From an uncultured Candidatus Saccharibacteria bacterium (lineage in GTDB: Bacteria; Patescibacteriota; Minisyncoccia; Phycocordibacterales; JACOZG01): 64,000 nucleotides of DNA. Below the pieces are notes generated by a model. That model saw nothing but the letters and a program-made list of their open reading frames with translations. It did no database searches and was not told the origin of the DNA. The position numbers and the translations under genes are program-made. The stretch covers positions 112,565 to 176,564 of the forward strand of contig CAYWPU010000001.1 of the NCBI GenBank assembly GCA_964460805.1, in the 5' to 3' direction. Within the stretch, counting starts at the first letter, position 1. Each line of letters starts with the position of its first letter. This document shows positions 1 through 64,000 of the stretch, one piece after another.

Positions 1-841
1 GCCAATCAATGTGGGTGATAGCACTCAGAACAAGTCCGGCCGCCTGGGTCTGGGTGCGCTCTCTGTCTTTGGCGATCTCTTGATCCCCTCTGGCGCCAAC
101 GCCGGTTATGTGTTGACTTCTGACTCGGCAGGGAAGGCTACTTGGGAGCCTCTGGGTACAATCCCCAGCGGAGGGGGAGGGCCCGGTCCAGCTGGCCCGA
201 GTGGCGATTCCCTCTGGCGCAAGATGACAGCGGCGACGGGCAATTTTCTCACTCCCATCACCCAGAGTGACCACCTTGGCCTCTGGCCGCAGACTAACAT
301 TGGTTCGGGTAAGAACTATGGTTGCTCCGGCTGTAACTCTACCAATAATATCCAGCTCTATAATTCCGGCGGCCATATGAACTTCTCTGTTGGTAGCGCG
401 GCCAATAAATTTATCTTTAGCGGCGGGCCGGTGCAGATCACGGCTGGCAACCCGGGCGCGGGGAAAGTTCTCACTTCCGATGCCAGTGGCAATGCCAGCT
501 GGCAAGCACCAGCCAGCACTGGCGGCAGTGGCCCCAGCACGCCTCCTCCCAGCTCTGGCGATAGCTTCCCCGCGGGCACGGTGGTGATGACGATGAACTC
601 TACCTGTCCCAGTGGCTGGTCTCTCCGGCAAGACTTTGGCCGGCGCTTCCTGATCGGCGCGGACTCGGCTCACCAGCCCGGCACGCTGACTGGTGTGCCA
701 CGCTCAGGACCAAATTATTCCTATACTCAGGAGGCCCAAGGCTTACCTCTCGCCGGACAGATTGGTGGTGCTGGTGGTGTGGGCTTAGCTCATAGCCACG
801 AGGTGCCTTCTATCTCTGTTAACTTCTGCCAAAAGCAATAA
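1..841 (+). CDS. Phage tail-collar-domain (tail-fibre-like) protein, 5'-truncated at the window edge. The real 5' end lies outside the window; the track's first codon is GTG at 11. Two ~20-aa repeats (GYVLTSDSAGKATWEP and GKVLTSDASGNASWQAP) precede the C-terminal collar domain.
   Basis: C-terminal stretch PAGTVVMTMNSTCPSGWSLRQDFGRRFLIGA...GLAHSHEV fits the tail-collar (PF07484-like) pattern P-GW-C-G...RF..G...H-H. The reading frame is open to position 2. Homology judged by eye, no search run. Confidence 0.5.
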   Translation, partial: PINVGDSTQNKSGRLGLGALSVFGDLLIPSGANAGYVLTSDSAGKATWEPLGTIPSGGGGPGPAGPSGDSLWRKMTAATGNFLTPITQSDHLGLWPQTNIGSGKNYGCSGCNSTNNIQLYNSGGHMNFSVGSAANKFIFSGGPVQITAGNPGAGKVLTSDASGNASWQAPASTGGSGPSTPPPSSGDSFPAGTVVMTMNSTCPSGWSLRQDFGRRFLIGADSAHQPGTLTGVPRSGPNYSYTQEAQGLPLAGQIGGAGGVGLAHSHEVPSISVNFCQKQ

Positions 842-865
842 CTTAGCTTAAGTTTTATCCTCTAC

Positions 866-905
866 AAAAAACTCTGTGAGTAAAACACAGAGTTTTTTGT
901 TTTTG
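866..905 (+). terminator. Rho-independent terminator: hairpin ACTCTGTG-agtaaaa-CACAGAGT followed by a T-run
   Basis: Perfect 8-bp stem followed by TTTTTTGTTTTTG, directly after the stop at 841. Confidence 0.7.
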
Positions 906-913
906 TTTGCCAT

Positions 914-982
914 TCCCGTTAGAAGTTTTGCAAGTTATCTTCGCGCGTTGTGATAGACCACTTACTTCTAACGGGATATAAT
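914..982 (+). promoter_or_regulatory. pilB promoter region: 12-bp inverted repeat TCCCGTTAGAAG (914-925) / CTTCTAACGGGA (965-976), spacer 39 nt, abutting a TATAAT -10 at 977-982
   Basis: Arms are exact reverse complements. TATAAT lies 7 nt before the pilB ATG (989), implying a leaderless or near-leaderless mRNA. The same repeat recurs at 52368-52398. Confidence 0.5.
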
Positions 983-988
983 TCAATT

Positions 989-2743
989 ATGTGGATTGAT
1001 CCGGAACAATTACAGAATTTTCTCGTTGATGCTGGTTTGCTCAGCAAGCAGGATCTGCCAGCACTCACCGAGCAGGTCACAGCAAGCGGTAAGAGCTTTG
1101 AGGAAGTAGTGCTCGCTGGCGGCAAGATTAGTGAGGATGATCTCCGCCGTGCCAAAGCTTATATTCTCGGCGTGCCGTTTGTAGACCTCAAGAAAGATAA
1201 GATAGACAGGGAAGTGCTGGGACTAATTCCGGAACCAATCGCGCGCAAGCACAATATTGTGGCCATCAAGCGTCATGGTGATGAGGCGCTGGAGGTGGCG
1301 ATGCTTGATCCGGATGATCTGGAAGCAATTGGTTTTATTAAGAAAGGCTCTGGTCTCAAGATCTGGCCGCGGCTCACCGATGCCGCTTCTATCAAGTCGG
1401 CTCTACTCCAGTATCAGAAGAGTTTAAAAGCGGAATTTGGCGACTTGATTGGCAGTGAGGCGACTAAATTGAAGACGCTGAGCGATGAGGAAGCGGCTGA
1501 GATTGGCGAAGGTGAGCTCAAGAAGATGGCCGAAGACTTGCCGGTGATCCGGATTGTGGACGCGCTTTTGTCTCACGCGGTCACTCAGCAAGCCTCGGAT
1601 ATTCACATTGAGAATTTTGAGAAAGAGGTGATCGTGCGCTATCGGATAGACGGCCTGCTCCACGATGCAATGGTCTTGCCCAAGAACGCGGGCCCGGGCA
1701 TTGTGGCGAGGATCAAAGTGCTCGCTAACTTGAGGCTGGATGAGAAGCGCTTGCCGCAAGATGGCAGATTTAAGATTGAACTGAGCGGCATGGGCATCTC
1801 GTTCCGTGTCTCTATCTTGCCTACTTATTTTGGCGAGAAGATTGTGATGCGCTTGTTGCCAGATACTAGCCGCGGGCTGACGCTAGAGCAAGGCGGCTTC
1901 CATGGCCAAGCTCTGGAGAGGATACAAGAGGCGACTAATCAGACGACTGGCATGATCTTGGTTACCGGTCCCACTGGCTCGGGCAAGAGCACGACGCTCT
2001 ATACGGTGTTAGAAATCTTGAACAAGCCGGACGTGAATATCTCTACTATAGAAGATCCAATTGAGTACCAGATGCCGCGGGTCAACCAGACGCAGGTCAA
2101 GCCGGAGATCGGTCTCACTTTTGGCTCTGGTCTCCGGGCTCTGGTCCGCCAAGATCCGGATATTATCATGGTGGGTGAGATCAGAGATAAGGAGACAGCC
2201 GGCTTGGCAATCAATGCCGCGCTCACTGGTCATCTCGTCTTATCCACCCTCCACACTAATAGTGCCGCTGGCGCGATCCCCAGATTGCTAGACATGGGCG
2301 CAGAGCCGTTCTTGCTTGTTTCTACTATCAATATTATTGTGGCGCAGAGACTGGTGCGGCGACTGGAGACAGGAAAAGAGAAGTATTTGCTCAGCGCGGC
2401 GGAACTCAAGAAGTTGGGTCAGCATGTTGACCTAGACCGCATTCTCAAATTATTGAAAGAGGAAAAGATTGTGGCGCCAGGTGCGGATTGGAAAAATATC
2501 TCGTTCTACAAGCCCAAGCCCAGTGCCGAGAGCGCGGACGGCTACAAGGGCCGCATTGGCATCCACGAGGTGCTCAAGATGAGTCCGGCGATTAAAGAAC
2601 TGGTGATGAAGGGCGCGACAACAGCGCAGATTGAGGAGCAGGCCAAGCAGGAGGGGATGGCCACCATGCTGGAGGACGGCATCTTCCAGGCCGTGCAGGG
2701 GACGACGACGATTGAGGAGGTACTGAGAGTGGTGAGCGAATAG
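989..2743 (+). CDS. pilB: Type IV pilus assembly ATPase PilB (GspE/PulE family). The track ORF starts at a GTG at 950; ATG 989 is preferred because of the -10 box at 977-982.
   Basis: Walker A GPTGSGKST. GspE N-terminal domain and family-typical RIDGLL and RLPQDGRF motifs. Confidence 0.85.
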   Translation: MWIDPEQLQNFLVDAGLLSKQDLPALTEQVTASGKSFEEVVLAGGKISEDDLRRAKAYILGVPFVDLKKDKIDREVLGLIPEPIARKHNIVAIKRHGDEALEVAMLDPDDLEAIGFIKKGSGLKIWPRLTDAASIKSALLQYQKSLKAEFGDLIGSEATKLKTLSDEEAAEIGEGELKKMAEDLPVIRIVDALLSHAVTQQASDIHIENFEKEVIVRYRIDGLLHDAMVLPKNAGPGIVARIKVLANLRLDEKRLPQDGRFKIELSGMGISFRVSILPTYFGEKIVMRLLPDTSRGLTLEQGGFHGQALERIQEATNQTTGMILVTGPTGSGKSTTLYTVLEILNKPDVNISTIEDPIEYQMPRVNQTQVKPEIGLTFGSGLRALVRQDPDIIMVGEIRDKETAGLAINAALTGHLVLSTLHTNSAAGAIPRLLDMGAEPFLLVSTINIIVAQRLVRRLETGKEKYLLSAAELKKLGQHVDLDRILKLLKEEKIVAPGADWKNISFYKPKPSAESADGYKGRIGIHEVLKMSPAIKELVMKGATTAQIEEQAKQEGMATMLEDGIFQAVQGTTTIEEVLRVVSE

Positions 2744-2926
2744 TTGTGTTCTAATTACGGCTAACTAGAGCCGTATTCTGGCGTGTCAAGCTTGACGAGT
2801 GTGTTGTATTGCAGGAAACGCTTGACAAGTATAGCCAGTTTGGTGTACACTGTAGAGAGTAAATAACTGCAGTTGGGATGGTCTCAACTCGCAAAACAGA
2901 ACCTTGATTTGTGAAAGGATGAAGAG

Positions 2927-3313
2927 ATGAGCGCAAATACGGCCCCTATTACTTTTGGCAAGATTACACTCGGTTCTTTGATTGGGTGTTTGCTGGCGGC
3001 CTCCGCGTCTTTCGCCGTTGTTGGGTTTGTGTTGGATCATGTTCGGTCCGCAGATGCCAAGACTGCAGACGCCAAGAGCGCCGAGGTGGCGAGTCCAAGC
3101 ATCTGGACTGTTTCCGGTCCCTTTGAGGCTCGCGGCGAACGAGGTGTGGCAGATTATTTTCTTCTGGAACATCCCACTCTCGGTCGCCGGCAGGTGAGGT
3201 GTGAAGAGATTGTGACTACCCCAGGAGGCGAGGTTCCTCACGCTGTGGAGGTCATAGGAAGCAAAGATTGGTACGAAGCTTCCTATTGGCCAGTGTTGTG
3301 GAAGAAAAAGTAG
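2927..3313 (+). CDS. Hypothetical membrane-anchored protein (single N-terminal TM) between pilB and pilC
   Basis: ORF with N-terminal hydrophobic segment LGSLIGCLLAASASFAVVGFVL and plausible RBS (aaggatgaagag). No recognisable family. Confidence 0.4.
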   Translation: MSANTAPITFGKITLGSLIGCLLAASASFAVVGFVLDHVRSADAKTADAKSAEVASPSIWTVSGPFEARGERGVADYFLLEHPTLGRRQVRCEEIVTTPGGEVPHAVEVIGSKDWYEASYWPVLWKKK

Positions 3314-3425
3314 TCGGTTGTCCAATTCAGTGATCACCGCCCCATGTTGCAAGACATGTGGGCGGTTTCTTTTTGCTCAAAAAATTTTATTTTCTGTTAG
3401 AATTAAGGGAGCATTTTCTAACAAG

Positions 3426-4640
3426 ATGAAATATTCTTATAAAGCGGCACGGGCGGATGGCACAGTGGCAAGCGGCGAGCGCGAGGCGCCGGATCGTTAT
3501 GCGCTGGCGCGGGAACTGCGCGGCGAGGGGCTGACGGTTACGCAGGTCAAACTGCTGGATGAATTGGGGGAGAAGCATCGGCTCCACTTCCAGAACCCGT
3601 TTGGCAAAGTGAGGGTGAAAGATAAAATTGTTTTTGCTTCTTCACTCTCGGCAATGATTGGTGCGGGCCTCTCACTCTCGCGGGCGCTCTCGGTGCTGGA
3701 GCGCCAGGTGGCGAATCAGAAGTTTAAGCAGATCATCGCCGGCTTGAGCCAGAGAGTGAACGGCGGCGAGCCGCTCAGCGCGGCCATGGCTTCTTATCCA
3801 GAGACTTTTCCACCCGTCTTCATTGCCATGGTGGGCGCGGGGGAGGAGAGCGGCAAACTGGCCGACTCGCTGGAGATTGTCCGCGCGCAACTCCAGAAGA
3901 GTTATGAACTGAGGCGCAAGGTGAAAGGCGCGATGATTTATCCGGCGATCATTGTGGTGGTGATTATTGCGATTGGTATCCTGATGATGATCTTCCTCGT
4001 CCCCAATCTCACCTCGCTCTTCCGCGATCTGGAGGTAGAGTTGCCAGTTTCTACGCAGATCGTGATTGCTGTGAGCGACTTCCTCACCAATCACACGCTC
4101 AGCTTTTTGGCTGGCTTAATAATTGCGCTGGGCGGACTCTGGCGCTTGGCGCGCACCACCAGCGGCCGCCTGCTCCTCACCAGGCTCTGGCTGCACCTGC
4201 CCGCGATCAAGAATATTATCAAGAATCTCAATTCTGCGATCACCATGCGCACGCTCTCTTCGCTCGTCTCCTCCGGTGTGAGCATGCTGGAGGCGTTGGC
4301 GATCACCGGCAAAGTGCTCCAGAATCCGTTTTATCAAGAGGTGATGGCCCAGGCAGTTATCTCTGTGGGCAAGGGCGCGCCGCTCTCGGGCTCGTTTAAG
4401 GATCGTGGAGATCTCTACCCGGTGCTGGTGGGCGAGATGACGGAGGTGGGCGAGGAGACCGGCAACTTGCCCGGCATGCTCTTAAAGGGCGCCACTTTTT
4501 TTGAAGATGAGGTGGAACAGGCTACCAAGAATCTCTCCACCATCATTGAGCCGGCACTGATGGTGCTGATCGGCGCGGCTGTGGGCTTCTTTGCCGTCTC
4601 CATGCTTGGGCCGATGTACTCACTAAGCGATGCGATTTAA
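3426..4640 (+). CDS. pilC: Type IV pilus inner-membrane platform protein PilC (GspF family)
   Basis: Two GspF-like repeats with conserved G(E/A)ESG segments and three TM blocks. About 404 aa from ATG 3426 (MKYSYK); the track ORF is extended upstream to 3318. Confidence 0.8.
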   Translation: MKYSYKAARADGTVASGEREAPDRYALARELRGEGLTVTQVKLLDELGEKHRLHFQNPFGKVRVKDKIVFASSLSAMIGAGLSLSRALSVLERQVANQKFKQIIAGLSQRVNGGEPLSAAMASYPETFPPVFIAMVGAGEESGKLADSLEIVRAQLQKSYELRRKVKGAMIYPAIIVVVIIAIGILMMIFLVPNLTSLFRDLEVELPVSTQIVIAVSDFLTNHTLSFLAGLIIALGGLWRLARTTSGRLLLTRLWLHLPAIKNIIKNLNSAITMRTLSSLVSSGVSMLEALAITGKVLQNPFYQEVMAQAVISVGKGAPLSGSFKDRGDLYPVLVGEMTEVGEETGNLPGMLLKGATFFEDEVEQATKNLSTIIEPALMVLIGAAVGFFAVSMLGPMYSLSDAI

Positions 4641-4644
4641 TTTC

Positions 4645-5103
4645 ATGAAGCAATCAGGCTTTAGTCTAATAGAAATAGTTATAGTGTTGGGCATCTTAGT
4701 GCTGATCAGCGCTTTTCTCGTCTCACCATTCGCCAATTTCCGCAATACTCAGATCTTGCAAGTTAGCGTGGAAGACGTGCTCTCAACGCTCAATAAAGCG
4801 CGCACTCAGACGCTGGCCGGCCACGGCGACTCGGCCTATAGCGTGCGTTTAGAGACCAATCGCGTTGTGCTCTTCCCCGGAGAGACTTATAGCGCTAACG
4901 ATCCCAATAATCAGGTTGTTAATCTGCACTCGCTGGTGAATATCAGCAATATCAGTTTATCTGGCGGTGGCAGTAGCGTAGTCTTCCGCCGACTCACAGG
5001 CGCCACCACCAAGACGGGTACAATCACACTGAGCCTAGCCAGTGACTCTAGTGTAAATAAAGTCATCACTATCCCCGCTACTGGCATCGCTTGGTCAAAC
5101 TAA
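4645..5103 (+). CDS. Prepilin-type N-terminal cleavage/methylation domain protein (type IV pilin or pseudopilin)
   Basis: Leader MKQSG followed by FSLIEIVIVLGILVLI, matching the G|FxLIE class III signal. Confidence 0.7.
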   Translation: MKQSGFSLIEIVIVLGILVLISAFLVSPFANFRNTQILQVSVEDVLSTLNKARTQTLAGHGDSAYSVRLETNRVVLFPGETYSANDPNNQVVNLHSLVNISNISLSGGGSSVVFRRLTGATTKTGTITLSLASDSSVNKVITIPATGIAWSN

Positions 5104-5125
5104 TTTTGCTAAAATTATCCTCAAG

Positions 5126-5596
5126 ATGTCACAGCGCGGCTTTGGCCTACTGGAGATAGTGATTGGCACCAGCATTATTTTTGTTTTTTTCTTTGCTCTC
5201 ATGGGTGCGCTAACTTCCGGCATCCGTCTCAACGAGCGTAACTTGCGCGCCACCCGGGCCTCTTTTCTCCTCACCGAGGGAGTAGAAGCGGCTAAGATGC
5301 TCCGTGCCAGCGGCTGGAGTGCCAATATCGCATCGCTCAATAGCAATACCGCTTATTCCCTAGAGTGGACTGGCACGGCTTGGCGTCCAACCACCACCAT
5401 CGCCTTAGTAGATAACCGCTACGAGCGTCGTCTCCACTTCCACTCTGCCTATCGTGACGGCAGTCAGGATCTTGCCAGCTCTGGCACCATAGACCCAGGC
5501 ACGCGGAGACTGGTGGTGAGTGTCTCTTGGCTAGAGAATAATGCGACTACCACAGCCACGACCACTACTTATCTCACTAATTTGTTCAATAACTAG
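5126..5596 (+). CDS. Prepilin-type N-terminal cleavage/methylation domain protein (minor pilin-like)
   Basis: Leader MSQRG followed by FGLLEIVIGTSIIFV. Confidence 0.65.
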   Translation: MSQRGFGLLEIVIGTSIIFVFFFALMGALTSGIRLNERNLRATRASFLLTEGVEAAKMLRASGWSANIASLNSNTAYSLEWTGTAWRPTTTIALVDNRYERRLHFHSAYRDGSQDLASSGTIDPGTRRLVVSVSWLENNATTTATTTTYLTNLFNN

Positions 5597-5598
5597 CC

Positions 5599-6120
5599 AT
5601 GACATCTCGCTCCACACACAAGCGCGCCGGTTACACCCTCATTGAGATGATTATCTATGTGGCCGTCTTGAGCTTGCTGGCTTCTGTATTGTTCGCCAGC
5701 ATCATCATGGTGATCCAGTCTTTTGCCCGTGTCCGTGCCGTGCGCGACCTGGCCGAGAGTGGCCGCGGCGCGCTGGAGCGGGTTACTTACGAGATCCGCC
5801 GCGCTAGCGCTATCAATGATGCTGGTAGCGTGTTTAATAATCCAGCCGGCCAGCTCCAGCTGGCCACCACCAATGATGCTGGCGAGGCAACGACTATTAC
5901 GTTTGGCCTCAGCGCCGGCAATCTCACTTTGCAAGAGGGCGTGAGCGCTCCGGTCAACTTGCTCTCTGGGCACATCTCAGTGAGTAGCTTCACTCTTGCC
6001 AAGTGGGCCACCAGCACCGCTGGCGCGGTAAAAGTGGAATTAGCTCTGAGTGATGACCGCTTGGCCGGTGCTACGCCGGTGATGTTCCGTACTACCGCGG
6101 TCTCGCGCGGCAGTTACTGA
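5599..6120 (+). CDS. Prepilin-type N-terminal cleavage/methylation domain protein (minor pilin-like)
   Basis: Leader MTSRSTHKRAG followed by YTLIEMIIYVAVLSLL. Confidence 0.65.
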   Translation: MTSRSTHKRAGYTLIEMIIYVAVLSLLASVLFASIIMVIQSFARVRAVRDLAESGRGALERVTYEIRRASAINDAGSVFNNPAGQLQLATTNDAGEATTITFGLSAGNLTLQEGVSAPVNLLSGHISVSSFTLAKWATSTAGAVKVELALSDDRLAGATPVMFRTTAVSRGSY

Positions 6121-6130
6121 TTAATATTTT

Positions 6131-8029
6131 ATGACTAAAACTAGAACTCAATCTGGTCAAACACTCTTAATGATAGTGATGCTCTTTATGCTCGCCTCGC
6201 TGGGCGTGGTTACTGGTCTGGTGGGGCCGGTGGTCCGGGCGAGCCAGAATAGCGCGGAGTTGCTCACTGCCAATCGCAACTATTACGCGGTGGAAGCGGG
6301 GACAGAAGATGTGCTCTACCGTTTGCTCTCCGGTAAAACAGTTTCTAATACAGAGAATCTGACAATTGATAATACTACTGTCGTGACAACTATCACAGAT
6401 AGCTTAGGGGGCAAGACAGTGAACACTGTTGGCAGTAATAATAATACCGTCCGCAAGGTAGAGGCGCGGGTGAGCACTGGTGAGGGTGTAGCTTTCACTT
6501 ATGCTATGCAGGCTGGCAATGGCGGCTTTGATATCAGCGGCGGCTCAACGATCAATGGCAATGTCTATGCCAACGGCAATATCACTGGCAATAGCGGCAC
6601 AATTACCGGCCACGCCACTGCGGCTAATAGCGCGCCCTTGGTGGCCGACCAGGCCAATGCTAGCCCTGCCACGCCCAGCAATAATTTAATTTTTGGTAAT
6701 AGCTCCGGCACGCAAGACTTGGCGCAGAGCTTCCAGGTCGCCAACACCGCGCCGCTGAACAAGGTGCGATTCTATCTCCAGCGCACGGCCACTGCTCCGG
6801 GCAATCTCACTATCCGTTTAGTATCTGATAATAACGGCTCGCCAGCTAGCAACACCGTTGATTCTGTCACGCTGGTAGCGAGCTCCGTACCCACAGCCTA
6901 TGGCTGGGTTGAAGTGAGCTTCAGTGGCTATGTCCAGTTGGAAGCGGGGACCACTTATTGGCTGGTGCTAGATGGCGGCAATAACTCCACCCGGTACTAC
7001 ACCATTGGCGCTAATAATACTTACGCTAGCGGCGTGGCCAAGACTGGCCAGTTCAATGGCAGTTGGGGCAACACCTCGCCCTCAGGCTTGGATGCTTATT
7101 TTGAAGTCTATACCGGCGGACTAACTTCTCAGATCTTTGGCACCGGCGGCTCGCAGTGGTATCAGCCGCTGGCGGTCAATGGCGATAGCTGGGCGCACAC
7201 CGTTTCTCAGACTAACACTAGCGGCACTATCTATTGCCAGGTTGGTATCTATAACGCTGGCGGCAAGACTTGCAATACTTCTCGCCCCGATCCCACGCCG
7301 CAAGGCTTCACAATCGGCGATAATCAGATCCAGGGCTGGAAAGATGACGTGACCAGTGCGCTCACTGGCGGCTGGACTTATTACGGCAATCTCACAATTG
7401 GCTGGCAGGGGACCACCACCACGGCCTTGCGCCGAGTGGAGGGCAACTTAACGGTGAACGGCGGCGGCGTAGCCGACTTGGGCGCTCTGGAGGTGACAGG
7501 CAATGTAACAGTCAGCGGCGGCGGCAGGCTCAAGGCCGGGCCGCTCAAGGTGGGTGGCGCGCTTAACGTGGGCTCTAATGGCTTTACTATTGAGGACACC
7601 GTCTGGGTGGTAGGCAATATTGTGGTGAGTAGCGGTGCTTCCATCAGCTTAGATTCCAGCTATGGCTCGGATAGCGGCGTTGTGGTCTCTGACGGACGCC
7701 TAGACTTGACCGGTGGCGGCGTCTTCTCCGGATCTGGTACTACCGGCAGTTATCCAATTGTGGTTACTACTAGCCGTTGCCCGGCGGATGCCTCTTGCTC
7801 AGGCGCTAACGCCATCACCCAGAGCGGCGGCTCGGGTGCGGTTGTGCTAGTGGCTCCTTATGGTACGCTTAGCGCCAGTGGCGGCACCAGCGCCAGGGCG
7901 ATGACAGCCTACAAGGTGATGATCAGCGGCGGTGGTTCGGTCACTTATGATTCCGGCTTGGCTGATATCAGTCTCTCTAGCGGCCCCTCTGGCGGATTTA
8001 ATATTGAAAGTTGGAAAGAAGTAGAATAA
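6131..8029 (+). CDS. Large pilus-operon protein with N-terminal TM/pilin-like anchor (SGQTLLMIVMLFML) and a Gly/Thr/Asn-rich beta-helix-like body. Putative pilus tip, adhesin or giant minor pilin.
   Basis: 632-aa ORF immediately after the three prepilin genes. Repetitive NGN(V/I)xxNGNITGNSG segments. No catalytic motifs. Confidence 0.4.
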   Translation: MTKTRTQSGQTLLMIVMLFMLASLGVVTGLVGPVVRASQNSAELLTANRNYYAVEAGTEDVLYRLLSGKTVSNTENLTIDNTTVVTTITDSLGGKTVNTVGSNNNTVRKVEARVSTGEGVAFTYAMQAGNGGFDISGGSTINGNVYANGNITGNSGTITGHATAANSAPLVADQANASPATPSNNLIFGNSSGTQDLAQSFQVANTAPLNKVRFYLQRTATAPGNLTIRLVSDNNGSPASNTVDSVTLVASSVPTAYGWVEVSFSGYVQLEAGTTYWLVLDGGNNSTRYYTIGANNTYASGVAKTGQFNGSWGNTSPSGLDAYFEVYTGGLTSQIFGTGGSQWYQPLAVNGDSWAHTVSQTNTSGTIYCQVGIYNAGGKTCNTSRPDPTPQGFTIGDNQIQGWKDDVTSALTGGWTYYGNLTIGWQGTTTTALRRVEGNLTVNGGGVADLGALEVTGNVTVSGGGRLKAGPLKVGGALNVGSNGFTIEDTVWVVGNIVVSSGASISLDSSYGSDSGVVVSDGRLDLTGGGVFSGSGTTGSYPIVVTTSRCPADASCSGANAITQSGGSGAVVLVAPYGTLSASGGTSARAMTAYKVMISGGGSVTYDSGLADISLSSGPSGGFNIESWKEVE

Positions 8030-8030
8030 T

Positions 8031-8801
8031 TTGATGAAGAAAATCATTGTCGCCAACTGGAAGCTTAATCCCGATTCGCCTCGCGAGGCGCGGGAGTTAT
8101 TCTTGAAGATTAAACGCACGGTATCTAAGCTGAAGCGCGTAGAGACTATAATTTGCCCGCCGGCTATTTTTCTGCCTGGTCTGGAGAAGGCGCGAGGGGC
8201 GGCCAAGAACTTGGCACTGGGCGGACAGGACGCCTTCCCGGCCCTAGACGGCGCTTGGACGGGGCAAATTAGTCCGGCGATGATCCGGAAGAGCGGTGCG
8301 CGTTACTTGATCTTGGGTCACTCCGAGAAGCGCGCGCTTGGTGAGAGTAACGAAGTGGTTAACCAAAAGCTTAAGCTCGCTCTGGCCCAGGGTCTAAAAG
8401 TAATCTTGTGCGTGGGTGAGCAGACTCGGGACGCGCAGGGGCATTATTTGCAGACGATCAAAACGCAATTATTAACAGCATTAGAGAAGGTGCCACGGAA
8501 GCTCGGCTCGCAGATCATCATTGCCTACGAGCCAGTCTGGGCGATTGGTGATGCGGCAAAATTTGCAGACACTCCAGCGGGTTTCCTAGAACAAGCAATC
8601 TATATCAGGAAAATCTTGAGTATTTGGATTGAACAAAAAGCGGCGATGCAGGTGCCGGTGCTCTACGGCGGCTCGGTGGATGCCAAGAACGCGCTCGGCT
8701 TCCTTGCTGATGGACAAGCGGACGGCTTGCTGGTGGGTCGTTCTTCGCTCCGGGCTGATATCTTTGGCGAGATTTTAAAATTAGCTGATGCGCTGGCTTA
8801 G
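8031..8801 (+). CDS. tpiA: Triose-phosphate isomerase
   Basis: VANWKLN, ILGHSEKRA, CVGEQ, IAYEPVWAIG and YGGSV motifs. Confidence 0.9.
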   Translation: MMKKIIVANWKLNPDSPREARELFLKIKRTVSKLKRVETIICPPAIFLPGLEKARGAAKNLALGGQDAFPALDGAWTGQISPAMIRKSGARYLILGHSEKRALGESNEVVNQKLKLALAQGLKVILCVGEQTRDAQGHYLQTIKTQLLTALEKVPRKLGSQIIIAYEPVWAIGDAAKFADTPAGFLEQAIYIRKILSIWIEQKAAMQVPVLYGGSVDAKNALGFLADGQADGLLVGRSSLRADIFGEILKLADALA

Positions 8802-9888
8802 CAATATCTCGGATAGTGAGCTGGCAGGCAAGCGCGTGCTCTTACGCTTGGACTTGAACGTGCCAGTGATCACCAGTCCGAGCGGTGCGGTGGAGATCAG
8901 GGATGATTTCCGGATCAAAAACAGTCTGCCGACTATCAAAAAATTGCAAGACGCTGGTGCTAAGATTACGGTGCTGGCGCACTTGGGCGAGAAAGGCGCG
9001 AGCATTAAGCCAGTCGCAGAATATCTGAAAAGTTTGGTAACGGGGGAAATAGAAGTGTTAGAAAATCTGAGATTAGATCCGGGTGAAGAGAATAATTCGC
9101 CAGATTTTGCAGAGAAATTAGCCGCGCGCGCGGATTATTATATCAACGAGGCTTTTTCTGCTTCCCACCGAGAGCATGCGAGTATTGTGGGCTTGCCAGC
9201 GCGTTTGCCCAGCGCGGCGGGCTTGGAGTTCCAGCAGGAAGTGGCGCATCTCTCGGCGCTGGTCAATCCCACTCAGCCGCTACTCGTGATAATCGGTGGA
9301 GCAAAGTTTGGCACCAAATTGCCGCTGGTGCGGAAGTTCTTGAATATTGCTGATAAAATCTTCATCGCTGGCGCGCTGGCGCATCCGTTATTTAAATTAA
9401 AAGGCTACGAAATTGGTCAATCTCTTTGCGACGAGAGCGCCGGTGATCTCTCTGATCTCGCTAATCATCCAAAAATTATCTTACCCAGCGAGGTGCTGGT
9501 AGCAGAAAATGGGAAAACTTACGCCACCACTCCAGACAGAGTAACAAAAGAGGGGAAGATTGTTGACGCTGGCCCGCGCGCGCTGGCTGACTTAGGGAAT
9601 TTAGTAAAAAATAGCCGGACGATACTCTGGAATGGGCCGCTGGGCAACTATGAGCAAGGCTACGGCGAGCCAACTCGCGAGCTGGCTAAGCTGGTTGCCT
9701 CAAGCGAGGCCGAGAGCGTAGTCGGCGGCGGCGACACCATTGCGGCCATAGAGAGCTTAAATATTTTTGAGCAATTTACATTTGTTTCCACTGCCGGCGG
9801 TGCGATGCTGGATTATCTCGCTAATGGCACTTTGCCAGGGATTGAGGCGCTGGAAGAGAGTGAGAAGAAGTTTATAGTTCACCCCTAA
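8788..9888 (+). CDS. pgk: Phosphoglycerate kinase
   Basis: N-terminus LAGKRVLLRLDLNVP; GGAKF..KL and GGGDT motifs. Overlaps the tpiA 3' end by 14 nt. Confidence 0.9.
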   Translation: MRWLSNISDSELAGKRVLLRLDLNVPVITSPSGAVEIRDDFRIKNSLPTIKKLQDAGAKITVLAHLGEKGASIKPVAEYLKSLVTGEIEVLENLRLDPGEENNSPDFAEKLAARADYYINEAFSASHREHASIVGLPARLPSAAGLEFQQEVAHLSALVNPTQPLLVIIGGAKFGTKLPLVRKFLNIADKIFIAGALAHPLFKLKGYEIGQSLCDESAGDLSDLANHPKIILPSEVLVAENGKTYATTPDRVTKEGKIVDAGPRALADLGNLVKNSRTILWNGPLGNYEQGYGEPTRELAKLVASSEAESVVGGGDTIAAIESLNIFEQFTFVSTAGGAMLDYLANGTLPGIEALEESEKKFIVHP

Positions 9889-10249
9889 TCTTCTCCGCAT
9901 TCCCCGCAAAGTCCATTTTGTCTCCGCTCTCGGCGCGCGGATCGGGGAAGATCCAGATGTGGGCGTGCGGCACGTCCTCGCCGGTTACCCGACTCCAGAC
10001 GCCTTCTTGCCGGAAAGCTTTCTGTTGCGCGCGGGCTATCTTGCTCACTACTTCAAAATATTCACCCACATTTGGCACGTCCCAGACCCAGCGATGGTGA
10101 ACTTTCGGTATCACCTGCACGTGGCCGGCTGATCGGGGATTGATATCCATAAACGCGAGAAAATCCTCATCTTCATAGACAATCTCAGCTGGAATCTGTT
10201 TATTGACGATTTTGCAAAAGATGCAGTTTGGGTCGGAGGCGCTTAACAT
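9872..10249 (-). CDS. HIT-family (histidine triad) nucleotide hydrolase
   Basis: CIFCKI...AGHVQVIPKVHH histidine-triad region. Convergent with pgk, with a 17-nt overlap. Confidence 0.7.
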   Translation of the reverse strand: MLSASDPNCIFCKIVNKQIPAEIVYEDEDFLAFMDINPRSAGHVQVIPKVHHRWVWDVPNVGEYFEVVSKIARAQQKAFRQEGVWSRVTGEDVPHAHIWIFPDPRAESGDKMDFAGNAEKIRGEL

Positions 10250-10265
10250 GCCATAATGCTAGCTC

Positions 10266-11957
10266 ATGTCGGAAGATTTGTTAAATCAGCTCTTGCTGGC
10301 GCGCGGACTGGAGACGCCGGAACAGCGCGAGCAATTCCTCCAGCCTAGCTACGCCCGCGATATTGCCGATCCGTTTTTATTATCCGGCATGGAGCAAGCG
10401 GTGGCGAGAGTTCTGCAGGCAATTAAAAATACAGAGAAGATAATAATTTTTGCGGATTATGACGCTGACGGCGTGCCAGGCGCGGCTGTGCTCGCTGAAT
10501 TTTTTAGGAAAATAAAATTTAGTAATTTTGAAGTTTATATTCCCAATAGACACACGGAAGATTACGGCCTGATGGAGAAGAGTGTGCGGGAATTTGCGGC
10601 TAATCAGGCTAAGCTGATCATTACTATAGATTGCGGGATTAGTAATTTTGCAGAAGTAAAATTAGCGAATGAGCTTGGTCTAGACGTGATTATCACTGAC
10701 CACCATCTTCCACCACCGGTTTTGCCAGGGGCTCTTGCGATTGTGAATCCTAAAGTGGGGAGTGAGAATTATCCCGACAAGATGCTCTGTGGCGCGGGAG
10801 TGATTTTTAAGCTAGTCCAGGCGCTAATCGCGCGTGGCGATTTTAATTTAGATAAAAATTGGGAGAAAACACTATTAGATCTAGTAGCTATTGCAACTAT
10901 CTCTGATCGTGTGCCACTGCTGGCCGAGAACCGCGCACTGGCTAAATTTGGCTTGCTGATCCTCCAGCGCACGCCGCGGCCCGGTTTGCTCGCGCTCTTG
11001 CAGGCTGGCAAGATCAAGCAGAAGTACATTACAGAAGATGATATCGGCTATATGCTGGCGCCAAGATTGAATGCGGCAAGCAGGATGAGTCACGCTTCAG
11101 AAGCTTATTTTCTCTTAACGACCAAGAATCCGGCCGAGGCGCAAGCAATGGCGGCGCATCTGGAAAATAAAAATAGCGAACGGAAAAAATTAGTGGAGGG
11201 TATTATGCAAACAGCAGAGTCTAAAATACCTGCAGATGATCTACCAGAGCTGATTGTGTTGGGAGATAAAACTTGGTCGCCGGGTGTGCTGGGCTTGGCG
11301 GCAAGTAAATTGGTAGAAAAATTCTCGCGCCCTGTTTTCCTCTGGGGTGGCAATAATGGCGAAGTAAAAGGCTCCTGCCGCTCAGACGGCACTATCAATC
11401 TTGTGGAACTAATGCGCGCGGTGAACAGAGATGATCCGCCAGCTGGCGGATTCTTCAGTAACCTGGGCGGCCATGCCATGGCTGGCGGCTTCTCGCTCGC
11501 GGCGGCAAAAGTGGCAGAATTAGAGCAGAAGTTGCTGGAGGCTCACGCGCAGGCAGAGAAATTGGAACCGGAAGCAGAAAATAAGTTTGACGCGGCTATC
11601 TCTATTGATGAAGTAGACGAGCGCGCCTGGCGGCTGCTAGAGCAACTCGCGCCATTTGGCCCCGGCAATCCCAAACCAATTTTCTATCTGCCGAATATAG
11701 AAATTGCTCAGGCCAGGACCTTTGGCAACGGCGGCATCCACCTGGAGTTGAGCTTTAAGAAAAGCAATCCGCCATCCGCCGGCTGGCGGAGCGGAGAAAA
11801 AGTCTGCGCCGTAGGCTTCTTCACCAGTTCTAGCAAGTTTAAAGATGTGAAGTTAACAGCGGGGAGCAAGATCAATCTCTATGCCACGCTGGAGAAGTCG
11901 TTCTTTAAAGCTAATCCGGAAATCAGGTTGCGGATAGTGGATATTGTGGCTCAGTAG
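10266..11957 (+). CDS. recJ: Single-stranded-DNA-specific exonuclease RecJ
   Basis: DHH family motifs (ADYDADGV, ITDHH), DHHA1 region and C-terminal OB-like domain. Confidence 0.8.
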   Translation: MSEDLLNQLLLARGLETPEQREQFLQPSYARDIADPFLLSGMEQAVARVLQAIKNTEKIIIFADYDADGVPGAAVLAEFFRKIKFSNFEVYIPNRHTEDYGLMEKSVREFAANQAKLIITIDCGISNFAEVKLANELGLDVIITDHHLPPPVLPGALAIVNPKVGSENYPDKMLCGAGVIFKLVQALIARGDFNLDKNWEKTLLDLVAIATISDRVPLLAENRALAKFGLLILQRTPRPGLLALLQAGKIKQKYITEDDIGYMLAPRLNAASRMSHASEAYFLLTTKNPAEAQAMAAHLENKNSERKKLVEGIMQTAESKIPADDLPELIVLGDKTWSPGVLGLAASKLVEKFSRPVFLWGGNNGEVKGSCRSDGTINLVELMRAVNRDDPPAGGFFSNLGGHAMAGGFSLAAAKVAELEQKLLEAHAQAEKLEPEAENKFDAAISIDEVDERAWRLLEQLAPFGPGNPKPIFYLPNIEIAQARTFGNGGIHLELSFKKSNPPSAGWRSGEKVCAVGFFTSSSKFKDVKLTAGSKINLYATLEKSFFKANPEIRLRIVDIVAQ

Positions 11958-11988
11958 AGCCCTGTTTTGCCAGAACAGGGGAAAGCAC

Positions 11989-12017
11989 TTGACTTTTAAA
12001 CTCGTTTGGTATATAAT
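11989..12017 (+). promoter_or_regulatory. Sigma70-type promoter: TTGACT (11989-11994), 17-nt spacer, TATAAT (12012-12017)
   Basis: Near-consensus hexamers. Sits upstream of the conserved leader (12018-12092) and the gene at 12093. Confidence 0.6.
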
Positions 12018-12092
12018 AGGGGCTGCTAGAGCGTTTCTAGCTCTTTGAGAACGAGAACCCGTTTTTTGGCTAAACTGCCAAGAGGTGCAGAA
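12018..12092 (+). promoter_or_regulatory. Conserved structured 5' leader element (copy 1): GGGGCUGCUAGAGCGUUUCUAGCUCUUUGAGAACGAGAACCCGUUUUUUGGCUAAA. Possible attenuator or small RNA.
   Basis: Roughly 90% identical to 16216-16273. Contains the hairpin AGAGC-guuucua-GCUCU, and an outer GGG...CCC pairing followed by a U6 run. Confidence 0.45.
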
Positions 12093-12341
12093 ATGATTTT
12101 TACGGAAAAATATCCACCGATTTCACCTGGGACACGTGTCAAGACGATCCAAGAAGACAAAAGGGTCATCCAGAGTTATGGAGGAAAAAGAGAAAGTGTG
12201 CAATGGGGTGTTGAGGGTGAGGTGCTCTGTCATTCCGATTGTCATGGGCTTTGTTATTATGTCAGGCACGATGACGGAAGGTCTGTCACATACGCTTGGT
12301 ATGAGCCGACAGAACTGAAAGTTATCACTGACGAGAGGTGA
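12093..12341 (+). CDS. Hypothetical small protein (82 aa, Cys/His-containing: LCHSDCHGLCYYVRHDDG)
   Basis: ATG 12093 preceded by RBS agaggtg. No family recognised. Confidence 0.45.
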   Translation: MIFTEKYPPISPGTRVKTIQEDKRVIQSYGGKRESVQWGVEGEVLCHSDCHGLCYYVRHDDGRSVTYAWYEPTELKVITDER

Positions 12342-12442
12342 TCTGCTTTAAGTGTTCACCAACAGCGCCGTCCCAAATCTGGGTACGGCGCTTTTTTCTT
12401 TGCCTCAAAAACTTTTCTCGCTTAGAATGGAGGGACGAAAAA

Positions 12443-12874
12443 ATGACTAAAATTATCTTACACACAGACGGCGGTGCGCGGGGGAATCCGGGACCAGCGG
12501 GGGCTGGGGTTGCTATTTTAGATGAGAAAAGTGCAGTTTTACAGACAGCAAAAAAATTTCTGGGTGAAGAATTGACTAATAATGAGGCAGAATATCAGGC
12601 ACTGCTCTTTGGTTTGCAGACGTTCTGGGAGTTTTTTAAAGAAAAAACCGAGCTTAAAAATTTAAGTTTAGAAGTCAAATTAGATAGCGAGCTGGTGGTC
12701 AAGCAATTGCGCGGCGAATATAAGATTAAAGAAGTCAGATTGCAGGCGCTGGCGGCAGAAGTGAAGGCGGTGATCAATTATCTGGGTTTGGCGAGTCTTA
12801 CCTTCACCCACGTGCGGCGGGAGGAGAATAAACTCGCTGATCAATTAGCTAACGAGGCGATGGACGCGCGATGA
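12443..12874 (+). CDS. rnhA: Ribonuclease HI
   Basis: HTDGGARGNPGPAGAGV matches the RNase H type-1 motif (TDGSxxGNPGPGG). Strong RBS (ggaggg). Confidence 0.7.
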   Translation: MTKIILHTDGGARGNPGPAGAGVAILDEKSAVLQTAKKFLGEELTNNEAEYQALLFGLQTFWEFFKEKTELKNLSLEVKLDSELVVKQLRGEYKIKEVRLQALAAEVKAVINYLGLASLTFTHVRREENKLADQLANEAMDAR

Positions 12875-14358
12875 CGCGGCGGGCCGGGTTCTTCTTATTT
12901 TTCTTTGCTGGCATTGGACTGGGGTCGGGTCTCGGCTGGGGCTGGGCGGGCGTAGTTTATTTTCTGCTCATCAGCGCGGGTTTATTTGCCGTCTCGCGCT
13001 CGCGGCCAGCAGAGCGCCGAGCGCTACTGATTAGCTTTTCTATTTTTAGCCTCGCTCTGGCATTGGGACTAGCGCGGGTTAATTTTGCTAATTTTGGCAC
13101 TGCTAGCGAGAGTGATTTGAGTGAAAAGATTGGCTCGGAGATAGAGCTGACGGGGATGATCTCCGGCGAGCCGGACGAGCGCGAGGAGAGCGTGCGGCTC
13201 ACTTTCTCGCCAGATGATTTAACAGAAAAAGTTCTGATAGTAACCGGCAAGTATCCAGCGCGCGTCTATGGCGAGCGTTTGCGGGTTACTGGCAAGCTGG
13301 AGCGGCCGGAGAACTTTGAAACCGATGCCGGCCGGCAATTTGATTATATTAATTATCTTAGTAAAGATGAGATCTACTACATCATCCGCCAGCCTAGATT
13401 AGAATCGCTTGGCTTGGATAATTCCGTGCTTGTAAAGACACGCCGCGCGCTCTTCACTTTTAAACAAGCTTTCCTCGCCAAGCTCACACGCACCTTGCCC
13501 GAGCCGCATGCGGCGCTCTTGGGTGGCGTGACGATTGGCGCGCGGCGGGGGATGCCGGAGCTGTGGCAGGAGCGCTTCCGCACCGCCGGACTCTCGCACA
13601 TTGTTGTTCTCTCTGGTTATAACATAACGATAGTTGCCGAGATGATGTTAAAAGCTCTGTCCTTCCTACCCGCACTCGCCGCCACGCTGGCTGGTGCCGC
13701 GAGCGTGGTGGTCTTCACGCTTGCTACCGGCGCCAGTTCCACCACCGTGCGCGCGTCTATCATGGCGCTGGTGGCACTGCTGGCGCGGGCCACTGGCCGA
13801 GTGTATCAGTCACTGGATGCGCTCTTGCTGGCCGCCTTCTGCATGATCATTTACCAGCCTAAAGTTTTGCTCTTTGATCTCAGCTTCCAGCTCTCGTTCC
13901 TGGCCACTTGGGGGATCATTGTTGGCCCGCCGCTCATCCGGCCTTATCTTGGCTGGATTACGGAACGCCTCAGCTTCCGTGAGTTAGTAGTCAGCACGCT
14001 CTCTGCGCAAATTGCTGTCTTGCCTTGGATCCTCTATAAAATCGGTCAGCTCTCGTTTGTCGCTCTGCCCACTAACTTGCTAGTGCTCACCTTTGTGCCG
14101 TTCGCCATGTTCTTGGGTTTCTTTGTTGCCCTCGCCGGATTCTTAAATTATTTCCTCTCGTTGCCGTTTGCTTATCTGGCTTATATCTTGCTCGCATACA
14201 TCCTGGCTATAACCAAATTTGCCGCCGCTCTGCCTTATGCGGCGGTTTACTTGCGCTATTTCCCGCTCTGGCTCACGCTTCTGGTTTATTTTTTCTTCAT
14301 CTGGTTCTGGCAAAGACGGGAAAATCAGGCAAAAAAACAGGCACGCGCACACCGGTGA
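12871..14358 (+). CDS. comEC: ComEC/Rec2 DNA-uptake channel protein: N-terminal DUF4131 and competence domain, no MBL domain
   Basis: Polytopic membrane protein with LGGVTIGARRGMPELWQERFRTAGLSHIVVLSGYNI, matching the competence-domain signature (SHLLAISGLH-like). ATGA start/stop overlap with rnhA. Confidence 0.7.
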   Translation: MTRRAGFFLFFFAGIGLGSGLGWGWAGVVYFLLISAGLFAVSRSRPAERRALLISFSIFSLALALGLARVNFANFGTASESDLSEKIGSEIELTGMISGEPDEREESVRLTFSPDDLTEKVLIVTGKYPARVYGERLRVTGKLERPENFETDAGRQFDYINYLSKDEIYYIIRQPRLESLGLDNSVLVKTRRALFTFKQAFLAKLTRTLPEPHAALLGGVTIGARRGMPELWQERFRTAGLSHIVVLSGYNITIVAEMMLKALSFLPALAATLAGAASVVVFTLATGASSTTVRASIMALVALLARATGRVYQSLDALLLAAFCMIIYQPKVLLFDLSFQLSFLATWGIIVGPPLIRPYLGWITERLSFRELVVSTLSAQIAVLPWILYKIGQLSFVALPTNLLVLTFVPFAMFLGFFVALAGFLNYFLSLPFAYLAYILLAYILAITKFAAALPYAAVYLRYFPLWLTLLVYFFFIWFWQRRENQAKKQARAHR

Positions 14359-14481
14359 GGTGATTGCGTGCCCTGGTTCAGCGATCTCCACTCGGGCCGA
14401 GGTGGTGGAGAATTGAAAGGGGGTTCTCCGTAGATCGCCAACCGTTTACCAGCCTATATTAAGTATTATAATCTGTCAAAG

Positions 14482-15357
14482 ATGTCTACACTCTGGCGCA
14501 AAGCAAGATGGTTCCTGCTCGGTTTTATTCTGGTTTCTAGTTTACTCACTTGGCGAGCGGTTTTTAGTTATAATCAGCAGGATTATCTCACTCTGGCAGT
14601 GTTAGATATAGGCCAGGGCGATGCGATTTTTATTGAAGATAGAGCGGGGCATCAGATCCTGATAGACGGCGGGCCGGGGAGTGCTATCCTCTCAGCTTTA
14701 CCAGAGCTGATGGACTTCTCTGATCGCCACATTGATCTATTGATCGTTTCTCATCCGCATGCTGATCACTTGTCTGGCTTGGTGGAGATCTTGAAGCGCT
14801 ATGAAGTTGATGCGGTGTTGGAGGCTGGGGCAATCTACGACAGCGCGCTCTTCCGCGAGTGGCAGCGCTTAATTGCGGAAAAGGAGATAACGCATATCAT
14901 CGCCCAGCGCGGCGAGCGGGTTAAATTAGCTGGTGGCGATGTGTTGGAGATCATCGCGCCGTTCCAGAATTGGGGAGGAGTGGAGGCTAAAGAGATCCAC
15001 GATAGCATGGTGGTGGCACGGCTCTGGGCGGCAGGCTCTAGTGTGGCGATGCTCACTGGTGACGCAGAGGTGAGTGTGGAAGCGGAGTTGATTAAAACAG
15101 GTGAGAATTTAAATTCTAAAATATTAAAAGTCGGCCATCACGGCTCTAAGACTTCTACTTCTGAGAGTTTTCTCACAGCAGTGGCGCCGGAGGTGGCTCT
15201 GATTTCCGTTGGTAATCCAAATAGATATGGCCACCCATATCCGGGAACTCTGGAGAGGTTAGAACAATTTGGCGTGCCAGCCTTGCGCACAGATCAAGAG
15301 GGGACTATTATTTTTAAGATAAACGGGGAAACAGGAGAGATTAGGCAGCAAACTTGA
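14482..15357 (+). CDS. ComEC-type metallo-beta-lactamase-fold domain protein, a separate ORF in the same frame as the upstream comEC
   Basis: LAVLDIGQGDAIFIE...HPHADHLSGL (HxHxDH MBL motif). Has its own N-terminal TM segment and a TATAAT box 12 nt upstream. Confidence 0.7.
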   Translation: MSTLWRKARWFLLGFILVSSLLTWRAVFSYNQQDYLTLAVLDIGQGDAIFIEDRAGHQILIDGGPGSAILSALPELMDFSDRHIDLLIVSHPHADHLSGLVEILKRYEVDAVLEAGAIYDSALFREWQRLIAEKEITHIIAQRGERVKLAGGDVLEIIAPFQNWGGVEAKEIHDSMVVARLWAAGSSVAMLTGDAEVSVEAELIKTGENLNSKILKVGHHGSKTSTSESFLTAVAPEVALISVGNPNRYGHPYPGTLERLEQFGVPALRTDQEGTIIFKINGETGEIRQQT

Positions 15358-15541
15358 GTTGCTTGCCGGCCTTGATGCACTTGGCGCAGAGACGGACGCG
15401 CTTGCCCTCGCCGGTGCGAGTCCACTGGAGATTGGGGTAACGCCGCACCTTGCCGGTGGGGTTGAACTTGGTGGCGCGGATGCGGTTGGAGTAACCGCCG
15501 CCCACGGCCGAACTGCGCTGACAGGTTAAACAAGCTTTCAT
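15341..15541 (-). CDS. rpmB: 50S ribosomal protein L28 (bL28)
   Basis: MKACLTCQRS...GKVRRYPNLQ...RVRLCAKCIKAGK resembles bL28 (C-x2-C, KRRF-PNLQ, C-terminal K-GK). Internal ATG of the longer 15341-15724 track ORF. Confidence 0.55.
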   Translation of the reverse strand: MKACLTCQRSSAVGGGYSNRIRATKFNPTGKVRRYPNLQWTRTGEGKRVRLCAKCIKAGKQLKFAA

Positions 15542-15577
15542 ATGAAGTAGCTGAGATGGTATCATAATATCCAGATT

Positions 15578-16183
15578 ATGCAAGCACTGGATCCAGTTTT
15601 CCTCATCATCATTCTCATCATCTCGGTGGTGCTCCACGAGGTCTCTCATGGCTACGTGGCAGATATGCTTGGCGACCCTACTGCTCGTCGGGCTGGTCGG
15701 CTCACGCTCAATCCCATCTCTCACCTAGACTGGTTTGGCTCGGTCCTTGTACCCTTCCTGCTCTACCTCCTGCCAGGTGGTCTAATGTTCGGCTGGGCCA
15801 AGCCAGTGCCTTATAATCCTTATAATCTCCGCGGCGGCCGCTGGGGTCCGGCCTATGTGGCTCTGGCTGGACCGGCTTCCAACTTGCTTATCGCGCTCAT
15901 CTTTGGCCTCCTGCTCCGTTTTGGCCTCCTACCCGTAACAGCCGTCTCACTGGTTTCCGTCCTAGTGCGCATTAACCTGATGCTGGCTGTCTTCAATCTC
16001 ATCCCCATCGCCCCGCTGGATGGCTCTAAAGTGCTTTTTGCTGTCCTGCCCAATTCGCTGGCTTGGCTGGAAGAGTGGTGGGTGCGTCACCAGCTCTTGA
16101 TCCTGGTCGTCTTGCTCTGGCTGCTGATGAGTACCAGCTTCTTGGAGCGGGCCGTTTTTGGCTTATTTTCCCTAATCACTTAG
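15578..16183 (+). CDS. Site-2 protease-family (M50) membrane metalloprotease
   Basis: HEVSHGY (HExxH) in the first TM region. About 6 TM segments. Confidence 0.55.
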
Positions 16184-16187
16184 CCCC

Positions 16188-16215
16188 TTGACAAGTTCTA
16201 CCCATTTGCTATAAT
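16188..16215 (+). promoter_or_regulatory. Sigma70-type promoter (family copy): TTGACA (16188-16193), 16-nt spacer AGTTCTACCCATTTGC, extended TGcTATAAT (16210-16215)
   Basis: Identical or near-identical to the promoters at 62328-62355 and 62881-62909. Confidence 0.65.
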
Positions 16216-16299
16216 AGGGGTTGCTAGAGTGTTTCTAGCTCTTTGAGAACAAGAACCCGTTTTTTTTGGCTAAAAATATAGCCAGAAGGAGAAGAGGAA
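16216..16299 (+). promoter_or_regulatory. Conserved structured 5' leader element (copy 2)
   Basis: AGGGGTTGCTAGAGTGTTTCTAGCTCTTTGAGAACAAGAACCCGTTTTTTTTGGCTAAAAA, roughly 90% identical to 12018-12075. Followed by RBS GGAGAAGAGG and ATG 16300. Confidence 0.45.
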
Positions 16300-16677
16300 A
16301 TGAGGATCTTGATTGTGATATGGGTCGTGGGTCTGGCATTGCTCACCGGTTGTGATCCGCCTGAAGAAGGGGGCGGTGCGTTGCGGAAAACGAATCAGGC
16401 CCAAGTCATTGATCTTTCTGTCTGTCGGACAGTAGGGAATCACACATATATCCCTATCAAGAAGTGTGGTTTCAGCCCGGATGACATCCACGAAGAGATC
16501 CTCCAGATTCTCCAAGCCTTCGAGCAGAGACACCTAGATTGGGTTGTGATTAGCTGGGCTACAGAGGCCAATCATAATTCTCATTCATACCCGGCGAACA
16601 CTTATGGTCTGTGGGTCAATCACTTGCCAAGAGAGGAGCTGAGACAGCTCCTCTCTACCAGTCAGCCAGCAGGCTAA
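16300..16677 (+). CDS. Hypothetical lipoprotein
   Basis: Signal peptide with lipobox LLTGC. Strong RBS. No family recognised. Confidence 0.5.
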   Translation: MRILIVIWVVGLALLTGCDPPEEGGGALRKTNQAQVIDLSVCRTVGNHTYIPIKKCGFSPDDIHEEILQILQAFEQRHLDWVVISWATEANHNSHSYPANTYGLWVNHLPREELRQLLSTSQPAG

Positions 16678-16757
16678 TCTGGCTCGGCTAGATTCGGCCT
16701 CAATCGCGCTACCTCACAAGTAGCGCGATTTTTATTTATTGTGCTAAGCTAGTTGAT

Positions 16758-17240
16758 ATGAGAAAGCTGTTTATTAGTTTTGCGGTTTTGAGTTTATTCT
16801 TTATTTTTGCAATACCTGCGCGGGCGCAGTCTTCTGTGGATCACACTCAAATCGTTTCTATCTTAGAGCGCTTGGCCAGACTATTGCCGTCTCCTCTACT
16901 ACCGCCTTCGTCGTCTGGGATCCTGGTGATAGTGAGAGACGAGCCGCCGGCGATCAAGAGCGTGAGCGGTCCGGCAGAGCTGGCGGCGGGGGAGAACGGT
17001 AAGTGGTGGATCCGCGTTGCCGATCCCTCAGCCAGTCCGCTAGTCTACAGCGTGCGCTGGGGCGACGATGGCGAGCGCGTCCAGGCTACCAAAGCGCCTT
17101 CTTATATCCCGGATGTGAAGTATCAGACCATTGTTTTCAATCACACTTATCGTGATGCTGGAGTTTATCAGATTATCGTCAGCGCCACTGATCAGTTTGG
17201 GCAGACGGCCAGCAGAGAGCTAAGTGTTAAGGTGATTTGA
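16758..17240 (+). CDS. Secreted PKD-domain protein
   Basis: Signal peptide (FAIPARAQS). PKD-like segment YSVRWGDDGE...HTYRDAGVYQIIVSATDQFGQTAS. Confidence 0.5.
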   Translation: MRKLFISFAVLSLFFIFAIPARAQSSVDHTQIVSILERLARLLPSPLLPPSSSGILVIVRDEPPAIKSVSGPAELAAGENGKWWIRVADPSASPLVYSVRWGDDGERVQATKAPSYIPDVKYQTIVFNHTYRDAGVYQIIVSATDQFGQTASRELSVKVI

Positions 17241-17301
17241 CACTCTTAGCTAATCTGTTAAGATGAAGCACGCTCGCTAAGGCGGGTATTTTTCTCACTC
17301 A

Positions 17302-17712
17302 ATGGCTACTATCAATCAGTTAGTTAAGCGCAAGCGCCAGATCATCCGGCGGAAGAGCAAATCCGTGGCGATGGAGCGCGGCTTCAATACGCTCAAGAAC
17401 GCTCCGGTCTATTACCCGGCGCCCTTTAAGCGCGGCGTCTGCACGCAGGTCAAGACGACTACGCCCAAGAAGCCGAACTCAGCTATCAGAAAGATCGCCA
17501 GGGTTAGACTAACTAACGGCATGGAGGTCACTGCTTATATCCCAGGCATTGGTCACAAACTACAAGAGCACAGCGTGGTGATGATCAGAGGGGGTAGAGT
17601 AAAAGACTTGCCCGGCGTGCGTTACCATATTGTGCGCGGCCGGCTGGATGCTGAGGGCGTGGAGAACCGCAAGAAGGGGCGCTCACTCTATGGCGTCAAG
17701 CGGCCGAAATAA
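17302..17712 (+). CDS. rpsL: 30S ribosomal protein S12
   Basis: [12 protein letters not shown] and [10 protein letters not shown] motifs. Confidence 0.9.
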
Positions 17713-17723
17713 TTTAAAACAAA

Positions 17724-18203
17724 ATGCGTAGGAAGTTAAAGTCTAAGCAAAAGCTCTCGCCTGATTATCGCTATAATTCTACTAAAGTGGCGAAGCTGAT
17801 TAACTATGTGATGGAGAAGGGTCACAAGCAGATTGCGCGGGACATTGTGTACGGCGCGTTTGATGATATTAAGAAAGATACGAAGAAAGAGCCACTAGAA
17901 GTTTTTGACGCCGCTCTGCACAACTCTGGTCCGCTGATGGAGATCAAGACTCGTCGTGTGGGTGGTGCTAACTACCAGATCCCGCACGAGGTCAGCGACG
18001 CGCGCAAGCTCACGCTCTCGCTCAGGTGGATCTTGGAGTTTGCCAGAGCCAAGAAAGGCAAGCCAATGCGGCAGAAGTTGGCCGAGGAGATCGTCCTGGC
18101 GAGCAAGAACGAGGGCGAGACGATCAAGCGCCGTGAGAACGTCCACAAGATGGCCGAGGCTAACCGCGCTTTTGCCCACTTTGCCCGCAAACCTCAGAGC
18201 TAA
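17724..18203 (+). CDS. rpsG: 30S ribosomal protein S7
   Basis: uS7 conserved order, with internal segments AIKN.P..E.K.RRVGG and NYQ.P. Confidence 0.9.
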   Translation: MRRKLKSKQKLSPDYRYNSTKVAKLINYVMEKGHKQIARDIVYGAFDDIKKDTKKEPLEVFDAALHNSGPLMEIKTRRVGGANYQIPHEVSDARKLTLSLRWILEFARAKKGKPMRQKLAEEIVLASKNEGETIKRRENVHKMAEANRAFAHFARKPQS

Positions 18204-18219
18204 TTTAAATTTTATCTAG

Positions 18220-20361
<2,142 letters not shown>

Positions 20362-20387
20362 TACAGCAACTCCCAACTCCAAGATTC

Positions 20388-20440
20388 AAAAAAATAACCC
20401 CGAGCAGACGGATTGTCTGCCCGGGGTTTGCTGGTTTTGC
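20388..20440. terminator. Bidirectional rho-independent terminator: CCCCGAGCAGAC-ggatt-GTCTGCCCGGGG with an A-run 5' and a T-run 3'
   Basis: 12-bp stem with one mismatch, between convergent fusA (+) and the lipoprotein gene (-). Confidence 0.7.
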
Positions 20441-20458
20441 GCCCAGCTTTGCCAAGTA

Positions 20459-21079
20459 TCAGCCAGCTCGGGCCATACTTTGCTTGACCAGCTTAGTCTC
20501 CGGCTCTGCTGGAGACGCGGGGGCTGGTGGCACAATGGGCGCACGCTTGCGTGCTTGGGCGATATCCTTTTTGAGTTTAAGGATAAGGGCGCCGATGACC
20601 GAGTTCTGCCTCGTACTATCGTGCCAGCCTGCCTCAAAGGCCTGATCGTGAAGTGCCGAATCGGCGCCCTCAATCAGCATACTGGCCCGGGTGCGGACCC
20701 GGCTTACCCCTTGGGTGGCGCCAAGGGCGGCACCGGAGCGCGCGTCATAGCCGCTCAGCACATACTTAATCTGGTAGGGGATCCCGATCGTCAATTGTTC
20801 CAGCTCGGCGGGCTCGTAGATATCCAGTATCTGCACCACCAGCTTGGCTCGTCGCGGGTCGGTCTCAGACCAAGCCAGATCGTCCTTGATTGCTCTGCTC
20901 AAATTGCTCTGTATCAGAGTACAGAGCTTGTCGGGGGCATAGGGTAACCCAGAACTAGCCTGGACTCCTGCCACCTCCAGCGATTGGTAACCCGAGAGCG
21001 AGAGGTTGCTCTCTGGCCCGCAACCGCTGACCAGGGCCACATAGGCCACTACCGCCCAAGCGATCCGTGCAATCTTCAT
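20459..21079 (-). CDS. Hypothetical lipoprotein inserted between fusA and tuf
   Basis: Signal peptide with lipobox LVSGC; C-terminal P/A-rich tail. Opposite strand to the str operon. Confidence 0.5.
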   Translation of the reverse strand: MKIARIAWAVVAYVALVSGCGPESNLSLSGYQSLEVAGVQASSGLPYAPDKLCTLIQSNLSRAIKDDLAWSETDPRRAKLVVQILDIYEPAELEQLTIGIPYQIKYVLSGYDARSGAALGATQGVSRVRTRASMLIEGADSALHDQAFEAGWHDSTRQNSVIGALILKLKKDIAQARKRAPIVPPAPASPAEPETKLVKQSMARAG

Positions 21080-21194
21080 GTTTCATCCTCCAGAAAAAGG
21101 GAAAAGAAGTGAAAGGAACTACGAACTAACGCCAATTACATCATAGCCCAGTTTCTTTTTTCTGGCTACCTGTTTGTGTTATAGTTTGGGTATT

Positions 21195-21854
21195 ATGAAA
21201 AATGCAAAATCCGGATTCACTATGCTGTCCCTCACCGTTCTGGTGGTCGTTGTTGCTCTAATTGCTGGCAGTGCCTATCTCTACACCAAGCCAGAAGAAG
21301 AGATAATTCCTGTCTCGCCAATAGATGGCGAAGTGAGCGAGGGAGAGGAAGGAGGGACTCAGATCGCTTGCACCATGGACGCTAGGCAGTGCCCGGACGG
21401 CTCTTATGTCGGACGTGTTGGGCCAAAATGCGAGTTTGCAGATTGTCCAAGTACTCCTTCTGTCAATTTGACCACGCGTGTCTCGGATGAGCAGATGATC
21501 GGTGCGGCAATCAGCCGATGGCCACCCCAGGAGTTCAGAAACAGTGCACAAGTCAAACAGATTTATCGTGGCGACCTAAATCGTGATGGTTTCGCTGATG
21601 CTATTGTTTCGGTTTTTGGTTGCGGCGCCTCTTGTGGCGAGGCGACATTCCTCATCATTGATGATGGTGGCTTACCCAAGCTCTTGCCGCCTGCACCCAT
21701 ACTTATTAAAGGTTATGGCTATGAAGATCCTGGCATAAGGGTGGTATCGATCAAGGACGGGATTATCACGGTCAACAACACAAAGAGTGGACAGTTTACT
21801 GGTGTGGTTAGCAAATATAGACTGGAAGGGGAGACAGTCGCTGAGGTTGAGTGA
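21195..21854 (+). CDS. Hypothetical membrane-anchored Cys-rich protein with a pilin-like N-terminus lacking Glu+5 (KSGFTMLSLTVLVVVVAL)
   Basis: ATG 21195. N-terminal hydrophobic anchor. Six Cys in the first 100 residues. Confidence 0.4.
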   Translation: MKNAKSGFTMLSLTVLVVVVALIAGSAYLYTKPEEEIIPVSPIDGEVSEGEEGGTQIACTMDARQCPDGSYVGRVGPKCEFADCPSTPSVNLTTRVSDEQMIGAAISRWPPQEFRNSAQVKQIYRGDLNRDGFADAIVSVFGCGASCGEATFLIIDDGGLPKLLPPAPILIKGYGYEDPGIRVVSIKDGIITVNNTKSGQFTGVVSKYRLEGETVAEVE

Positions 21855-21972
21855 TATTTGACTCTCTTCCCAGCCTCTGCTAGTATATGCCCACGCGTTT
21901 GCGCGGTAGTTTTTCGCTCTCGCTTTAGAAAAATATTATAAATTATTAGTTATTTAGTAAAAATTTAATTTT

Positions 21973-23175
21973 ATGGCAGAAACATTTGATCGTTCCAAGC
22001 CACACGTCAATGTGGGCACCATCGGCCACGTTGACCACGGCAAGACAACCCTCACGGCGAGCATTCTCCATGTACTTGATCTTAATAAAGATAAAGGCTA
22101 TGGCGCTCGGGTAGAGGGCATTGACGGTATTGATAACGCTCCGGAAGAGAAAGCGCGTGGCATTACCATTGCGCTCCACCACAGCGAGTACTGGACTCCC
22201 AAGCGTCACTACGCGCACATTGATGCTCCTGGTCACGCTGACTATATCAAGAACATGATCACCGGTGCCGCCCAGATGGATGGCGCTGTGATCGTTGTAG
22301 CCGCAACTGATGGCGTGATGCCTCAGACTCGTGAGCACATCCTGCTGGCTCGCCAAGTGGGCGTGCCTAAGATTGTAGTTTTCCTGAACAAGTGCGACAT
22401 GGTGGACGATGCTGAGCTGATTGACTTGGTGGAGGCGGAAGTCCGTGAGCTCTTGAGCAAGAACGGCTTTGACGGCGACAATGCGCCGGTAATCCGCGGT
22501 TCCGGTCTCAAGGCTCTGGAGGCCAAGAGCGCCAGCGACGAATGGGCGATGAAGGTCTTTGCTCTCATTGAGGCTCTGGATACTTATCTCCCTGATCCGG
22601 TCCGCGAGGTTGATAAGCCTTTCCTCATGCCGGTAGAGGATATCTTCTCTATTGAAGGCCGTGGCACGGTAGTGACTGGCCGCATCGAGCGCGGCAAGCT
22701 CAAGGTGGGTGAGGAAATTGAGATCGTTGGTCTCAATCCTACCACCAAGACTACGGTGACTGGCATTGAGATGTTTAACAAGCAACTGGACGAGGGTATG
22801 GCTGGTGATAACGCCGGTATCCTGCTCCGTGGTACTAAGAAAGAGGACGTGACTCGTGGTCAGGTGCTAGCTAAGACTGGCTCAGTTACTCCGCACACCG
22901 ACTTTGAGGCCGAAGTGTATATCTTGAAGAAGGAAGAGGGAGGTCGCCACACGCCGTTTCTCTCTGGCTACAAGCCCCAGTTCTATATCCGCACTACTGA
23001 TGTAACTGGTGAAGTCACTCTTGAGGACGCCAGCAAGATGGTGATGCCGGGCGACACCGTCAAGTTTGTCGTTAAGCTGGTAGCGCCTGTTGCTCTAGAA
23101 CAGAATCAGCGCTTTGCGATCCGCGAGGGTGGCAAGACGGTGGGTGCCGGTGTGGTAACTAAGATCATTGCTTAA
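21973..23175 (+). CDS. tuf: Elongation factor Tu
   Basis: [24 protein letters not shown] and NKCD motifs. Confidence 0.95.
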
Positions 23176-23184
23176 TCTTCAATC

Positions 23185-23544
23185 ATGACTGCCGAGACTG
23201 CTAAAACTAAGAAGAGTGCCAGTGCGGGCTTGGCGGAGATCCAGAAGATCCGCGTTAGGATCTCGGCTTACGAGTCTAAGATTCTAGACGCCTCAGTCAA
23301 GCAGATCATGGACACGGCGATGCGTTACGACGGCACGATAGAGGGACCAATTCCTCTGCCTACCGAGATCAAAAAGTACACGGTTAACCGCGGCGCCTTT
23401 GTCCACAAGAACGCGCGTGAGCAGTTTGAGATGCGCGTGCACAAGCGCCTGATTGATATCTTGAACCCGAGCGCCAAGATCATTGAGAGCATGAGCAATC
23501 TCACGCTCCCATCTGGCGTCAATATTGATCTCAAGATGATGTAG
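23185..23544 (+). CDS. rpsJ: 30S ribosomal protein S10
   Basis: IRVRISAYESKILD...GPIPLPT...REQFEMRVHKRLIDI uS10 pattern. Confidence 0.85.
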   Translation: MTAETAKTKKSASAGLAEIQKIRVRISAYESKILDASVKQIMDTAMRYDGTIEGPIPLPTEIKKYTVNRGAFVHKNAREQFEMRVHKRLIDILNPSAKIIESMSNLTLPSGVNIDLKMM

Positions 23545-23578
23545 CGCTAGATCCGCTTGAGTGAACAGAAATAAAATT

Positions 23579-24157
23579 ATGAAGTTTATTATTGGCCAAA
23601 AAGTGAAGATGACGCAGGTGTTTGATAGCACCGGCAAGACGACGCCAGCTACCTTGGTAGCCAGCGCGCCGTTGAGCGTGCGTCAGATCAAGACTGCTAG
23701 CCGCGATGGTTATGAGGCTGTACAGCTGGGTGGCCAGGTTGGCCGCAAGCGCGAGACACGCCGCGAATATCGCCTCAATGATGGCGAAGCAATGCCTGAG
23801 ATCAAGCCGGGGGATGCGGTGAGTGTAGCCGTCTTTGCGCCTGGTGACACAGTGCGGGTGAGCGGTGTGAGTAAGGGTAAGGGCTTCCAGGGTGTGGTCA
23901 AGCGCCACGGCTTTGGCGGCGGTCGCCGGACTCATGGACAGAAGCACAGCGAGCGCGAGCCAGGCTCTATTGGTGGCGGAGGGCGCGCCGGTGGCCGGGT
24001 GGCCAAGGGTATGCGCATGGCCGGCCGGATGGGTGGCGACAGGATTACAGTCAAGAATCTCAAGATTGTTGCCGTTGATGCTGATAATAATCAGTTGCTA
24101 GTCAGTGGCGCGATCCCCGGCCGCCGCGGGACGCTAATAGAAATCTATGGAAGCTAA
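23579..24157 (+). CDS. rplC: 50S ribosomal protein L3
   Basis: MKFIIGQKVKMTQVFDSTGK and KGFQGVVKRHGF. Confidence 0.85.
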   Translation: MKFIIGQKVKMTQVFDSTGKTTPATLVASAPLSVRQIKTASRDGYEAVQLGGQVGRKRETRREYRLNDGEAMPEIKPGDAVSVAVFAPGDTVRVSGVSKGKGFQGVVKRHGFGGGRRTHGQKHSEREPGSIGGGGRAGGRVAKGMRMAGRMGGDRITVKNLKIVAVDADNNQLLVSGAIPGRRGTLIEIYGS

Positions 24158-24911
24158 AGTCTATAATCAGGAAGGTAAAGAGTCTGGGACAACTACTCTG
24201 CCGGAGAGCATCTTTGGTCTGCCATGGAACGCTGATCTGGTGCATCAGGTGGTGGTAGGGATGCAGTCTAACGCGCGCCAGAACACCGCCCACAGCAAGG
24301 GTCGTGGCGAGGTCCGTGGTGGCGGCAAGAAGCCCTGGCGACAAAAGGGGACTGGCCGCGCTCGCCATGGTTCCAGCCGCTCGCCGATCTGGCGCGGTGG
24401 CGGTGTCACTCATGGTCCCACCAATGAGCGCAACTACACCAAGAAGATCAACAAGAAGATGAAAGTTAAAGCTCTCTATACCGTGCTCTCACAGAAGCAG
24501 AGAGATGGCGAGGTTGTCTTGCTAGATGCGCTTAAGTTGAAGGCGGCAAAGACTAAAGAAGCGCAGATCACGCTCAATAAGCTTGCTGGTGTGAAGGGTC
24601 TGGAGAAATTGAACTATCGCAAGGGTAGCAGGATGCTCTTGGCGCTCCCGGGTGCAGATGCGGCGCTCTACCGGAGCTTCCGTAACTTGCCCGCTGTGGC
24701 AGTGACGGAGATGCGGAACTTGAATCCGGAACTCTTGCTGAATTATCAGTATCTGGTAATCTCCAATCCAGAGCTGAGCCTGCCGGTGCTTGCTGGTCGT
24801 ACCAAGTCTAAGACTAAAACCAAAGAAACCAGTGCTAACGCTAAGCCGGTAGCAAAGGCGACTAAACCTAAAGCGAGCAAGACTACTAGTAGCAAGAAGA
24901 GTGTTAAATAA
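24147..24911 (+). CDS. rplD: 50S ribosomal protein L4 with a Lys-rich C-terminal extension
   Basis: KGRGEVRGGGKKPWRQKGTGRARHGS uL4 signature. Confidence 0.85.
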   Translation: MEAKVYNQEGKESGTTTLPESIFGLPWNADLVHQVVVGMQSNARQNTAHSKGRGEVRGGGKKPWRQKGTGRARHGSSRSPIWRGGGVTHGPTNERNYTKKINKKMKVKALYTVLSQKQRDGEVVLLDALKLKAAKTKEAQITLNKLAGVKGLEKLNYRKGSRMLLALPGADAALYRSFRNLPAVAVTEMRNLNPELLLNYQYLVISNPELSLPVLAGRTKSKTKTKETSANAKPVAKATKPKASKTTSSKKSVK

Positions 24912-24917
24912 ACAGCT

Positions 24918-25238
24918 ATGGCCAAGAAGTTAGCAAAAAAGACAGAAGAGCAGAGCAAAGCGACTAGCCCGTCTAATCCGGTGCTGGTGCGACCATTGAT
25001 GACCGAGAAGGCCAGCCGCGCGGGCGTGCACGTATTTGAGGTTGACCCGAGCGCCAATAAGGCGACTGTGAGCCAAGCAATCCAAGCGGCGTATAAAGTT
25101 GCGCCGCGACAGATCAATATCCAGAACCGCGCTGGCAAGCGCGTGTATGTGCGGGGCAAGCTTGGCCGCCGTACCGGGATGAAGAAGGCGATCGTCTACC
25201 TCAAACCAGGCGAGACTATTACTACCACTGCCGCTTAA
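24918..25238 (+). CDS. rplW: 50S ribosomal protein L23
   Basis: VLVRPLMTEKA...HVFEVD uL23 pattern. Confidence 0.8.
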   Translation: MAKKLAKKTEEQSKATSPSNPVLVRPLMTEKASRAGVHVFEVDPSANKATVSQAIQAAYKVAPRQINIQNRAGKRVYVRGKLGRRTGMKKAIVYLKPGETITTTAA

Positions 25239-25258
25239 GCATTTTATTTAAACTGAAT

Positions 25259-26098
25259 ATGAAGTCCTATCGTCCATATACTCCTAGCCAGCGCCAAGCC
25301 AGCACCGTGCCTTATCGCGGTGTGATCACGGCCAGCGAGCCCAAGAAGAGCCTGACCCGCGGCCGCAAGCGCGCGGTGGGCCGCAATCATGCTGGGCGCA
25401 TTACCACTCGCCACAAGGGTGGCGGCCACAAGCGTCTCTACCGCGAGATTGACTTTAAATACGACAAAATCAATATCACCGCACGGGTGGAGACGGTGGA
25501 GTATGACCCCAACCGCAGTGGCTTTATTGGCCTGGCGCTCTATGCCGATGGCGAGCGGCGCTACACGCTCTTGCCAGCCTCTCTGCGCCCAGGCGATCGC
25601 TTTATCACCAGCGCTGAGGCCGAGCTCAAGACGGGCAATCGTCTGCCACTCAAGAAGATCCCAGTGGGCACCTTTATCTACAATATTGAGGTCCAGCCCA
25701 ATGGCGGTGCCAAGCTGGTGCGCTCGGCTGGCTCTTTTGCCCAGGTACTCTCTAACGATGCTGGTTACACTAGCGTGAAGTTGCCCTCCACCGAGGTGCG
25801 GCGAGTGAGCGAGCTGGCCTGGGCTAGCATTGGCGCTGTCTCTAACGAGGAGCAGAAGCTAGCTAACCTTGGCAAGGCCGGGCGCAGTCGCTGGCTGGGT
25901 ATCCGGCCCACCGTGCGTGGCAGTGCCATGAACCCGGTAGACCACCCCTACGGCGGCGGTGAGGGCCGCCAGGGCCGCGGTACGCGTCGCCCCAAGACTG
26001 CCCACGGCAAGGTTACCGGCGGCCGCAAGACCCGCCGACCCAAGAAGTACTCCAACGTCTTCCGTGTTACCCGGAGGCAGAAGAAGGGGAGAAAGTAA
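25259..26098 (+). CDS. rplB: 50S ribosomal protein L2
   Basis: HKGGGHKR, VEYDPNRS and MNPVDHPYGGGEG uL2 motifs. Confidence 0.9.
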   Translation: MKSYRPYTPSQRQASTVPYRGVITASEPKKSLTRGRKRAVGRNHAGRITTRHKGGGHKRLYREIDFKYDKINITARVETVEYDPNRSGFIGLALYADGERRYTLLPASLRPGDRFITSAEAELKTGNRLPLKKIPVGTFIYNIEVQPNGGAKLVRSAGSFAQVLSNDAGYTSVKLPSTEVRRVSELAWASIGAVSNEEQKLANLGKAGRSRWLGIRPTVRGSAMNPVDHPYGGGEGRQGRGTRRPKTAHGKVTGGRKTRRPKKYSNVFRVTRRQKKGRK

Positions 26099-26110
26099 AA
26101 ACCGCGCTTT

Positions 26111-26467
26111 TTACTTTCTCTTTTGGGCTATTCCATAGCCTCCTAACCCACCACCGAACGCTCCAGTCAGAAAGCTTAATACTTCACTAAACAAGTCAGG
26201 TTTTTTCCACATGACTAGACCTGAAAACAATATTACGAAAATAAGAACAACTAGCAAATAGAACTTACTATCTCTTGATTCTCGTTTTTTGTCCTCGTGA
26301 ATGTAACCAGTTATTTCTCGTTTCTGTGAGAGTAGTTCATCAACCTGTTCTTTGGTAAAATTAGGGGTGTTGTCTGCCCCGAGAACTTTTTGTAACAAAA
26401 TACTCATTTCGTGTGAATTTTCTTCACGAGGTTGGGAAGTCGCGATGCTCTTATCTTCTTCAGGCAT
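26111..26467 (-). CDS. Hypothetical small membrane protein with a C-terminal glycine-zipper (GAFGGGLGGYG)
   Basis: 118-aa ORF in an AT-rich patch. One TM segment. Start overlaps the stop of the upstream ORF. Confidence 0.4.
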   Translation of the reverse strand: MPEEDKSIATSQPREENSHEMSILLQKVLGADNTPNFTKEQVDELLSQKREITGYIHEDKKRESRDSKFYLLVVLIFVILFSGLVMWKKPDLFSEVLSFLTGAFGGGLGGYGIAQKRK

Positions 26468-26726
26468 GTCTAACTTGTTTGGTTTTAAGATGCATAAACA
26501 TTGATCTTGTTTCAGTCTGCTGGTTTGTAAAAGGCGTCAATACTCTTGCCTCATTTTTAAATTCCTTCTTCAAGACCAAATTTAGTAACAATGCCGCCTC
26601 TCTCTCAGTGATTCTTTTCTCTATCCTCGCTTTCGTGATTGAATCTACAGTATCCACAAAATCATTTTCATAGAGGCTTTTTTCTTCTGAAAAATTATAG
26701 TTTTTGTCTAGATTTATTTTTTTCAT
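26460..26726 (-). CDS. Hypothetical small protein (88 aa)
   Basis: ORF translationally coupled to 26111-26467. AT-rich. No family recognised. Confidence 0.3.
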   Translation of the reverse strand: MKKINLDKNYNFSEEKSLYENDFVDTVDSITKARIEKRITEREAALLLNLVLKKEFKNEARVLTPFTNQQTETRSMFMHLKTKQVRHA

Positions 26727-26815
26727 AGTGATATGTCACCAGTATCATCATATACTATCCACAAAGAGATCTCAACCCCTCTCTTTTGCAAGTCGTAGTA
26801 AAATACTAGACAGGG

Positions 26816-26850
26816 CTAAAAACCGCACTAATAAAACAGGGCGGTTTTTG
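26816..26850. terminator. Hairpin AAAACCGC-actaataaaacag-GGCGGTTTTT, a bidirectional terminator candidate
   Basis: 8-bp stem flanked by an A-run and a T-run. A TTGTTATAAT -10 box follows, for the gene at 26866. Confidence 0.5.
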
Positions 26851-26865
26851 TTATAATAGAAATAG

Positions 26866-28560
26866 ATGAAAGACAAGACTTACTTCGCTGAGACTGACTT
26901 CCGTGGTAAGCGGACCAAGTTCGGCATCAAGTTTGAGGATAGAGCCCGGCACGTGTATGTGATCGGTAAGACGGGCATGGGCAAGAGTACGATGCTGGAG
27001 AACATGGCGGTGCAGGATATCCAGGATGGTCATGGCGTCGCCTTCATTGACCCGCACGGCGGCACGGCAGAAAAGTTGCTGGATTATGTGCCGGAGCATC
27101 GGATCAAAGACGTGATTTACTTTGCGCCTTTTGATCTCAATAATCCAATCTCGTTCAATGTGATGGAGGATGTGGGACCAGAGCAAAGACATTTAGTTGT
27201 CTCTGGCTTGATGAGCGCGTTTAAGAAGCTCTTTGGCGAGGAGAGCTTCTCTGACCGCATGCAGTATATTCTCCAGAACACGCTGCTGGCATTGCTAGAG
27301 TATCCGGAATCTACATTGCTTGGCGTGAACCGCATGCTCACTGATAAGGCTTATCGGAATAAAGTGGTGGCGAATGTGACGGATTCTTCGGTTAAAGCTT
27401 ACTGGACGCAGGAATTTGCCAATTACACCGAGCGCTTTGCGGCGGAAGCGACGCCAGCGATCCAGAACAAGATCGGCCAGTTCACTTCCAATCCATTGAT
27501 CAGGAATATTATCGGCCAGCCTAAATCCTCTTTTGACTTCCGCAAAGTGATGGACGAGCAGAAGATCCTGATCATTAACTTATCTAAAGGTCAGATCGGC
27601 GAGGGCAATGCCAACCTGCTTGGCTCCATGATCATTACCAAGATTTATCTCGCCGCCATGAGTCGCGCTAACTTGTCTGCCGCGCAGATCCGGCTCTTGC
27701 CAGCATTTTACTTTTTCGTAGACGAGTTCCAGTCTTTTGCCAACGAGTCTTTTGCCAATATTCTCTCAGAAGCCAGAAAATATAAACTCTCACTCACGAT
27801 TGCGCATCAGTACATAGAGCAGATGAGTGAAGAAGTGCGCGCGGCGGTCTTTGGCAACGTGGGTACTGTCGTGTCGTTTAGAGTTGGCCCTTTTGATGCG
27901 GAAGTATTTGAGAAGATCTTCAGTCCCACTTTTACTAAAGAGGATATGGTGAACTTGGGCTTTGCGCAGATTTATCTGACCATGATGATAGATGGCGTTG
28001 GTTCGCAACCCTTCTCAGCACTAACTCTGCCACCTATTAAAGAAGAAGCACGCTCGTGGAAGCCGGAGATCATTGAGAGCTCGCGACGGCTCTATGCTCG
28101 TCCCAAGGCGGCCGTTGAGGCGGATATCGCCGAGTGGGTGATCCAGAGGCCGCCTGGCGCGGCTGAGGCTCAGCCAGCGCCAGGCGGCAAGCGTCCGGCG
28201 GGGCGGCCCGAGGTGAGACGAGACGCGCCCGCCACGGCGTCAGTTGTGACAGTGAGCAAGCGCCACGTGGAGCCGGAGAAGGTTGCCAAGCCTGCACCTA
28301 GGAGGCCGGAACCAGTAGCGCCGGCGACTGTCTCGCTCAAGTCACTGGCGCAGAAGGCGGAAGGGAAAGAGAAGAGTACCGGCAAGCATAGTGCTGATCT
28401 GAAAGATGTGATCACGGCTGTGCAGAATGAATTGAAGAGTGCTTTGCCAAAGGCGGATGAGGTCAAAGTGGCAGAGACTGGAGATAAAGTATCCTCACCG
28501 TCAGGAGTAGAGAAAAAAGAGATACCGGAGGCAGAGCTGAAGAAGATGCTGGAGGTCTAG
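26866..28560 (+). CDS. Soluble TraD/VirD4-like (type IV coupling protein, DUF87/TraG-D_C-like) AAA+ ATPase with a Pro/Ala/Lys/Glu-rich disordered C-terminus
   Basis: Walker A GKTGMGKST. FIDPHGG. Walker-B-like FFVDEFQSF. RKYKLSLTIAHQYIEQMSEEVRAAVFGNVGTVVSFRVG resembles the T4CP C-terminal domain. No N-terminal TM. Confidence 0.55.
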   Translation: MKDKTYFAETDFRGKRTKFGIKFEDRARHVYVIGKTGMGKSTMLENMAVQDIQDGHGVAFIDPHGGTAEKLLDYVPEHRIKDVIYFAPFDLNNPISFNVMEDVGPEQRHLVVSGLMSAFKKLFGEESFSDRMQYILQNTLLALLEYPESTLLGVNRMLTDKAYRNKVVANVTDSSVKAYWTQEFANYTERFAAEATPAIQNKIGQFTSNPLIRNIIGQPKSSFDFRKVMDEQKILIINLSKGQIGEGNANLLGSMIITKIYLAAMSRANLSAAQIRLLPAFYFFVDEFQSFANESFANILSEARKYKLSLTIAHQYIEQMSEEVRAAVFGNVGTVVSFRVGPFDAEVFEKIFSPTFTKEDMVNLGFAQIYLTMMIDGVGSQPFSALTLPPIKEEARSWKPEIIESSRRLYARPKAAVEADIAEWVIQRPPGAAEAQPAPGGKRPAGRPEVRRDAPATASVVTVSKRHVEPEKVAKPAPRRPEPVAPATVSLKSLAQKAEGKEKSTGKHSADLKDVITAVQNELKSALPKADEVKVAETGDKVSSPSGVEKKEIPEAELKKMLEV

Positions 28561-28564
28561 TGTT

Positions 28565-29641
28565 ATGGATAATAAAATTAGGGTTCTGATTTTTTCTCTA
28601 GCGCCCTTATCGGCCATTGGTGGTGCGGAGGTGGCGGTTAGGGAATTAACTGAGCGGCTGGGCGATCACTTTGATTTTGCCGTAGTCAGCGCTGACATCA
28701 ATAATTTTTGGTCTAAATATTTTTATCCGCTTTGGGCGGTACGCCAGGCTCTGACCTTACACCGAGAGCGCCCATTTACGCTGGTCTGGTCGATTATGGC
28801 CAATCAGGCTGGTATAGCCGGTGCGCGCTTCAAGAGATTACACCCCAATATCCCATTTTTACTTACTCTGCAGGAGGGAGACGATTTGGGTAGCTTGTCT
28901 TATCGTTTGCGTTTGCTTGTACCCAGATTCTTTAGAGTTTTCCAGCTCGCGGATCATGTCCACGCAATTTCTAATTATCTCGCGCGTTGGGCGTGGCGGA
29001 TGGGAGCAACTTGCCCGATTGCTGTTATTCCCAACGGTGTAGATTTCCAGAAATTTGCCAATGGGCGAGAAACTAGCCGTCACAATTTAGAGAATAGAAA
29101 AGAAGAAATAATTATCACCACGTCTAGATTGGCCAGGAAAAATGGCATTGATATCTTGGTGAGAGCGCTTGCTCTATTGCCGGCAGATGTCAGGCTAGAG
29201 ATTATCGGTGATGGTCCGGAGGAGGCTAATCTCAAGCGTTTGGCCACGAGCCTGCAAGTGGCCGCTAGAGTCTCATTTTGCGGTCAGGTGAGGAGTTCTG
29301 AGGTGGGGCAGTGCTTGGCACGGGGGGCGGTTTTTGCCAGACCATCGCGCTCTGAGGGCCTTGGGAACTCTTTTATAGAGGCTATGGCTATTGGTTTACC
29401 AGTGGTGGCCACGGCGGTGGGTGGTATCCCGGACTTTCTCAAGCCCGGCGAGACCGGCTGGTTCTGCACCGTAGATGATCCGGTCAGCCTTGCCGCTCAG
29501 ATCAAGTATATTTTAGACGAGAAAAACCAAACAGACGTGAGTGAAGTGATAGCTAGAGCCAAAAAATTAGTGTCAGAGAGTTACGATTGGGAGGTGGTTG
29601 CCAAGCGCTTCCACAAACTGCTAGAGTCTATAGTGCAATGA
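28565..29641 (+). CDS. Glycosyltransferase family 4
   Basis: EGLGNSFIEAMAIGLPVVATAVGGIPDF (GT4 E-x7-E region). Confidence 0.75.
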   Translation: MDNKIRVLIFSLAPLSAIGGAEVAVRELTERLGDHFDFAVVSADINNFWSKYFYPLWAVRQALTLHRERPFTLVWSIMANQAGIAGARFKRLHPNIPFLLTLQEGDDLGSLSYRLRLLVPRFFRVFQLADHVHAISNYLARWAWRMGATCPIAVIPNGVDFQKFANGRETSRHNLENRKEEIIITTSRLARKNGIDILVRALALLPADVRLEIIGDGPEEANLKRLATSLQVAARVSFCGQVRSSEVGQCLARGAVFARPSRSEGLGNSFIEAMAIGLPVVATAVGGIPDFLKPGETGWFCTVDDPVSLAAQIKYILDEKNQTDVSEVIARAKKLVSESYDWEVVAKRFHKLLESIVQ

Positions 29642-30654
29642 AGATATTGCTAGCCACCGGGATCTACCCGCCGCAAATTGGTGGGCCGGCAACTTATGCC
29701 ACAAATTTACGCGAGCAATTTATTACGCTCGGTCATCGGGTGAGAATCTGCACATTTTCGCTGGAACATCATTTGCCAGCCGGAATTAGGCATATTTATT
29801 TTTTTGTAAAAATATTTTTTGTAATCTTGTTTTTTTCACCGGATTTTGTGCTCGCGCTGGACACTTTTTCGGTTGGTGTACCTAGTGTTTTAGTCGCCAG
29901 GCTTTTGAGAAGAAAGGTTGTAATTAGAACTGGCGGTGACTTTTTGTGGGAGGGTTATGTAGAACGGACGGGCAATCTAATTCTCCTGCGCGATTTTTAT
30001 ATCAAAATTAAATCAGGAGAAGTGAAGCTGAGTCTGAAAGAGAGAATTATTTTTGGATTAACTAGGTGGACAGTGAGAAATTGCAATCTTCTGGTTTTTA
30101 GCACTATCTGGCAACGAGGAATCTGGCGGGAGCCATATCGGTTGTCAGAAAGTAGAACGGCGATTATTGAGAATCACTTTGCTCCAATTGAAACTGAAAC
30201 TGCGGGCATGGTTCGTGGTCAGTTTTTTCTCAGTGGAGGCCGGCAGATTAAACTAAAGAATTGGTCTAAACTCAAACACATTTTTTCCCAACTTAATTTG
30301 CCGTTAGAGATTTTAAGCTTGCCCAGAGAACAATTTCTCGAGAGCCTACGTCAGAGCTATGCGCTGATTCTGATCTCAGTGAGTGAGATTAGTCCCAATC
30401 TTGTTCTTGATGCCATGCGCTACGGCAAGCCGGTTATCCTCACACAAGAAACTGGTTTGCGAGAGCGTCTGGGAGACACTGTGATCTGGGTGGATCCAAA
30501 TAACGAGGAGGATATCAAAAACAAAATACTATGGTTGATGGATGAAAGTAATTACCGAGTAATCTGTGAGCGAATAAAGAATTTTCGTTTCACTCATTCG
30601 TGGGAAGAAATTGTTGATGAGTTTGTTAAACTATTCCAAACGCAATGCATGTGA
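29638..30654 (+). CDS. Glycosyltransferase family 4-like
   Basis: N-terminus MKILLATGIYPPQIGGPATYA typical of GT4. ATGA start/stop overlap with the previous gene. Confidence 0.6.
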   Translation: MKILLATGIYPPQIGGPATYATNLREQFITLGHRVRICTFSLEHHLPAGIRHIYFFVKIFFVILFFSPDFVLALDTFSVGVPSVLVARLLRRKVVIRTGGDFLWEGYVERTGNLILLRDFYIKIKSGEVKLSLKERIIFGLTRWTVRNCNLLVFSTIWQRGIWREPYRLSESRTAIIENHFAPIETETAGMVRGQFFLSGGRQIKLKNWSKLKHIFSQLNLPLEILSLPREQFLESLRQSYALILISVSEISPNLVLDAMRYGKPVILTQETGLRERLGDTVIWVDPNNEEDIKNKILWLMDESNYRVICERIKNFRFTHSWEEIVDEFVKLFQTQCM

Positions 30655-31700
30655 TTAGCATTGGCTCAGATCGTAAGTTGTTTGAGAAGGGAAGCGAGGT
30701 GCGTCAGCGTCTCGCGACTCTCTCGGCGGCAATGGGCGAGCTTCATGTTATTGTCTTCACCACACGCGCTTATCCCAAATTAGTCAGAGTGTCCAATTCT
30801 CTATTTCTCTACCCGACCAATTCGCGCTCGCGCTGGCTCTATATTTTTGATGCTATCAAATTAGGCAAGGGTTTGCCCGGACCGGATGTAATAACAGCGC
30901 AAGACCCTTTTGAGTCTGGCCTGGTAGCCTGGTGGCTCTCGCGGTTTTTTAAGAGTCGTCTGCAACTACAAGTGCATACTGATTTGTTTAATAGAAACTT
31001 TGTCCGGCGAAGCTTGATTAATCGTGGGCGAGTGATCGTGGCGCGGTTTCTTTTGCCGCGAGCTGATTGTGTGCGAGTGGTGAGTGAGAAGATCGCCGCG
31101 AGCTTGAAGCAAGAAGGCGTTAAGTTGCAACGCGAACCAATTGTCTTACCAGTCTATATTGATACTGAGAAGATTAAAAATGCGCCAGTCCAGACCGATT
31201 TGCATCATAAATATCCTCAGTTTAAGCAGATTATTCTGATGGCTTGCCGTCTAGAGCCAGAGAAGCAATTAGATCTAGCGATCCGAGCCATGCCTGCAGT
31301 GCTAGAGAAATTGTCCCAAGCGGGCTTATTGATCGTTGGTTCTGGGTCACAATTGTCGGCTCTGCGTTCGCTGGTGGCCAGCCTAGGTTTATCTGCAAGT
31401 GTGATTTTTGAACCATGGTGTGATGACCTTGTCTCATATTATAAGACAGCCGATCTCTTCCTGCTGACCTCCAGTTACGAGGGCTATGGTAGAACTGTTG
31501 CTGAAGCTATTGCTTGTGGTCTGCCGGTAATTGCTACTGACGTGGGTAGTGCCAGAGAATTAGGGGCAATAATTTTAAAAGATTTGACCGATTTGCCCCA
31601 GATGACGATAGACCAGTTACAGAGAGGTAAAATGAAACCTTTTCTCCGGTTGCCGGACTGGGACACTTATCGCCGGCTTTATCTTAAGCAATGGTCCTAA
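30645..31700 (+). CDS. Glycosyltransferase family 4
   Basis: SSYEGYGRTVAEAIACGLPVIATDVGSAREL. Confidence 0.7.
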   Translation: MHVISIGSDRKLFEKGSEVRQRLATLSAAMGELHVIVFTTRAYPKLVRVSNSLFLYPTNSRSRWLYIFDAIKLGKGLPGPDVITAQDPFESGLVAWWLSRFFKSRLQLQVHTDLFNRNFVRRSLINRGRVIVARFLLPRADCVRVVSEKIAASLKQEGVKLQREPIVLPVYIDTEKIKNAPVQTDLHHKYPQFKQIILMACRLEPEKQLDLAIRAMPAVLEKLSQAGLLIVGSGSQLSALRSLVASLGLSASVIFEPWCDDLVSYYKTADLFLLTSSYEGYGRTVAEAIACGLPVIATDVGSARELGAIILKDLTDLPQMTIDQLQRGKMKPFLRLPDWDTYRRLYLKQWS

Positions 31701-31715
31701 TTTAAGAATGGTATC

Positions 31716-32726
31716 ATGACCAGACTATTGATACTCACGCAGGCAGTGGATCAGAATAATCCAGTTCTTGGATTTTTCCCTAGCTGGGTGGCCAAGTTCG
31801 GTGGGTATTGTGAGCGTGTTACCGTGATTTGTCTAGAGAGAGGAGAATATTCTCTCCCTGCCAATGTAAAAATCTTATCTTTAGGCAAAGAAGAGAAACG
31901 CGGTCGCTTACGGTATATGCTTCGTCTGTGTCGGTATCTCTGGCGGGAGCACGATAATTACGACACAGTCTTTGTCCACATGAACCAGGAGTATGTTTTG
32001 TTGGCAGCTTGGTGGTGGCGTTTGACTGGCAAGAGGATCTGGTTCTGGCGTAATCACCGCTACGGCAGTTGGCTGACGCGGCTAGCGGTCTGGTTCTCGC
32101 ATCGGGTTTATTACACCTCGCCTCAGTCCTTCACCGCGCGCTTCCGGAAGGCGCGACAGATGCCAGTGGGCATAGATACTACTATTTTTTGTTTACAGCC
32201 AGATGTTGTCAGAGTTCCACGCTCTGTCTTGGCATTAGGACGAATCTCCCGGGTCAAGCGCCTGGATGTTTTATTGCGGGCTTTACTCGTACTCCAAGAG
32301 CAGGGCATTAAATTCAGATCTGACATCATCGGTTCGCCCATCACGCCAGAAGATCGGAAGTATGAGGAAGAACTCAAGCAACTGGCTCAGCCTCTTGTCA
32401 GTGCTGGCCTTACGCAATTTCATCGGGCTGTCCCTCATTTGACTACACCGAGGTCGTACAATTCTCACGAGATCTATGTTAATCTAACCTCTGCTGGCGC
32501 GATGGATAAAACCATATTTGAGGCCCTGGCCTGTGGTGCTATACCAGTGCTTAAACCGGAACAGGAGGTGGTGATAACCGGGCTCGCGCTGGAAATCCAA
32601 AAGATTTTAGATCTGAGTATGGCGCAAAAAGAATTGATCCGGCGGGATCTGACCGAGGAAGTGAGGAGCAGGCAGAGTCTGGACATATTGGCAGAACGAT
32701 TGTTCGCAAACCAGATAGACCAATGA
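31716..32726 (+). CDS. Glycosyltransferase (GT4-like)
   Basis: C-terminal SAGAMDKTIFEALACGAIPVL. Confidence 0.55.
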   Translation: MTRLLILTQAVDQNNPVLGFFPSWVAKFGGYCERVTVICLERGEYSLPANVKILSLGKEEKRGRLRYMLRLCRYLWREHDNYDTVFVHMNQEYVLLAAWWWRLTGKRIWFWRNHRYGSWLTRLAVWFSHRVYYTSPQSFTARFRKARQMPVGIDTTIFCLQPDVVRVPRSVLALGRISRVKRLDVLLRALLVLQEQGIKFRSDIIGSPITPEDRKYEEELKQLAQPLVSAGLTQFHRAVPHLTTPRSYNSHEIYVNLTSAGAMDKTIFEALACGAIPVLKPEQEVVITGLALEIQKILDLSMAQKELIRRDLTEEVRSRQSLDILAERLFANQIDQ

Positions 32727-33814
32727 AAAAAATCTTATTTATCACCAGGGAGTCGTTGTCTGATCCTAAGAGAGGGACGCCAATCAGGATTCTCAATCTG
32801 GTTAGAGAGATGCAGAGGGACCACCAAGTCGTGGTTGCATCTCCGCTAGTGGACAAGAATCTGATCCATGATTATTGTCTCTACCCAAGCCGTTGGTGGT
32901 CGCGGTTTCAATACTTTTCTGAGATCATTAGAGCAGAAGGAATTGATATAGTCATGACTTCTACTGATATTGATATTGACCTACCTGTTTGGCTTAAGTG
33001 GCGCACGGGAGTGAAGATTGCCCTAGACCTCCACGGTCTCTACGCGGCAGAGATGTGTTACCAGGGTCACATGGGGCGAGTCAAGAGTTGGGTCCTGCAA
33101 CAGAAAATTAACTCCCTGATTCGGTTTTACGATCTGGTTTTGCCAGTCTCGCCCAAGTTGCTTGACTTCTATGGTTCTCGGATTAAGAAAGGAGTGGTGG
33201 TGTATGGTGGCGTAACCGAGAGCGATTTTTATCGCGGGCCTGTTTCACAACCAGAGGTTTTCACTATAGGCTATACCGGGAACGCAAAGCCTTATCAGGG
33301 GATAGATAATCTGCTGGCCGCCGCGGTTGACATTAAACGACAGAATCTTTTTCCTTTCCGCCTCAATCTAATCATGAGTAGCGGGCAAGGCGAAATTGAA
33401 GAGAAACTTAAGTCGCTGGGATTATTTGATCTAGCTAGTCTCACTTATAAAGTGTCGCACAAGGAGGTACCAAGGCTGATTGCTCGCTCCAGTGTGCTGG
33501 TAATTGCGCGTCCTAGTGTGGATATGACGGAGTATGCGTATCCTTCTAAATTGCCAGAGTATCTTGCAACCGGTATCCCGGTGGTGGCCACCCGGGTGGG
33601 ACCGATCGAGGCGCTCTTCCGTGACCAAGATTTTTTGATCGTCATTGATCCCGCTAATCCGGTAACCGAGTTGGTCCAGGCACTACTTAAACTAAATCGG
33701 TTGTCAGTAGCAGAACGAGCACGTATGGGTGCCCGAGCCATCCAGTTTGTGCGCGATTATCTCACATGGGAGCACATTGGTCGGGTTGCCAACCAAGCTC
33801 TAGGATCTATCTAA
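32723..33814 (+). CDS. Glycosyltransferase family 4
   Basis: YPSKLPEYLATGIPVVATRVGPIEALF. Confidence 0.7.
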   Translation: MKKILFITRESLSDPKRGTPIRILNLVREMQRDHQVVVASPLVDKNLIHDYCLYPSRWWSRFQYFSEIIRAEGIDIVMTSTDIDIDLPVWLKWRTGVKIALDLHGLYAAEMCYQGHMGRVKSWVLQQKINSLIRFYDLVLPVSPKLLDFYGSRIKKGVVVYGGVTESDFYRGPVSQPEVFTIGYTGNAKPYQGIDNLLAAAVDIKRQNLFPFRLNLIMSSGQGEIEEKLKSLGLFDLASLTYKVSHKEVPRLIARSSVLVIARPSVDMTEYAYPSKLPEYLATGIPVVATRVGPIEALFRDQDFLIVIDPANPVTELVQALLKLNRLSVAERARMGARAIQFVRDYLTWEHIGRVANQALGSI

Positions 33815-33819
33815 ACTGT

Positions 33820-34635
33820 ATGAAAACGACGCAACAGGTTTATCGGACTATGTGGGAGGATATTGGTGGGGATGCTGGGCGTGGTTATCTTGAGATCAAG
33901 TTCCGCCCCACTTACCGCATTGGTCTTACCAACCACGTCCGCGAGTGGGCGATATATCGCTTTCTTGATCCTAAGCCTAGCGATAAGGTCTTGGACGTGG
34001 GTTGCGCTTCCGGTCGGCAAATATTCCGAATTATTAATCGTGTTGCCGAGGGGCATGGGGTGGATATTGCTGCGAGCTTCATCGCCGTAGCCAATCGTTA
34101 CCGGTCCGAGCAGGGATTAATACGGACTTCTTTCCAAGTTGCGGCCATTGAGTCATTGCCTTTCACCGATGGCTATTTTGATAAACTAATTTGTGGCGAA
34201 GTGCTTGAGCATGTCTTTGATAGAGACGTGGCTTTAGCCGAATTGCGCCGTGTACTCAAGCCCGGCGGCTTGTTAGTCATCACTGTGCCTAATCTCAATG
34301 CCGACGGTACGTGGTGGGGGAGGCTTCTGAGGTATTTTAAAATCAGATCATTTACGCCCATGACGGAGTTTTCTCAAAAGGAGTTACATCGGCACGGTGA
34401 TTCTCATGTGAGAGAATTTACAGCTGAGACAATGCGTGATTGGCTCGAGGGTCGGCAATGGCAGGTCCTTGATCTTACCACGGCGTCATTTATTGATGGG
34501 CCTTGCATTGATTGGCTACTAAAGGTGCCCCTGCATTTGCCACCTGCTCGTTGGTTAATCATCCGATTGGAGTATTTTTTTACTTGGTCTCGGCTCAGAT
34601 TGGGTCGCCACCTGGTGGTGAAAGCTCGTCGCTAA
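33820..34635 (+). CDS. Class I SAM-dependent methyltransferase
   Basis: VLDVGCASGRQ (motif I) and LKPGGLLVITVPN. Confidence 0.7.
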   Translation: MKTTQQVYRTMWEDIGGDAGRGYLEIKFRPTYRIGLTNHVREWAIYRFLDPKPSDKVLDVGCASGRQIFRIINRVAEGHGVDIAASFIAVANRYRSEQGLIRTSFQVAAIESLPFTDGYFDKLICGEVLEHVFDRDVALAELRRVLKPGGLLVITVPNLNADGTWWGRLLRYFKIRSFTPMTEFSQKELHRHGDSHVREFTAETMRDWLEGRQWQVLDLTTASFIDGPCIDWLLKVPLHLPPARWLIIRLEYFFTWSRLRLGRHLVVKARR

Positions 34636-34652
34636 TCTGGTAAACTCGATAG

Positions 34653-34871
34653 ATGAATAAGTTCCTGCTCTGCGTAGTCAAGATCTTGGGCCACTGCTTC
34701 AAGTCTCTTAAACTGCCGCTTTTTAGCACCGACTTCATGTCTGCCTGGGCTTGGCGAGCATCTAATGGCGAGATCTATACGGCGGTGAAGACGGCCCCAG
34801 CGGTGACTGTGTTACCCTATTGGCAAGAGGGTGAGCGTTACTATGTACTCCTGATCGAGCAGTCGCGCTGA
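34653..34871 (+). pseudogene. Possible NUDIX-hydrolase N-terminal remnant
   Basis: AVTVLPYWQEGERYYVLLIEQSR followed by a stop, resembling the NudF-type start V.VLPY....VLL..Q.R. No Nudix box follows. Confidence 0.25.
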
Positions 34872-35010
34872 AATTGCCAGGACTCAAATCTGGGATTTCC
34901 CTGGTACTTGAGGTACTGAATCAGGCCCCAGGCCGTCATGAATACAGCCTGGGGCTAAATTATTGGAAAAGTAACGTCAAGATGCTAGGATATGAGATGC
35001 TTTCTAGACT

Positions 35011-35967
35011 ATGGCGAAGATTTTAATCACTGGCAGTAAGGGTGTAGTGGGGACTTGGCTCGTACAAATCTTGACCGCGCGAGGCCATGAGGTTTTCGGT
35101 GTTGATCTCATCCACCACCTAGGCTCAGTAGGTTTTGAACAGGAGATGTCGCGGGGCAAATTCCACTATGCCCGTTGCGATGTGGCCAATTTTCGCCAGC
35201 TCGAGCGTGTATTCCAGAAGGCTGGTCCTTTTGCTTTTGTCTATCATTGCGCCGCGGAGTTTGGTCGCTGGAACGGTGAGGACTATTATGAGCAGGTTTG
35301 GCAGACCAACGCGATTGGTACTAAGAACCTGATCCGTCTGCAGGAGAAACTAGGCTTCAAACTCATCCACTTTTCGTCTTCTGAAGTCTACGGTGACTAT
35401 CCAGAGGTGATGGAGGAAGAGGTGATGAACAGGGTAGAAATCAAGCAGATGAACGATTATGCTCTGTCCAAGTGGGTCAACGAACAACAGATCCGTAACT
35501 CAGCCATCAAGCATGGTACGCAGACGGTCATAGTGAGACTCTTTAATACCTATGGTCCCGGCGAATGGTATCACCCCTACCGTAGTGTAAACTGCAAGTT
35601 CTGTTACCACAGTCTCCACGGTATCCCGGTAGTAGTTTATCGCGGACATTCGCGCACCTCCACCTATCTTGAGGATACTTGTCGCACGCTGGCCAATATC
35701 ACTGATAACTTTAAACCCGGTTTAGTCTATAACATCGGCGGCAAGGTACAGCACGATATTGAGACCTTGGCTGGTATTATCTGGAAACACTCTGGCGCTT
35801 CCGAGCACCTTATTAGCTATGCCGACTCGGAGGTGCTGACTACCAAGGTCAAGCTGGTCGATAGTACCCGTGCCGAGCGCGATCTCGGTCACGCTTCCAC
35901 TGTAGATCTAGAGGAAGGTATTCGTCGCACCATTGATTGGATGAAGGAGTACTACCGCTTTGTCTAA
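35011..35967 (+). CDS. NAD-dependent epimerase/dehydratase (SDR family)
   Basis: ILITGSKGVVGTWL (Rossmann) and YALSK (YxxxK). Confidence 0.8.
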   Translation: MAKILITGSKGVVGTWLVQILTARGHEVFGVDLIHHLGSVGFEQEMSRGKFHYARCDVANFRQLERVFQKAGPFAFVYHCAAEFGRWNGEDYYEQVWQTNAIGTKNLIRLQEKLGFKLIHFSSSEVYGDYPEVMEEEVMNRVEIKQMNDYALSKWVNEQQIRNSAIKHGTQTVIVRLFNTYGPGEWYHPYRSVNCKFCYHSLHGIPVVVYRGHSRTSTYLEDTCRTLANITDNFKPGLVYNIGGKVQHDIETLAGIIWKHSGASEHLISYADSEVLTTKVKLVDSTRAERDLGHASTVDLEEGIRRTIDWMKEYYRFV

Positions 35968-36364
35968 CTCTTTGATCTCTCAGTTTCGACGTTATCCGGT
36001 TTTTGTTTTCGTAGGCGTGGTTGGTGTGGTACTTAACTTAGGGCTTACATATGTTTTCACTGACCTTCTAGGTTGGTGGTATTTACCCTCTTTTATATTA
36101 GCCACCTTGGTGACCTGGTCTGTTGGTTTCTGGCTTAATTCTCAGCTAACCTTTTCTGGTCACAACCAGGTCAATTTTTGGAAGTCTTATTTAAAGTTCA
36201 TATCCTTATATTTATTATTGAGTCCACCGGCTTTCTATCTCATTTATGCACTTACTTCCTGGGTTCATCTTCACTATCTTGTGAGCGCGTTATTGGTTAA
36301 TATTTTAAGTTCTGTGCTTACCTTCCTGATTACTCAGAGGCGAATTTTTAATTATTGCCCCTAA
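35960..36364 (+). CDS. GtrA-family membrane protein (polysaccharide synthesis/translocation)
   Basis: 134 aa. Four TM helices. N-terminus YPVFVFVGVVGVVLNLGLTYVFT is typical of GtrA. Confidence 0.65.
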   Translation: MSNSLISQFRRYPVFVFVGVVGVVLNLGLTYVFTDLLGWWYLPSFILATLVTWSVGFWLNSQLTFSGHNQVNFWKSYLKFISLYLLLSPPAFYLIYALTSWVHLHYLVSALLVNILSSVLTFLITQRRIFNYCP

Positions 36365-36372
36365 ATTTTTCT

Positions 36373-38196
36373 ATGTGTGGGATTATTGGCACGGCTGGTG
36401 AACCGATTGACTCTCAACACTTTTCTGAACGCGTGCAGAGTCTACGGCACCGGGGTCCAGATGGTACGGGTTACTTCTCGTCGCAGGACGGATCGCTCCG
36501 CTTGGCGCATCACCGCTTGGCGGTTATTGATCTCAGCGATCGGGCCAAGCAACCCATGACTATAGAGGGCTGTACTCTAGTCTATAACGGCGAGATTTAT
36601 AATTATCTGGAATTGAAGCGGGAAATTGGCGGAGAATTTTCTTCCAGTTCTGATACCGAAGTAATCTTGCGTGGTTACTTGCACTGGGGTGCGGCGGTAT
36701 TTGCCAAGCTAGACGGCATGTTTGCTCTGGCGATCTATGATTCCCGCTCGGGGGAGTTAATCCTGGCCCGCGATCGCATGGGGATCAAACCGCTCTATTA
36801 TATTCAAAAGGGCAATGAACTACAGTTCGCGTCTGAGATCCAAGGCCTAGAGACAGAGAGACAAATCAACCCTGACGCTATCCGTTCCTACCTATTCCAG
36901 AACTATGTTTATGCAGAAGAGGAAATTCTCTGTGGGGTACGGAGTTTCCCCGCCGGTTGTTATGGTCTATTTCGTCTCCAGCAGGGGAACTGGCTAGTGC
37001 AATCTTATCTGGCTGTGCCGGCACTTCCTCAAGCTCTGTCCGGTGTGGAGGGATTAGACATGGGCCGCCAGGTTCTGCGGGATTCTGTTCGGCGCTCACT
37101 GCTTAGTGATGTGCCCTTGGGAGTCTTCTTGTCTTCTGGCGTTGATTCCAGCTTGATAGCCGCACTAGCGCAAGAGGTCGCTGGCGGGGTTAACACCTTT
37201 ACTGTCAGCTTCGATTCCGCCTCTTTCGACGAATCAGCGAGGGCGGGAGAGATTGCTCAGATTCTGGGTACTAATCACCACCGCATCGAACTGGATAAGC
37301 GAGAAGTGTTAGCGCAGATTCCCCAGATTCTTGACCACTTCCATATGCCTTTCGGCGATTCTAGTGCCTTACCCTTTTATTTTCTCAGTCTCTATGCTCG
37401 AGAACGAGTGAAAGTGGCGCTGTCTGGCGATGGTGCGGATGAGCTCTTTGGTGGTTACCCCCTCTACTACTTACCGCCTATTGCGCGACTCTACCGTCTC
37501 TTGCCGGGCAGTTCTCTGGTGGAGTGGTTGGTATCCAAGCTGCCGGCTTCCTTCCAGAAGATGAGCTTTGACGAGAAGGCGCGGCGTTTTACCCTGGCCG
37601 CTAGGCACGATTATCGTGCGGCGCACTTCTGGTACCGCGCGATGCATAATAGTTTGGCGTTACGGCCGGAATATCAGCTGGACCCCCGGCCCTTACTCAG
37701 TCTTTTCGCCAGCTTGTCTGGCCTCAGTGTTCCCGAGCAACTAATGCGCGTAGATCAGCACACAGTGCTAGAGCGTGATTATCTGGTAAAAGCCGATCGC
37801 ATGAGTATGGCTCACGGCCTGGAAGTGCGATTGCCTTTCCTGAATAACCGGGTCGTTGACTTTGCCGCTAGCTTACCTGCAGAGCTTAAAGTGCGCCGCT
37901 TTACCACCAAGGTCTTGCTGAAGAAGATTCTGGAGGACTACCTGCCTAAGCGATTGATCTATACCAAGAAGCAGGGATTCTCCTTCCCGGTGGCCGAGTG
38001 GTTATGCGGAGAGCTTAAAGAGCTAATGTTCGCCACTCTCTCTCGCAAACAGGTGGCGCAAGTGCCGTACTTGGACTATAGTGGAGTGCAAGGAATGATC
38101 CAAGATCATCTAGAGCGCCGGCGCGACTATAGTCGCGAGCTCTGGGGATTGATCAGCTTGGTTCGTTATCTCAGCAGACAAGATGCAGAAGCTTAG
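36373..38196 (+). CDS. asnB: Asparagine synthase (glutamine-hydrolysing) family amidotransferase
   Basis: MCGIIG Ntn start and SGGVDSS PP-loop. Confidence 0.85.
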   Translation: MCGIIGTAGEPIDSQHFSERVQSLRHRGPDGTGYFSSQDGSLRLAHHRLAVIDLSDRAKQPMTIEGCTLVYNGEIYNYLELKREIGGEFSSSSDTEVILRGYLHWGAAVFAKLDGMFALAIYDSRSGELILARDRMGIKPLYYIQKGNELQFASEIQGLETERQINPDAIRSYLFQNYVYAEEEILCGVRSFPAGCYGLFRLQQGNWLVQSYLAVPALPQALSGVEGLDMGRQVLRDSVRRSLLSDVPLGVFLSSGVDSSLIAALAQEVAGGVNTFTVSFDSASFDESARAGEIAQILGTNHHRIELDKREVLAQIPQILDHFHMPFGDSSALPFYFLSLYARERVKVALSGDGADELFGGYPLYYLPPIARLYRLLPGSSLVEWLVSKLPASFQKMSFDEKARRFTLAARHDYRAAHFWYRAMHNSLALRPEYQLDPRPLLSLFASLSGLSVPEQLMRVDQHTVLERDYLVKADRMSMAHGLEVRLPFLNNRVVDFAASLPAELKVRRFTTKVLLKKILEDYLPKRLIYTKKQGFSFPVAEWLCGELKELMFATLSRKQVAQVPYLDYSGVQGMIQDHLERRRDYSRELWGLISLVRYLSRQDAEA

Positions 38197-39064
38197 CATT
38201 ATTATCCCAGCTTATAACGAAGAGGCAGCGCTCCAGGGGGTACTGCGAGAGCTCCTAGATTATCACTTTTCACTACCAATAGAACTGGTGTTGATTAACG
38301 ATGGATCTAGCGACCAGACAAGCGTAATTGCACATTCTTTTGCGGGCGACCAGCGGCTCATCATTATTGACCAACAGCAGAACCGCGGCTACGGTGCCAG
38401 CATTAAACAGGGGATCAAGAGGGCGAGCGGTGATTACATCGTTACTTACGATGCTGATGGGCAGTTTTCCCCCGAGCATATAGAGGGTATGATTAAGGTG
38501 GCGCGCGGACAGCAACTAGATGCGGTCTTTGGCGAGCGTCAAGGACGACTCCAAAATAGCTCGCATTGGCGAGTGCCGGGTAAGTATCTAATCCGCTGGC
38601 TGGTGCGCCAGCTGATAGAAGTGAGAGTGAGAGACTTCAACTGCGGTTTACGGCTTATGCGTCGCGAGGCGATCAGACCCTATTTACATCTATGTTCCAA
38701 CCGCTTCTCCTTTTCCACCACCTCAATGATGGTTCTAGTTAGTCGGGGCTACTCCCATACTTTCTGGCCTGTCCAGATCAAGAGTCGCTTGGCTGGCACC
38801 AGTGCTGTGAGAGTGTCTACTGGCTTCTCCACCATCCTTTTAGTGATCCGCTTGATTATGCTTTTCAATCCACTCAAGATTTTTTTTAGCGCCGGCCTCC
38901 TCTCTTTCTTGGCAGGTCTCATCTATGGACTACGTTTCTTTCTGATTGGTAATGGTTTGAGCGTGGGGAGCCTCTTCTTGCTACTCACGGGAGTGCTATT
39001 TGTCTCCCTTGGCCTGATGGCCGACCAGATCTCCGAGTTGAGGAAGTCGCAATTTGAACAATAA
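38183..39064 (+). CDS. Glycosyltransferase family 2, polyprenyl-phosphate sugar transferase (GtrB/DPM1-like) with C-terminal TM helices
   Basis: LSIIIPAYNEE, DAD motif and two C-terminal TM segments. Confidence 0.75.
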   Translation: MQKLSIIIPAYNEEAALQGVLRELLDYHFSLPIELVLINDGSSDQTSVIAHSFAGDQRLIIIDQQQNRGYGASIKQGIKRASGDYIVTYDADGQFSPEHIEGMIKVARGQQLDAVFGERQGRLQNSSHWRVPGKYLIRWLVRQLIEVRVRDFNCGLRLMRREAIRPYLHLCSNRFSFSTTSMMVLVSRGYSHTFWPVQIKSRLAGTSAVRVSTGFSTILLVIRLIMLFNPLKIFFSAGLLSFLAGLIYGLRFFLIGNGLSVGSLFLLLTGVLFVSLGLMADQISELRKSQFEQ

Positions 39065-39876
39065 TGCCAGTGCCCATTCAATCTGTTGCTAACGAGGGGA
39101 CCATTGGAGATTTCCACACACAGTGGACCAAATTTCAAAGGCAAGACGGAGTCTATGCTAGCGAGAGTCTCTTCTGGGATTACTTCGGGCCACTTCTGTC
39201 ACGGGAGGATTTGACAAACAAGAGAGTGGCAGAGGTTGGATCTGGAAATGGTAGGTTTGTGAAGATCTGCTCTCGTTATGCCGCAGAGGTGGTTGGTTTT
39301 GAGCCTTCTGGTGCAGTAGAGGTGGCGAGGCGCTACTGTTTGGGACTTGGGAACACCACTTTTGTTTCCCAGAGTGTCTATCAAATTGAGGTCAGAGATA
39401 ATTTTGATATTGTGTTGTGTTTGGGAGTGTTGCATCATCTGCCAGATCCAGTACACGCCCTCGCGATTATGAAATCGATGCTTGGCGCGGGGGGTTCTTG
39501 CCTCGTGTGGGTCTATGGTCGAGAGGGGAATGCCTTGTACTTAAAGATTTTTAAACCTCTGATGAGGATTACTTCGCGCCTGCCCCACAGTCTATTGAAT
39601 AGTCTCTCCTTCTTGTTGGCGCTAGCTCTTAGATGCTATAGTGCAGTGGTCCGGTTTTTACCTTTTGTGCCTTGGCCCCTTCGGTCTTATATCACTAACG
39701 TGATTTATCCTCTGGATATTTATCACACCAAGTTGGTGATCTACGACCAACTTAATCCTCGAATTGCTAACTATTACTCTCAAGCGGAGATTGAAGCAAT
39801 AGCTAAACAAGCCGGTTTCCAGAATATCCAGTCTTATCATCGTCACGGCTATAGCTGGACTCTAAGGCTAAGTTGA
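39064..39876 (+). CDS. Class I SAM-dependent methyltransferase
   Basis: VAEVGSGNGRF motif I. Confidence 0.65.
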   Translation: MPVPIQSVANEGTIGDFHTQWTKFQRQDGVYASESLFWDYFGPLLSREDLTNKRVAEVGSGNGRFVKICSRYAAEVVGFEPSGAVEVARRYCLGLGNTTFVSQSVYQIEVRDNFDIVLCLGVLHHLPDPVHALAIMKSMLGAGGSCLVWVYGREGNALYLKIFKPLMRITSRLPHSLLNSLSFLLALALRCYSAVVRFLPFVPWPLRSYITNVIYPLDIYHTKLVIYDQLNPRIANYYSQAEIEAIAKQAGFQNIQSYHRHGYSWTLRLS

Positions 39877-39885
39877 TATGCAAGC

Positions 39886-40641
39886 ATGAAAGTAACCGAA
39901 CAACTTCAGAAGGATCATTACGACAAGTTAGCTTTTGCCTACGAAGCGCACTATGACGACTACTGGAGTCAGGCTTACAGACGTCTTTTTGTCTACTCTA
40001 GGTTATTTCGGGATTCAGACTTGCGCGGCAAGGCGGTTCTGGAGGCAATGTGTGGCAGTGGTCAAGCAACCTCTTTTCTCATTAGCCACGGAGCTACGGT
40101 CACTGCACTAGACATATCCGATAAGTTGATTAAATCTCTCAGGTTAAAGCATCCCGGTGTTAAGGCTGTCTGTGCCTCTATTCTTGGTAGCGGTTTGCCA
40201 TCGGACCACTTCGACGCGGTAGTGGTTATTGGCGGGTTGCACCATCTCCACCCACATGTATCAGAGGCTGTCACTGAGATACATCGCGTTCTAAAAAAGA
40301 ACGGGCTTTTCTATTTTTTTGAACCGCATCAGTCCTCATGGTTTAATTGGTTGAGGTCAAGGTGGTACAGGATTGATCCCATGATGTTTGAGTCTAATGA
40401 AGCGGCAATTGACACTCGGTCTCTCGCAAGCCACTTTCGCGGTCGTTTCCGGCCAGAATGGGAACACTATGCCGGCAGTATTGCTTACCTTTTTGTTTAT
40501 AATTCACTGGTCTGGAGGATCCCATTATTTTTGAAAAAGTTTTATTCAGCGCCTCTGTTTGTCTTAGAGTGGTTGTTTAGTTTATTTGTGGGAGAAAAAA
40601 TGGGAATGTACGTGTTCGGTCGTTGGCGTAAGATCTTATGA
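39886..40641 (+). CDS. Class I SAM-dependent methyltransferase
   Basis: VLEAMCGSGQAT motif I and LKKNGLFYFFEP. Confidence 0.65.
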   Translation: MKVTEQLQKDHYDKLAFAYEAHYDDYWSQAYRRLFVYSRLFRDSDLRGKAVLEAMCGSGQATSFLISHGATVTALDISDKLIKSLRLKHPGVKAVCASILGSGLPSDHFDAVVVIGGLHHLHPHVSEAVTEIHRVLKKNGLFYFFEPHQSSWFNWLRSRWYRIDPMMFESNEAAIDTRSLASHFRGRFRPEWEHYAGSIAYLFVYNSLVWRIPLFLKKFYSAPLFVLEWLFSLFVGEKMGMYVFGRWRKIL

Positions 40642-42299
40642 CTTCAATTCGTAATCTAATTGGCCCCGTTTGGTTTTTTTGCGCAGTTTTGGTTGCTTAT
40701 ATTGGTGTACACCTCTATCTCCACCACGATCTGAATAAGTTCAATCTAAGTAGTGATGTCTGGATGGTGCAGTTTGCTAGCCTGCAGCAGCGTGGGGAGG
40801 TTTGGGACCATGTTCCGCCGTTCTACAATCAGGAGAAATATTATTTGACCTACCCTATTATCTATCACCTCAATCCCGGTCTGGAGAGTGGGATGTTTAC
40901 TTACCAAGCGATGATGCTTTTGTTAATCATTGCAACATACTTGGCTACCGGGTTGGTTTTTTACAAAATATTCGGTAATTGGCATGTAGCAGCATTGGGA
41001 GGTTTGATGTTTCTGATTCCCCACCAGATATTTACTACTCGTTTTGGTCTGCTTGGCTTCGGCAATCTTAGGGGGGTTGGTTTCTCTTTTCCCTTTTACG
41101 CTCCGCTGGGTTACTACTGGATTATGTGTGGTCTGCATCACCAGAAGCAGAATATCGCCCTAGCACTATTGGCGGCTTTTTCTGTATATCTGTACCCACC
41201 CTTCGGCGTGCTTGTTGTCCCCTTGATCGTTCTGACGGCCGCGATTCACACTGGCAGACGCATGCTTCGGCCGCTCATGTGGTTTGTGCTGGTCTATATT
41301 GGTGTTTCCGGATTGTTTTGGTACGGACACTTTTCCAATCCCCATGCTGGCATGTTAGACAATGATCCAGATCTTTCTGTGGATCAACTGGCTGCTCAAC
41401 AAGAGATCATTGATTACCGTATTCCCGATGGCTCACTGAGGGGGATAGATTTTGGCGTAGCCAAGAGGGCAGTGTGGGACGGGTTACCATTGATCGCTCT
41501 GCTTGTAATCTCTCCTTTCGTGTTAAGGAAAAAGCGGGAGGAACTTAGTCAGGATTCCATCGGATTCTATCATCTCAATCTCAAGCTTATGGCGGTGGTG
41601 CTCGCCTTTGTTCTGGGTGTAGAGGTTGTGAATACAATTCTGTATTTGTATTCACGTCCACCTTTTTTTATTGAACACCTGAGACTGCTGCGTTTTTTGG
41701 GGTTTGCACTGGTCGGGCAGAGTGTTTGGGTGATGTCAGTGCTTTTCTGGGGTTCTCGACGTTGGTTTTTGGGTTGCGTAGTGGTGACTTTTCTCCTGTT
41801 TTCCCCTCTATCTTTGTCGGCGCCACTGGTGCGTGACTTCACCAGACGTTTTTTTCCAGAAGAAATCCGCCGCCATTATAACCTTGCTCCCATTGTCCCT
41901 CCTAGCGAGACACGTTCACCAGAAAATCTTTCTCAGGCGGCTCTCTGGGCCAAGAGTCAGTCGGTTCACCCAGGCAATAAGTTCTTTGTTTTTAGCGATG
42001 ACCAAGAAGACTTTAAGTTTAAAGTGATTAGTCAACAAGAAACTAACCTTACCAACAAGGAAGGATCAATTTGGATTACTTCTGGTATAGAAAATAGTCA
42101 AAAGTGGTACCAAGAGCGCTTGCGGTATGATCAGGTAGTTGCGTCTGGAGATTTTGGTGCTATTGTTGACTTGGCGCGAAGTCTGCAGTCCTCGCATATC
42201 GTTTTACCAAGGGGCAAATTTACCGAACTTTATGAAGCGTCGGGAGAGTCGTTACGGTCGGTATATCGGAATGGCGATTACTCAATTTTAGAAATCTAG
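40638..42299 (+). CDS. Polytopic membrane protein, putative GT-C-fold glycosyltransferase (GtrC/ArnT-like), with a C-terminal soluble domain
   Basis: About 11 predicted TM segments over roughly 380 aa. Sits between a GtrB-like GT2 and a GT4. No sequence motif identified. Confidence 0.3.
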   Translation: MTSIRNLIGPVWFFCAVLVAYIGVHLYLHHDLNKFNLSSDVWMVQFASLQQRGEVWDHVPPFYNQEKYYLTYPIIYHLNPGLESGMFTYQAMMLLLIIATYLATGLVFYKIFGNWHVAALGGLMFLIPHQIFTTRFGLLGFGNLRGVGFSFPFYAPLGYYWIMCGLHHQKQNIALALLAAFSVYLYPPFGVLVVPLIVLTAAIHTGRRMLRPLMWFVLVYIGVSGLFWYGHFSNPHAGMLDNDPDLSVDQLAAQQEIIDYRIPDGSLRGIDFGVAKRAVWDGLPLIALLVISPFVLRKKREELSQDSIGFYHLNLKLMAVVLAFVLGVEVVNTILYLYSRPPFFIEHLRLLRFLGFALVGQSVWVMSVLFWGSRRWFLGCVVVTFLLFSPLSLSAPLVRDFTRRFFPEEIRRHYNLAPIVPPSETRSPENLSQAALWAKSQSVHPGNKFFVFSDDQEDFKFKVISQQETNLTNKEGSIWITSGIENSQKWYQERLRYDQVVASGDFGAIVDLARSLQSSHIVLPRGKFTELYEASGESLRSVYRNGDYSILEI

Positions 42300-42302
42300 C
42301 TT

Positions 42303-43406
42303 ATGAAATTTGTTTTTCTCGCTCCACGTTATCATACCAATCTGCACTTCCAGATTAAGACTCTGTGTGATCGCGGCCACCGGGTGTACTTCTTAAGCTT
42401 ATACCAGGGCGGTTCGGAGTATCACGGTGCGCTAGAGCCAGAGCTATTGGGTTACTCACCAGTATTCCTCTGGCTGAACGGGTGGTTAGACAGCTCTGGT
42501 GGCAACTTGACCAAGAATAACTTCGAGCTTAAGTATGGTTTTCCACCCCTGTCCCGTCTCCTTCGACGGTTGTGGCAGATTAAGCCCGATGTGGTGGTCA
42601 TCAAGAATATCGAGAGCGCCTACTCGCTTGTGTCAGCAGTGATAGCAAGATCGTTAGGCTCGCGTATTGTTTTTTTGATCCAGATCCCCAAGTATCGAGA
42701 GAAGCACAAGAGTTGGTCGGTAGCCTTGGTGGGCTGGCTCTTTGGAGCCTTGGCGCTCACTCCCATCCTGGGTGATGAGCGCTGGTCGAATGCCAATCCT
42801 AATTTGCGCTATCTACCGTTCAGTTATCCGGCGGTAGAGATTGCAGATAAGGCTGTTGCTCCGGGCGGTGTAAGACGACTGCTCTGCGTTGGCAAATTCC
42901 AAGAGCGCAAGGGTCAACTCCTGCTCTTGCGAGCAATAACCGCCTTGCGTTCAAATTATAAACTTGCGCTAACTCTGGTTGGCCAGACTGATGAAGATGC
43001 TTATTACAGCCAGCTGAGGGACTATGTCTGTAGTCAGAGTCTAGAAGACATCGTTACTCTCAAGTCTGATTTGCTGTGGGAAGAAGTGCAACAGGAATAT
43101 AAAAAGCATGATGTATTTATTCTTCCCAGTTGGGCTGAATCTGCAGCTTACTCGCCACTGGAGGCGATGGCCCACGGTTTACCGGTTTTGACCTCCGACG
43201 ACAACGGCACCAAGGATTATATTATTAACGGTGAGAATGGTTATCATTTTAGAGCAAAAGATGTCCAAGACTTGGCACACAAATTAGAGTTAATTATTAA
43301 AGACGAGGAAACAATACGTTGTATGGGTGCGCGCGGTCTGGAGGAAGCCAAAACTAAATATAATCCCGAGCTGTTCTACCAAAATTTCCTAGAGATGTTA
43401 GGCTAA
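42303..43406 (+). CDS. Glycosyltransferase family 4
   Basis: YSPLEAMAHGLPVLTSDDNGTKDYI. Confidence 0.7.
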   Translation: MKFVFLAPRYHTNLHFQIKTLCDRGHRVYFLSLYQGGSEYHGALEPELLGYSPVFLWLNGWLDSSGGNLTKNNFELKYGFPPLSRLLRRLWQIKPDVVVIKNIESAYSLVSAVIARSLGSRIVFLIQIPKYREKHKSWSVALVGWLFGALALTPILGDERWSNANPNLRYLPFSYPAVEIADKAVAPGGVRRLLCVGKFQERKGQLLLLRAITALRSNYKLALTLVGQTDEDAYYSQLRDYVCSQSLEDIVTLKSDLLWEEVQQEYKKHDVFILPSWAESAAYSPLEAMAHGLPVLTSDDNGTKDYIINGENGYHFRAKDVQDLAHKLELIIKDEETIRCMGARGLEEAKTKYNPELFYQNFLEMLG

Positions 43407-43411
43407 ACAGG

Positions 43412-45067
43412 ATGGATTACTGTGGTTTTCCCAAGAGCTTGATCCCCAGTCTGTGTTGCCCAGAACATGGATTGCAGCTGAGTCTAGAGCAGGCGGAGGT
43501 GGAGGATGGGCGAGTGGTCTACGAAGGATTGCTCCGTTGCTCCGCTGTCTCTTGTACTCGCGGACATGTAATTAGGGGTGGAATCTTGTATATGCTGGAT
43601 AGAGGACAGCTTAGCGAATTGCAGAAATCCGAGATTGTCTCACGTGATGATCAAGCTCCAGATTATGACCGTCGCCTAGCTAGTCGCCACGAGAAAGAGG
43701 TTCCCACTACTTTGGCAGAGTGTGGAAGGATCGCTGGTCGGAAGGTCATTGAATATGGCTGTGGTACGGGGAGATTTACTCTCCACCTGCTGGACGCTGA
43801 CGAGTTGCTGGCTGTGGACTTCTCCCTGAAGTCTCTGCAAATATTAAGTCGCAAGTTATCAAGGCACAATAGTAATGTTGGCTTGATCTGGGGAGATGTT
43901 GCCCGTTTGCGATTAGCGCCCAATTACTTTGATTTAGCACTCTCTACTCAAGTACTGGAGCATCTTGCTACTCCTCAAGATCGCCAGCGTTTTCTCACTC
44001 AAGTGGAGTCTTCACTTGTGGTTGGTGGTCGCTTGGTCTGCTCGGCCTACCACTATGACATACGACGCTGGTTCAAGTGCCTCCCTCAGGAGGGATTCCA
44101 TAATTCGGGTATTTTTTATCACTATTTTACGTTGAGCGAGATTGTTCAGGAAGTCAGTTCACGATTCCTGGTTTTGGCGGCTAGGCCGATTGATATCACT
44201 TGTCCACTAGAGTCGCGTCTTCGTATTTCTCCAACTTGGAGTGGTAGGTTTTCCCGATTATTGGAACGTTGTCCACCAATCAACCGGCTGGGGCACCTGG
44301 CGCTGGTGGTGGCGGTTAAGTTACCAGCGACCAGCCGTACTTGCGTCATCTATAGTTGGGGATTGTTGTTCCCCTGGTTGCTAGCCAAGCGCTGGTTCTG
44401 GTTCACAGAACCGTTTGATGTTCCGCGCACTGCGTTACTCAACTTCTTTTCTTATCAGGATATAAATGTTTCCGGTTTCCATCGTCGGCCAGGTCTTACC
44501 AGCGTGATAGACTTGAGTCAGAGTATTGAGGCCATTAGGTCTAAGATGCGGCCCAACTTCATACTCAAACAAATTAGTAAGGGGGAGAGGAGGGGTCTAG
44601 TGGCTAGACGCGATAAAGATGCCGGTTCGTTTAGGACACTATATCGGCGTTTCCGCTTGGTTCACCACCTACCAGTTGAGAAAATTAAACCATTACTTAG
44701 TCAGTCGCTGATTTATTCTGTATACAGTGGCAAGCGGGCAATTGCCAGCGGCCTGTTTATTAGTAATGGTGTCTATATGCGAGCTTGGGCGCTGGTGTCT
44801 CTAACCTCTCGCGAGGAACCAGATAGGGAACTGGTGGGTCAGGCTAATCGCCTACTTTTGTGGTACGCTATCCAGGATAGTAAAGCCTCTGGACACCAAC
44901 TATTTGATCTGGGGGGGATTTCTCCTGCTTCTCCGCATAAACATCTACGCACTTTAGCGGAGTTTAAAGAAGCCTTTGGTGGCGAGCGTCGCCAGACTTT
45001 CTATTATTTTAAGGTTTATTCTAGATTATTAAAAACTTGGATGAAAATAAGGGGTTGGGTATTTTAA
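43412..45067 (+). CDS. Fusion protein: N-terminal class I SAM methyltransferase plus C-terminal FemAB/CelD-like GNAT acyl-/aminoacyl-transferase domain
   Basis: VIEYGCGTGRFTLHLL (motif I). C-terminal ...WYAIQDSKASGHQLFDLGGISPAS...LAEFKEAFGG resembles the FemAB/PF13480 terminus. Confidence 0.5.
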   Translation: MDYCGFPKSLIPSLCCPEHGLQLSLEQAEVEDGRVVYEGLLRCSAVSCTRGHVIRGGILYMLDRGQLSELQKSEIVSRDDQAPDYDRRLASRHEKEVPTTLAECGRIAGRKVIEYGCGTGRFTLHLLDADELLAVDFSLKSLQILSRKLSRHNSNVGLIWGDVARLRLAPNYFDLALSTQVLEHLATPQDRQRFLTQVESSLVVGGRLVCSAYHYDIRRWFKCLPQEGFHNSGIFYHYFTLSEIVQEVSSRFLVLAARPIDITCPLESRLRISPTWSGRFSRLLERCPPINRLGHLALVVAVKLPATSRTCVIYSWGLLFPWLLAKRWFWFTEPFDVPRTALLNFFSYQDINVSGFHRRPGLTSVIDLSQSIEAIRSKMRPNFILKQISKGERRGLVARRDKDAGSFRTLYRRFRLVHHLPVEKIKPLLSQSLIYSVYSGKRAIASGLFISNGVYMRAWALVSLTSREEPDRELVGQANRLLLWYAIQDSKASGHQLFDLGGISPASPHKHLRTLAEFKEAFGGERRQTFYYFKVYSRLLKTWMKIRGWVF

Positions 45068-45076
45068 TTTACACAC

Positions 45077-46063
45077 ATGTACTTTATTATCACTGTCGAT
45101 ACCGAGGCCGACAACCAGTGGGCTAGAGAATCAACGATTACTCTCAATAATATCCCTTATCTGCAGCGCTTCCAGGATCTCTGCTGTAAATACGGATTCC
45201 CCGTCACCTACCTGGTGACTTATGAGGTGGCAGAGTCGGATGAGGCCGTTAATCTTCTAAAGCGTTTTGTTGCAGAGTGCGGAGCAGAAGTTGGGGCCCA
45301 TCTTCATCCCTGGACCAATCCGCCCTACGACCACAACGACCTATCCTGGGAGAGGAGTGTCCATCGCTTTCCTCATGAGCTTGAACGTAATCTGCTACGC
45401 TGCAAGCTGGAGTCGTTGACTAGTCTAATCACTAGTCGTTTCGGCGTTAGGCCTACCAGCTATCGGTCTGGTCGCTGGGGTTTCAATGGCGTGGTTGCGG
45501 TCGAGCTCATTAGACTGGGTTATCTGGTTGATTGTTCAGTGACACCCAAGCTTTCTTGGGTTTCTAATCTGGGCGATCCCCAAGGTCGAGGTGGTCCGGA
45601 TTATCGCTCAGCACCGGCTTGTCCGTATCATCTAGACTTGGATGATGTGAATAAGCCGGGTCCCAGTTCCTTGCTGGAAGTACCCCTTACCACCCTTTTC
45701 ACTACCAGATTATTTGCTGGCGGGGACCAGTCTCGCTTGGCTAAGTGGTTTCTGGGATTGCCCGATTCCCAGCTCAAGCGGTTACTTAATCACATGCTTT
45801 TCCGGATGCGGACATTGCGAGTATTCCCCAATTCTCGGGCCCGCATGTTCCGGTCCATACTAAGAGCCGCAGAGGCCGAGTGCTTACCAGTACTGGAGTT
45901 TATGATCCATTCCAGCGAGCTCATGCCGGGAGGTAGTCCGTATGCCCAGTCTGCCACGGAGGTGGAGCGGACTTATGTTTTACTGGAGAGGATGTTACAG
46001 TTGTTCCAGGCGCGTGGCCTGCAGGGTGTCACTCTCAGTGCTTACGCTCAGAAGGTTGATTGA
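45077..46063 (+). CDS. Putative carbohydrate esterase family 4 (polysaccharide deacetylase)-like protein
   Basis: IITVDTEAD (cf. NodB TFDDG) and HLHPWTN (cf. H-x-x-H). Weak. Confidence 0.3.
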   Translation: MYFIITVDTEADNQWARESTITLNNIPYLQRFQDLCCKYGFPVTYLVTYEVAESDEAVNLLKRFVAECGAEVGAHLHPWTNPPYDHNDLSWERSVHRFPHELERNLLRCKLESLTSLITSRFGVRPTSYRSGRWGFNGVVAVELIRLGYLVDCSVTPKLSWVSNLGDPQGRGGPDYRSAPACPYHLDLDDVNKPGPSSLLEVPLTTLFTTRLFAGGDQSRLAKWFLGLPDSQLKRLLNHMLFRMRTLRVFPNSRARMFRSILRAAEAECLPVLEFMIHSSELMPGGSPYAQSATEVERTYVLLERMLQLFQARGLQGVTLSAYAQKVD

Positions 46064-46066
46064 TGT

Positions 46067-46750
46067 ATGTTTAAGAGAATAGCTAAGCTTTTGCTAGAGA
46101 AGAACCAGAAACTGCGCCATTTTGCTGTGAGCAAACTGGTTAGATTACATAATTATAGCCATCACAAGATTGCCGAGCTGGCTAGTCTAGATGAGGGCAA
46201 TATTCACCCCAAGCACCGCTTAACACAGTACCACCGGTTTTTTTTAGACAGAGTGTCGCCAAACGATAGAGTTTTAGACGTGGGTTGTGGGGCGGGTTAC
46301 TTGGCTTACGCGATAGCCTCGGTAGCTAAACAGGTGGTGGGCGTGGATATCTCTGCGGCTAATATTGACTACGCTACAACTCACCACCACCGAGATAATC
46401 TAAAGTTTATTTTAGCCGATGTGACCACTTACCCCTGGGCAGGACATTTCGACAAGATAATCTTGTCGAATGTGCTGGAGCATATCAAGGATCGGATAGC
46501 TTTATTAAAGTCACTGGCTAAGCTTAGCGATACCATTCTCTTTAGGGTGCCAATGGAGACTCGCGATTGGCTGACAATGTACAAAAAAGAAAAAGGTTTT
46601 GAATATCGTTTGGATTCTACCCACTACATTGAGTATAGTCTTGAGACAATCCAGTCGGAGTTAAGTGCGGCTGGTTGGACCGTGGCCGAGTCTCAGATCA
46701 ACTGGGGGGAGTTTTGGGCTGTGCTTAAGAGAACACATGAACCGGCATAG
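46067..46750 (+). CDS. Class I SAM-dependent methyltransferase
   Basis: VLDVGCGAGYLAYAIA motif I. Confidence 0.7.
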   Translation: MFKRIAKLLLEKNQKLRHFAVSKLVRLHNYSHHKIAELASLDEGNIHPKHRLTQYHRFFLDRVSPNDRVLDVGCGAGYLAYAIASVAKQVVGVDISAANIDYATTHHHRDNLKFILADVTTYPWAGHFDKIILSNVLEHIKDRIALLKSLAKLSDTILFRVPMETRDWLTMYKKEKGFEYRLDSTHYIEYSLETIQSELSAAGWTVAESQINWGEFWAVLKRTHEPA

Positions 46751-47825
46751 CATTTTATTCCTCGTTAATAGCCTTGGTGTTGGCGGAGCGGAGCGGGCCA
46801 TGGTGGCCCAGGCTAATTATTTAGCTGATCGGGGCCAGAAGATTGTTTTTGTAACCTTACGACCCACAAATCAGGCTCTTTCTCTGGTGGGCGAATTGGA
46901 TGGTCGCGTGGAGTATTTTTGTTTAGATTGGCGGGCGCTTTTTGACCCTCACTCGTTTAGGAAAATAAATACCCTCGTTCGGTCTTGTTATGCAAGAACA
47001 ATATATGCCACTTTGGATCAGGCTATCATTGTGTCTAAATTGCTTAAGATTGCTCACCCGGGATTGAGATTAGTTATACGCGAGTCGGGCGTGGCCAGTC
47101 GCAAGAGTTGGCGGCTGAAGCTCTTGGATCTCGTTACCAACTGGATGTGCTACTCTATCATTGCTGTGTCTCCCGAGGTGGCAGAGAGTCTATTGGCCTA
47201 TCAGTCCATCTACGAAGGCAAAATCAGAATTGTCTCCAATGGAGTAGATTTACCTGCCCCGGTGATTCGTTCCAATAGAGATGTCCTCATCCTATTGCAT
47301 GTCGGGTCTATGAATAATCCAGGCAAAAGGCAGAGTGAGATCATTAAAATTTTTGGCGAAATTGTGCGTCGGACAAAAGAAAAACTCTCACTCGTCTTAG
47401 TGGGTGATGGTATATGTCGTCCAAGATTGGAGGCTCAAGTGCAATTCGCCGGTTTGGGGCAGAAGGTTATCTTTACCGGCTTACTCTCTCCCGCAGAGCT
47501 CTCTAATCTCTACGATCAGGCAGATATCTTTCTGCTCTATTCGGTAACTGAGGGGTCCCCCAATGTTGTTCTTGAGGCGATGGCTCACGGCTTGCCCATC
47601 CTGTCCACCCGTATTCCTGGAGTGAATGAGTGTGTGCTGGATCAAGCGACTGGATTATTGTCAGATGAGGGTCAACAAGAGCGGTATATTGATAACCTGC
47701 TCCGTATGATCAGCGACCGGGGTCTCAGACTCTCGCTGGGGGAGGCGGGCAGAAAGCGGGTCATGGCCCGCTTTCTCTTGGGACACACAATAGCTAAACT
47801 GGAACCGATTTTACTTTTTGACTAA
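46737..47825 (+). CDS. Glycosyltransferase family 4
   Basis: N-terminus ILFLVNSLGVGGAERAM and C-terminus VTEGSPNVVLEAMAHGLPILSTRIPGVNE. Confidence 0.7.
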   Translation: MNRHSILFLVNSLGVGGAERAMVAQANYLADRGQKIVFVTLRPTNQALSLVGELDGRVEYFCLDWRALFDPHSFRKINTLVRSCYARTIYATLDQAIIVSKLLKIAHPGLRLVIRESGVASRKSWRLKLLDLVTNWMCYSIIAVSPEVAESLLAYQSIYEGKIRIVSNGVDLPAPVIRSNRDVLILLHVGSMNNPGKRQSEIIKIFGEIVRRTKEKLSLVLVGDGICRPRLEAQVQFAGLGQKVIFTGLLSPAELSNLYDQADIFLLYSVTEGSPNVVLEAMAHGLPILSTRIPGVNECVLDQATGLLSDEGQQERYIDNLLRMISDRGLRLSLGEAGRKRVMARFLLGHTIAKLEPILLFD

Positions 47826-48648
47826 AATACGATTAAATCTGAGTCTAAAAATGCAGAAACTTAACTTCTCTCATTTTCGCCAAATTGTCCACGTCACCAA
47901 GCGGCAACGCATGGAAAGCGACTGGCTCTACGCTCTACTGCGCTCTGTTTCTGTCCGCTGTTCCTTTTGGCTCCTGAGTCTTTTTCCAAGTATTAGGCCT
48001 AACCACGTGTCATTAATGATGGTGCTGCTGGTGGGAGGGGTACTGATATCTAATCTCTACCCCTTCTCCGTTCCGGCGTATCTGGTTTTGCTAACCCAGC
48101 TCTTGCTCTTGCAATTAGCTTCCTTGTGTGATCGTGTTGATGGTGAGATAGCACGTTATCAGCAGCACTTCACTCAACGAGGCATATATTACGACCGAGT
48201 TTTTCATTTCCTTTACCCTTTTGCTCTCTATCTTGCTGTGGGTCACTACTTTGCCCAACTTCACAATCTCTCTTGGTGGCTAACGCTTGCTATGTTGCTA
48301 GCCATCCTGTCTGTTTTGGTGGGGATACAGGGCAAGATGCGTCATCATATCAAGTTTAAGATTTTGCTCGAAGGGCATCCCGAACTTATCAGGGATCTGT
48401 ATCCCAGCAGTTCTACCTCTCCGATTTTGGGGAGAGGGTGGCGCTTTTTTCATTATCTCGTTTTCATGACCTATACCTGGGTATCGGGCCTGTATTTATT
48501 CTTGCTGATCTTGAGCCAGTTCTCTCTGTATTGGTCTTCTGGGCTCTACCTCTTACACGCGTTTATTTCTATCGTCTGGTTCTCTTATTACTTGTTAGTA
48601 ACCTACCCCAGTCACGCTTTGTTCTCCAAGCAAGACTTCCAACTCTAA
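47818..48648 (+). CDS. CDP-alcohol phosphatidyltransferase-family membrane protein
   Basis: CDRVDGEIARYQQHFTQRGIYYD fits D-G-x2-A-R-x8-G-x3-D. Multiple TM segments. Confidence 0.45.
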   Translation: MTKIRLNLSLKMQKLNFSHFRQIVHVTKRQRMESDWLYALLRSVSVRCSFWLLSLFPSIRPNHVSLMMVLLVGGVLISNLYPFSVPAYLVLLTQLLLLQLASLCDRVDGEIARYQQHFTQRGIYYDRVFHFLYPFALYLAVGHYFAQLHNLSWWLTLAMLLAILSVLVGIQGKMRHHIKFKILLEGHPELIRDLYPSSSTSPILGRGWRFFHYLVFMTYTWVSGLYLFLLILSQFSLYWSSGLYLLHAFISIVWFSYYLLVTYPSHALFSKQDFQL

Positions 48649-49919
48649 GTCGAAGTTGACGGAAGCGGGAAGGCTTTATGGAAATAGTATTGGTAGACGA
48701 AAGTATTGAGGCCGTTACCGATGATTGAACCACAGACAGCGCCCCAGATACCCCATACTGGCAACATTAGGGCAAAAACACCGATCCGTATGAGCGGCGC
48801 GATAATACGCACAGCGTAGAGCTCTTTCTGCTTCATATGAGCGGTCATAGCGGTAGAGAAGAAGGTGCGTGGGAAGAAGAGTAGCGAGAGGGCGTAGACC
48901 TGAGAGAGCAGTAGTGCGCTTGTGTACTTGGGGAAGAAGAGGGGAAAGAGTAGGGGTGAGACTACCCAATAAGCCGCCACTGCTAACAAGATCAGCACCT
49001 CGAGGCGTAGCATTTTACCAGGTAGTGTCTGGCGGATTGTCTCGGGTGTGTCGCTGGCGCTGAGCTTGGGTAGAGCGAGGACGGACATGTTCTGGAGCAA
49101 GCTCTTGATCTGTCCTGGCGCTGAGGTTGCAATGATGTAGACAGCCAGTTGCGCCGCGCCTAAGTAGTGGAAGATCAACAACTTATCGATTTGTCCGGCT
49201 ACAGTCTTGAGTACTTCCATCAGACTGAGGTGGAAGCCGTAGCGGCCCAAAGAGGTAGTGTTGCTACTGACGGCGAGAGAGCTGGGTCGTAGACGGTAGA
49301 GAAAGAGGCTCTGCAGGATAATCTCTGGCACGAAGTAGACAACGATCAATAAGAGCAAATTGTCACTAAAGAAGAGGAACAATAAGATGCTAAGGGTGTT
49401 GAGTATCCTCACGGCGCTGGCGCTGTAGGCTAGGCGTCGGAAATCTCGCCGACCATTGAGGAGGGCCTCATACATGCCGCTCGCCGACACCAGCGGGATA
49501 CTTACCGCGCAGATCATCACACTGAGTGCGAGTGTGATATTGCCTTGTGCCAGATAATATAACGCTACGCCACCAGAGAGCACAGTGGCGAGTAGGGAAT
49601 AGGAGAGCTTTTTCTGTAATAGCCGCCAGAAGCTGGTCTCGTCACCGGAGGCGACACCCTTGATCGCGGCGGTATTGATACCGGGGAAGGTGGCCACCAT
49701 CAGCACGCTCATAATGGAGAGCACGTAACGGTAGTTGCCGTAAGTTTCAGCTGGGAGGAGATTGGCGAAGGCGATAGCGAGCAGTAATGACGAGATGGAT
49801 GCCACGGCCTGACTAAAGGTGAGCCAGACGCTGCCCTTGGCCAGATAGACCATATCAGTCTTGGTGTAGCGCTCGCTCCAGCGCAGAGTCTGGTGGGCCT
49901 TGTGTCGCCAGGTGCTCAT
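48645..49919 (-). CDS. Wzx-like oligosaccharide flippase (MOP superfamily polysaccharide biosynthesis protein)
   Basis: About 12 TM segments. N-terminal LPAETYGNYRYVLSI is typical of Wzx/PF01943. Confidence 0.6.
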   Translation of the reverse strand: MSTWRHKAHQTLRWSERYTKTDMVYLAKGSVWLTFSQAVASISSLLLAIAFANLLPAETYGNYRYVLSIMSVLMVATFPGINTAAIKGVASGDETSFWRLLQKKLSYSLLATVLSGGVALYYLAQGNITLALSVMICAVSIPLVSASGMYEALLNGRRDFRRLAYSASAVRILNTLSILLFLFFSDNLLLLIVVYFVPEIILQSLFLYRLRPSSLAVSSNTTSLGRYGFHLSLMEVLKTVAGQIDKLLIFHYLGAAQLAVYIIATSAPGQIKSLLQNMSVLALPKLSASDTPETIRQTLPGKMLRLEVLILLAVAAYWVVSPLLFPLFFPKYTSALLLSQVYALSLLFFPRTFFSTAMTAHMKQKELYAVRIIAPLIRIGVFALMLPVWGIWGAVCGSIIGNGLNTFVYQYYFHKAFPLPSTST

Positions 49920-50000
49920 TTTGTCTCCATACTACCATTTCCGCGGAGATGTGCTAAAGTGTTCTGCAATATAGTAAACACTGACAAACTCTGTAATTAC

Positions 50001-52181
50001 ATGAGCTTTCAACGCTATTTAATCTGGGCGATTGCGAGTGGCCTCTTCTTGCTTCTCCTCACCCCCCTGATCATCTCCAGTAGCCTCTTTTTCCCATATA
50101 TTACCGGCAAAGCCTTTTTCTTCCGGGTTATCGTGGAGGTCGTCTTCTGTCTCTGGCTCTTGCTGGCCTGGCGGGAGCCGGTCTATCGCCCGCAACGCTC
50201 GTGGATCATGTGGGGTGTGCTGGCACTTTTTGCCGCAAGCGCGCTGGCTACTGTATTTGGTGCTAACCCATACCGCAGCTTCTGGTCCAACTGGGAGCGC
50301 ATGGGCGGTCTGGTGAGCTATCTACACTTGCTAGCCTACTTTTTAGTAATCAGCGCCGTGTTCCGCAGTGAGCAGATATGGCGTTGGTTTTTCCGTAGTT
50401 CCATTTTTGTGAGCATGTGTGTGGCTGGTTACGGTTTAACGCAGTTCAGCGCCACGCGCGTGGATAGCACCCTTGGCAATGCCACTTACTTGGCTGTGTA
50501 CATGCTCTTCCATATTTTCCTCACAGCTTTCTTGCTGAAGCAAGACTGGAAAATAGTCTGGACAAGATATCTATATGGTCTAGTCGGCTTGCTACAGATC
50601 CTGATCTTGTATAAAACAGCCACGCGCGGTGCCATCCTAGGCTTGCTGGCGGGCGTTGGTGTGACGGCCTTGTGCTTGCTGGCTAAGCGCTGGCGCGAGC
50701 CGCGAGTGCGCAAGCTTGGCCTCGGTTTATTGCTGGTGTTGCTTGTGATTGTAGCGGGCTTCTGGAGCGTGCGGGATAGCAATTTTGTGAAAAACAGCTC
50801 CGTGCTCTCGCGCTTTGCCGATATCTCGCTACAAGAAGGCGGTAGTGCAGAGTCTCGTTTTACCATCTGGCAGATGAGCTTGCGTGGATTTGCCGAGCGG
50901 CCACTGCTCGGCTGGGGACCAGAGAACTTTGAGCTGGTTTTTGCTAAATATTTTGAGCCCAAGCTCTGGCGCCAGGAGCCCTGGTTTGATCGTTCGCACA
51001 ATATCTTCCTAGACTGGCTAATTGACGCCGGCGCGCTGGGCTTGCTCGCGTATCTCTCGCTATTTGCCTCGGCGCTCTGGTATATCTGGCGCTCGCGCGT
51101 GCGCGACTCGCTCACTCAGAGCCTGTTCACCGGCTTGCTCGCGGCTTATCTTGTTAATAATATTTTCGTCTTTGATAACCTGGTGAGCTATATTTTATTC
51201 TTCTCCCTGCTCGCTTATTTGCACGCCCAATCTTTGCCTAATCAACTTGAGCAGAGAGTGAGACACGTAGACGCGCCTGTCACTCCCGCGTTCTGGCTCA
51301 CGGGTGGCGTGCTTCTGGTTGCCCTCTGTGGTGCGGTGTATGTGGTGAACATCAAGCCGATGTTCGCGGCCTCGCGCTTGGTGCAGGTGCTTGGTCCGGT
51401 GAGTCAGGGCGTGGCGCCAGATGTGATCGTGAGCGAGCGCTTGGAGAAGTTCCGGCAGATTGCCTCTGCCCGCACTCTTGGCTCGCGCGAGGCGGCCGAG
51501 CAACTGGCCAACCAGGCCACGCAGATTGCCGCCTCTCCGGCCGTATCTGAGCCGCTCAAGCAAGAGATCAGCGCTCTGGCGATTGCCGAGATGGAGCGCG
51601 AGGCTCTCGCCGCGCCAGCGAGCGCGCGGACTAAATTAATTCTCGGCACCACTTACCTCAAGCTTGGCAAGACGCCGGAAGCTCTAGAGATTCTTGCTCA
51701 AGCTCACGAGCTGGCACCGCGCAAGCAGGCTATCATCTTCGCTCTTGCCTCGGCGCATCTCGCCAGCGGTGACGAGGAGACGGCCCTTGAGCTGGCCCAG
51801 CAAGCTTTCAATCTAGACGAAGCTTATCCAGAAGCGCGCAAGTTCTACGCGCTCGCGCTCATCCAGAGCGGCGATGTAACCACGGCGGGAGAGATCCTTG
51901 CTGGCGACCAGGCACTAGAGCTAGACGACAGATTCTTGAACGCTTATGTGGAGGCCAAGCGCTATGATCTCGTCTTCAAGCTCTGGCAAGATAAAGTGAA
52001 AAAAGAGCCAGGCAATACCCAGTTCCGGTTCTCACTTGCCGCGGCTTACCTGATGACGAACCAGCGCGCTTTGGCAATTCAGGAGTTAGAAACTGCGGCG
52101 GAGATTGACCCGCGCCTGGTGCCGCAAGTCGCGCGCCTAGTGAGCGAGATCCGCGCGGGGCGGAATCCAATTTCCCAATAA
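50001..52181 (+). CDS. O-antigen ligase-like (Wzy_C domain) polytopic membrane protein with C-terminal TPR repeats
   Basis: About 10 TM segments. Wzy_C-like loop region ...LYKTATRGAILGLLAG.... C-terminal roughly 250 aa of TPR-like helices. Confidence 0.55.
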   Translation: MSFQRYLIWAIASGLFLLLLTPLIISSSLFFPYITGKAFFFRVIVEVVFCLWLLLAWREPVYRPQRSWIMWGVLALFAASALATVFGANPYRSFWSNWERMGGLVSYLHLLAYFLVISAVFRSEQIWRWFFRSSIFVSMCVAGYGLTQFSATRVDSTLGNATYLAVYMLFHIFLTAFLLKQDWKIVWTRYLYGLVGLLQILILYKTATRGAILGLLAGVGVTALCLLAKRWREPRVRKLGLGLLLVLLVIVAGFWSVRDSNFVKNSSVLSRFADISLQEGGSAESRFTIWQMSLRGFAERPLLGWGPENFELVFAKYFEPKLWRQEPWFDRSHNIFLDWLIDAGALGLLAYLSLFASALWYIWRSRVRDSLTQSLFTGLLAAYLVNNIFVFDNLVSYILFFSLLAYLHAQSLPNQLEQRVRHVDAPVTPAFWLTGGVLLVALCGAVYVVNIKPMFAASRLVQVLGPVSQGVAPDVIVSERLEKFRQIASARTLGSREAAEQLANQATQIAASPAVSEPLKQEISALAIAEMEREALAAPASARTKLILGTTYLKLGKTPEALEILAQAHELAPRKQAIIFALASAHLASGDEETALELAQQAFNLDEAYPEARKFYALALIQSGDVTTAGEILAGDQALELDDRFLNAYVEAKRYDLVFKLWQDKVKKEPGNTQFRFSLAAAYLMTNQRALAIQELETAAEIDPRLVPQVARLVSEIRAGRNPISQ

Positions 52182-52340
52182 ACCGCCAGAATCTGGCTTA
52201 AATTAGACCCAGCTTTTTTCTTTTTCCAAATTTCTCAAATAGACTTGCTTTATTTTTTTATTTCTGCTAGACTAGTCCCCGTGGGTGCGGTTGCTGGCGC
52301 AAGCTGGCACTGCTCCGCTAAATGTAAATGTCTTGCGTAA

Positions 52341-52364
52341 GGCCCCCTCTCGTAGGGGGTTTTG
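52341..52364 (+). terminator. Hairpin CCCCCT-ctcgt-AGGGGG followed by TTTT
   Basis: 6-bp GC stem plus T-run, 160 nt downstream of the Wzy_C gene and inside the structured intergenic element. Confidence 0.45.
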
Positions 52365-52367
52365 CGT

Positions 52368-52398
52368 GTCCCGTTAGAAGCCTTGCTTCTAACGGGAC
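52368..52398. repeat. Perfect 13-bp inverted repeat GTCCCGTTAGAAG-ccttg-CTTCTAACGGGAC
   Basis: Same arms as 914-925 and 965-976 upstream of pilB. Confidence 0.6.
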
Positions 52399-52695
52399 GT
52401 GCCTGTTAAACTGCTGATAGTTTCTGCCCAGCCGTGGCTGGCGGTCGCACTCACGTAAAGACATTTAGTTTTTGGAGACAGCACCCGCTGGCCACGATTG
52501 CGCAGAAAACTTTTTAGAAAAATAAAAATTGCAGGAAATAAATTTTTACAAAATTTATTTCAAAAAAGTTATCCACATAATTAGTGAAAAATAATTGTTT
52601 CTGTTTTTGTTTTGACGGATAATTAATGCAAGAGCAACGATCACTAGTCGAGATTGTTGCGGAGGACTTTAAAAAATTTTCACGCAAAAAAACAA

Positions 52696-52785
52696 ATGAA
52701 GAAAAAGAAGAAAGCAACCAAGAAGAAGGTTGCAAAGAGAAAGACCACCAAGAAGAAGGCGACCAAGCGCAAGTCTCGCCGATAG
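52696..52785 (+). CDS. Possible 29-aa lysine-rich peptide MKKKKKATKKKVAKRKTTKKKATKRKSRR
   Basis: ATG ... TAG in frame, directly followed by the strong terminator at 52817-52858. Any RBS is weak or distant. The region also supports a 61-aa acidic ORF in another frame. Confidence 0.2.
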   Translation: MKKKKKATKKKVAKRKTTKKKATKRKSRR

Positions 52786-52816
52786 TCGTCTCTGTTCCGG
52801 TCTGTATTTAGCAAAT

Positions 52817-52858
52817 AATCCCGCTGTCTCAACCAAGAGAGGCGGGATTGTTTTTTGT
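52817..52858 (+). terminator. Rho-independent terminator AATCCCGC-(17 nt)-GCGGGATT followed by TTTTTT
   Basis: 8-bp perfect stem plus T6. Confidence 0.6.
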
Positions 52859-52884
52859 TGGTAAAAAGCGCATAATACCGCCAC

Positions 52885-55317
52885 ATGTCGCTTTTAACCA
52901 AGCTATTTGGCGATAATAGCACGCGCTATCTCAAGACGCTCCAGCCGCTAGTAGAGCGGATTAACGAGCTGGAGGCGGGCCTAGCCAGCTTGGAGACAGC
53001 AAGCTTGCCAGCTGAGACGGCAAAACTAAAAGCGCGCTTGGCCGAGGGCGAGAGCTTGGATGATATCTTGCCGGAGGCCTTTGCTCTCGCGCGCGAGGCG
53101 GCGCGGCGCACGCTGGGCCAGCGGCACTACGACGTGCAGTTGCTTGGTGGCATTGCTTTGCACCAGGGCAAAGTGGCGGAGATGAAGACGGGCGAGGGTA
53201 AGACGCTCGTCTCTACCTTGCCCGCTTATCTCAATGCGCTGGCGGGACGAGGCGTGCACTTGGTAACTGTTAACGACTATCTCTCGCGCCGCGATGCGGT
53301 GTGGATGGGTCAGATCTACGCCGCGCTGGGTCTCACCGTGGGTGTGATCAATCACGACGCTTCTTACCTCTACGATCCCGCGCATAGTGAGAAAGCACTG
53401 GACGAGAGCCGCGATGCCTCCGGCTCTTATAAAGTGTTCTACGAGTTCCTCAAGCCGTGCACGCGCCGTGAGGCTTATCTGGCCGATATTACTTACGGCA
53501 CTAATAACGAATTTGGCTTTGATTACCTGCGTGATAACTTGGCTTACGAGACCGCTCGCGTCTCGCAGATCAGCTTGCCAGATCGTCCGCGGCACCATTA
53601 TGCGATTATTGATGAAGTAGATTCTATCCTGATAGACGAAGCTAGAACTCCCTTGATTATCTCTGCCCCAGTTGCTGAAGCTGATAGCTTATATGCCCGC
53701 TTTGCGAAAATTTCTGCCGCACTCGAGCCGGAGGCTGATTATACTGTGGAAGAGAAAACACGGACGATTGCGCTGACAGAAGCAGGGATAAGCAAAGCAG
53801 AGCAGATGCTGGGCGTGAGCGATATTTATACTGAGGGAGGAGTGAAGTACGTCCATCACTTGGAGACGGCTGTGCGGGCGCGAGCATTATATGAGAAGGA
53901 TCGTGACTATGTGGTGCGCGAGGGTGAGGTGGTGATTGTGGACGAGTTCACTGGCCGGATGCAGCCTGGCCGGCGCTGGAGCGAGGGCTTGCACCAGGCG
54001 ATTGAGGCTAAAGAAGGTGTGGCAGTGAAGCAGGAATCGCGCACCATGGCGAGCATCACCTTCCAGAACTACTTTAAGCTCTATGAGAAGGTGGCGGGTA
54101 TGACAGGTACGGCTCTGACGAGCGAGGAGGAGTTCCAGCGCGTTTACGGCTTAGACACTGTTGCCTTGCCTACGCACCGCGAGAACAAGCGCCAGGACTT
54201 GAACGATCTCATCTTCCAGACAGAAAAAGGCAAATTGCAGGCAGTGGTCAAGAAAATCAGAGAATTGCATGAGTCTGGCCAGCCGGTGCTGGTGGGTACA
54301 ATCTCTATTGAGAAGAACGAGAAGTTGTCTGCTTATCTTAAGAAAGAGGGCATACCTCACCAGCTCTTGAATGCAAAGAACAACGAGCAGGAAGGTTTGA
54401 TCATCGCCGAGGCGGGCAAGCGGGGGAGCGTGGTGCTGGCTACCAATATGGCTGGTCGCGGCGTGGATATCAAACTGGGTGGGCCAGATGCAACCGAGCA
54501 AGAGCGTGAGGAGATCAGAGCGCTGGGCGGACTCTGCGTGCTGGGTACCGAGCGGCACGAGGCGCGGCGGATTGATAACCAGCTCCGCGGCCGCGCCGGC
54601 CGCCAGGGCGATCCAGGAGTAACGCAGTTCTATATTTCTCTAGAGGATGATCTATCGCGCATCTTTGAGGCCGAGAGGGTGAAGAACTTGATGGGCCGCT
54701 TTGGTATCCCGGAGGATGAGCCAATAGAGGCCAAGCTCGTCTCCCGGGTGATTGAGAGCGCGCAGACCAAGATAGAGGGCTTCCACTTTGACGCCCGCAA
54801 ACATCTCTTAGATTACGATAATGTGCTCAATCATCAGCGCGCCAGCATCTACGAGCGCCGCCGGGGATTGCTCTTTGGCGACCCGGATGCCTTGCGCGAG
54901 GCACTGGCTGGTCTTGGCGAGGAGGAAAAGCGCGACTTGAGTGAAGCGCAAGAACAAGTCTTGCGCCGGGCGATTTTGCAGATAATTGACCTGAATTGGT
55001 TGGAGCACTTAGAAGCGATGGAGCATATGCGCAGTAGTGTGGGCTTGCGCGCCTATGGTCAGCGCGATCCGCTGGTGGAATATAAGAAAGAAGGTCTAAA
55101 TATGTTCAAGTTGATGGAGGCGAATATTCTAGAAGAAGTTAAGCGTTTCCTCGCCAATTTGCCGGCTAATATTGAAGCAGTGAAGACGGAAGCCGTAGCG
55201 ATTCCCATCACCGCGTCTAGTTCTCCGGAAGCTAGTTCTATCCAACCAGCCGTGGGTCGCAATGATCCCTGCCCCTGCGGCAGTGGTAAGAAGTATAAAA
55301 AGTGCCACGGGAAATAA
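52885..55317 (+). CDS. secA: Preprotein translocase ATPase SecA
   Basis: DEAD motor motifs (MKTGEGKT, DEVDSILIDEART). C-terminal zinc motif CPCGSGKKYKKCHG. Confidence 0.95.
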   Translation: MSLLTKLFGDNSTRYLKTLQPLVERINELEAGLASLETASLPAETAKLKARLAEGESLDDILPEAFALAREAARRTLGQRHYDVQLLGGIALHQGKVAEMKTGEGKTLVSTLPAYLNALAGRGVHLVTVNDYLSRRDAVWMGQIYAALGLTVGVINHDASYLYDPAHSEKALDESRDASGSYKVFYEFLKPCTRREAYLADITYGTNNEFGFDYLRDNLAYETARVSQISLPDRPRHHYAIIDEVDSILIDEARTPLIISAPVAEADSLYARFAKISAALEPEADYTVEEKTRTIALTEAGISKAEQMLGVSDIYTEGGVKYVHHLETAVRARALYEKDRDYVVREGEVVIVDEFTGRMQPGRRWSEGLHQAIEAKEGVAVKQESRTMASITFQNYFKLYEKVAGMTGTALTSEEEFQRVYGLDTVALPTHRENKRQDLNDLIFQTEKGKLQAVVKKIRELHESGQPVLVGTISIEKNEKLSAYLKKEGIPHQLLNAKNNEQEGLIIAEAGKRGSVVLATNMAGRGVDIKLGGPDATEQEREEIRALGGLCVLGTERHEARRIDNQLRGRAGRQGDPGVTQFYISLEDDLSRIFEAERVKNLMGRFGIPEDEPIEAKLVSRVIESAQTKIEGFHFDARKHLLDYDNVLNHQRASIYERRRGLLFGDPDALREALAGLGEEEKRDLSEAQEQVLRRAILQIIDLNWLEHLEAMEHMRSSVGLRAYGQRDPLVEYKKEGLNMFKLMEANILEEVKRFLANLPANIEAVKTEAVAIPITASSSPEASSIQPAVGRNDPCPCGSGKKYKKCHGK

Positions 55318-55550
55318 TTTAACTAAAGGACACTCCCACCTTGTCCTTTAAAAAATGTCCTAAATGAGCCATATTTTGGACATTAGGACATTTTTTGTCT
55401 TGGCGGGATAATCTGGTTAGGCTTAGATTGAGCGGAAAAGTGAGGGTAAACCCTTGCTTTTTTTATTGTCTCGTGATAGTTCTGTTGTCAGTTCTAGCTC
55501 ATTGACTCGCTCTTTTGAGGTTCGTCGGAATTATTTATTTATCAATTCTT

Positions 55551-57083
55551 ATGGCCCAAGAGAGCCGTTTGCTGCACAATTTGGTCTCTTTCTTGATCAT
55601 CCCGGCAGTGCTCGGGTTCTTCTTTGTGCCTGGCCATAAGGCGTTTGCCCAAGAGGTAGTTGCAGAGGCTGAGCCAGCGCCGGTAGTGGAAACTGTAGAA
55701 GTAGAAACTGTGGAAATCGTAGAGACAGAGGCTACAACTACAGAAACTACAGAGCCGGCGGTAGAGGCTATTGGAGACGAGGTGCCGGCTGAGGAGCCGG
55801 TGGCTCCTGCTCCAGAGCCTGAGGACTCAGAGGGAGTTGATGTAGTAGTAAAAGCTGAGTTAGAGGCAGGAGAAGTAGCGAGTGCTGAGGAGGGAGAACC
55901 CGTGATCGCAGAGTTGCCGGAGGTAGAGCAGGAGATTGTGGTTGAGATTGCTGAAGAAGTAGTCTCAACTGATGCTCCCGCTGAGCCAGCACTCTCTAGC
56001 ACAGACTCGCTCGCGATCAGCGCCGAGTTTGGCGGAGTGGCTCTTGTCTCGGTGAGCGAGAGCACCTTCACTACTGCGCCAGTCGCTATCGGCGGCTTGG
56101 CCATCTCGGCGGAGTACTCCTTCAGCACCAGTTCCAACGGCGGCGGTTGCACCAGCAATTGCGGCTCTGGCGGCTTGGCTATCTCTGCTGAGTTCAGCTT
56201 CAGCACTCTGGGCGGCGGCTTGGCGATTTCTGACGAACAATCTTTTACCACCACTTCCGATGACAGCGGTTGCACCAGCAATTGCGGCGGAGGCGGTGGA
56301 GGTGGCGGCGGTGGTCGACGCCCCCCTCGTCCCGAGGAGCCGGAGACACCCATCGTCCCGTGTCCTCTTTACCTCACGGAGTATATCCGTTTGGGTCGGG
56401 CCAATAATCCGCTGGAGGTGCGCAAGTTGCAGGCCTTCCTGAACGTCTTTGAGGGCGAGCGCTTGGCAATTACTGGCGTCTATAGCCAAGCTGACTTTGA
56501 CGCCGTGTCCCGCTTCCAGCGCAAGTACGGCGGCGATGTGCTCGCGCCTTGGGCGATTGACGACTCTACCGGTTACGTCTTCATCACCACGCGCCTGGCG
56601 GTTAATAATATCTATTGCCAGCGCAGCACAGCGCACGATCTGGACCTGAGCCGCTTCTATCCAGAGGTTTACCAGCTCAATTTGCCTGGGGCCGCTGGAG
56701 TGACAGAGGAGGTAAACGAGGCAGAAGCAGAAGCCGTGCCAGAGCTACCAGAGGAGTCAGCAGACTTGTCTCTAGGTGGCCGTCTCCAGCTGGCGGCGCT
56801 GGCGGTGCTTAATATTTTCAAACTTAGTCCGGTGCAGGCGCTCATTGCTCTGATCGGCTTTGCCGTGCTCTTTACGCTCTTGATTATCTGGCGCTTGAAT
56901 CGTTATCCGGACACTGAAGCGCCAACTGATACTGGACTTGAAGAAGACAATTTCTATCCAATTAATACTGATGATCTTGAAGAAATAGCCGAAGATGAGG
57001 TGATTATTGAAGATGATCCGGCTGGCGAGCTTGAGGCTGGCTCGGATGACCCCACCCAGCCGCCGCTTGACAGCATCAAGTAA
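55551..57083 (+). CDS. Secreted acidic repeat protein with a peptidoglycan-binding (PG_binding_1-like) domain and a C-terminal TM anchor
   Basis: Signal peptide ...AFA|QE. E/V/A-rich acidic region. Repeats GGLAISAEFSFST and CTSNCG. Gly10 run. LQAFLNVFEGERLAITGVYSQADFDAVSRFQRKYG. TM at roughly 56790-56900. Confidence 0.55.
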   Translation: MAQESRLLHNLVSFLIIPAVLGFFFVPGHKAFAQEVVAEAEPAPVVETVEVETVEIVETEATTTETTEPAVEAIGDEVPAEEPVAPAPEPEDSEGVDVVVKAELEAGEVASAEEGEPVIAELPEVEQEIVVEIAEEVVSTDAPAEPALSSTDSLAISAEFGGVALVSVSESTFTTAPVAIGGLAISAEYSFSTSSNGGGCTSNCGSGGLAISAEFSFSTLGGGLAISDEQSFTTTSDDSGCTSNCGGGGGGGGGGRRPPRPEEPETPIVPCPLYLTEYIRLGRANNPLEVRKLQAFLNVFEGERLAITGVYSQADFDAVSRFQRKYGGDVLAPWAIDDSTGYVFITTRLAVNNIYCQRSTAHDLDLSRFYPEVYQLNLPGAAGVTEEVNEAEAEAVPELPEESADLSLGGRLQLAALAVLNIFKLSPVQALIALIGFAVLFTLLIIWRLNRYPDTEAPTDTGLEEDNFYPINTDDLEEIAEDEVIIEDDPAGELEAGSDDPTQPPLDSIK

Positions 57084-57183
57084 CTGCGGTAGTAGTATTG
57101 GTTGGAAAGTAGCTCTTTGAGAGTTACCAATAAATCGGGGCAGATTTTGTCAGCCCTCGTGCTGACGGAAGGAGAAGTGTGAA

Positions 57184-58002
57184 GTGAAGAAGTATTTTGG
57201 TCTCTGTCTGTTACTGGGGAGTGCTGTTGCTGTGGCCGGTTGTGACACCGTGTGCCTCACGGCTCCGGTTGGCGCTTTTGGTCTCACGGGTTGCAATGGC
57301 TCAGGTCCGGGGAGTGGGAATGGGGACAGTAACCCTAACGCCCCGGGTCAGCTCGGCCCGCTGGCGATGACCGGAACGCCCACCATCAACGGCGCGATCT
57401 ACGTGGACGGCGTGCCCATCAACATCTACTCTGGTAACGCGCTTTGCATTGACTTGCGGGGAGCGTTCACTGGAGGCCGAGGGCCCTGGCGGATTGAGAT
57501 CCTCCGGAACGCTGACGAGTCGCTGGTGCTGGGTCACCTTGGCCTGGACAACCCGGCCACCTGCTTCCTTTGGGAAGACTTGGAGGGTCGCCTGTCTGGT
57601 GGCTTCTACATCATCATGTTGACGGATGGCGGTGGTCACACGCTAAAGTGGCTCGTCCAGATCGTTGTGAATGTGGTGGGCGGTGGTGGAGGTGGGACGC
57701 CGGGCACTCCGGTGGGAGCCTTGGCACTCAACCTCACTTCGCCAGCCGAGCTCTCCACTTACCACCTCAATAATTTATTGGTGGTTGGTGGTGCAATTAC
57801 GGGCGGTAGCCCGCCTTTCACCGTCAAGATCAATCTCTATGACGGCAATGTGGCGAACCACCACATTGGATCTAATCGCAGTTTTTCCTTCAGTTTCTTG
57901 GTCTCTGTGGATACTGATGGAAATTGGCTGCAGAATCGGGTCTGTGTGTACTCTGGCGATGGTCAGAGTGCCTGTCTGCAACGGCAGATCCGTGTTCCTT
58001 GA
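57184..58002 (+). CDS. Hypothetical lipoprotein (GTG start)
   Basis: RBS GGAGAAG. Lipobox AVAGC. Gly-rich. Confidence 0.45.
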   Translation: MKKYFGLCLLLGSAVAVAGCDTVCLTAPVGAFGLTGCNGSGPGSGNGDSNPNAPGQLGPLAMTGTPTINGAIYVDGVPINIYSGNALCIDLRGAFTGGRGPWRIEILRNADESLVLGHLGLDNPATCFLWEDLEGRLSGGFYIIMLTDGGGHTLKWLVQIVVNVVGGGGGGTPGTPVGALALNLTSPAELSTYHLNNLLVVGGAITGGSPPFTVKINLYDGNVANHHIGSNRSFSFSFLVSVDTDGNWLQNRVCVYSGDGQSACLQRQIRVP

Positions 58003-58127
58003 GAGCTTCTTGGGGGACACATACCGTCTTGGCTCGCTCTGGTATATCCAGGGCAGGTCAAGGCGGTTTTTTTGTTTTAGTCTGTCCGGTCTTGCTTTAT
58101 TATCTTGCTTGTGGTAGTTATAAGGTC

Positions 58128-59006
58128 ATGAACAAGATATTCAGCAACTTTTGCGTTTTAGGCCTAATTTTGGCCGTATTATTGGTTGGTTCAGCTCCTG
58201 CTCTCGCGCAGACTGGTTTGACCGCTGGCATTAACAGCCCGGCTTCTGGCGCGACCCTCACTGTGGGTGTACCTTTCGCTTTCTCCGGTTCGGCCTCTGG
58301 CGGCGACTCTTCTTTCTATGCCTACGTCTGGAGCTTTGGCGATGGCACCTTTGGCGCTGGTCCCAACTATAATAAGACTTACACTGTCTCCGGTCCTAAG
58401 ACTGTAGAGCTAACGGTCACAGACGGCAGTGGTAATCACGCCAGCTTCTCCCGCAATATCAATGTTGTTTCTGCGCCCACCAGCGGCTTGCCGGTGATCA
58501 ATTTCCTCGCCAATGGCAGCGCTGGTTCCATCACTATCGCCACCACCACGGCTGTAACACTTTCTTGGACAACTACCGACGCCACCACCTGCACTGCTAG
58601 CGGTGCCTGGAGCGGCTCCAAGCCCCTGACTGGTTCTGAGGTGGTCACGGTGAGTAGCACCAGCACTTTCACTCTCTCTTGCACCGGCCCTGGTGGCACT
58701 AGTAACGCTAGCGTGACAGTTAATCTCGGCGGTTCCGGCCCGGTTGCTCCGGTGATCTCCAATATCCAGGTCAGCAATATTACGCAGACCACCGCCACTA
58801 TCACTTGGGACACCAATATCCCGGCCGATAGCCGCGTGATCTACGACACCGTCTCGCACCCCACGCTCGGCACGGCGCCTAATTATGGCTATGCCAATTC
58901 TACTGGCATCACCGATACTAGTCCGAAAGTGACCAGTCACTCTGTGCAGCTCACCGGTCTCTCGCCCAGCACGCAGTACTTCTTCCGTGTTCTCTCTCAG
59001 TCTTAA
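58128..59006 (+). CDS. Secreted PKD-domain plus fibronectin-III-like domain protein
   Basis: Signal peptide ...APALA|QT. YVWSFGDGTFGAGPNYNKTYTVSGPKTVELTVTDGSGN (PKD). C-terminal VISNIQVSNITQTTATITWDT (Fn3-like). Confidence 0.55.
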   Translation: MNKIFSNFCVLGLILAVLLVGSAPALAQTGLTAGINSPASGATLTVGVPFAFSGSASGGDSSFYAYVWSFGDGTFGAGPNYNKTYTVSGPKTVELTVTDGSGNHASFSRNINVVSAPTSGLPVINFLANGSAGSITIATTTAVTLSWTTTDATTCTASGAWSGSKPLTGSEVVTVSSTSTFTLSCTGPGGTSNASVTVNLGGSGPVAPVISNIQVSNITQTTATITWDTNIPADSRVIYDTVSHPTLGTAPNYGYANSTGITDTSPKVTSHSVQLTGLSPSTQYFFRVLSQS

Positions 59007-59122
59007 TCCAGACTCAGCGGCTGTGTTATAATCAGTCGCGCTATGTTGGCCTTGCAGACGATATTTGTCTTCATCTCTATCCTGGTTCTCCTTGTGGTCG
59101 TAATTGCTGAGAAAAACCATTT

Positions 59123-60082
59123 TTGACCACCAGCTTGTCTAGCATCAAGATCAAGCAGAATGTCCCGCTTGCGCCACTTACCAGCTTTGGTTTGGGCGGC
59201 CGTGCGCGTTATTACTTGCGAGTCAGCTCGTCTCAAGAGTTTGCTCAGGCGGTGGCCTTGGCTCGGCAACTCAAGATACCTCATCTCATTTTTGCCGGCG
59301 GGAGTAATGTCGTTTTCTCCGATCAAGATTACGAGTGTTTAGTAATCCACTATCTAGACGCGAGCAAGCCGGTGCTTAGGGAAACAGGCTCTGGAGTGGT
59401 GCTGGAGGCCTCCGCAGGCCTCGCCTTGGCGAGTTTGATCAAGAGCAGTATCAACCACAGCTTGGCTGGTTTGGAGGCGCTCTCGGGCATCCCGGGGACT
59501 GTGGGGGGCGCTATTGTGGGCAATGCCGGCGCTTATGGTCAGAGCATCTCAGACAAGATTACTGAAGTAGAAATCTTTGACGGCAAAAGAGTGCGCTGGA
59601 TCAAGAGAGTGGCTTGCAAGTTTGCTTATCGTGATAGCGTCTTTAAAGATAAAAATTCGCCGGCTGGCGAGTGGTTGGTCTTGCGGGTGCGGTTTGCGCT
59701 GGAGAAAGGAGATAAGAAAAAGTTAGCGCAGAAGTCGCGGGAGATCATCAGGATCAGGAACGAGAGATATAAGCCGGGTCTCAAGTGCCCGGGGAGCTAC
59801 TTCAAAAACGTCCTGGTAAAAAATGTTTCTCAGAAAGCGTTAAGCAAAATAGACAAAGTGAAAATTATAGACGGCAAGATCCCGACTGGTTACTTGCTTG
59901 AATCAGTTGGCGCGCGAGGGATGCGTGAAGCTGATATAGAAGTGGCGAGCTTCCACGGCAATTTATTATTTAATAACGGCAAAGGCAAAACCAAAGATGT
60001 CAAAATTCTTGCGGAAAAACTAAAGAAATTAGTCTGGCGGAAATTTGGTATCAAACTTGAGGAGGAAGTGAGATATATTTGA
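59123..60082 (+). CDS. murB: UDP-N-acetylenolpyruvoylglucosamine reductase
   Basis: FAD-binding N-terminus TSFGLGGRARYY...IFAGGSNVVF and MurB C-terminal domain. Confidence 0.75.
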   Translation: MTTSLSSIKIKQNVPLAPLTSFGLGGRARYYLRVSSSQEFAQAVALARQLKIPHLIFAGGSNVVFSDQDYECLVIHYLDASKPVLRETGSGVVLEASAGLALASLIKSSINHSLAGLEALSGIPGTVGGAIVGNAGAYGQSISDKITEVEIFDGKRVRWIKRVACKFAYRDSVFKDKNSPAGEWLVLRVRFALEKGDKKKLAQKSREIIRIRNERYKPGLKCPGSYFKNVLVKNVSQKALSKIDKVKIIDGKIPTGYLLESVGARGMREADIEVASFHGNLLFNNGKGKTKDVKILAEKLKKLVWRKFGIKLEEEVRYI

Positions 60083-60154
60083 CAGATTTAGAACTATTTG
60101 CTAATATAGAGCTCGGTAATCAAGCTGATTTGTTCAGCAGAAAGTGAGGTCTTT

Positions 60155-60520
60155 GTGATTAAAAAAGAGTTTTTCGGATTATTGCGGCGGGCGGTAGGGT
60201 CAGGGTCTTTCCAGGCATTCGTTAATAGCTTTGGTCAGGTCCGCCTACGTCGAGGAAAGAGTTGTCGATGTTTTTGCCCTATCGAGGCCGTTGTCTTCTT
60301 CCTGACCGGGAAATTTGTAAAAGTTGAGACCGAGTTGGAGGCGTACAATTATCTGGGTATCCGAGAAAGTGTGAGCTATAGCATCATTGATGCTGCCGAC
60401 ATGGATTACTACGATAGGGATGCATGGTGTGGTTGCTCGGTCGTTCGCGCACGACAATACCGCCGTCTCCTACTGCACGCCTGCGGCTTGCCGATGCCGA
60501 AGCGGAAGAAAGTGGCATAG
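60155..60520 (+). CDS. Hypothetical protein (GTG start)
   Basis: RBS GTGAGG 8 nt upstream. Followed by the terminator at 60531-60574. Confidence 0.35.
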   Translation: MIKKEFFGLLRRAVGSGSFQAFVNSFGQVRLRRGKSCRCFCPIEAVVFFLTGKFVKVETELEAYNYLGIRESVSYSIIDAADMDYYDRDAWCGCSVVRARQYRRLLLHACGLPMPKRKKVA

Positions 60521-60530
60521 TCTGCAATCA

Positions 60531-60574
60531 AAAGCCCAGCGCGATGACTCGCGCTGGGCTGATTTTTTTTTTGC
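60531..60574. terminator. Bidirectional rho-independent terminator AGCCCAGCGCG-atgact-CGCGCTGGGCT followed by T10
   Basis: 11-bp perfect stem and a long T-run. Confidence 0.75.
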
Positions 60575-60580
60575 GATTGC

Positions 60581-60790
60581 TTAGCTGGCGGCTTGGGCGT
60601 GATCATTTACATCTTTCTTGTGCTTCTCCTTGTGCTCGTCAAAGCGGTCGCTCTGGATCCGGAGGAAGCAATAAGGGCAAGTCTCGCAACAGCTCTCTTT
60701 TGTTCCTGGATCTTTTCGGTGCTCGGGGCAACGATCCGCTTGGACCCACGGTTCCTCTCGCACGCGCAGCACTCTTTCTTGCTCTGGCAT
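60581..60790 (-). CDS. Hypothetical small zinc-ribbon-like protein (69 aa; CPEH...CCETCPYC)
   Basis: Minus-strand ATG preceded by strong RBS AAGGAGA. The 3' end abuts the bidirectional terminator. Confidence 0.4.
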   Translation of the reverse strand: MPEQERVLRVREEPWVQADRCPEHRKDPGTKESCCETCPYCFLRIQSDRFDEHKEKHKKDVNDHAQAAS

Positions 60791-60880
60791 AGTCTGTCTC
60801 CTTACAGAATCTTGGCCTCTTTTGGGAACTATACTGTTTTTGAGACTAACACTAAATTGTGTTACAGTACAAGCGCAAAT

Positions 60881-62308
60881 ATGACTGCTTCTAATACTGA
60901 CTCGGGAACTGATTTACAGCTCACTGTTGGCTTGGAGATCCACGCGGAGCTCAAGACGGAGACTAAGATGTTCTGCCGGAGCAAGAACGATCCGGATGAA
61001 AAGAAGCCAAACGTGAACGTCTGTCCGGTTTGCCTCGCGCATCCGGGGACTCTGCCTACTCTCAACAAAAAGGCGATAGAGCACGTCTTGCGCGTGGGCT
61101 TGGCGCTGGGCGGCAAGCTGGCTGACTATACAGAATTTGACCGGAAAAATTACTTTTATCCAGATATACCGAAAGGTTATCAGATCAGCCAGTACAAGTT
61201 CCCGTTAGTTGCTGGCGGGAAACTGAACGGCGTGGAGTTGACGCGGATTCACTTGGAGGAAGATACGGCGCGGAATCAGCATAGTGACGAGCAAGATGGC
61301 GAGAGTTTGGTGGATCATAACCGCGCTGGTGTGCCGCTGATGGAGCTGGTTACCGAGCCCGTCATTACTAGTGCTAAGCAAGCTGGCGACTTTGCGCGCG
61401 AGTTCCAGCTCTTGCTGAGATACTTAGACGTGAGCGAGGCGAATATGGAGAAGGGCGAATTGCGAGTGGAGGCGAATATTTCCGTAGCGCCGGCCGGAGA
61501 CCCCTCGACGGGACTCGGGGTAAAGGGAACAAAAGTGGAAGTGAAGAATCTCAACTCTTTTAGGTCTGTTGAAAAAGCAATTGAATACGAACTAGCGCGG
61601 CAGAAGCGAGCGCTGGAGAAAGGCGAGAAGATTGTGCAAGAGACACGCGGCTGGGACGACGCCAAAGGCGAGACTTATTCGCAACGCAAAAAAGAATCTT
61701 CTCACGACTACAGATATTTTCCTGATCCAGATTTGCCTAAATTAAAAATTAGCGAAATTGCTGAATTTGCTGAAGCAAATTTAAGTAAAACGATCCCCGA
61801 ATTGCCGTGGCAGAAGCGGGAGCGCTTGCTCGCGCTGGGCTTGCAAGCGCAGGACGTGGAAGCGTATGTGAGCGATCTAGAATTAGGGCATTATTTTGAG
61901 CAGGTGATCGCTGGACTATCTGATTCTGGTCTGGCCAAAACCGCTTCTAATTTTATCTCTAACGATATTGTGGGTCTATTGAAGAAAGATGAGAAGTTAA
62001 AATTGCCGGCTGTTTCTAGTTTGGTAAAAATTATTAAATTATTTAGCGAGAAAAAGTTTAATTCTCGCCAGGCTAAAGATGCGCTTGAGAATCTGGTAAA
62101 ACATGGGACGGAAGCAGTGGAAGGCGCGAGTGTAGATTTAGGCGAAATTATTACTCAAATTATCGCTAGCAACTCTAAAGTGGTAGCAGAATATCAGAGT
62201 GGCAAGACGAGTGTTTTGCAGTTTTTAGTCGGCCAGGGGATGAAGTTGAGCAAGGGGAGCGCTAATCCGGAGGCGTTGAAAGAGATGCTGGAAAAAGCTT
62301 TAAAATAG
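60881..62308 (+). CDS. gatB: Asp-tRNA(Asn)/Glu-tRNA(Gln) amidotransferase subunit B
   Basis: GLEIHAELKTETKMFC...NVCPVCLAHPG (GatB N-terminus) and C-terminal GatB/YqeY domain. The track ORF is extended upstream to 60593. Confidence 0.85.
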   Translation: MTASNTDSGTDLQLTVGLEIHAELKTETKMFCRSKNDPDEKKPNVNVCPVCLAHPGTLPTLNKKAIEHVLRVGLALGGKLADYTEFDRKNYFYPDIPKGYQISQYKFPLVAGGKLNGVELTRIHLEEDTARNQHSDEQDGESLVDHNRAGVPLMELVTEPVITSAKQAGDFAREFQLLLRYLDVSEANMEKGELRVEANISVAPAGDPSTGLGVKGTKVEVKNLNSFRSVEKAIEYELARQKRALEKGEKIVQETRGWDDAKGETYSQRKKESSHDYRYFPDPDLPKLKISEIAEFAEANLSKTIPELPWQKRERLLALGLQAQDVEAYVSDLELGHYFEQVIAGLSDSGLAKTASNFISNDIVGLLKKDEKLKLPAVSSLVKIIKLFSEKKFNSRQAKDALENLVKHGTEAVEGASVDLGEIITQIIASNSKVVAEYQSGKTSVLQFLVGQGMKLSKGSANPEALKEMLEKALK

Positions 62309-62327
62309 GCCTCAAAACGCTGTTGCT

Positions 62328-62355
62328 TGCCAACGACTTGACAATTTCTGCCCAT
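62328..62355 (+). promoter_or_regulatory. Sigma70-type promoter (family copy): TTGACA, spacer ATTTCTGCCCATTTGC, TATACT
   Basis: Shares a 26/28-nt core with the promoters at 16188 and 62881. Sits upstream of the RRM-protein gene with a roughly 130-nt leader. Confidence 0.55.
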
Positions 62356-62485
62356 TTGCTATACTTGACCTTGTAAGTGTTTTCTCGCGATGTATTCTTA
62401 CGCTTTGGCGCTAAGGAGGACCAGGAGAAAAAGCTGGCAATAAGCTGGCAAAGTCGCCTTACACCATTGTTAAACAACTCAATAA

Positions 62486-62788
62486 ATGGCTAAGAAATTG
62501 TATGTCGGTGGCCTGCCTTACGCTACCACTGAGGATTCGCTGAAAAGCGCTTTCGCTCAGGCTGGTAACGTGGAGTCTGCCAACATCATCATGGATCGGA
62601 TGACCGGTCGCTCTAAGGGCTTCGGTTTCGTCCAGATGGTCACTGATGAGGAAGCCGACAAGGCTATTGAAATGTGGAACGGCAAGGAGTTTGAGGGTCG
62701 CAAGTTGACCGTCAACGAGGCCCGCCCACTGGAGGCTCGTCCTCCTCGCCGCAACGGCGGTTTCGATCGCGGTGGCAGCAACTGGTAA
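62486..62788 (+). CDS. RRM-type glycine-rich RNA-binding protein
   Basis: RNP2 KLYVGGLPY and RNP1 KGFGFVQM, with an RGG/Gly-rich tail. Confidence 0.85.
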   Translation: MAKKLYVGGLPYATTEDSLKSAFAQAGNVESANIIMDRMTGRSKGFGFVQMVTDEEADKAIEMWNGKEFEGRKLTVNEARPLEARPPRRNGGFDRGGSNW

Positions 62789-62880
62789 TTCACCAGTCCT
62801 GTGCACAAGAAAAACTCTCCCAGTAAAACGGGGGAGTTTTTCTTTTAGTTCTTGTTGTTTGTCTCAAGTCTTGACAATTT

Positions 62881-62909
62881 CTACCCATTTGCTATAATTG
62901 AGGCAGGAG
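62881..62909 (+). promoter_or_regulatory. Sigma70-type promoter (family copy): TTGACA, spacer ATTTCTACCCATTTGC, TATAAT
   Basis: Matches 16188-16215 except for one spacer base. ATG at 62918. Confidence 0.65.
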
Positions 62910-62917
62910 GTTTTGTT

Positions 62918-63202
62918 ATGAACGTAAAGTTCTTTAAACGGCTGATCAGACCCTTTTGGCGTCCTTGGTGGTTGCGTTGGTGTTGGTGGCTGGAGACTAA
63001 AAACCTGGAGTTGGATTTACATCTGCCAACCCACCATCAACCGATGAGATGGTGTCGTAATCTTAAGGTTCTGGGATTCAGTAATGTGGGAGAGGTTACT
63101 TGTGTGGAATTGAGTGGCACAGAGAATGGGTTTCCTCTCTATTCAGTGTCTCACATTTGCGGCATTACAATCCGCGTTGTAGATCCAGGACACCCAGATT
63201 AG
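62918..63202 (+). CDS. Hypothetical small Trp/Arg-rich protein (MNVKFFKRLIRPFWRPWWLRWCWWLETK...)
   Basis: ATG 9 nt after the consensus promoter. GGAGG lies upstream. Terminator at 63212-63248. Confidence 0.4.
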   Translation: MNVKFFKRLIRPFWRPWWLRWCWWLETKNLELDLHLPTHHQPMRWCRNLKVLGFSNVGEVTCVELSGTENGFPLYSVSHICGITIRVVDPGHPD

Positions 63203-63211
63203 GTCTGACAG

Positions 63212-63248
63212 AAACGCCGCGCTCAAGATTTGGGCCGGCGTTTTCTAT
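63212..63248 (+). terminator. Rho-independent terminator AACGCCG-(16 nt)-CGGCGTTTT
   Basis: 7-bp GC-rich stem plus T-run. Confidence 0.5.
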
Positions 63249-63335
63249 TGCCAAGAACCACTTCGTCTGCTATATTTAGCTCTCGCCGCTCCTGCGGCTA
63301 AAATTTTTCGCTTTTTATTTTTAATTATTAAAGTA

Positions 63336-64000
63336 ATGGAAATCAGGAACGTTGCTATCATCGCGCACGTTGACCACGGCAAGACCACACTGGTGGATGC
63401 GCTTTTGCGTCAGAGCAAAACTAAAATCTCTAAAGAGACTAGCGAGAAGGGGGATTTGATCATGGACTCTAACGACCTAGAGCGGGAGAGAGGTATTACT
63501 ATTTTTGCCAAGAACGCGGCGGTGAAGTGGGGCGAGCTGAAGATAAATATTATTGATACGCCCGGCCACGCGGACTTTGGCGGTGAGGTGGAACGCGTGC
63601 TCAAGATGGCCGATGGCTGTTTGCTCTTGGTTGATGCCAAAGAGGGTCCAATGCCGCAGACTAGATTTGTGTTGAAGAAAGCATTGGCTCTGGGTCTCAA
63701 GATTATTGTGGTGGTAAATAAAATAGATAAGCCAGACGCGCGGGTGGATTACGTGCTAGATAAAACTCTGGAATTATTTCTGGAACTGGGGGCGAGTGAC
63801 GAGCTGGCTAATTTCCCCGTGCTCTATGCGTCCGCTCGTGCTGGTCTGGCCGGCAGGGAAGCTGATTTGAGTAAAATGACAGATATCGCGCCGGTCTTTG
63901 AGATGATTATTAAGGAGATCAAGCCGCCGGCTGGAGATCCAAATCAACCTCTGCAGATCTTGGTGACCACTATTGCTGGTGACGAGTGGAAGGGTCGGAT
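63336..64000 (+). CDS. typA: Translational GTPase TypA/BipA, 3'-truncated at the window edge
   Basis: [32 protein letters not shown] and NKIDKPDAR motifs. The frame stays open to the window end. Confidence 0.8.
   Translation, partial: MEIRNVAIIAHVDHGKTTLVDALLRQSKTKISKETSEKGDLIMDSNDLERERGITIFAKNAAVKWGELKINIIDTPGHADFGGEVERVLKMADGCLLLVDAKEGPMPQTRFVLKKALALGLKIIVVVNKIDKPDARVDYVLDKTLELFLELGASDELANFPVLYASARAGLAGREADLSKMTDIAPVFEMIIKEIKPPAGDPNQPLQILVTTIAGDEWKGR

Follow-up and report, generated by a model that had tools for sequence, protein, structure and literature searches.

The stretch of DNA that we analyzed, 64 kb in its entirety and referred to below as the window, includes the gene pilB, which encodes a T2SSE/MshEN ATPase of 584 amino acids (from the ATG at 989) that is 100% identical to a database cluster, P0121, also of 584 amino acids. 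The short promoter region of this gene contains a pair of inverted repeats which, together with the segment between them, we denote copy 1; the same repeats recur, much closer together, upstream of secA (copy 2). The features of the pilB locus are as follows.

864..900, + strand: intrinsic terminator that belongs to the upstream gene and bounds the short promoter region of pilB on the left
914..976, no strand assigned: copy 1, 63 bp, in the pilB promoter, with the left terminal inverted repeat (TIR) at 914-925, the interior at 926-964 and the right TIR at 965-976
914..925, + strand: left TIR, TCCCGTTAGAAG, in agreement with the family consensus YCCCGTTAGAAG
954..959, + strand: putative -35-like hexamer TAGACC, carried by the element, 17 nt upstream of TATAAT
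965..976, - strand: right TIR, CTTCTAACGGGA on the + strand, taking up the greater part of the pilB promoter spacer (-35-like hexamer to -10 box)
977..982, + strand: TATAAT, the -10 box of pilB, part of the host sequence and separated by 6 nt from the ATG at 989
989..2743, + strand: pilB, downstream of copy 1 (Pfam T2SSE, 1.2e-122)

At the second site, the following features are present.

52280..52515 (approximate ends), + strand: structured, conserved non-coding RNA between a Wzy_C/TPR gene and the secA region, the host of copy 2
52365..52368, + strand: left copy of the target-site duplication, CGTG, read from the sequence
52369..52397, no strand assigned: copy 2, 29 bp, two 12-bp TIRs around CCTTG
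52398..52401, + strand: right copy of the target-site duplication, CGTG, consistent with the 4-bp YNNR duplication of the family

The window contains the 12-mer TCCCGTTAGAAG exactly four times, at 914-925 (+), 965-976 (-), 52369-52380 (+) and 52386-52397 (-), that is, as two inverted pairs. A search for such pairs with a gap of 1-61 nt found these two places only in the window and yielded 0.00 matches in 100 dinucleotide-preserving shuffles, which bears out the reuse of one inverted repeat at two loci that had been reported in a preliminary description of this DNA; near-matches with two mismatches are at chance level (8 in total versus 3.9 expected in the window). The layout of site 1 is also as previously described: the arms are separated by 39 nt, with one further inward pair, T926/A964, that extends the stem to 13 bp, and the right arm ends at 976, with the TATAAT of pilB starting at 977. 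Site 2 had been described as a perfect 13-bp palindrome with a 5-nt loop; the 5-nt gap (CCTTG) stands, but the arms are 12 nt long, the 13th pair, G52368/C52398, being part of the flanking CGTG direct repeats and thus outside the element. Together with its flanks, site 2 is predicted to fold into an 18-pair hairpin with a 3-nt loop.

The nearest SecA relatives are 74-76% identical, and the nearest PilB relative 94% identical, to the proteins encoded in the window, and both proteins place the organism within Patescibacteria, near Paceibacteria/Nomurabacteria. We compared the sequence upstream of pilB with those in three relatives with 94% (L128), 85% (L129) and 83% (L131) identical PilB, and the repeat is absent in all three. 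In each of these genomes, a terminator hairpin is followed by a T-run, 10-17 nt ending in TGn, TATAAT, 6-8 nt and the ATG; the window shows the same layout with 63 extra base pairs directly before TATAAT. Judged against these orthologous promoters, copy 1 is an insertion. The element is predicted to fold into a 13-bp closing stem with a weakly structured interior (-15.9 kcal/mol as DNA, z -6.1); the interior belongs to the unstructured class described below (z = -0.7), and an exact 30-mer from it had no match in metagenome contigs. Copy 1 is not flanked by an intact target duplication, the adjacent tetranucleotides being CCAT (910-913) and TATA (977-980), and in this respect site 1 departs from what is seen in MITEs.

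The genes in the window are not preceded by Shine-Dalgarno sequences, and in several first genes, namely, pilB, secA and the genes at 10266, 14482 and 26866, a -10 box lies 6-9 nt before the ATG; judging from this spacing, the respective mRNAs are probably leaderless. Given that the pilB mRNA is probably leaderless, the repeat at site 1 would belong to promoter DNA and lie outside the pilB transcript. Copy 1 parts the TGn extended -10 motif from TATAAT and brings TAGACC to a 17-bp spacing, and the sole promoter-like site found by a promoter scan of positions 700-1100 includes this hexamer (10 of 12 matches). Through the loss of the extended -10 motif and the gain of the -35-like hexamer, the insertion probably altered the transcription of pilB. 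The right repeat fills the promoter spacer, and no sign of a bound regulator was found at pilB.

The host RNA of copy 2 is about 230 nt long and, as indicated by the z-score of its minimum free energy (-7.2), copy 2 indeed resides inside a structured region upstream of secA, as had been proposed. Alignment of this RNA with homologues from L003 and L004 shows 77% mean column identity, long invariant runs and six compensatory pairs; further homologues were detected in L132 and L133, and the RNA is absent altogether in L002. The hairpin formed by copy 2 (-17.9 kcal/mol as DNA, z -8.9) is missing from all four homologues, which read uninterrupted TTTGCGT(G/A)TC, the empty site in L003 and L132 being TTTGCGTG followed directly by TC; at the same place, the window reads TTTG-CGTG-(TCCCGTTAGAAG CCTTG CTTCTAACGGGA)-CGTG-CC. 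As seen from these orthologous sites, copy 2 is a 29-bp insertion with a 4-bp duplication, CGTG. It is also present in L001, an independent Logan assembly of the same organism. The insertion occupies an unpaired linker of the host RNA that is already variable among the homologues, and it is likely to be tolerated rather than functional. An RNA hairpin module had been suggested for these repeats: the non-coding RNA that hosts copy 2 indeed gains a hairpin from it, but this hairpin is not found in the homologues, so that at this site it is an insertion and not a native module.

Neither window site matched Rfam in a search of the whole window at the gathering score, and the region upstream of secA had no match with E values up to 10 either; ARAGORN predicted no tRNA or tmRNA in the window or in the family loci L006, L053 and L071, for which an rRNA context was likewise rejected by Rfam. 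Intrinsic terminators were considered and rejected as an identity for the elements: a terminator scan called neither of them, and downstream of the arms, site 1 has TATAAT and site 2 has CGTGCCTG.

We scanned 185,579 species-representative genomes with the pattern CCCGTTAGAAG, 1-61 nt, CTTCTAACGGG, for which about four chance matches are expected, and found the arm pair in at least 120 stretches from at least 102 assemblies. The two sites of the window are parts of a larger dispersed repeat, a possibility that the preliminary description had named as one that would undo its proposals. Among the matches listed, 52 of the 102 assemblies are from many classes of Patescibacteria, including Saccharibacteria, and 14 are from Planctomycetota; the other hosts are Omnitrophota, Elusimicrobiota, Nitrospirota/Thermodesulfovibrionia, Nitrospinota, delta- and gammaproteobacterial MAGs, Riflebacteria, Ratteibacteria and Edwardsbacteria. 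Altogether, the arms were found in at least eight phyla. Identity of 11-12-bp repeats across at least eight phyla, with several unrelated classes of interiors, is unusual for MITEs derived from insertion sequences. The copies were collected by perfect arms, so that the apparent conservation of the arms is in part an ascertainment effect, and the numbers of copies are minimum values. The 64 kb of the source genome that were covered show two copies, and other assemblies have 2-4 stretches each among the matches listed; those rich in copies include JAZDMB01, DUZJ01, CAYHZG01 and JAHCSD01. Carriage by phages was rejected, the arm pair being found in only 3 of 2.9 million viral contigs.

The anatomy of the family was derived from 125 copies with full flanks among the matches listed. 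The repeat is 12 bp long, YCCCGTTAGAAG ... CTTCTAACGGGR, with Y...R as the outermost pair. In 116 of the 125 listed copies, the two bases just outside the 11-mers pair with each other, compared with 62.6 expected, and the next four bases form an exact direct repeat in 73 of the 125, compared with a mean of 7.1 and a maximum of 15 when partners are shuffled. The duplicated bases conform to YNNR, mostly TNNA, with weaker preferences for R and Y just outside. The alternative parsing into 11-bp repeats and a 6-bp duplication was rejected: the arm-adjacent bases are directly repeated in 60-65 of the 125 copies and paired in 116, and, because this base pairs far more often than it repeats directly, the repeat is 12 bp and the duplication 4 bp.

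Elements in the scanned range are 27-80 bp long, with arm gaps of 5-58 nt among the matches listed. Subfamilies that differ at the arm tips (…AGAAA/TTTCT…, …AGAGG/CCTCT…, …AGAGA…) reach about 90-150 bp, and variants of about 110-365 bp contain no ORF. Nested insertions (e.g., L011, L059, L038/L039 and L095) and copies with mismatches in one arm only were also observed. At the lower end, copies of 27-29 bp with their own flanking duplications are present in several genomes. Elements this small could hardly be synapsed as duplex DNA, an observation that runs against a MITE; these copies are therefore either deletion remnants or products of another route of movement.

The interiors fall into unrelated classes. 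Many are GC-rich and form two hairpins, U-[CC…GG]-CA-[G…C]-UUA, with stems that vary in sequence while the pairing is kept; the mean folding z-score of the GC-rich interiors is -1.9, compared with -0.5 for the AT-rich, unstructured ones. Such co-varying two-hairpin interiors hint at a constraint at the level of single strands or RNA, for which plain cut-and-paste transposition has no need. A second structured RNA hosts the element at the same site in L006/L053 and in L071, with the same 23-nt interior in opposite orientations.

The genes that surround the elements are diverse. All-against-all clustering of 1,783 ORFs from the 120 listed loci revealed no protein family that is consistently adjacent; the largest neighbor cluster, PilB/T2SSE, is represented at 8 of the 120 listed loci, with T2SSF and T2SSG nearby, and other neighbors at the listed loci include BipA, MetRS, AspRS, RuvB and peptidases. 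Similarly, no recurrent transposase was identified among the 1,783 clustered ORFs, in about 0.9 Mb of loci. A search for an autonomous copy, in which arm pairs up to 6 kb apart were checked for duplications, returned only nested or composite small elements. Comparison of 32 family loci with Rfam detected only tRNAs and one cobalamin riboswitch, all away from the elements. In a full-text sequence search of the literature, which falls short of proving absence, the 11-mer appeared only within chance primers in unrelated papers, and a keyword search for MITEs and palindromic elements in Patescibacteria and related phyla returned nothing relevant. As far as Rfam and full-text sequence search can tell, the family is undescribed.

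Neither copy in the window lies in an ORF; elsewhere, other copies do. The arms have a single stop-free frame, CCC GTT AGA AGn … nCT TCT AAC GGG, and the other two contain TAG or TAA, as read from the sequence. The length is divisible by three in 72 of the 125 listed copies, and all 20 listed copies that lie in frame within long ORFs are divisible by three and free of stops (mean GC content of the interior, 0.62). These copies, which occur in both orientations, are read as …PVRS…SNG…, with duplicated codons on either side, and their hosts include SecA (L014), DnaE (L030) and CarB (L097). When the L014 SecA is aligned with eight other SecA sequences, the element stands out as 22 extra residues, cleanly inserted in a linker that is variable. 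Three copies are out of frame, and the ORFs that contain them are doubtful. Splicing or translational bypass was considered for the in-ORF copies and rejected: because 20 of 20 are open and divisible by three, neither is needed.

Another 20 listed copies directly adjoin, at offset 0, the start codon of an ORF that is 100 codons long or longer. The preference for this position is strong: in the offset range 0-60, 17 copies were counted at offset 0, and no other offset has more than 2. The copies at start codons are AT-rich (GC content, 0.39), and 18 of the 20 are not divisible by three. Given that a repeat ending in A next to a TGNN duplication regenerates a start codon on the gene side, part of the preference is a matter of geometry, which falls short of explaining its strength. 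Termination-reinitiation from an upstream ORF was considered as an explanation and found no support, with only about 5 of 17 such ORFs reaching the TAA/TGA of the arm.

Taken together, these observations make it probable, in our judgment, that the two inverted pairs in the window are two copies of one family of tiny non-autonomous transposons, that is, a MITE-like palindromic element. The elements have TIRs at both ends, a target duplication in 73 of the 125 listed copies and a small, non-coding body, and their orthologous sites are found filled in some genomes and empty in others; in combination with the two copies in the window, the 2-4 stretches in some listed assemblies, nesting and decay, this indicates a non-autonomous inverted-repeat transposon. 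The repeats, both insertions, the target duplication at site 2 and in the family, the dispersal and the in-frame copies are observed directly. As no transposase was found in the searched loci, we infer the mobilizing enzyme; a candidate lead is the IS1380 family, with its 4-5-bp duplications and CC ends. Under this transposase-based mechanism, a putative trans-acting transposase would recognize the terminal repeats and make 4-bp staggered cuts at YNNR targets, mostly TNNA, the repair of which would produce the 4-bp direct duplication. The copies would then persist where they do little harm, that is, between genes, by start codons and in variable RNA loops or, inside proteins, in the single stop-free arm frame, PVRS...SNG. 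In the window, copy 1 was inserted in the promoter of pilB, whose mRNA is probably leaderless, with TGn on one side and TATAAT on the other, and copy 2, a putative 29-bp remnant or mini-copy, in the unpaired linker of the RNA upstream of secA.

The identity of the repeats across phyla, the co-varying interiors, the 27-29-bp copies and the L006/L053-L071 site lead us to retain a minority reading, in which the elements represent an undescribed, cross-phylum class of selfish hairpins, with the 12-bp stem recognized as a folded single strand, DNA or RNA, by a horizontally spreading enzyme. We regard this possibility as unlikely. Recognition of a folded strand would explain the 29-nt copies with duplications, the identical arms in Patescibacteria and Planctomycetota and the co-variation in the interiors; it would also account for the repeated matches in opposite orientations at one RNA site and for the strong preference for gene starts.

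A related, and in our view quite unlikely, possibility is that the elements are functional hairpin modules, with a stem, in RNA or single-stranded DNA, that is recognized sequence-specifically by a conserved or horizontally spreading protein. Such a module would spread as a hairpin rather than through duplex ends, the arms being kept by function and the interiors left free to vary. The combination of identical arms across phyla with unrelated interior classes is in line with this, as are the fixed junction bases (U / CA / UUA) between the co-varying stems of the two-hairpin (class A) interiors and the arm-tip variants, which change on both sides together. The minimal copies with their own duplications in several genomes, and the use of two different structured RNAs as hosts, one of them accommodating opposite 23-nt interiors at the same site in L006/L053 and L071, point in the same direction. 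However, the element is missing at the orthologous pilB promoters and in the homologues of the RNA that precedes secA, the 4-bp direct duplications indicate a staggered cut in duplex target DNA, and the in-ORF copies, being multiples of three without stops, are translated and not removed, and occur there in both orientations. Furthermore, no Rfam family was found at the elements, and the conservation of the arms is inflated by the exact-match collection.

One of the readings offered in the preliminary description was an operator for a dimeric regulator, possibly of pilus or competence genes. In this model, a dimeric or tetrameric transcription factor that binds 12-bp half-sites would regulate pilB and the RNA upstream of secA. 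The right arm separates the two promoter hexamers of pilB, -35-like and -10, so that a protein bound there would be in the way of RNA polymerase; this, the distance of 51 bp, or about five helical turns, between the arm centers at site 1, and the top rank of PilB/T2SSE among the neighbor clusters (8 of 120 listed loci, with T2SSF/T2SSG nearby) are compatible with such a role. The spacing of the half-sites, however, differs between the two window sites (5 and 39 nt) and ranges over 5-58 nt across the family, perfect 12-mers without degeneracy are atypical of operators, and target duplications have no place in the model. The site is missing in relatives with 83-94% identical PilB, most listed copies lie by housekeeping genes or inside ORFs, and the arms are found by unrelated genes in at least 102 assemblies. 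Given the variable spacing, the absence from orthologous promoters and the ORF and unrelated contexts across phyla, the operator interpretation fails, and we consider it very improbable. Still less can be said for the idea that a site-specific recombinase, of a dif/lox-like system or an invertible switch, uses the arms as its core sites and inverts or excises the intervening segment: the minimal copies, with 11-12-bp arms and a 5-6-nt spacer, resemble tyrosine-recombinase core sites, the L071 interior is inverted relative to that of L006 at the same site, and site 1 encloses a -35-like element, like invertible promoters, but the spacers vary continuously from 5 to 58 nt, most of them being much shorter than the synapsis and inversion of a duplex would require, the duplication amounts to 4 bp rather than the 6-8-bp overlap of tyrosine recombinases, the arm-adjacent base pairs in 116 of 125 copies and is directly repeated in only about 60-65, and no recombinase gene is linked to the listed loci, which makes this possibility extremely remote.

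The non-autonomous transposon that we favor can be compared with several known classes of small palindromic elements. REP/BIME sequences lie outside genes and are not known to have target duplications; they typically begin with GTAG at the 5' side, are associated with a RAYT (TnpA-REP) gene and are specific to particular lineages. The present family resembles them in that it consists of short dispersed palindromes that form hairpins and are found between genes; an identity with REP/BIME and RAYT was nevertheless rejected because the family has target duplications and ORF copies, no GTAG and no recurrent linked gene at the listed loci. Accordingly, the earlier suggestion of a REP/MITE-like element holds in its MITE part, with TIRs, 4-bp duplications, empty sites, apparently several copies per genome and nesting, and fails in its REP part, given the duplications and the ORF copies. 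Integron attC sites have the consensus RYYYAAC at the 5' side and GTTRRRY boxes. Like the present elements, they are imperfect palindromes that vary in length and in the structure at the tip, while the base of the stem is conserved, and GTTAGAA/TTCTAAC is superficially like the GTTRRRY/RYYYAAC boxes; an attC identity was rejected since the polarity is reversed, with GTTAGAA in the 5' arm, the copies are single and dispersed rather than arrayed as cassettes, the listed loci have no intI cluster, and duplications are present.

The Correia element is known for promoter and terminator effects. Among the bacterial MITEs, Correia (Neisseria), RUP (pneumococcus) and ERIC are short, non-coding elements with TIRs and a short target duplication (PMC10969869). 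Like these, the family described here comprises dispersed copies that are present or absent at orthologous sites and can sit in, and alter, promoters. Unlike these, it has an unrelated repeat, a 4-bp duplication at YNNR where theirs is TA, copies as small as 27-29 bp, the same repeats in many phyla rather than in one genus, and no known parent insertion sequence. As summarized in PMC10969869, the Rickettsia palindromic elements (RPEs) lie in frame in unrelated, often essential genes and are translated (Ogata et al. 2000, 2002); according to the same account, RPEs are about 150 bp long and confined to Rickettsia, and each family encodes a conserved peptide. The present elements are likewise palindromic and in frame in SecA, DnaE and CarB, with a length divisible by three in 20 of the 20 listed in-ORF copies. 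In contrast to RPEs, however, only the termini of the encoded peptide, PVRS...SNG, are fixed, the sizes are 27-80 bp and more, the target duplications are clear, and the hosts are Patescibacteria, Planctomycetota and others, not Rickettsia; the family is thus set apart from RPEs by size, host and description.

For the window, the tempting interpretation of the repeat as a pilus or competence operator is removed; in its place, a transposon insertion appears to have rebuilt the pilB promoter, and another to have decorated a conserved small RNA. More generally, the 12-mer led to an apparently undescribed family of very small, palindromic mobile elements, with members in 102 or more uncultivated genomes from many phyla. 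In genome annotation, such elements give rise to spurious indels, wrong start calls and false motif discoveries. They also raise the question of how the ultra-small genomes of Patescibacteria tolerate and spread mobile DNA, and they might serve as markers with which to trace horizontal transfer between bacteria of groundwater and sediments. If the folded-strand reading were true, the element would, in streamlined genomes, broadly shape small RNAs and promoters as well as proteins.

The copy of the inverted-repeat element that lies upstream of secA (copy 2, window 52369-52397) is housed in a structured RNA that is followed, on the way to secA, by a short basic reading frame:

52280-52515, + strand, non-coding RNA, about 230 nt long, conserved and strongly structured, between the Wzy_C/TPR gene and the secA region
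52696-52785, + strand, Lys/Arg-rich ORF of 29 codons (MKKKKKATKKKVAKRKTTKKKATKRKSRR), between the RNA and secA

The RNA is equipped with a promoter-like sequence of its own, TTGCTT-17-TAGACT. Among the loci of related genomes compared with this region, homologues of the RNA are present in L003, L004/L133 and L132, and none is found in L002; no Rfam family matches it. Ahead of the ORF is a conserved leader hairpin (GCAACGATC…GATTGTTGC); counterparts of the ORF, likewise tiny and basic, are encoded in L002-L004. In the independent Logan assembly of the source organism, a 61-aa gene is called at this place, in a frame that differs from that of the 29-codon ORF. In the same interval, a perfect DnaA-box sequence, TTATCCACA, is located in AT-rich surroundings at 52569-52577; the box is conserved in L002, L003 and L004, where it likewise lies 5' of secA and the short Lys/Arg-rich ORF.

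The two window copies share a further likeness: in copy 1 (914-976, in the pilB promoter), the part of the interior that adjoins the right repeat (940-964, TTCGCGCGTTGTGATAGACCACTTA) is similar to the left flank plus left repeat of copy 2 (52361-52385, TTTGCGTGTCCCGTTAGAAGCCTTG). With the shared arm counted in, the similarity is 73% over 37 nt. This may reflect a decayed third arm or chance.

In three loci from other genomes, the same hairpin occupies the same position within a second structured RNA of about 300 nt, with a CGAG duplication and conserved GAATCAATTTAGC … CCCGAAGGGAAGCTAAAAAATGGC:

L006, 3040-3330, second structured RNA
L053, 1140-1430, second structured RNA
L071, 3260-3550, second structured RNA

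In L071, the 23-nt hairpin interior matches the reverse complement of the L006 and L053 interior at 17 of 23 positions.

A conserved extension, consisting of CTGRGAAGC, 7-9 nt and TTGCTACTGC, comes after the right repeat in Planctomycetota:

L011, 1260-1303, right repeat with extension
L044, 5034-5076, right repeat with extension
L072, 4530-4574, right repeat with extension
L101, 5043-5086, right repeat with extension
L069, 61-105, right repeat with extension

The extension may belong to a repeat unit of larger size, or it may encode a conserved C-terminal tail (…KLxKxATA*).

On a Saccharibacteria contig (L012, 3823-6486), 2.7 kb hold three elements, each adjoining a gene start codon at one side or both.

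Two repeats were observed among the window's promoters and leaders: a promoter module, CTTGACAAnTTCTnCCCATTTGCTATAAT, that occurs three times (16187-16233, 62337-62383 and 62870-62916), and a 56-nt leader after TATAAT (…GGGGCTGCTAGAGCGTTTCTAGCTCTTTGAGAAC…), 95% identical between 12012-12067 and 16210-16265. A Shine-Dalgarno sequence was detected at none of the 38 window gene starts inspected (including 989, 10266, 14482, 26866 and 52885), and a TATAAT or CATAAT box lies 6-9 nt 5' of the ATG at several first genes, a layout suggesting that leaderless mRNAs are widespread.

What the first reader, a model, noticed from the sequence alone, without database searches (positions are those of the whole stretch)
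12018..12092. Conserved roughly 60-nt 5' leader RNA present twice (12018-12075 and 16216-16273)
Immediately downstream of two of the promoters, the sequence AGGGG(C/T)TGCTAGAG(C/T)GTTTCTAGCTCTTTGAGAAC(G/A)AGAACCCGTTTTTT(T)GGCTAAA is about 90% identical between the two loci. The downstream genes are unrelated. One is an 82-aa Cys/His protein and the other a lipoprotein. The element folds into a hairpin (AGAGC/GCUCU) nested in a GGG...CCC helix, followed by a U-run. That is the architecture of an intrinsic attenuator, a riboswitch-like leader, or a tiny standalone sRNA.
Basis: seen in the sequence. Interest (0 to 1): 0.55.

Follow-up and report, generated by a model that had tools for sequence, protein, structure and literature searches.

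The report
Duplicated promoter-proximal 5' leader in Parcubacteria
A roughly 58-base stretch directly after two strong promoters is a real 5' leader that is conserved in a sister species and was copied in front of an unrelated gene; it probably masks the ribosome-binding site rather than terminating transcription, and it is fairly ordinary.

Summary
Two copies (12018-12075 and 16216-16275, + strand) are 95% identical over 56 nt. Each begins right after the -10 box of a near-consensus sigma-70 promoter and precedes an unrelated, monocistronic small gene.

A third copy sits at the orthologous M50-rpsL intergenic site of the closest available relative (ComEC 80% aa identity). There 37 of 44 positions match, and 25 of 26 in the core, while 4-fold-degenerate sites are only 49% identical. 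The element is therefore under selection.

I found no further copies in the window, in more distant relatives, or in public collections scanned with an exact 18-19-mer (IMG/VR also with the hairpin pattern). Rfam gave no hit.

The attenuator reading is weak:
- The GGG...CCC helix is mismatched in 2 of 3 sequences.
- Its ensemble probability is at most 0.04.
- Its 5' arm probably lies upstream of the transcription start.
- No GC-rich stem abuts the U-run.

In all three leaders the U-run plus GGC pairs with GCC plus the Shine-Dalgarno sequence, although the 3' arms differ.

With three sequences there is no covariation, so no fold is proven.

Best reading: a lineage-restricted, propagated promoter-leader module that acts in cis on the mRNA by occluding the ribosome-binding site, with a hairpin near the 5' end. 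A DNA operator (palindrome GCTAGA-N5-TCTAGC) remains possible. Interest is modest.

The parts
11989..12017 (+). Promoter of copy 1: TTGACT, 17-nt spacer, TATAAT. The spacer is unrelated to that of copy 2.
   Evidence: 11 of 12 matches; sequence.
12018..12075 (+). Leader element, copy 1: AGGGGCTGCTAGAGCGTTTCTAGCTCTTTGAGAACGAGAACCCGTTTTTTGGCTAAAC.
   Evidence: 82 bits, E = 3e-22.
12025..12044 (+). Hairpin or palindrome region. GCTAGA (12025-12030) pairs with TCTAGC (12036-12041), -7.3 kcal/mol. The mutually exclusive alternative is AGAGC (12028-12032) with GCTCT (12040-12044).
12062..12085 (+). RBS-occluding hairpin. UUUUUUGGC (12062-12070) pairs with GCCAAGAGG (12077-12085), which contains the SD GAGG at 12082-12085.
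   Evidence: -9.9 kcal/mol, z = -1.5; -9.5 kcal/mol for the 44-to-AUG stretch.
12093..12341 (+). 82-aa Cys/His-rich protein gene. It has homologues of about 50% identity in other contexts, none carrying the leader. A terminator hairpin and T-run follow at about 12365-12397.
   Evidence: terminator read.
16188..16215 (+). Promoter of copy 2: TTGACA, 16-nt spacer, TG-extended TATAAT. It belongs to a promoter family with a conserved spacer that recurs at 62337 and 62870 without the leader.
16216..16275 (+). Leader element, copy 2. This is the copy with an orthologue in the sister species (L041:13420-13477).
   Evidence: (110 bits).
16223..16242 (+). Hairpin or palindrome region of copy 2. GCTAGA (16223-16228) pairs with TCTAGC (16234-16239); the alternative is AGAGT with GCTCT.
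16260..16291 (+). RBS-occluding hairpin of copy 2. UUUUUUUUGGCUA (16260-16272) pairs with UAGCCAGAAGGAG (16279-16291), which contains the SD AAGGAG.
   Evidence: -13.2 kcal/mol, z = -4.1.
16300..16677 (+). 125-aa lipoprotein gene (lipobox LLTGC), an orphan in the protein database. It is followed by a strong terminator at 16702-16730.

Best explanation
The element is the promoter-proximal part (discriminator plus 5' untranslated leader) of a small expression module in a Patescibacteria/Parcubacteria genome.

Origin. The module was inherited at the M50-rpsL intergenic site. In the window's lineage it was copied once, from the -10 box through GGCTAAA, in front of an unrelated and probably horizontally acquired 82-aa gene.

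Proposed mechanism (inferred, not shown). It acts in cis on the mRNA. Pyrimidine tracts of the leader pair with the purine-rich Shine-Dalgarno and start region, so the ribosome-binding site is occluded by default. The main tract is U6-8 followed by GGC; CUCUUUG is a second candidate. A hairpin at or near the 5' end (GCUAGA/UCUAGC or AGAGY/GCUCU) would stabilise the 5' end. It could also compete with pairing between the core and the ribosome-binding site.

The U-run is therefore an anti-SD arm, not a terminator tail. What relieves the occlusion, if anything, is unknown.
For: Shown:
- There are two copies at 95% identity directly after strong promoters and in front of unrelated monocistronic genes.
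- An orthologous copy exists in L041. Positions 1-44 match at 37 of 44 (P about 2e-6) and the core at 25 of 26 (P about 3e-7), against 49% identity at 1089 four-fold-degenerate sites.
- The leader is better conserved than the protein it precedes. The downstream proteins share only a signal-peptide start (alignment).
- In all three leaders the U-run plus GGC pairs with GCC plus the SD, although the 3' arms differ in sequence and spacing. The energies are -9.9, -13.2 and -13.1 kcal/mol, with z = -1.5, -4.1 and -3.6.
- Sense-strand leaders fold at -20.7 to -22.2 kcal/mol (z = -1.8 to -2.5). The antisense strands fold at -11.2 to -16.5 kcal/mol (z = -0.05 to -1.9).
- Every minimum-free-energy fold pairs the SD or the AUG.
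- The two other leaders examined in relatives, chosen because they share CUCUUUG, can pair it with their own SD. For L041:9243 this is a predicted fold. For L043:13559 it is read from the sequence.

Inferred:
- The similarity starts exactly at the -10 box, while the promoter spacers differ. This fits a transcribed or promoter-proximal function.
Against: - There are only three sequences, and two of them are orthologues. No pair shows a compensatory change, so no helix is proven.
- The cost of opening the ribosome-binding site (9.3-10.5 kcal/mol) is only moderately above the median of 8.1 for 14 other SD-led starts.
- The duplex energy between the core and the ribosome-binding site is not exceptional in the window copies (-12.2 and -11.8, against a mean of -8.5 with sd 3.2).
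- A purine-rich SD will pair with any U-run.
- The predicted minimum-free-energy architecture differs between copies: a three-way junction in win1 and L041, two hairpins in win2.
- The 26-nt invariant core, loop bases included, is more sequence-constrained than a simple anti-SD hairpin would need. This hints at a protein or DNA-level partner.
- The transcription start site is not known.
Confidence: 0.45

Rival explanations
1. DNA operator. The perfect palindrome GCTAGA-N5-TCTAGC, lying at about +1 to +17, is the binding site of a dimeric repressor. It may act together with the direct repeat GAGAAC-(G/A)AGAAC. The repressor would co-regulate the two genes by blocking RNA polymerase.
For: - A 17-bp palindrome sits immediately downstream of the -10 box in all three copies.
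- The 26-nt core is invariant even in positions that would be hairpin loop. This is typical of sequence-specific protein recognition.
- The substitutions fall in the spacer (position 15) or in the outermost half-site base (position 8).
- Another palindrome lies at a promoter elsewhere in this genome (915-975).
Against: - Conservation extends about 40 nt beyond the palindrome, through CTCTTTGAGAAC...CCCGTTTTTTGGCTAA and on to the SD. An operator does not explain this.
- The sense strand folds clearly better than the antisense strand because of G-U pairs.
- No transcription-factor domain was found in the 10 neighbouring proteins scanned.
Confidence: 0.15
2. Constitutive high-expression leader. 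A 5'-terminal hairpin protects the mRNA from 5'-end-dependent decay, and the U-rich tract acts as an S1-type translational enhancer next to a strong SD. There is no regulation. This would be functionally analogous to the phage T7 gene 10 leader (comparison from memory).
For: - The element is attached to the strongest consensus promoters in the region.
- It sits next to strong SDs in a genome where few genes passed my simple first-ATG-plus-SD filter.
- If transcription starts at G8, as expected about 7 nt after the -10 box, the GCUAGA/UCUAGC hairpin (-7.3 kcal/mol) lies exactly at the 5' end.
- The module was reused for an unrelated gene.
Against: - The U-run is predicted to be paired with the SD at -9.5 to -13 kcal/mol rather than free. 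That should inhibit initiation, not enhance it.
- In L041 the outermost pair of the 5' hairpin is lost.
Confidence: 0.2
3. One reading: a transcription attenuator or short terminated sRNA. The 5' domain closed by GGG/CCC, followed by the U-run, terminates a fraction of transcripts after about 50 nt. The CU-rich single strand CUCUUUGAGAAC could then act as a seed in trans.
For: - In isolation, positions 1-44 fold with a GGG(UU)/(AA)CCC closing helix (-10.7, -12.3 and -7.9 kcal/mol), one nucleotide before a run of 6-8 U.
- The leader is more conserved than the downstream coding sequence.
Against: - The closing helix has a mismatch in 2 of 3 sequences.
- Its ensemble probability is at most 0.04 once the rest of the leader is present.
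- The GGG lies 2-5 nt after the -10 hexamer, so it is probably not transcribed. This is an inference from sigma-70 spacing. The same AGGGGTTG follows the -10 box of an unrelated leader.
- The terminator scan does not flag the element. Genuine terminators in this genome have 7-11-bp GC-rich stems (sequence).
- The window holds no excess of sites complementary to the putative seed: 8 found, two of which are the element's own opposite strand, against 6.5 expected.
Confidence: 0.1
4. Functionless relic. A recent segmental duplication, or a fragment of a mobile element, that happens to lie next to two promoters.
For: - The family has only two members in the window.
- The copy boundaries are sharp.
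- The distribution is very narrow.
Against: - The orthologous copy in L041 is conserved at 84% (core 96%) where neutral sites are 49% identical and the upstream flank cannot be aligned.
- Position and orientation relative to the -10 box and the SD are identical in all three copies.
Confidence: 0.05

Closest known systems
Putative mobile promoters (PMPs; Matus-Garcia et al. 2012, PMC3488235)
   Same: The definition is more than 50 nt at 80% identity or better, within the roughly 150 nt upstream of the start codons of non-homologous CDSs, with non-homologous upstream CDSs. This pair meets every criterion. Two-member families with about 92% identity and about 66 nt are the commonest class in that survey.
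   Different: - Only the -10 box and the leader are shared; the -35 box and the spacer differ.
- PMP is an operational category with no implied mechanism.
- One copy here is also conserved at the orthologous site of another species.
fourU-type RNA thermometers (PMC3185406, PMC10586365)
   Same: A run of at least four U in a 5'-UTR hairpin pairs with the SD through weak U-A and U-G pairs.
   Different: - There is no Rfam hit to any thermometer model above noise.
- The predicted hairpins are too stable: at 37 C the SD core of the isolated hairpin is only 11-28% unpaired, and half-opening needs about 50-65 C.
- The downstream genes are not heat-shock or virulence genes.
- There is an extra 26-nt invariant upstream core.
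Intrinsic terminators and transcription attenuators
   Same: A structured segment is followed by a run of 6-8 U shortly after a promoter.
   Different: - No GC-rich stem adjoins the U-run.
- The only adjoining helix is 3-5 bp, branched, not conserved, and probably partly untranscribed.
- No terminator/antiterminator pair is evident.
5'-terminal stabiliser hairpins and expression leaders (E. coli ompA 5' UTR, phage T7 gene 10 leader; from memory)
   Same: A hairpin at or within a few nucleotides of the expected 5' end is followed by a U-rich segment and a strong SD, on a strong promoter.
   Different: There is no sequence relationship. The function is untested, and the U-rich segment is predicted to be base-paired with the SD.

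Membership tests
Intrinsic terminator / attenuator | A stable, usually GC-rich stem-loop ends within about 2 nt of the U-tract. | tested here: not met
   - The scan does not list it.
- The only adjoining helix (GGGUU/AACCC) has a mismatch in 2 of 3 sequences.
- That helix has an ensemble probability of at most 0.04.
Intrinsic terminator / attenuator | A U-tract of at least 5 U lies downstream of the stem. | tested here: met
   T6 at 12062-12067, T8 at 16260-16267, and T7 in L041.
Intrinsic terminator / attenuator | Both arms of the terminator stem are transcribed. | not testable with these tools
   The transcription start site is unknown. The GGG arm lies 2-5 nt after TATAAT, whereas sigma-70 starts usually lie about 7 nt after it (established knowledge).
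fourU RNA thermometer | Four or more consecutive U are paired with the SD in a 5'-UTR hairpin. | tested here: met
   All three leaders qualify; definition taken from PMC3185406 and PMC10586365.
fourU RNA thermometer | The hairpin melts within the physiological temperature range. | tested here: inconclusive
   This was tested in silico only. The SD core of the isolated hairpin is 2-21% unpaired at 5-25 C. It reaches about 50% at roughly 50 C in L041 and about 65 C in the window copies. This argues against a thermometer, but the prediction is crude.
fourU RNA thermometer | The sequence matches the curated family model. | tested here: not met
   No FourU hit at E <= 10.
Riboswitch or any described cis-regulatory RNA (Rfam 15) | The sequence matches a curated covariance model. 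| tested here: not met
   There were 0 hits at gathering score. There were 0 hits at E <= 10 for copy 1 and only noise for copy 2 (best 15 bits against a gathering score of 56).
Riboswitch or any described cis-regulatory RNA (Rfam 15) | A conserved secondary structure is supported by covariation. | tested here: inconclusive
   There are 0 compensatory pairs in three sequences, and the shuffles are uninformative.
Putative mobile promoter (PMP) | More than 50 nt at 80% identity or better, within about 150 nt upstream of the start codons. | tested here: met
   56 nt at 95%, lying 26-81 nt and 35-90 nt upstream of the two ATGs (criteria).
Putative mobile promoter (PMP) | The downstream and upstream CDSs are non-homologous. 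| tested here: met
   Downstream proteins: E = 0.85. Upstream genes: RecJ versus an M50 peptidase.
Repressor operator | An inverted repeat overlaps the promoter or the start site. | tested here: met
   GCTAGA-N5-TCTAGC starts 8 nt after TATAAT.
Repressor operator | A cognate DNA-binding protein exists and binds the site. | not testable with these tools
   No transcription-factor domain was found in the 10 neighbouring proteins scanned. The rest of the genome was not available.
Stand-alone sRNA | It has its own terminator and no coupled downstream ORF. | tested here: not met
   No terminator lies before the SD. An SD and an ORF follow within 20-35 nt in all three copies.

The most novel reading that the evidence does not exclude
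The 26-nt invariant core together with the U-run/SD hairpin could be a new Patescibacteria-specific riboregulator. In one form it would be a bistable leader in which a ligand, an RNA-binding protein (for example the RRM protein encoded at 62486-62788) or a trans RNA shifts the balance. The two states would be a 5' hairpin with an open ribosome-binding site, and a three-way junction in which CGUUUCU and CUCUUUG pair with the AUG and the SD. In another form it would be a dual-function leader whose CU-rich single strand also acts in trans. The predicted energies of the alternative states differ by only 2-3.5 kcal/mol in each leader.
Probability: 0.12. Interest if true: 0.55.

Novelty: new member of a known kind. 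Interest (0 to 1): 0.3.

Why it matters
Gene regulation in Patescibacteria (CPR) is almost unexplored, and very few regulatory RNAs are known there. A selected, reusable promoter-leader module in front of variable small secreted or unknown proteins would be a concrete handle on how these reduced genomes express newly acquired genes. It also illustrates promoter/leader propagation.

The element is restricted to two sister species as far as the data reach. It has no demonstrated structure or ligand, and it fits a common class: two-member duplicated upstream regions with a leader that occludes the SD. It is a useful but modest lead.

Tried and rejected
1. Exact 19-mer and 18-mer core scans of GTDB representative genomes, JGI metagenomes and IMG/VR, a second hairpin pattern in IMG/VR, and blastn against phages. 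All hits have unrelated flanks or are short, non-significant matches (E >= 3), and their number is about what I estimate by chance.

2. Does the element travel with the 82-aa gene family? No. Homologues of about 50% identity (P0003-P0006) lie in other contexts, one of them phage-like, without the element. The lipoprotein is an orphan.

3. More distant syntenic relatives (L042 Nomurabacteria-like, L043/L044, L050; ComEC 55-63% identity). nhmmer and a covariance model run with filters off find nothing.

4. Extending the window's contig. One look-up missed and the other returned only short same-species contigs.

5. Leader peptide. The TTG at 12045 has no SD, and the frame and length are not conserved because the T-run length differs. 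Rejected from the sequences.

6. Co-adaptation between the core and the ribosome-binding site. Duplex energies and RBS opening energies are not outliers. The first two controls were also compromised by mis-called starts.

7. CTCTTTG as an enriched motif. It is common in coding sequence.

8. Resemblance to the U7 snRNA 5' end and to STnc490. Both are far below their gathering scores and are chance matches.

9. Trans targets complementary to the core within the window. There is no excess.

10. Cluster look-up to name the organism. No names were returned.

Full report
**1. The observation**

The repeat finder pairs 12012-12067 with 16210-16265: 56 nt at 95% identity. The differences are three substitutions (element positions 6, 15 and 36, counting from the A after TATAAT) and a T-run of 6 versus 8 nt.

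A 28-nt degenerate core occurs exactly twice, with 0.00 expected in shuffles. Sub-motif searches with mismatches, an nhmmer profile and a covariance model run with filters off find no third copy in the 64 kb.

Each copy begins immediately after the -10 hexamer of one of the two best sigma-70-type promoters in the region. The promoter at 11989-12017 scores 11/12 and the one at 16188-16215 scores 12/12.

Each copy is followed by an SD, a small ORF and a terminator, so both units are monocistronic.
- The first ORF encodes an 82-aa Cys/His-rich protein.
- The second encodes a 125-aa protein with the lipobox LLTGC.
- The two proteins are unrelated, and neither has a Pfam domain.

**2. Context and modularity**

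Named homologues of the ComEC gene that lies between the two copies are from Nomurabacteria, Kaiserbacteria and Paceibacterota. The organism is therefore a Patescibacteria/Parcubacteria bacterium.

The neighbouring genes are housekeeping genes. In order they are RecJ, copy 1 with the 82-aa gene, RNase H, ComEC, an MBL hydrolase, an M50 peptidase, copy 2 with the lipoprotein, a PKD protein, rpsL, rpsG and fusA.

The promoter of copy 2 belongs to a family with a conserved spacer (CTTGACAAnTTCTnCCCATTTGCTATAAT). This family recurs at 62337 and 62870 without the leader. Copy 1 has a different -35 box and spacer.

The similarity between the two copies therefore begins at the -10 box and ends at GGCTAAA. 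This is a sharply bounded promoter-proximal module.

**3. Distribution**

- Same-species contigs from several sequencing runs carry identical copies.
- Exact 19-mer or 18-mer scans of 185,579 representative genomes, JGI metagenomes and IMG/VR gave only hits with unrelated flanks. So did a second pattern in IMG/VR. The number of hits is about what I estimate by chance. blastn against phage genomes gave only short, non-significant matches.
- Homologues of the 82-aa protein (about 50% identity) lie in other genomic contexts, one of them phage-like, and lack the element.
- The lipoprotein has no homologue at all.

The closest available relative is contig L041, with ComEC at 80% amino-acid identity and conserved gene order. 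It has one copy at the orthologous M50-rpsL site (L041:13420-13477), upstream of a 72-aa membrane protein. That protein shares only a signal-peptide-like start with the lipoprotein (nucleotide alignment).

At the RecJ-RNase H site, L041 has the family-A promoter, the same AGGGGTTG, and then an unrelated leader and an unrelated 67-aa ORF.

More distant syntenic relatives (ComEC 55-63% identity: L042, L043/L044, L050) have no copy.

**4. Selection**

Between the window and L041, four-fold-degenerate sites in eight orthologous genes are 49.4% identical (1089 sites). The flank upstream of the -10 box does not align.

Against that background:
- element positions 1-44 are 37/44 identical (P about 2e-6);
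- positions 9-34 are 25/26 identical (P about 3e-7);
- conservation continues through the T-run, GGC, and ATAGCCAGA-GGAG up to the SD.

The element is under purifying selection and is better conserved than the protein downstream of it.

Both window copies differ from the L041 copy at 7 of 44 positions, but from each other at only 3. Copy 1 is therefore most simply a duplication within the window's lineage, placed in front of a gene whose relatives include a copy on a phage-like contig.

**5. Structure**

Its ensemble probability is at most 0.04 in full-length leaders.

Its 5' arm lies 2-5 nt after TATAAT. With the usual sigma-70 spacing (start about 7 nt after the -10 box; established knowledge, not tested) it is probably discriminator DNA and not RNA. 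The same AGGGGTTG following the -10 box of an unrelated L041 leader supports this.

No GC-rich stem abuts the U-run, and the terminator scan does not list it. Real terminators nearby have 7-11-bp GC-rich stems.

Two mutually exclusive small hairpins are possible:
- GCUAGA/UCUAGC, at -7.3 kcal/mol. Its outermost pair is lost in L041.
- AGAGY/GCUCU, which is intact in all three sequences. The one change turns C-G into U-G.

In all three leaders the U-run plus GGC pairs with GCC plus the purine-rich SD, even though the 3' arms differ in sequence and spacing. The energies are -9.9, -13.2 and -13.1 kcal/mol, with z = -1.5, -4.1 and -3.6.

The U-run can alternatively pair with the upstream GAGAAC. 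The closing pair of that helix is G-C in copy 1, an A/C mismatch in copy 2 and A-U in L041. I read this by hand. It is suggestive only.

For copy 1 and L041 the minimum-free-energy fold is a three-way junction in which CGUUUCU pairs with the AUG region and CUCUUUG pairs with the SD. For copy 2 it is two hairpins. The alternative states lie within 2-3.5 kcal/mol of each other.

Sense-strand leaders fold better than their shuffles (z = -1.8 to -2.5) and better than the antisense strand.

None of this is backed by covariation. There are no compensatory pairs, and the shuffles are uninformative with three sequences.

The controls I devised were negative:
- core-RBS duplex energies are not exceptional in the window copies;
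- RBS opening energies (9.3-10.5 kcal/mol) are only moderately above the median of 8.1 for 14 other SD-led starts.

**6. Mechanism**

The best-supported reading is a cis-acting mRNA leader that occludes the ribosome-binding site, with a hairpin near the 5' end. The U-run is an anti-SD arm rather than a terminator tail.

Two other leaders in relatives, picked out because they share CUCUUUG, can also pair it with their own SD. For L041:9243 this is a predicted fold. For L043:13559 it is read from the sequence. SD masking may therefore be a recurring device for strongly promoted small genes in this lineage.

Predicted melting does not support a thermometer. At 5-25 C the SD core of the isolated hairpin is 2-21% unpaired, and half-opening needs about 50-65 C.

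A DNA operator remains a real rival because of the perfect palindrome GCTAGA-N5-TCTAGC at about +1 to +17 and the invariance of the bases that would form the loop. However, an operator does not explain the further 40 nt of conservation.

A constitutive stabiliser/enhancer leader is also possible. An attenuator or a short sRNA is the least supported functional reading.

**7. Comparison with known systems**

Rfam 15 has no match at gathering score. At E <= 10 there are no hits for copy 1 and only noise for copy 2.

The pair satisfies every operational criterion of a 'putative mobile promoter': more than 50 nt at 80% identity or better, upstream of non-homologous CDSs with non-homologous upstream genes (PMC3488235). 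Two-member families of about this size and identity are the commonest case in that survey.

It resembles fourU thermometers in that a U-run pairs with the SD (definitions from PMC3185406 and PMC10586365). It fails the family model and the predicted melting behaviour, and it lacks the usual gene association.

It is not a member of any described RNA family.

**8. Verdict**

This is a real, selected, lineage-restricted promoter-leader module duplicated onto an unrelated gene.

It is a new member of a known kind: a propagated upstream region with an SD-masking leader. Interest is modest at 0.3.

The most novel reading not excluded is a Patescibacteria-specific bistable riboregulator or dual-function leader. 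I give it about 12% probability.

Noticed in passing
window 52265-52480 (+), and 915-975: A roughly 215-nt intergenic stretch folds at -101 kcal/mol, z = -6.0 against shuffles. It has no Rfam hit and no tmRNA call. It contains the hairpin CCCGTTAGAAG...CTTCTAACGGG, and the same arms occur at 915-975 just upstream of a TATAAT, ahead of the ATG at 989. This is a candidate unclassified structured RNA and/or a shared operator.
   Followed up: partly
window 16187-16215, 62337-62365, 62870-62898; L041:9178-9208; L043:13517-13545: A promoter family shares a conserved spacer (CTTGACAAnTTCTnCCCATTTGCTATAAT in the window; the spacer is only partly conserved in the relatives). It drives an RRM RNA-binding protein with a roughly 120-nt 5' UTR, a 97-aa Trp-rich small protein, and leader copy 2. 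Related versions occur in relatives. Logan contigs L011-L013 start in or just upstream of this promoter, which could reflect its being repeated in the genome.
   Followed up: partly
window 11958-12442 and 16184-17301, compared with L041, L042, L043, L050: The RecJ-RNase H and M50-rpsL intergenic sites are variable islets. Each relative carries different small ORFs there, or none, between conserved housekeeping genes.
   Followed up: partly
L043:9310-9530: Between RecJ and RNase H this relative has a consensus-like promoter, about 190 nt without an ORF, and a strong terminator. This is a candidate ncRNA gene. There is no Rfam hit at gathering score.
   Followed up: partly
L016 (homologue P0006 of the 82-aa protein): The 82-aa protein family also occurs on a phage-like contig. 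That contig is densely packed with small ORFs and carries Ku, LigD_N, AcrVA2-like and ScoMcrA_N domains. This suggests the window's gene was acquired horizontally.
   Followed up: no
window, genome-wide: Only about 14 genes in the window plus three relatives' loci passed a simple filter (first ATG, with an SD motif). The rpsL start read in L041 shows no SD. The leader-linked small genes have unusually strong SDs.
   Followed up: no
window 56090-56296: There are tandem 78-123-nt direct repeats (77-84% identity) inside the 522-aa ORF at 55515-57083. This is a repeat-containing, probably surface, protein.
   Followed up: no

Follow-up and report, generated by a model that had tools for sequence, protein, structure and literature searches.

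Gene organization at the locus

In the window, i.e. the whole 64-kb stretch of DNA analyzed here, the plus strand carries the genes tuf (21973-23175), rpsJ, rplC, rplD, rplW and rplB (25259-26098). On the 3' side of rplB an AT-rich patch of 0.76 kb with two overlapping minus-strand ORFs is found, which is followed by a plus-strand ORF of 564 amino acids. The features of this region are as follows.

25259..26098, plus strand: rplB (L2), closes the truncated S10 cluster of ribosomal genes and bounds the feature on its upstream side
26089..26120: hairpin with a perfect junction and 16-nt arms (inverted repeat I1), covering the rplB stop and the 3' end of orf118
26096..26108: left copy of the direct repeat D3, TAAAAACCGCGCT, 13 nt
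26111..26467, minus strand: orf118, 118 aa, second gene of the cassette, small membrane protein
26460..26726, minus strand: orf88, 88 aa, first gene of the cassette, small soluble protein
26817..26829: right copy of D3, TAAAAACCGCACT, 13 nt, also the left arm of the hairpin preceding the T4CP gene
26818..26857, plus strand: hairpin, T-run and TATAAT box (26852-26857, 8 nt before the ATG), read from the sequence
26866-28560, plus strand: ORF of the T4CP-type ATPase, 564 aa, maximal ORF after an in-frame stop
26866..28140, plus strand: ATPase module, aa 1-425, with N-terminal beta-hairpin, Walker A, all-alpha domain, Walker B, R304/K305 and Q315
28141..28560, plus strand: tail, aa 426-564, a Pro/Ala/Lys/Glu-rich disordered linker with three conserved short helices
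28565..29641, plus strand: GT4 glycosyltransferase (Pfam Glycos_transf_1, 2.8e-36), beginning 4 nt past the T4CP stop

A previous sequence-only reading of this DNA had described these ORFs, the motifs and the AT-rich patch, all of which were found in place. It had also located a break of the S10 operon here; indeed, the ribosomal genes end with rplB, and motifs of S19, L22, S3, L16, L14 and other S10/spc proteins were not found across the whole window. L2 homologues occupy the corresponding position at four related loci (L001, L004, L005 and L170). The GC content amounts to 0.34-0.38 over 26150-26900 compared to about 0.5-0.65 on either side, and to 0.364 for the orf88/orf118 cassette compared to 0.512 for the whole window. 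The hairpin at the rplB stop, at which a minus-strand terminator-like site is located, is likely a bidirectional terminator, and no plus-strand terminator-like site was detected in 25900-29000. The T4CP gene is followed by some 22 kb of glycosyltransferase and polysaccharide genes; this cluster is co-directional, opens with the GT4 gene and reaches to about 48.6 kb. The hairpin ahead of the T4CP gene (inverted repeat I4, arms at 26818-26829 and 26838-26849) has its equivalent at locus L170, the closest relative, where the layout is hairpin, TTTTGGTTATAAT and then 7 nt to the ATG. The hairpin, T-run and TATAAT box suggest that the T4CP gene is transcribed from a promoter of its own, into an mRNA that is leaderless or nearly so.

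The ATPase and its C-terminal tail

The translated ORF contains GKTGMGKST, FIDPHGG and RKYKLSLTIAHQY. Walker A corresponds to aa 34-41 (GKTGMGKS) and Walker B to VDEF (D286/E287), and an all-alpha domain (about aa 105-232) is inserted in the nucleotide-binding domain, as is characteristic of T4CPs. Both Walker motifs, the Arg/Lys pair R304/K305 and Q315 are invariant across 82 homologues, and the catalytic motifs align with those of TrwB. When the T4CP family models PF02534, PF10412 and PF12696 were applied at their curated gathering scores, all were exceeded: TrwB_AAD_bind with E 2.8e-9 (36.8 bits, cut-off 20.5), T4SS-DNA_transf with E 5.4e-8 (32.5 bits, cut-off 20.1) and TraG-D_C with E 9.5e-6 (26.0 bits, cut-off 22). 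The match to DUF87 is marginal (E 4.1e-5, 24.2 versus 23.2 bits). Hence, the best Pfam matches make the protein a T4CP-type ATPase, and these scores together with the invariant catalytic residues uphold its original assignment to the P-loop ATPases of the T4CP family. TrwB_AAD_bind is also matched by 44 of 46 diverse relatives. The best sequence match in the PDB is TrwB, and the confident AlphaFold model matches TrwB, Cag-beta, DotL, VirB4 and HerA. Judged from this model, the likeness of the fold to HerA, FtsK and VirB4 is one at superfamily level.

Several more specific affiliations were rejected. The protein does not belong to the TraD or CD1115 subfamilies, because it scores far under the cut-offs of the respective NCBIfam equivalog models. 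Membership in the FtsK/SpoIIIE, HerA and VirB4 families was also discarded, since the models remain far under their cut-offs (FtsK_SpoIIIE with E 0.087, VirB4_CagE with 12.5 bits versus 643) and NurA or VirB partners are absent. Likewise, the partner genes of other members of the FtsK-HerA superfamily (HerA, VirB4, DptH), namely NurA, Sir2 and Dnd, are lacking at this locus. Among the known anti-phage systems in PADLOC, matches at the P-loop level only were obtained (mad8 3e-15, HerA models), and no partner genes were seen.

The window ATPase shares with the coupling proteins TrwB (R388), VirD4, TraG and TraD the P-loop domain with inserted all-alpha domain. It differs from them by an identity of only about 14%, the missing N-terminal TM anchor, the lack of linkage to a T4SS or relaxase, and a C-terminal tail, which is long and disordered and has conserved motifs of its own. 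The absence of N-terminal TM helices, already noted from the sequence, was verified: no 19-residue stretch of the 564-aa protein reaches the hydropathy threshold, and homologues begin at the same residue. An upstream extension is impossible because the ORF is the maximal one after an in-frame stop. The N-terminal TM anchor of canonical T4CPs is therefore not present in the window ATPase.

The tail of about 140 aa (residues ~426-564) is rich in A, K, P, E and V, and its GC content of 0.62-0.67 is due to the Pro and Ala codons. It is mostly of low confidence or disordered in the AlphaFold model, with pLDDT below 50 at 432-489 and 530-550; composition and low confidence over aa ~426-564 agree with the initial description of a long disordered P/A/K/E-rich tail. 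Within it, the model places helices at 491-500, 507-526 and 555-563, and column conservation reveals the motifs SLxxL (aa 490-494), DLRxAL (aa 511-516, L512 invariant) and, at the C-terminus, E-I-P-E-x-x-L-K-K-x-L (aa 552-562, L558 invariant). As a working analogy for these helices we consider TraD of the F plasmid, in which a flexible C-terminal extension of a T4CP recruits a partner by its short conserved end. The C-terminal extension of F-plasmid TraD docks on TraM, and the Pfam family TraG-D_C is named for it. The tail has, however, no sequence similarity to that of TraD, and no TraM-like gene is known here.

Family distribution and long and short forms

Among Patescibacteria the 564-aa ATPase is nothing unusual: its family there is very large and evolves slowly. 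It belongs to the same protein family as the T4CP (VirD4-type) homologues reported by Quinonero-Coronel et al. 2025 (PMC12102498), whose text gives 5,713 homologues in 2,918 of 3,035 Patescibacteria genomes (~96%), chromosomal and usually in multiple copies; only 148 of the 5,713 lie near virB4, and their function is described there as unknown. In our searches more than 8000 close matches to the window ATPase and 5,767 related clusters (50% identity, E<=1e-30) were obtained, and Nomurabacteria genomes contain four T4CP paralogues plus a separate VirB4 cluster. With thousands of highly conserved homologues found here and in PMC12102498, the view of the protein as an orphan had to be given up. 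Across 82 species the median pairwise identity is 74.5% for the ATPase domain, 50% for DUF4015 and 42% for the adjacent GT4, i.e. the ATPase evolves slower than its neighbor genes. The short form is under strong purifying selection, and the GC content of the ATPase gene is genome-like.

The window ATPase represents a short form from Paceibacteria. It is devoid of the N-terminal module of long relatives, which spans about 400 aa and includes two TM segments. In these long-form CPR proteins the ATPase part is 50-53% identical, and ahead of it lie the TM segments and the conserved ~400-aa domain, labeled as PF26449 in the protein database. Long forms are full-length homologues of an 833-aa "DUF87 domain-containing protein" of the Bacillus methanolicus plasmid pBM69 and of gp156 of Bacillus phage G; they align end to end with both (641-716 columns, E 7e-54 and 6e-58), and hhalign gives a probability of 100% with the N-terminal module included. 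The pBM69 gene adjoins relaxase and conjugal-transfer genes and that of a VirB4-like ATPase, and the gp156 gene adjoins one for a VirB-like protein. The window ATPase is 29-31% identical to the ATPase parts of these two proteins, but it has neither the N-terminal module nor such a conjugation-type cluster. By tblastn and HMM search, neither the window nor the DNA up to 10 kb from 86 short-form loci yielded a homologue of the module. A separable module is plausible, given that at 10 of 77 long-form loci it is encoded by an ORF of its own just ahead of the ATPase gene. Some relatives carry C-terminal fusions to S1 domains (3/46) or treble-clef zinc fingers (7/46). Long forms follow a Sigma70_r4 plus HARE-HTH DNA-binding protein in 21/77 loci, and genes for XerC/D-like proteins (8 loci) and TopA (6 loci) recur near them. 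These fusions and neighbors provide a hint towards nucleic acids. The split into long (membrane) and short (soluble, tailed) forms, the DUF4015-T4CP-GT4 block and the association of long forms with HTH proteins come from the present analysis and did not turn up in the searched parts of the text and supplement of PMC12102498.

Conserved gene neighborhood of the short form

At 84 short-form loci a fixed same-strand block was found, which consists of a small protein with two TM segments, DUF4015, the T4CP and GT4 glycosyltransferases. DUF4015 lies upstream at 59 of the 72 loci with enough flank (33 times at position -1, median gap 59 nt). The GT4 orthologue follows immediately downstream at 45 of 76 loci and within 5 kb at 12 more, often with overlapping T4CP stop and GT4 start codons; members of the GT4 cluster are all downstream (+1 to +5, none upstream) and, except for one, on the same strand. 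Both DUF4015 and the small TM protein are absent from the window. The position after rplB is common to the closest relatives only, and DUF4015 is the upstream gene in most relatives. The arrangement rplB-[variable slot]-T4CP recurs in the two closest relatives with recovered upstream flank (85% and 72% identity); the genes within the slot differ. The sequence-only reading had assumed an insertion of the ATPase gene after rplB, and this arrangement contradicts a recent event; across relatives the gene sits in a conserved chromosomal block and not in a singular insertion. Its statement that VirB4, VirB6 and relaxase are not linked to the gene proved correct for the scanned large ORFs of the 64-kb window, and neither T4SS genes nor a relaxase were among the recurrent neighbors within 10 kb at the 84 short-form loci.

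Possible function of the ATPase

Patescibacteria account for a large part of bacterial diversity. Their genomes are tiny, yet about 96% of these bacteria keep a T4CP-type ATPase, in two to four copies, which is encoded apart from the (essential) type IV secretion system. A soluble, tailed form fixed in a surface-glycan operon turns the vague term orphan T4CP into testable hypotheses: which partner does the tail dock on, is the substrate a nucleic acid, and does the ATPase serve a T4SS, a membrane-anchored paralogue or envelope assembly?

Our best joint explanation, for which we see about an even chance, is that a T4CP-derived short-form ATPase ring heads a surface-glycan operon and is recruited in trans via its tail, next to a separate mobile cassette. 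The 564-aa protein is a chromosomal, vertically inherited paralogue of the T4CP ATPase from monoderm conjugation systems, a family retained in Patescibacteria as a near-universal core gene family. The short form has kept the complete ATPase ring module with its nucleotide-binding and all-alpha domains and intact catalytic residues. The two-TM N-terminal module, present in the ancestral long form, has been lost, and a flexible Pro/Lys-rich tether ending in conserved putative docking helices has been gained. The protein would most likely assemble as a hexameric ring that grips a polymer and threads it at the expense of ATP. The polymer would most probably be DNA, or else another nucleic acid, and the ring could act either as an ATP-driven nucleic-acid translocase or as a substrate receptor. 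Because the ATPase has no membrane anchor of its own, recruitment in trans via the tail helices appears probable. The likeliest partner would be a membrane machine encoded elsewhere, namely the relaxase-less VirB4-type T4SS that most Patescibacteria carry and/or a membrane-anchored long paralogue. Transcription of the gene probably starts at a promoter of its own, with the gene at the head of the surface-glycan operon and outside the S10 operon. Of this picture, the family identity, the fold, the missing anchor, the tail motifs, conservation, synteny and the independence of the cassette are shown; the hexamer, the nucleic-acid substrate, docking via the tail and the partner are inferred.

Some observations speak against this explanation. 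Canonical T4CPs depend on a TM domain for their work with a T4SS, and the short form has none. No T4SS gene was found near any of the 84 short-form loci analyzed, and the strongest conserved linkage of the short form is to envelope-glycan and not to DNA-handling genes. In the phylum's single genetic test, a Tn-seq analysis in Southlakia cited in PMC12102498, the T4SS was essential and the T4CP homologue non-essential, which could be explained by paralogue redundancy.

The linkage to glycan genes raises the alternative of an exapted envelope function, which we regard as unlikely. The ATPase would work with the co-transcribed GT4s downstream and, upstream, with DUF4015, an extracytoplasmic glycoside-hydrolase-like enzyme. 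It could, for instance, energize or control the steps by which a surface glycopolymer or glycoprotein is assembled or exported, or serve this machinery as an assembly chaperone. It is quite unlikely in our view that the anchorless T4CP of Paceibacteria has been rewired into the glycan operon as a cytoplasmic motor or organizer for the assembly or export of surface glycopolymers or glycosylated structures. The fixed order of the block and the frequencies of DUF4015 (59/72) and the adjacent GT4 (45/76) argue for such a function, as does the persistence of the linkage despite divergence of DUF4015 and GT4 to 50% and 42% median identity; in the window, the GT4 begins 4 nt past the ATPase stop with no terminator between. 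However, long-form relatives in other CPR classes have no such linkage, the window entirely lacks DUF4015 and the small TM protein, and the closest relative L170 (85% identity) has no co-directional GT4 and instead a different, convergent glycan cluster, with a similar situation at L006. Moreover, the loci come from related lineages, so the synteny may partly be inherited, and the fusions in relatives are nucleic-acid-binding domains without any carbohydrate module. We know of no precedent for an ATPase of the FtsK/HerA/T4CP clade in glycan synthesis or export; if the glycan-motor reading were true, the function would be one never described for this clade.

It is improbable that the protein is a housekeeping DNA motor outside secretion, i.e. 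an FtsK- or HerA-like translocase for chromosome segregation, dimer resolution or repair. The XerC/D-like (8 loci), TopA (6) and HTH (21) neighbors of long forms, the S1 and zinc-finger tails, and the presence of HerA and FtsK among the structural matches would fit such a motor. However, the sequence profiles point to T4CP families and not to FtsK, the T4CP-type all-alpha domain is present, and several paralogues per genome would be unusual for a segregation motor. FtsK is reportedly mentioned in papers on the Saccharibacterium TM7x, which may also count against it. The near-universal presence and slow evolution (also in the text of PMC12102498) agree with a housekeeping role, whereas the non-essential Southlakia homologue reported in the same source does not.

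An even less probable option is a motor for DNA uptake that acts after the type IV pilus and draws the incoming single strand through ComEC. PilB, PilC, RecJ and a split ComEC are encoded 12-26 kb upstream in the window, and T4SS-family ATPases import DNA in the archaeal Ced/Ted systems (references in the supplement of PMC12102498). However, ComEC is distant, with translation genes filling the stretch between. The weak match to NCBIfam CedD covers the P-loop only (29.8 versus 600 bits cut-off). ComEC and pilus genes are not recurrent neighbors at 84 short-form or 77 long-form loci, hence the formerly proposed link to this machinery receives no synteny support.

Finally, the chance that the ATPase is the remnant of a conjugative or defence element integrated after rplB is close to negligible, as the plasmid- and phage-borne relatives outside CPR, the PADLOC P-loop matches (mad8 3e-15, HerA) and the AT-rich patch nearby are outweighed by the genome-like GC content, the slower evolution compared to the neighbors, the existence of thousands of orthologues, 60-85% identical, within a chromosomal block that is conserved, the rplB-adjacent position shared by the 85% and 72% relatives with different intervening genes, and the absence from the window of genes for an integrase, a relaxase or a tRNA and of any further element genes, so that this early suggestion is largely refuted. 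The AT-rich DNA itself belongs to a separate two-gene cassette.

The AT-rich cassette

The genes orf88 and orf118 form an independent conserved cassette and are no part of the ATPase system, as had been thought: the same pair adjoins bipA (L167), thrS (L168) and pth (L169) in other genomes, compared to rplB in the window. At these three unrelated loci an 88-90-aa and a ~119-aa protein are encoded with the 8-nt overlap between the orf88 stop and the orf118 start retained. The cassette DNA is 64-70% identical among loci over about 600 nt and has a GC content of 0.30-0.36 versus 0.38-0.51 in the host DNA. Coupled small genes, varying positions and deviant base composition are in line with a mobile, toxin-antitoxin-like two-gene cassette. 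The predicted glycine-zipper membrane protein was confirmed in orf118, with a cytoplasmic N-terminus, one strong TM segment (aa 69-87) and a C-terminal GxxxGxxxG zipper (aa 102-110). Its 36 homologues (44-100% identity) are about 120 aa long, with a few shorter ones (87-108 aa) among them, and consensus, TM segment and zipper are strongly conserved among them. For both proteins no family match above threshold was found in Pfam, NCBIfam, PHROGs or PADLOC. A promoter-like site, TTGAGA-17-TATGAT (10/12), precedes orf88 on the minus strand (26775-26747).

The cassette is an unrelated, horizontally moving unit, which has probably inserted into the variable slot that separates rplB from the ATPase gene. 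The two D3 copies are identical at 12 of 13 positions and spaced by 721 nt. Flanking direct repeats of 11-13 nt occur in the window, at L167 and at L168, not clearly at L169, and may arise by chance in AT-rich DNA. Tentatively, the 13-nt repeat may represent a target duplication of the original rplB terminator.

Layout of the S10 break and position of the T4CP gene

The plus strand of the window carries rpsL, rpsG, fusA, two unassigned ORFs, tuf, rpsJ, rplC, rplD, rplW and rplB in this order. Immediately past the rplB stop the GC content changes from about 0.6 to 0.34-0.38 over about 760 nt, and the genes around this break are arranged as follows:

Features around the end of the S10 cluster in the window
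21973-23175, plus strand: tuf
25259-26098, plus strand: rplB
26111-26467, minus strand: orf118 (118 aa), inside the AT-rich patch
26460-26726, minus strand: orf88 (88 aa), overlapping orf118 by 8 nt
26866-28560, plus strand: T4CP ATPase (564 aa) with GKTGMGKST, FIDPHGG and RKYKLSLTIAHQY
28565-29641, plus strand: GT4 glycosyltransferase, beginning 4 nt past the T4CP stop and opening a co-directional cluster

A motif scan of all frames of the window found no S19, L22, S3, L16, L14, S17, L5, S8 or SecY, apart from one match each to loose L22 and S5 patterns, in a gene of the glycan cluster and in another gene, and VirB4, VirB6 and relaxase domains were absent from the large window ORFs scanned. 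Since the ORFs were also as described, the sequence-only reading was accurate in its account of the layout, the motifs, the AT-rich patch, the S10 break and the missing VirB4, VirB6 and relaxase, as judged from ORFs, GC content and motif and domain scans. The tRNA and Rfam scans of the whole window gave no matches, hence it contains neither a tRNA-linked integration site nor a known riboswitch or leader.

The co-directional glycan cluster extends to about 48.6 kb and comprises glycosyltransferases, methyltransferases, an epimerase and an asparagine-synthase-like gene, followed by a flippase-like gene, a Wzy_C/TPR protein and then SecA. Taken as a whole (about 22 kb, 28565-52181), it includes at least seven GT4/GT2 glycosyltransferases (several with an additional match to the 'GT4-conflict' Pfam model), three methyltransferases, the asparagine-synthase-like amidotransferase (36355-38196), the oppositely oriented flippase-like gene and a fusion of Wzy_C and TPR (762 aa). 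Quite different clusters are found at this position in the closest relatives (loci L170 and L171), hence the locus behaves like a hypervariable surface-antigen locus. Elsewhere in the window, the str operon is interrupted between fusA and tuf by the two unassigned ORFs, which have no Pfam match (20300-20947, 215 aa; 21174-21854, 226 aa). ComEC is apparently split into an ORF with DUF4131 and Competence domains (12871-14358) and a separate metallo-beta-lactamase-domain ORF (14482-15357), with RecJ just upstream (10266-11957). The window starts with type IV pilus genes (950-6120), which encode a PilB-like T2SSE ATPase with an MshEN domain and a PilC-like T2SSF protein and are followed by several short ORFs that could code for pilins.

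The ATPase had been regarded as an insertion directly after rplB. This position of the T4CP gene is common only to the nearest relatives of the window, the loci L170 and L001. In L170 (ATPase 85% identical), rplB is followed by a 463-aa discoidin-domain protein, the T4CP and a different, convergent glycan cluster, while L001 (ATPase 72%, L2 85% and GT4 62% identical) has rplB, three genes including Ig-like and PKD surface proteins, the T4CP and the GT4. The S10 cluster stops at rplB in all three genomes, and the same rplB-T4CP order in both relatives marks the break after rplB as an older rearrangement of the sub-lineage, so that the ATPase gene itself is not the insertion. It is the stretch from rplB to the T4CP gene (window 25259-26866; L170 2945-5375; L001 2397-8001) that is a variable slot, with different cargo in each of the three genomes. 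Moreover, the T4CP gene is not part of the ribosomal operon. In the window (26818-26868) and in L170 (5330-5377) alike, a hairpin and T-run lie ahead of the T4CP gene together with a TATAAT box, which ends 7-8 nt from the ATG, and there is no Shine-Dalgarno sequence. This arrangement suggests a separate promoter and a putatively leaderless T4CP transcript, with a predicted start near 26864-26866 in the window.

Identity and structure of the ATPase

The 564-aa protein is very probably a member of the T4CP family, in agreement with the identity initially proposed. It scored above the Pfam gathering scores for TrwB_AAD_bind (2.8e-9, residues 25-339), T4SS-DNA_transf (5.4e-8) and TraG-D_C (9.5e-6), the match to DUF87 was marginal, and the NCBIfam matches to TraD and CD1115 were only sub-threshold. 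A sequence search of the PDB placed TrwB on top, both with the single sequence and with a profile of 82 sequences. An AlphaFold model from the single sequence was unusable (pLDDT 35) and was replaced by an alignment-based model with a mean pLDDT of 79.8, in which residues 1-430 mostly reached 80-98. The fold consists of a beta-hairpin at the N-terminus, a RecA-like core and, as in TrwB, about 125 residues inserted as an all-alpha domain. Foldseek matched this model to TrwB (target-normalised TM-score 0.60-0.64), Cag-beta, DotL, HerA and VirB4. Hence, the structure fixes the VirB4/T4CP/HerA clade, within which a T4CP is indicated by the sequence profiles together with the all-alpha domain.

The 82 homologues show no variation at Walker A, Walker B (D286/E287), R304/K305 and Q315, and on the basis of these catalytic residues the protein is expected to be an active ATPase. 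It has no TM segment, and its ORF cannot be extended upstream. The tail (residues 426-564) is rich in Ala, Lys, Pro, Glu and Val and mostly disordered in the model, with three conserved short helices, namely SLxxL (490-494), DLRxAL (511-516, L512 invariant) and the C-terminal E-I-P-E-x-x-L-K-K-x-L (L558 invariant). A weak HU-HIG match in the tail (E 0.0099) fell below the cut-off and was set aside.

A core family of the Patescibacteria

The protein had been called an orphan, but the window T4CP is an ordinary member of a Patescibacteria core family. A word-indexed search returned at least 8000 scored candidates, the best 120 of which are 58-100% identical (at least 732 bits); the named proteins among these 120 belong to Parcubacteria, Nomurabacteria, Vogelbacteria or Patescibacteria and carry the name 'type IV secretion system DNA-binding domain-containing protein'. 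When the 50%-identity representatives were searched exhaustively, 21,721 proteins reached E<=1e-3 and 5,767 reached E<=1e-30. Source labels vary, with several MAGs given as 'Saccharibacteria' and others of the same protein clade as Parcubacteria or Paceibacterota.

The gene family has been described before, as has its separateness from virB4, and such proteins already bear a name at NCBI. Quinonero-Coronel et al. 2025 (PMC12102498) report that 2,918 of 3,035 Patescibacteria genomes contain VirD4-type T4CP homologues, 5,713 in all, with virB4 nearby for only 148 of the 5,713; in Southlakia, the T4SS was essential whereas its T4CP homologue was not, and the authors keep exaptation as a possibility. 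In Table S3 of that paper, Nomurabacteria genomes have four T4CP homologues each, one adjacent pair and two singletons, all 'not near VirB4', with a VirB4/TrsD/VirB3 cluster elsewhere in the genome, and adjacent pairs (gene n and n+1 or n+2) occur in Paceibacteria genomes, too. Furthermore, the Southlakia T4SS cluster has been described as lacking recognisable coupling or relaxase proteins (Wang et al. 2023, PMC10633639). In the literature searched we did not find a description of the short, soluble and tailed architecture typical of Paceibacteria, of the fixed place of this short form in a surface-glycan operon, of the end-to-end homology of the long forms to a Bacillus plasmid T4CP, or of the association of long forms with an HTH protein.

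Long forms and ancestry of the family

The family representatives are of two types. Short forms, the window copy among them, have the ATPase at their N-terminus and variable tails behind it; in long forms the ATPase follows an extension of about 300-460 aa, whose conserved domain and two hydrophobic segments (one near residues 1-30, the other at about 220-240) are absent from short forms. A profile of 25 long forms aligned over 641-716 columns, N-terminal module included, with an 833-aa 'DUF87 domain-containing protein' of the Bacillus methanolicus plasmid pBM69 (E 7e-54) and with gp156 of Bacillus phage G (E 6e-58). The plasmid gene adjoins a replication-relaxation-family relaxase, conjugal-transfer proteins and a VirB4-sized ATPase, and gp156 adjoins the 'VirB-like' gp155. 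These alignments indicate that the family descends from a coupling protein of monoderm conjugation systems, which agrees with what the 2025 paper (PMC12102498) concludes on the patescibacterial T4SS as a whole. In this jumbo phage (L174 2196-6338), gp156, annotated as 'MsbA-like', is a full-length relative of the long T4CP of the CPR, and weaker relatives occur in SPO1-like and CP-51-like Bacillus phages. For non-CPR relatives on Sulfitobacter and Bradyrhizobium plasmids no functional context was seen.

Ten of the 77 long-form loci encode the N-terminal module apart from the ATPase, in an ORF of its own immediately upstream (e.g. L127 9920-11272); these ORFs could represent a natural gene split or recurrent frameshifts, and they provide natural precedents for a free-standing ATPase. 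The tblastn and HMM searches of six-frame ORFs in the window and in 86 short-form loci (10 kb) found no such separate module gene. At several long-form loci a tailless long paralogue of about 830 aa and a tailed one of 950-1060 aa are a few kb apart. Such pairs were seen in other CPR lineages, at L088 6840-13108 and also in L089, L090 and L093. Proteins of the type of about 830 aa form a large family of their own, labelled Berkelbacteria and Patescibacteria, and this type matches the 824-position PHROG 5156, which the window protein matches at 2.9e-57. Among 46 diverse family members, C-terminal fusions to treble-clef zinc fingers (7) and S1 domains (3) were found.

Genomic context and possible role

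Short-form loci were collected from species-representative genomes (80) and, for several more, by exact look-up. An orthologue of the window GT4 lies directly downstream of the ATPase gene (within 150 nt, the stop often overlapped) in 45 of 76 loci with enough flank and within 5 kb in 12 further loci; these counts are approximate, as genes were called by a simple longest-ORF script, and they are not independent events, the 84 loci coming from related lineages. GT4-like genes occupy positions +1 to +5 and never occur upstream of a short-form ATPase. Upstream of the ATPase gene and in the same direction, 59 of 72 loci encode a DUF4015 protein with a membrane anchor (about 395 aa; Pfam 6.4e-93, 'putative glycosyl hydrolase domain'), which occupies position -1 in 33 of them, with a median gap of 59 nt. 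It is preceded in 32 loci by a two-TM protein of 78-94 aa, which usually abuts or overlaps it; both are absent from the window. MurC/MurD-like ligases, RsmI and GtrA are found further upstream. The median pairwise identity in the short-form set is 74.5% for the ATPase domain (minimum 64%), 50% for DUF4015 and 42% for the adjacent GT4. Gene order and conservation together show that the block is operon-like and old, with the ATPase as its slowest-evolving member. The long-form loci from metagenomes have none of the DUF4015/GT4 block; their recurrent neighbours are a 349-aa Sigma70_r4 and HARE-HTH protein (at -1 or -2 in 21 of 77 loci), SecD/SecF (10), an XerC/D-like recombinase (8) and TopA (6).

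We regard as established the T4CP-clade ring-ATPase fold of the protein with all its catalytic residues, the missing anchor and the tether with conserved terminal helices, together with strong purifying selection, multi-copy core status in the phylum, conjugative coupling-protein ancestry, and the nucleic-acid-binding fusions and DNA-binding neighbours of relatives. The short-form ATPase may form a hexamer that would use ATP to bind and thread nucleic acid, or to present a substrate, and its tail would bring it to a membrane machine. In F TraD, the C-terminal extension docks on TraM, and the tail of the short form might act similarly. We consider the chances of this full mechanism to be evenly balanced. 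The obvious candidate machine would be the patescibacterial VirB4-type T4SS, which is without a cluster-encoded coupling protein, though this specific partner is proposed only tentatively. Redundant paralogues could account for the dispensable single homologue in Southlakia.

The main rival, an exaptation of the short form into envelope-glycan biology, draws on the DUF4015-T4CP-GT4 block; however, no precedent is known for it, the long forms lack this linkage and the closest relative L170 has lost it, hence we consider it unlikely. Still less probable is a housekeeping DNA motor. The uptake motor linked to ComEC and pili that had been suggested for the window did not recur as a conserved association near short- or long-form loci and is rejected as such, making this role improbable to a high degree, and a mobile or defence remnant hardly deserves consideration.

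The AT-rich cassette

The sequence-only reading had tied the orf88/orf118 pair to the ATPase, from which it is separate, because elsewhere the pair lies among unrelated housekeeping genes, namely in front of bipA or thrS, or with pth on one side and an S1-domain gene on the other. The 36 orf118 homologues (44-100% identity) are about 120 aa long save a few shorter entries, and are alike in their single TM helix, their GxxxGxxxG zipper and a cytoplasmic segment that is strongly conserved (…FTkeQVDELLSQKRe…). In all three other loci looked up (L167-L169) a gene of 88-90 aa precedes the orf118 homologue with the same 8-nt overlap. The DNA of these pairs is 64-70% identical to the window cassette, and in every case the cassette is AT-rich compared to its host (GC 0.30-0.36 versus 0.38-0.51). 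Neither protein gave a match above threshold in PHROGs, PADLOC, Pfam or NCBIfam, and weak matches to AbbA, EssA and SecE were dismissed. A promoter-like site faces orf88.

A 13-nt direct repeat flanks the window cassette on both sides (TAAAAACCGCGCT at 26096-26108, TAAAAACCGCACT at 26817-26829), and its right copy is part of the hairpin before the T4CP gene. This is consistent with a cassette that may have inserted into, and duplicated, the original rplB terminator; similar flanking repeats occur in L167 and L168 and not clearly in L169, and repeats so short are weak evidence of target-site duplication. The cassette is read as a small, horizontally moving toxin-antitoxin-like or membrane-stress pair unrelated to the ATPase. 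Small GIY-YIG-domain ORFs lie near it in two of the three other genomes (L167 5284-5544, 86 aa; L168 7117-7407, 96 aa), which may be a coincidence or a link to its movement.

Furthermore, in about 20 short-form loci DUF4015 and the T4CP gene are separated by a small ORF of 70-190 aa on either strand. Hence, small genes seem to land repeatedly at the site just before the T4CP gene, as in the window. Examples of small ORFs at position -1 are found in the loci L002, L008, L010, L011, L020, L052, L058 and L060.
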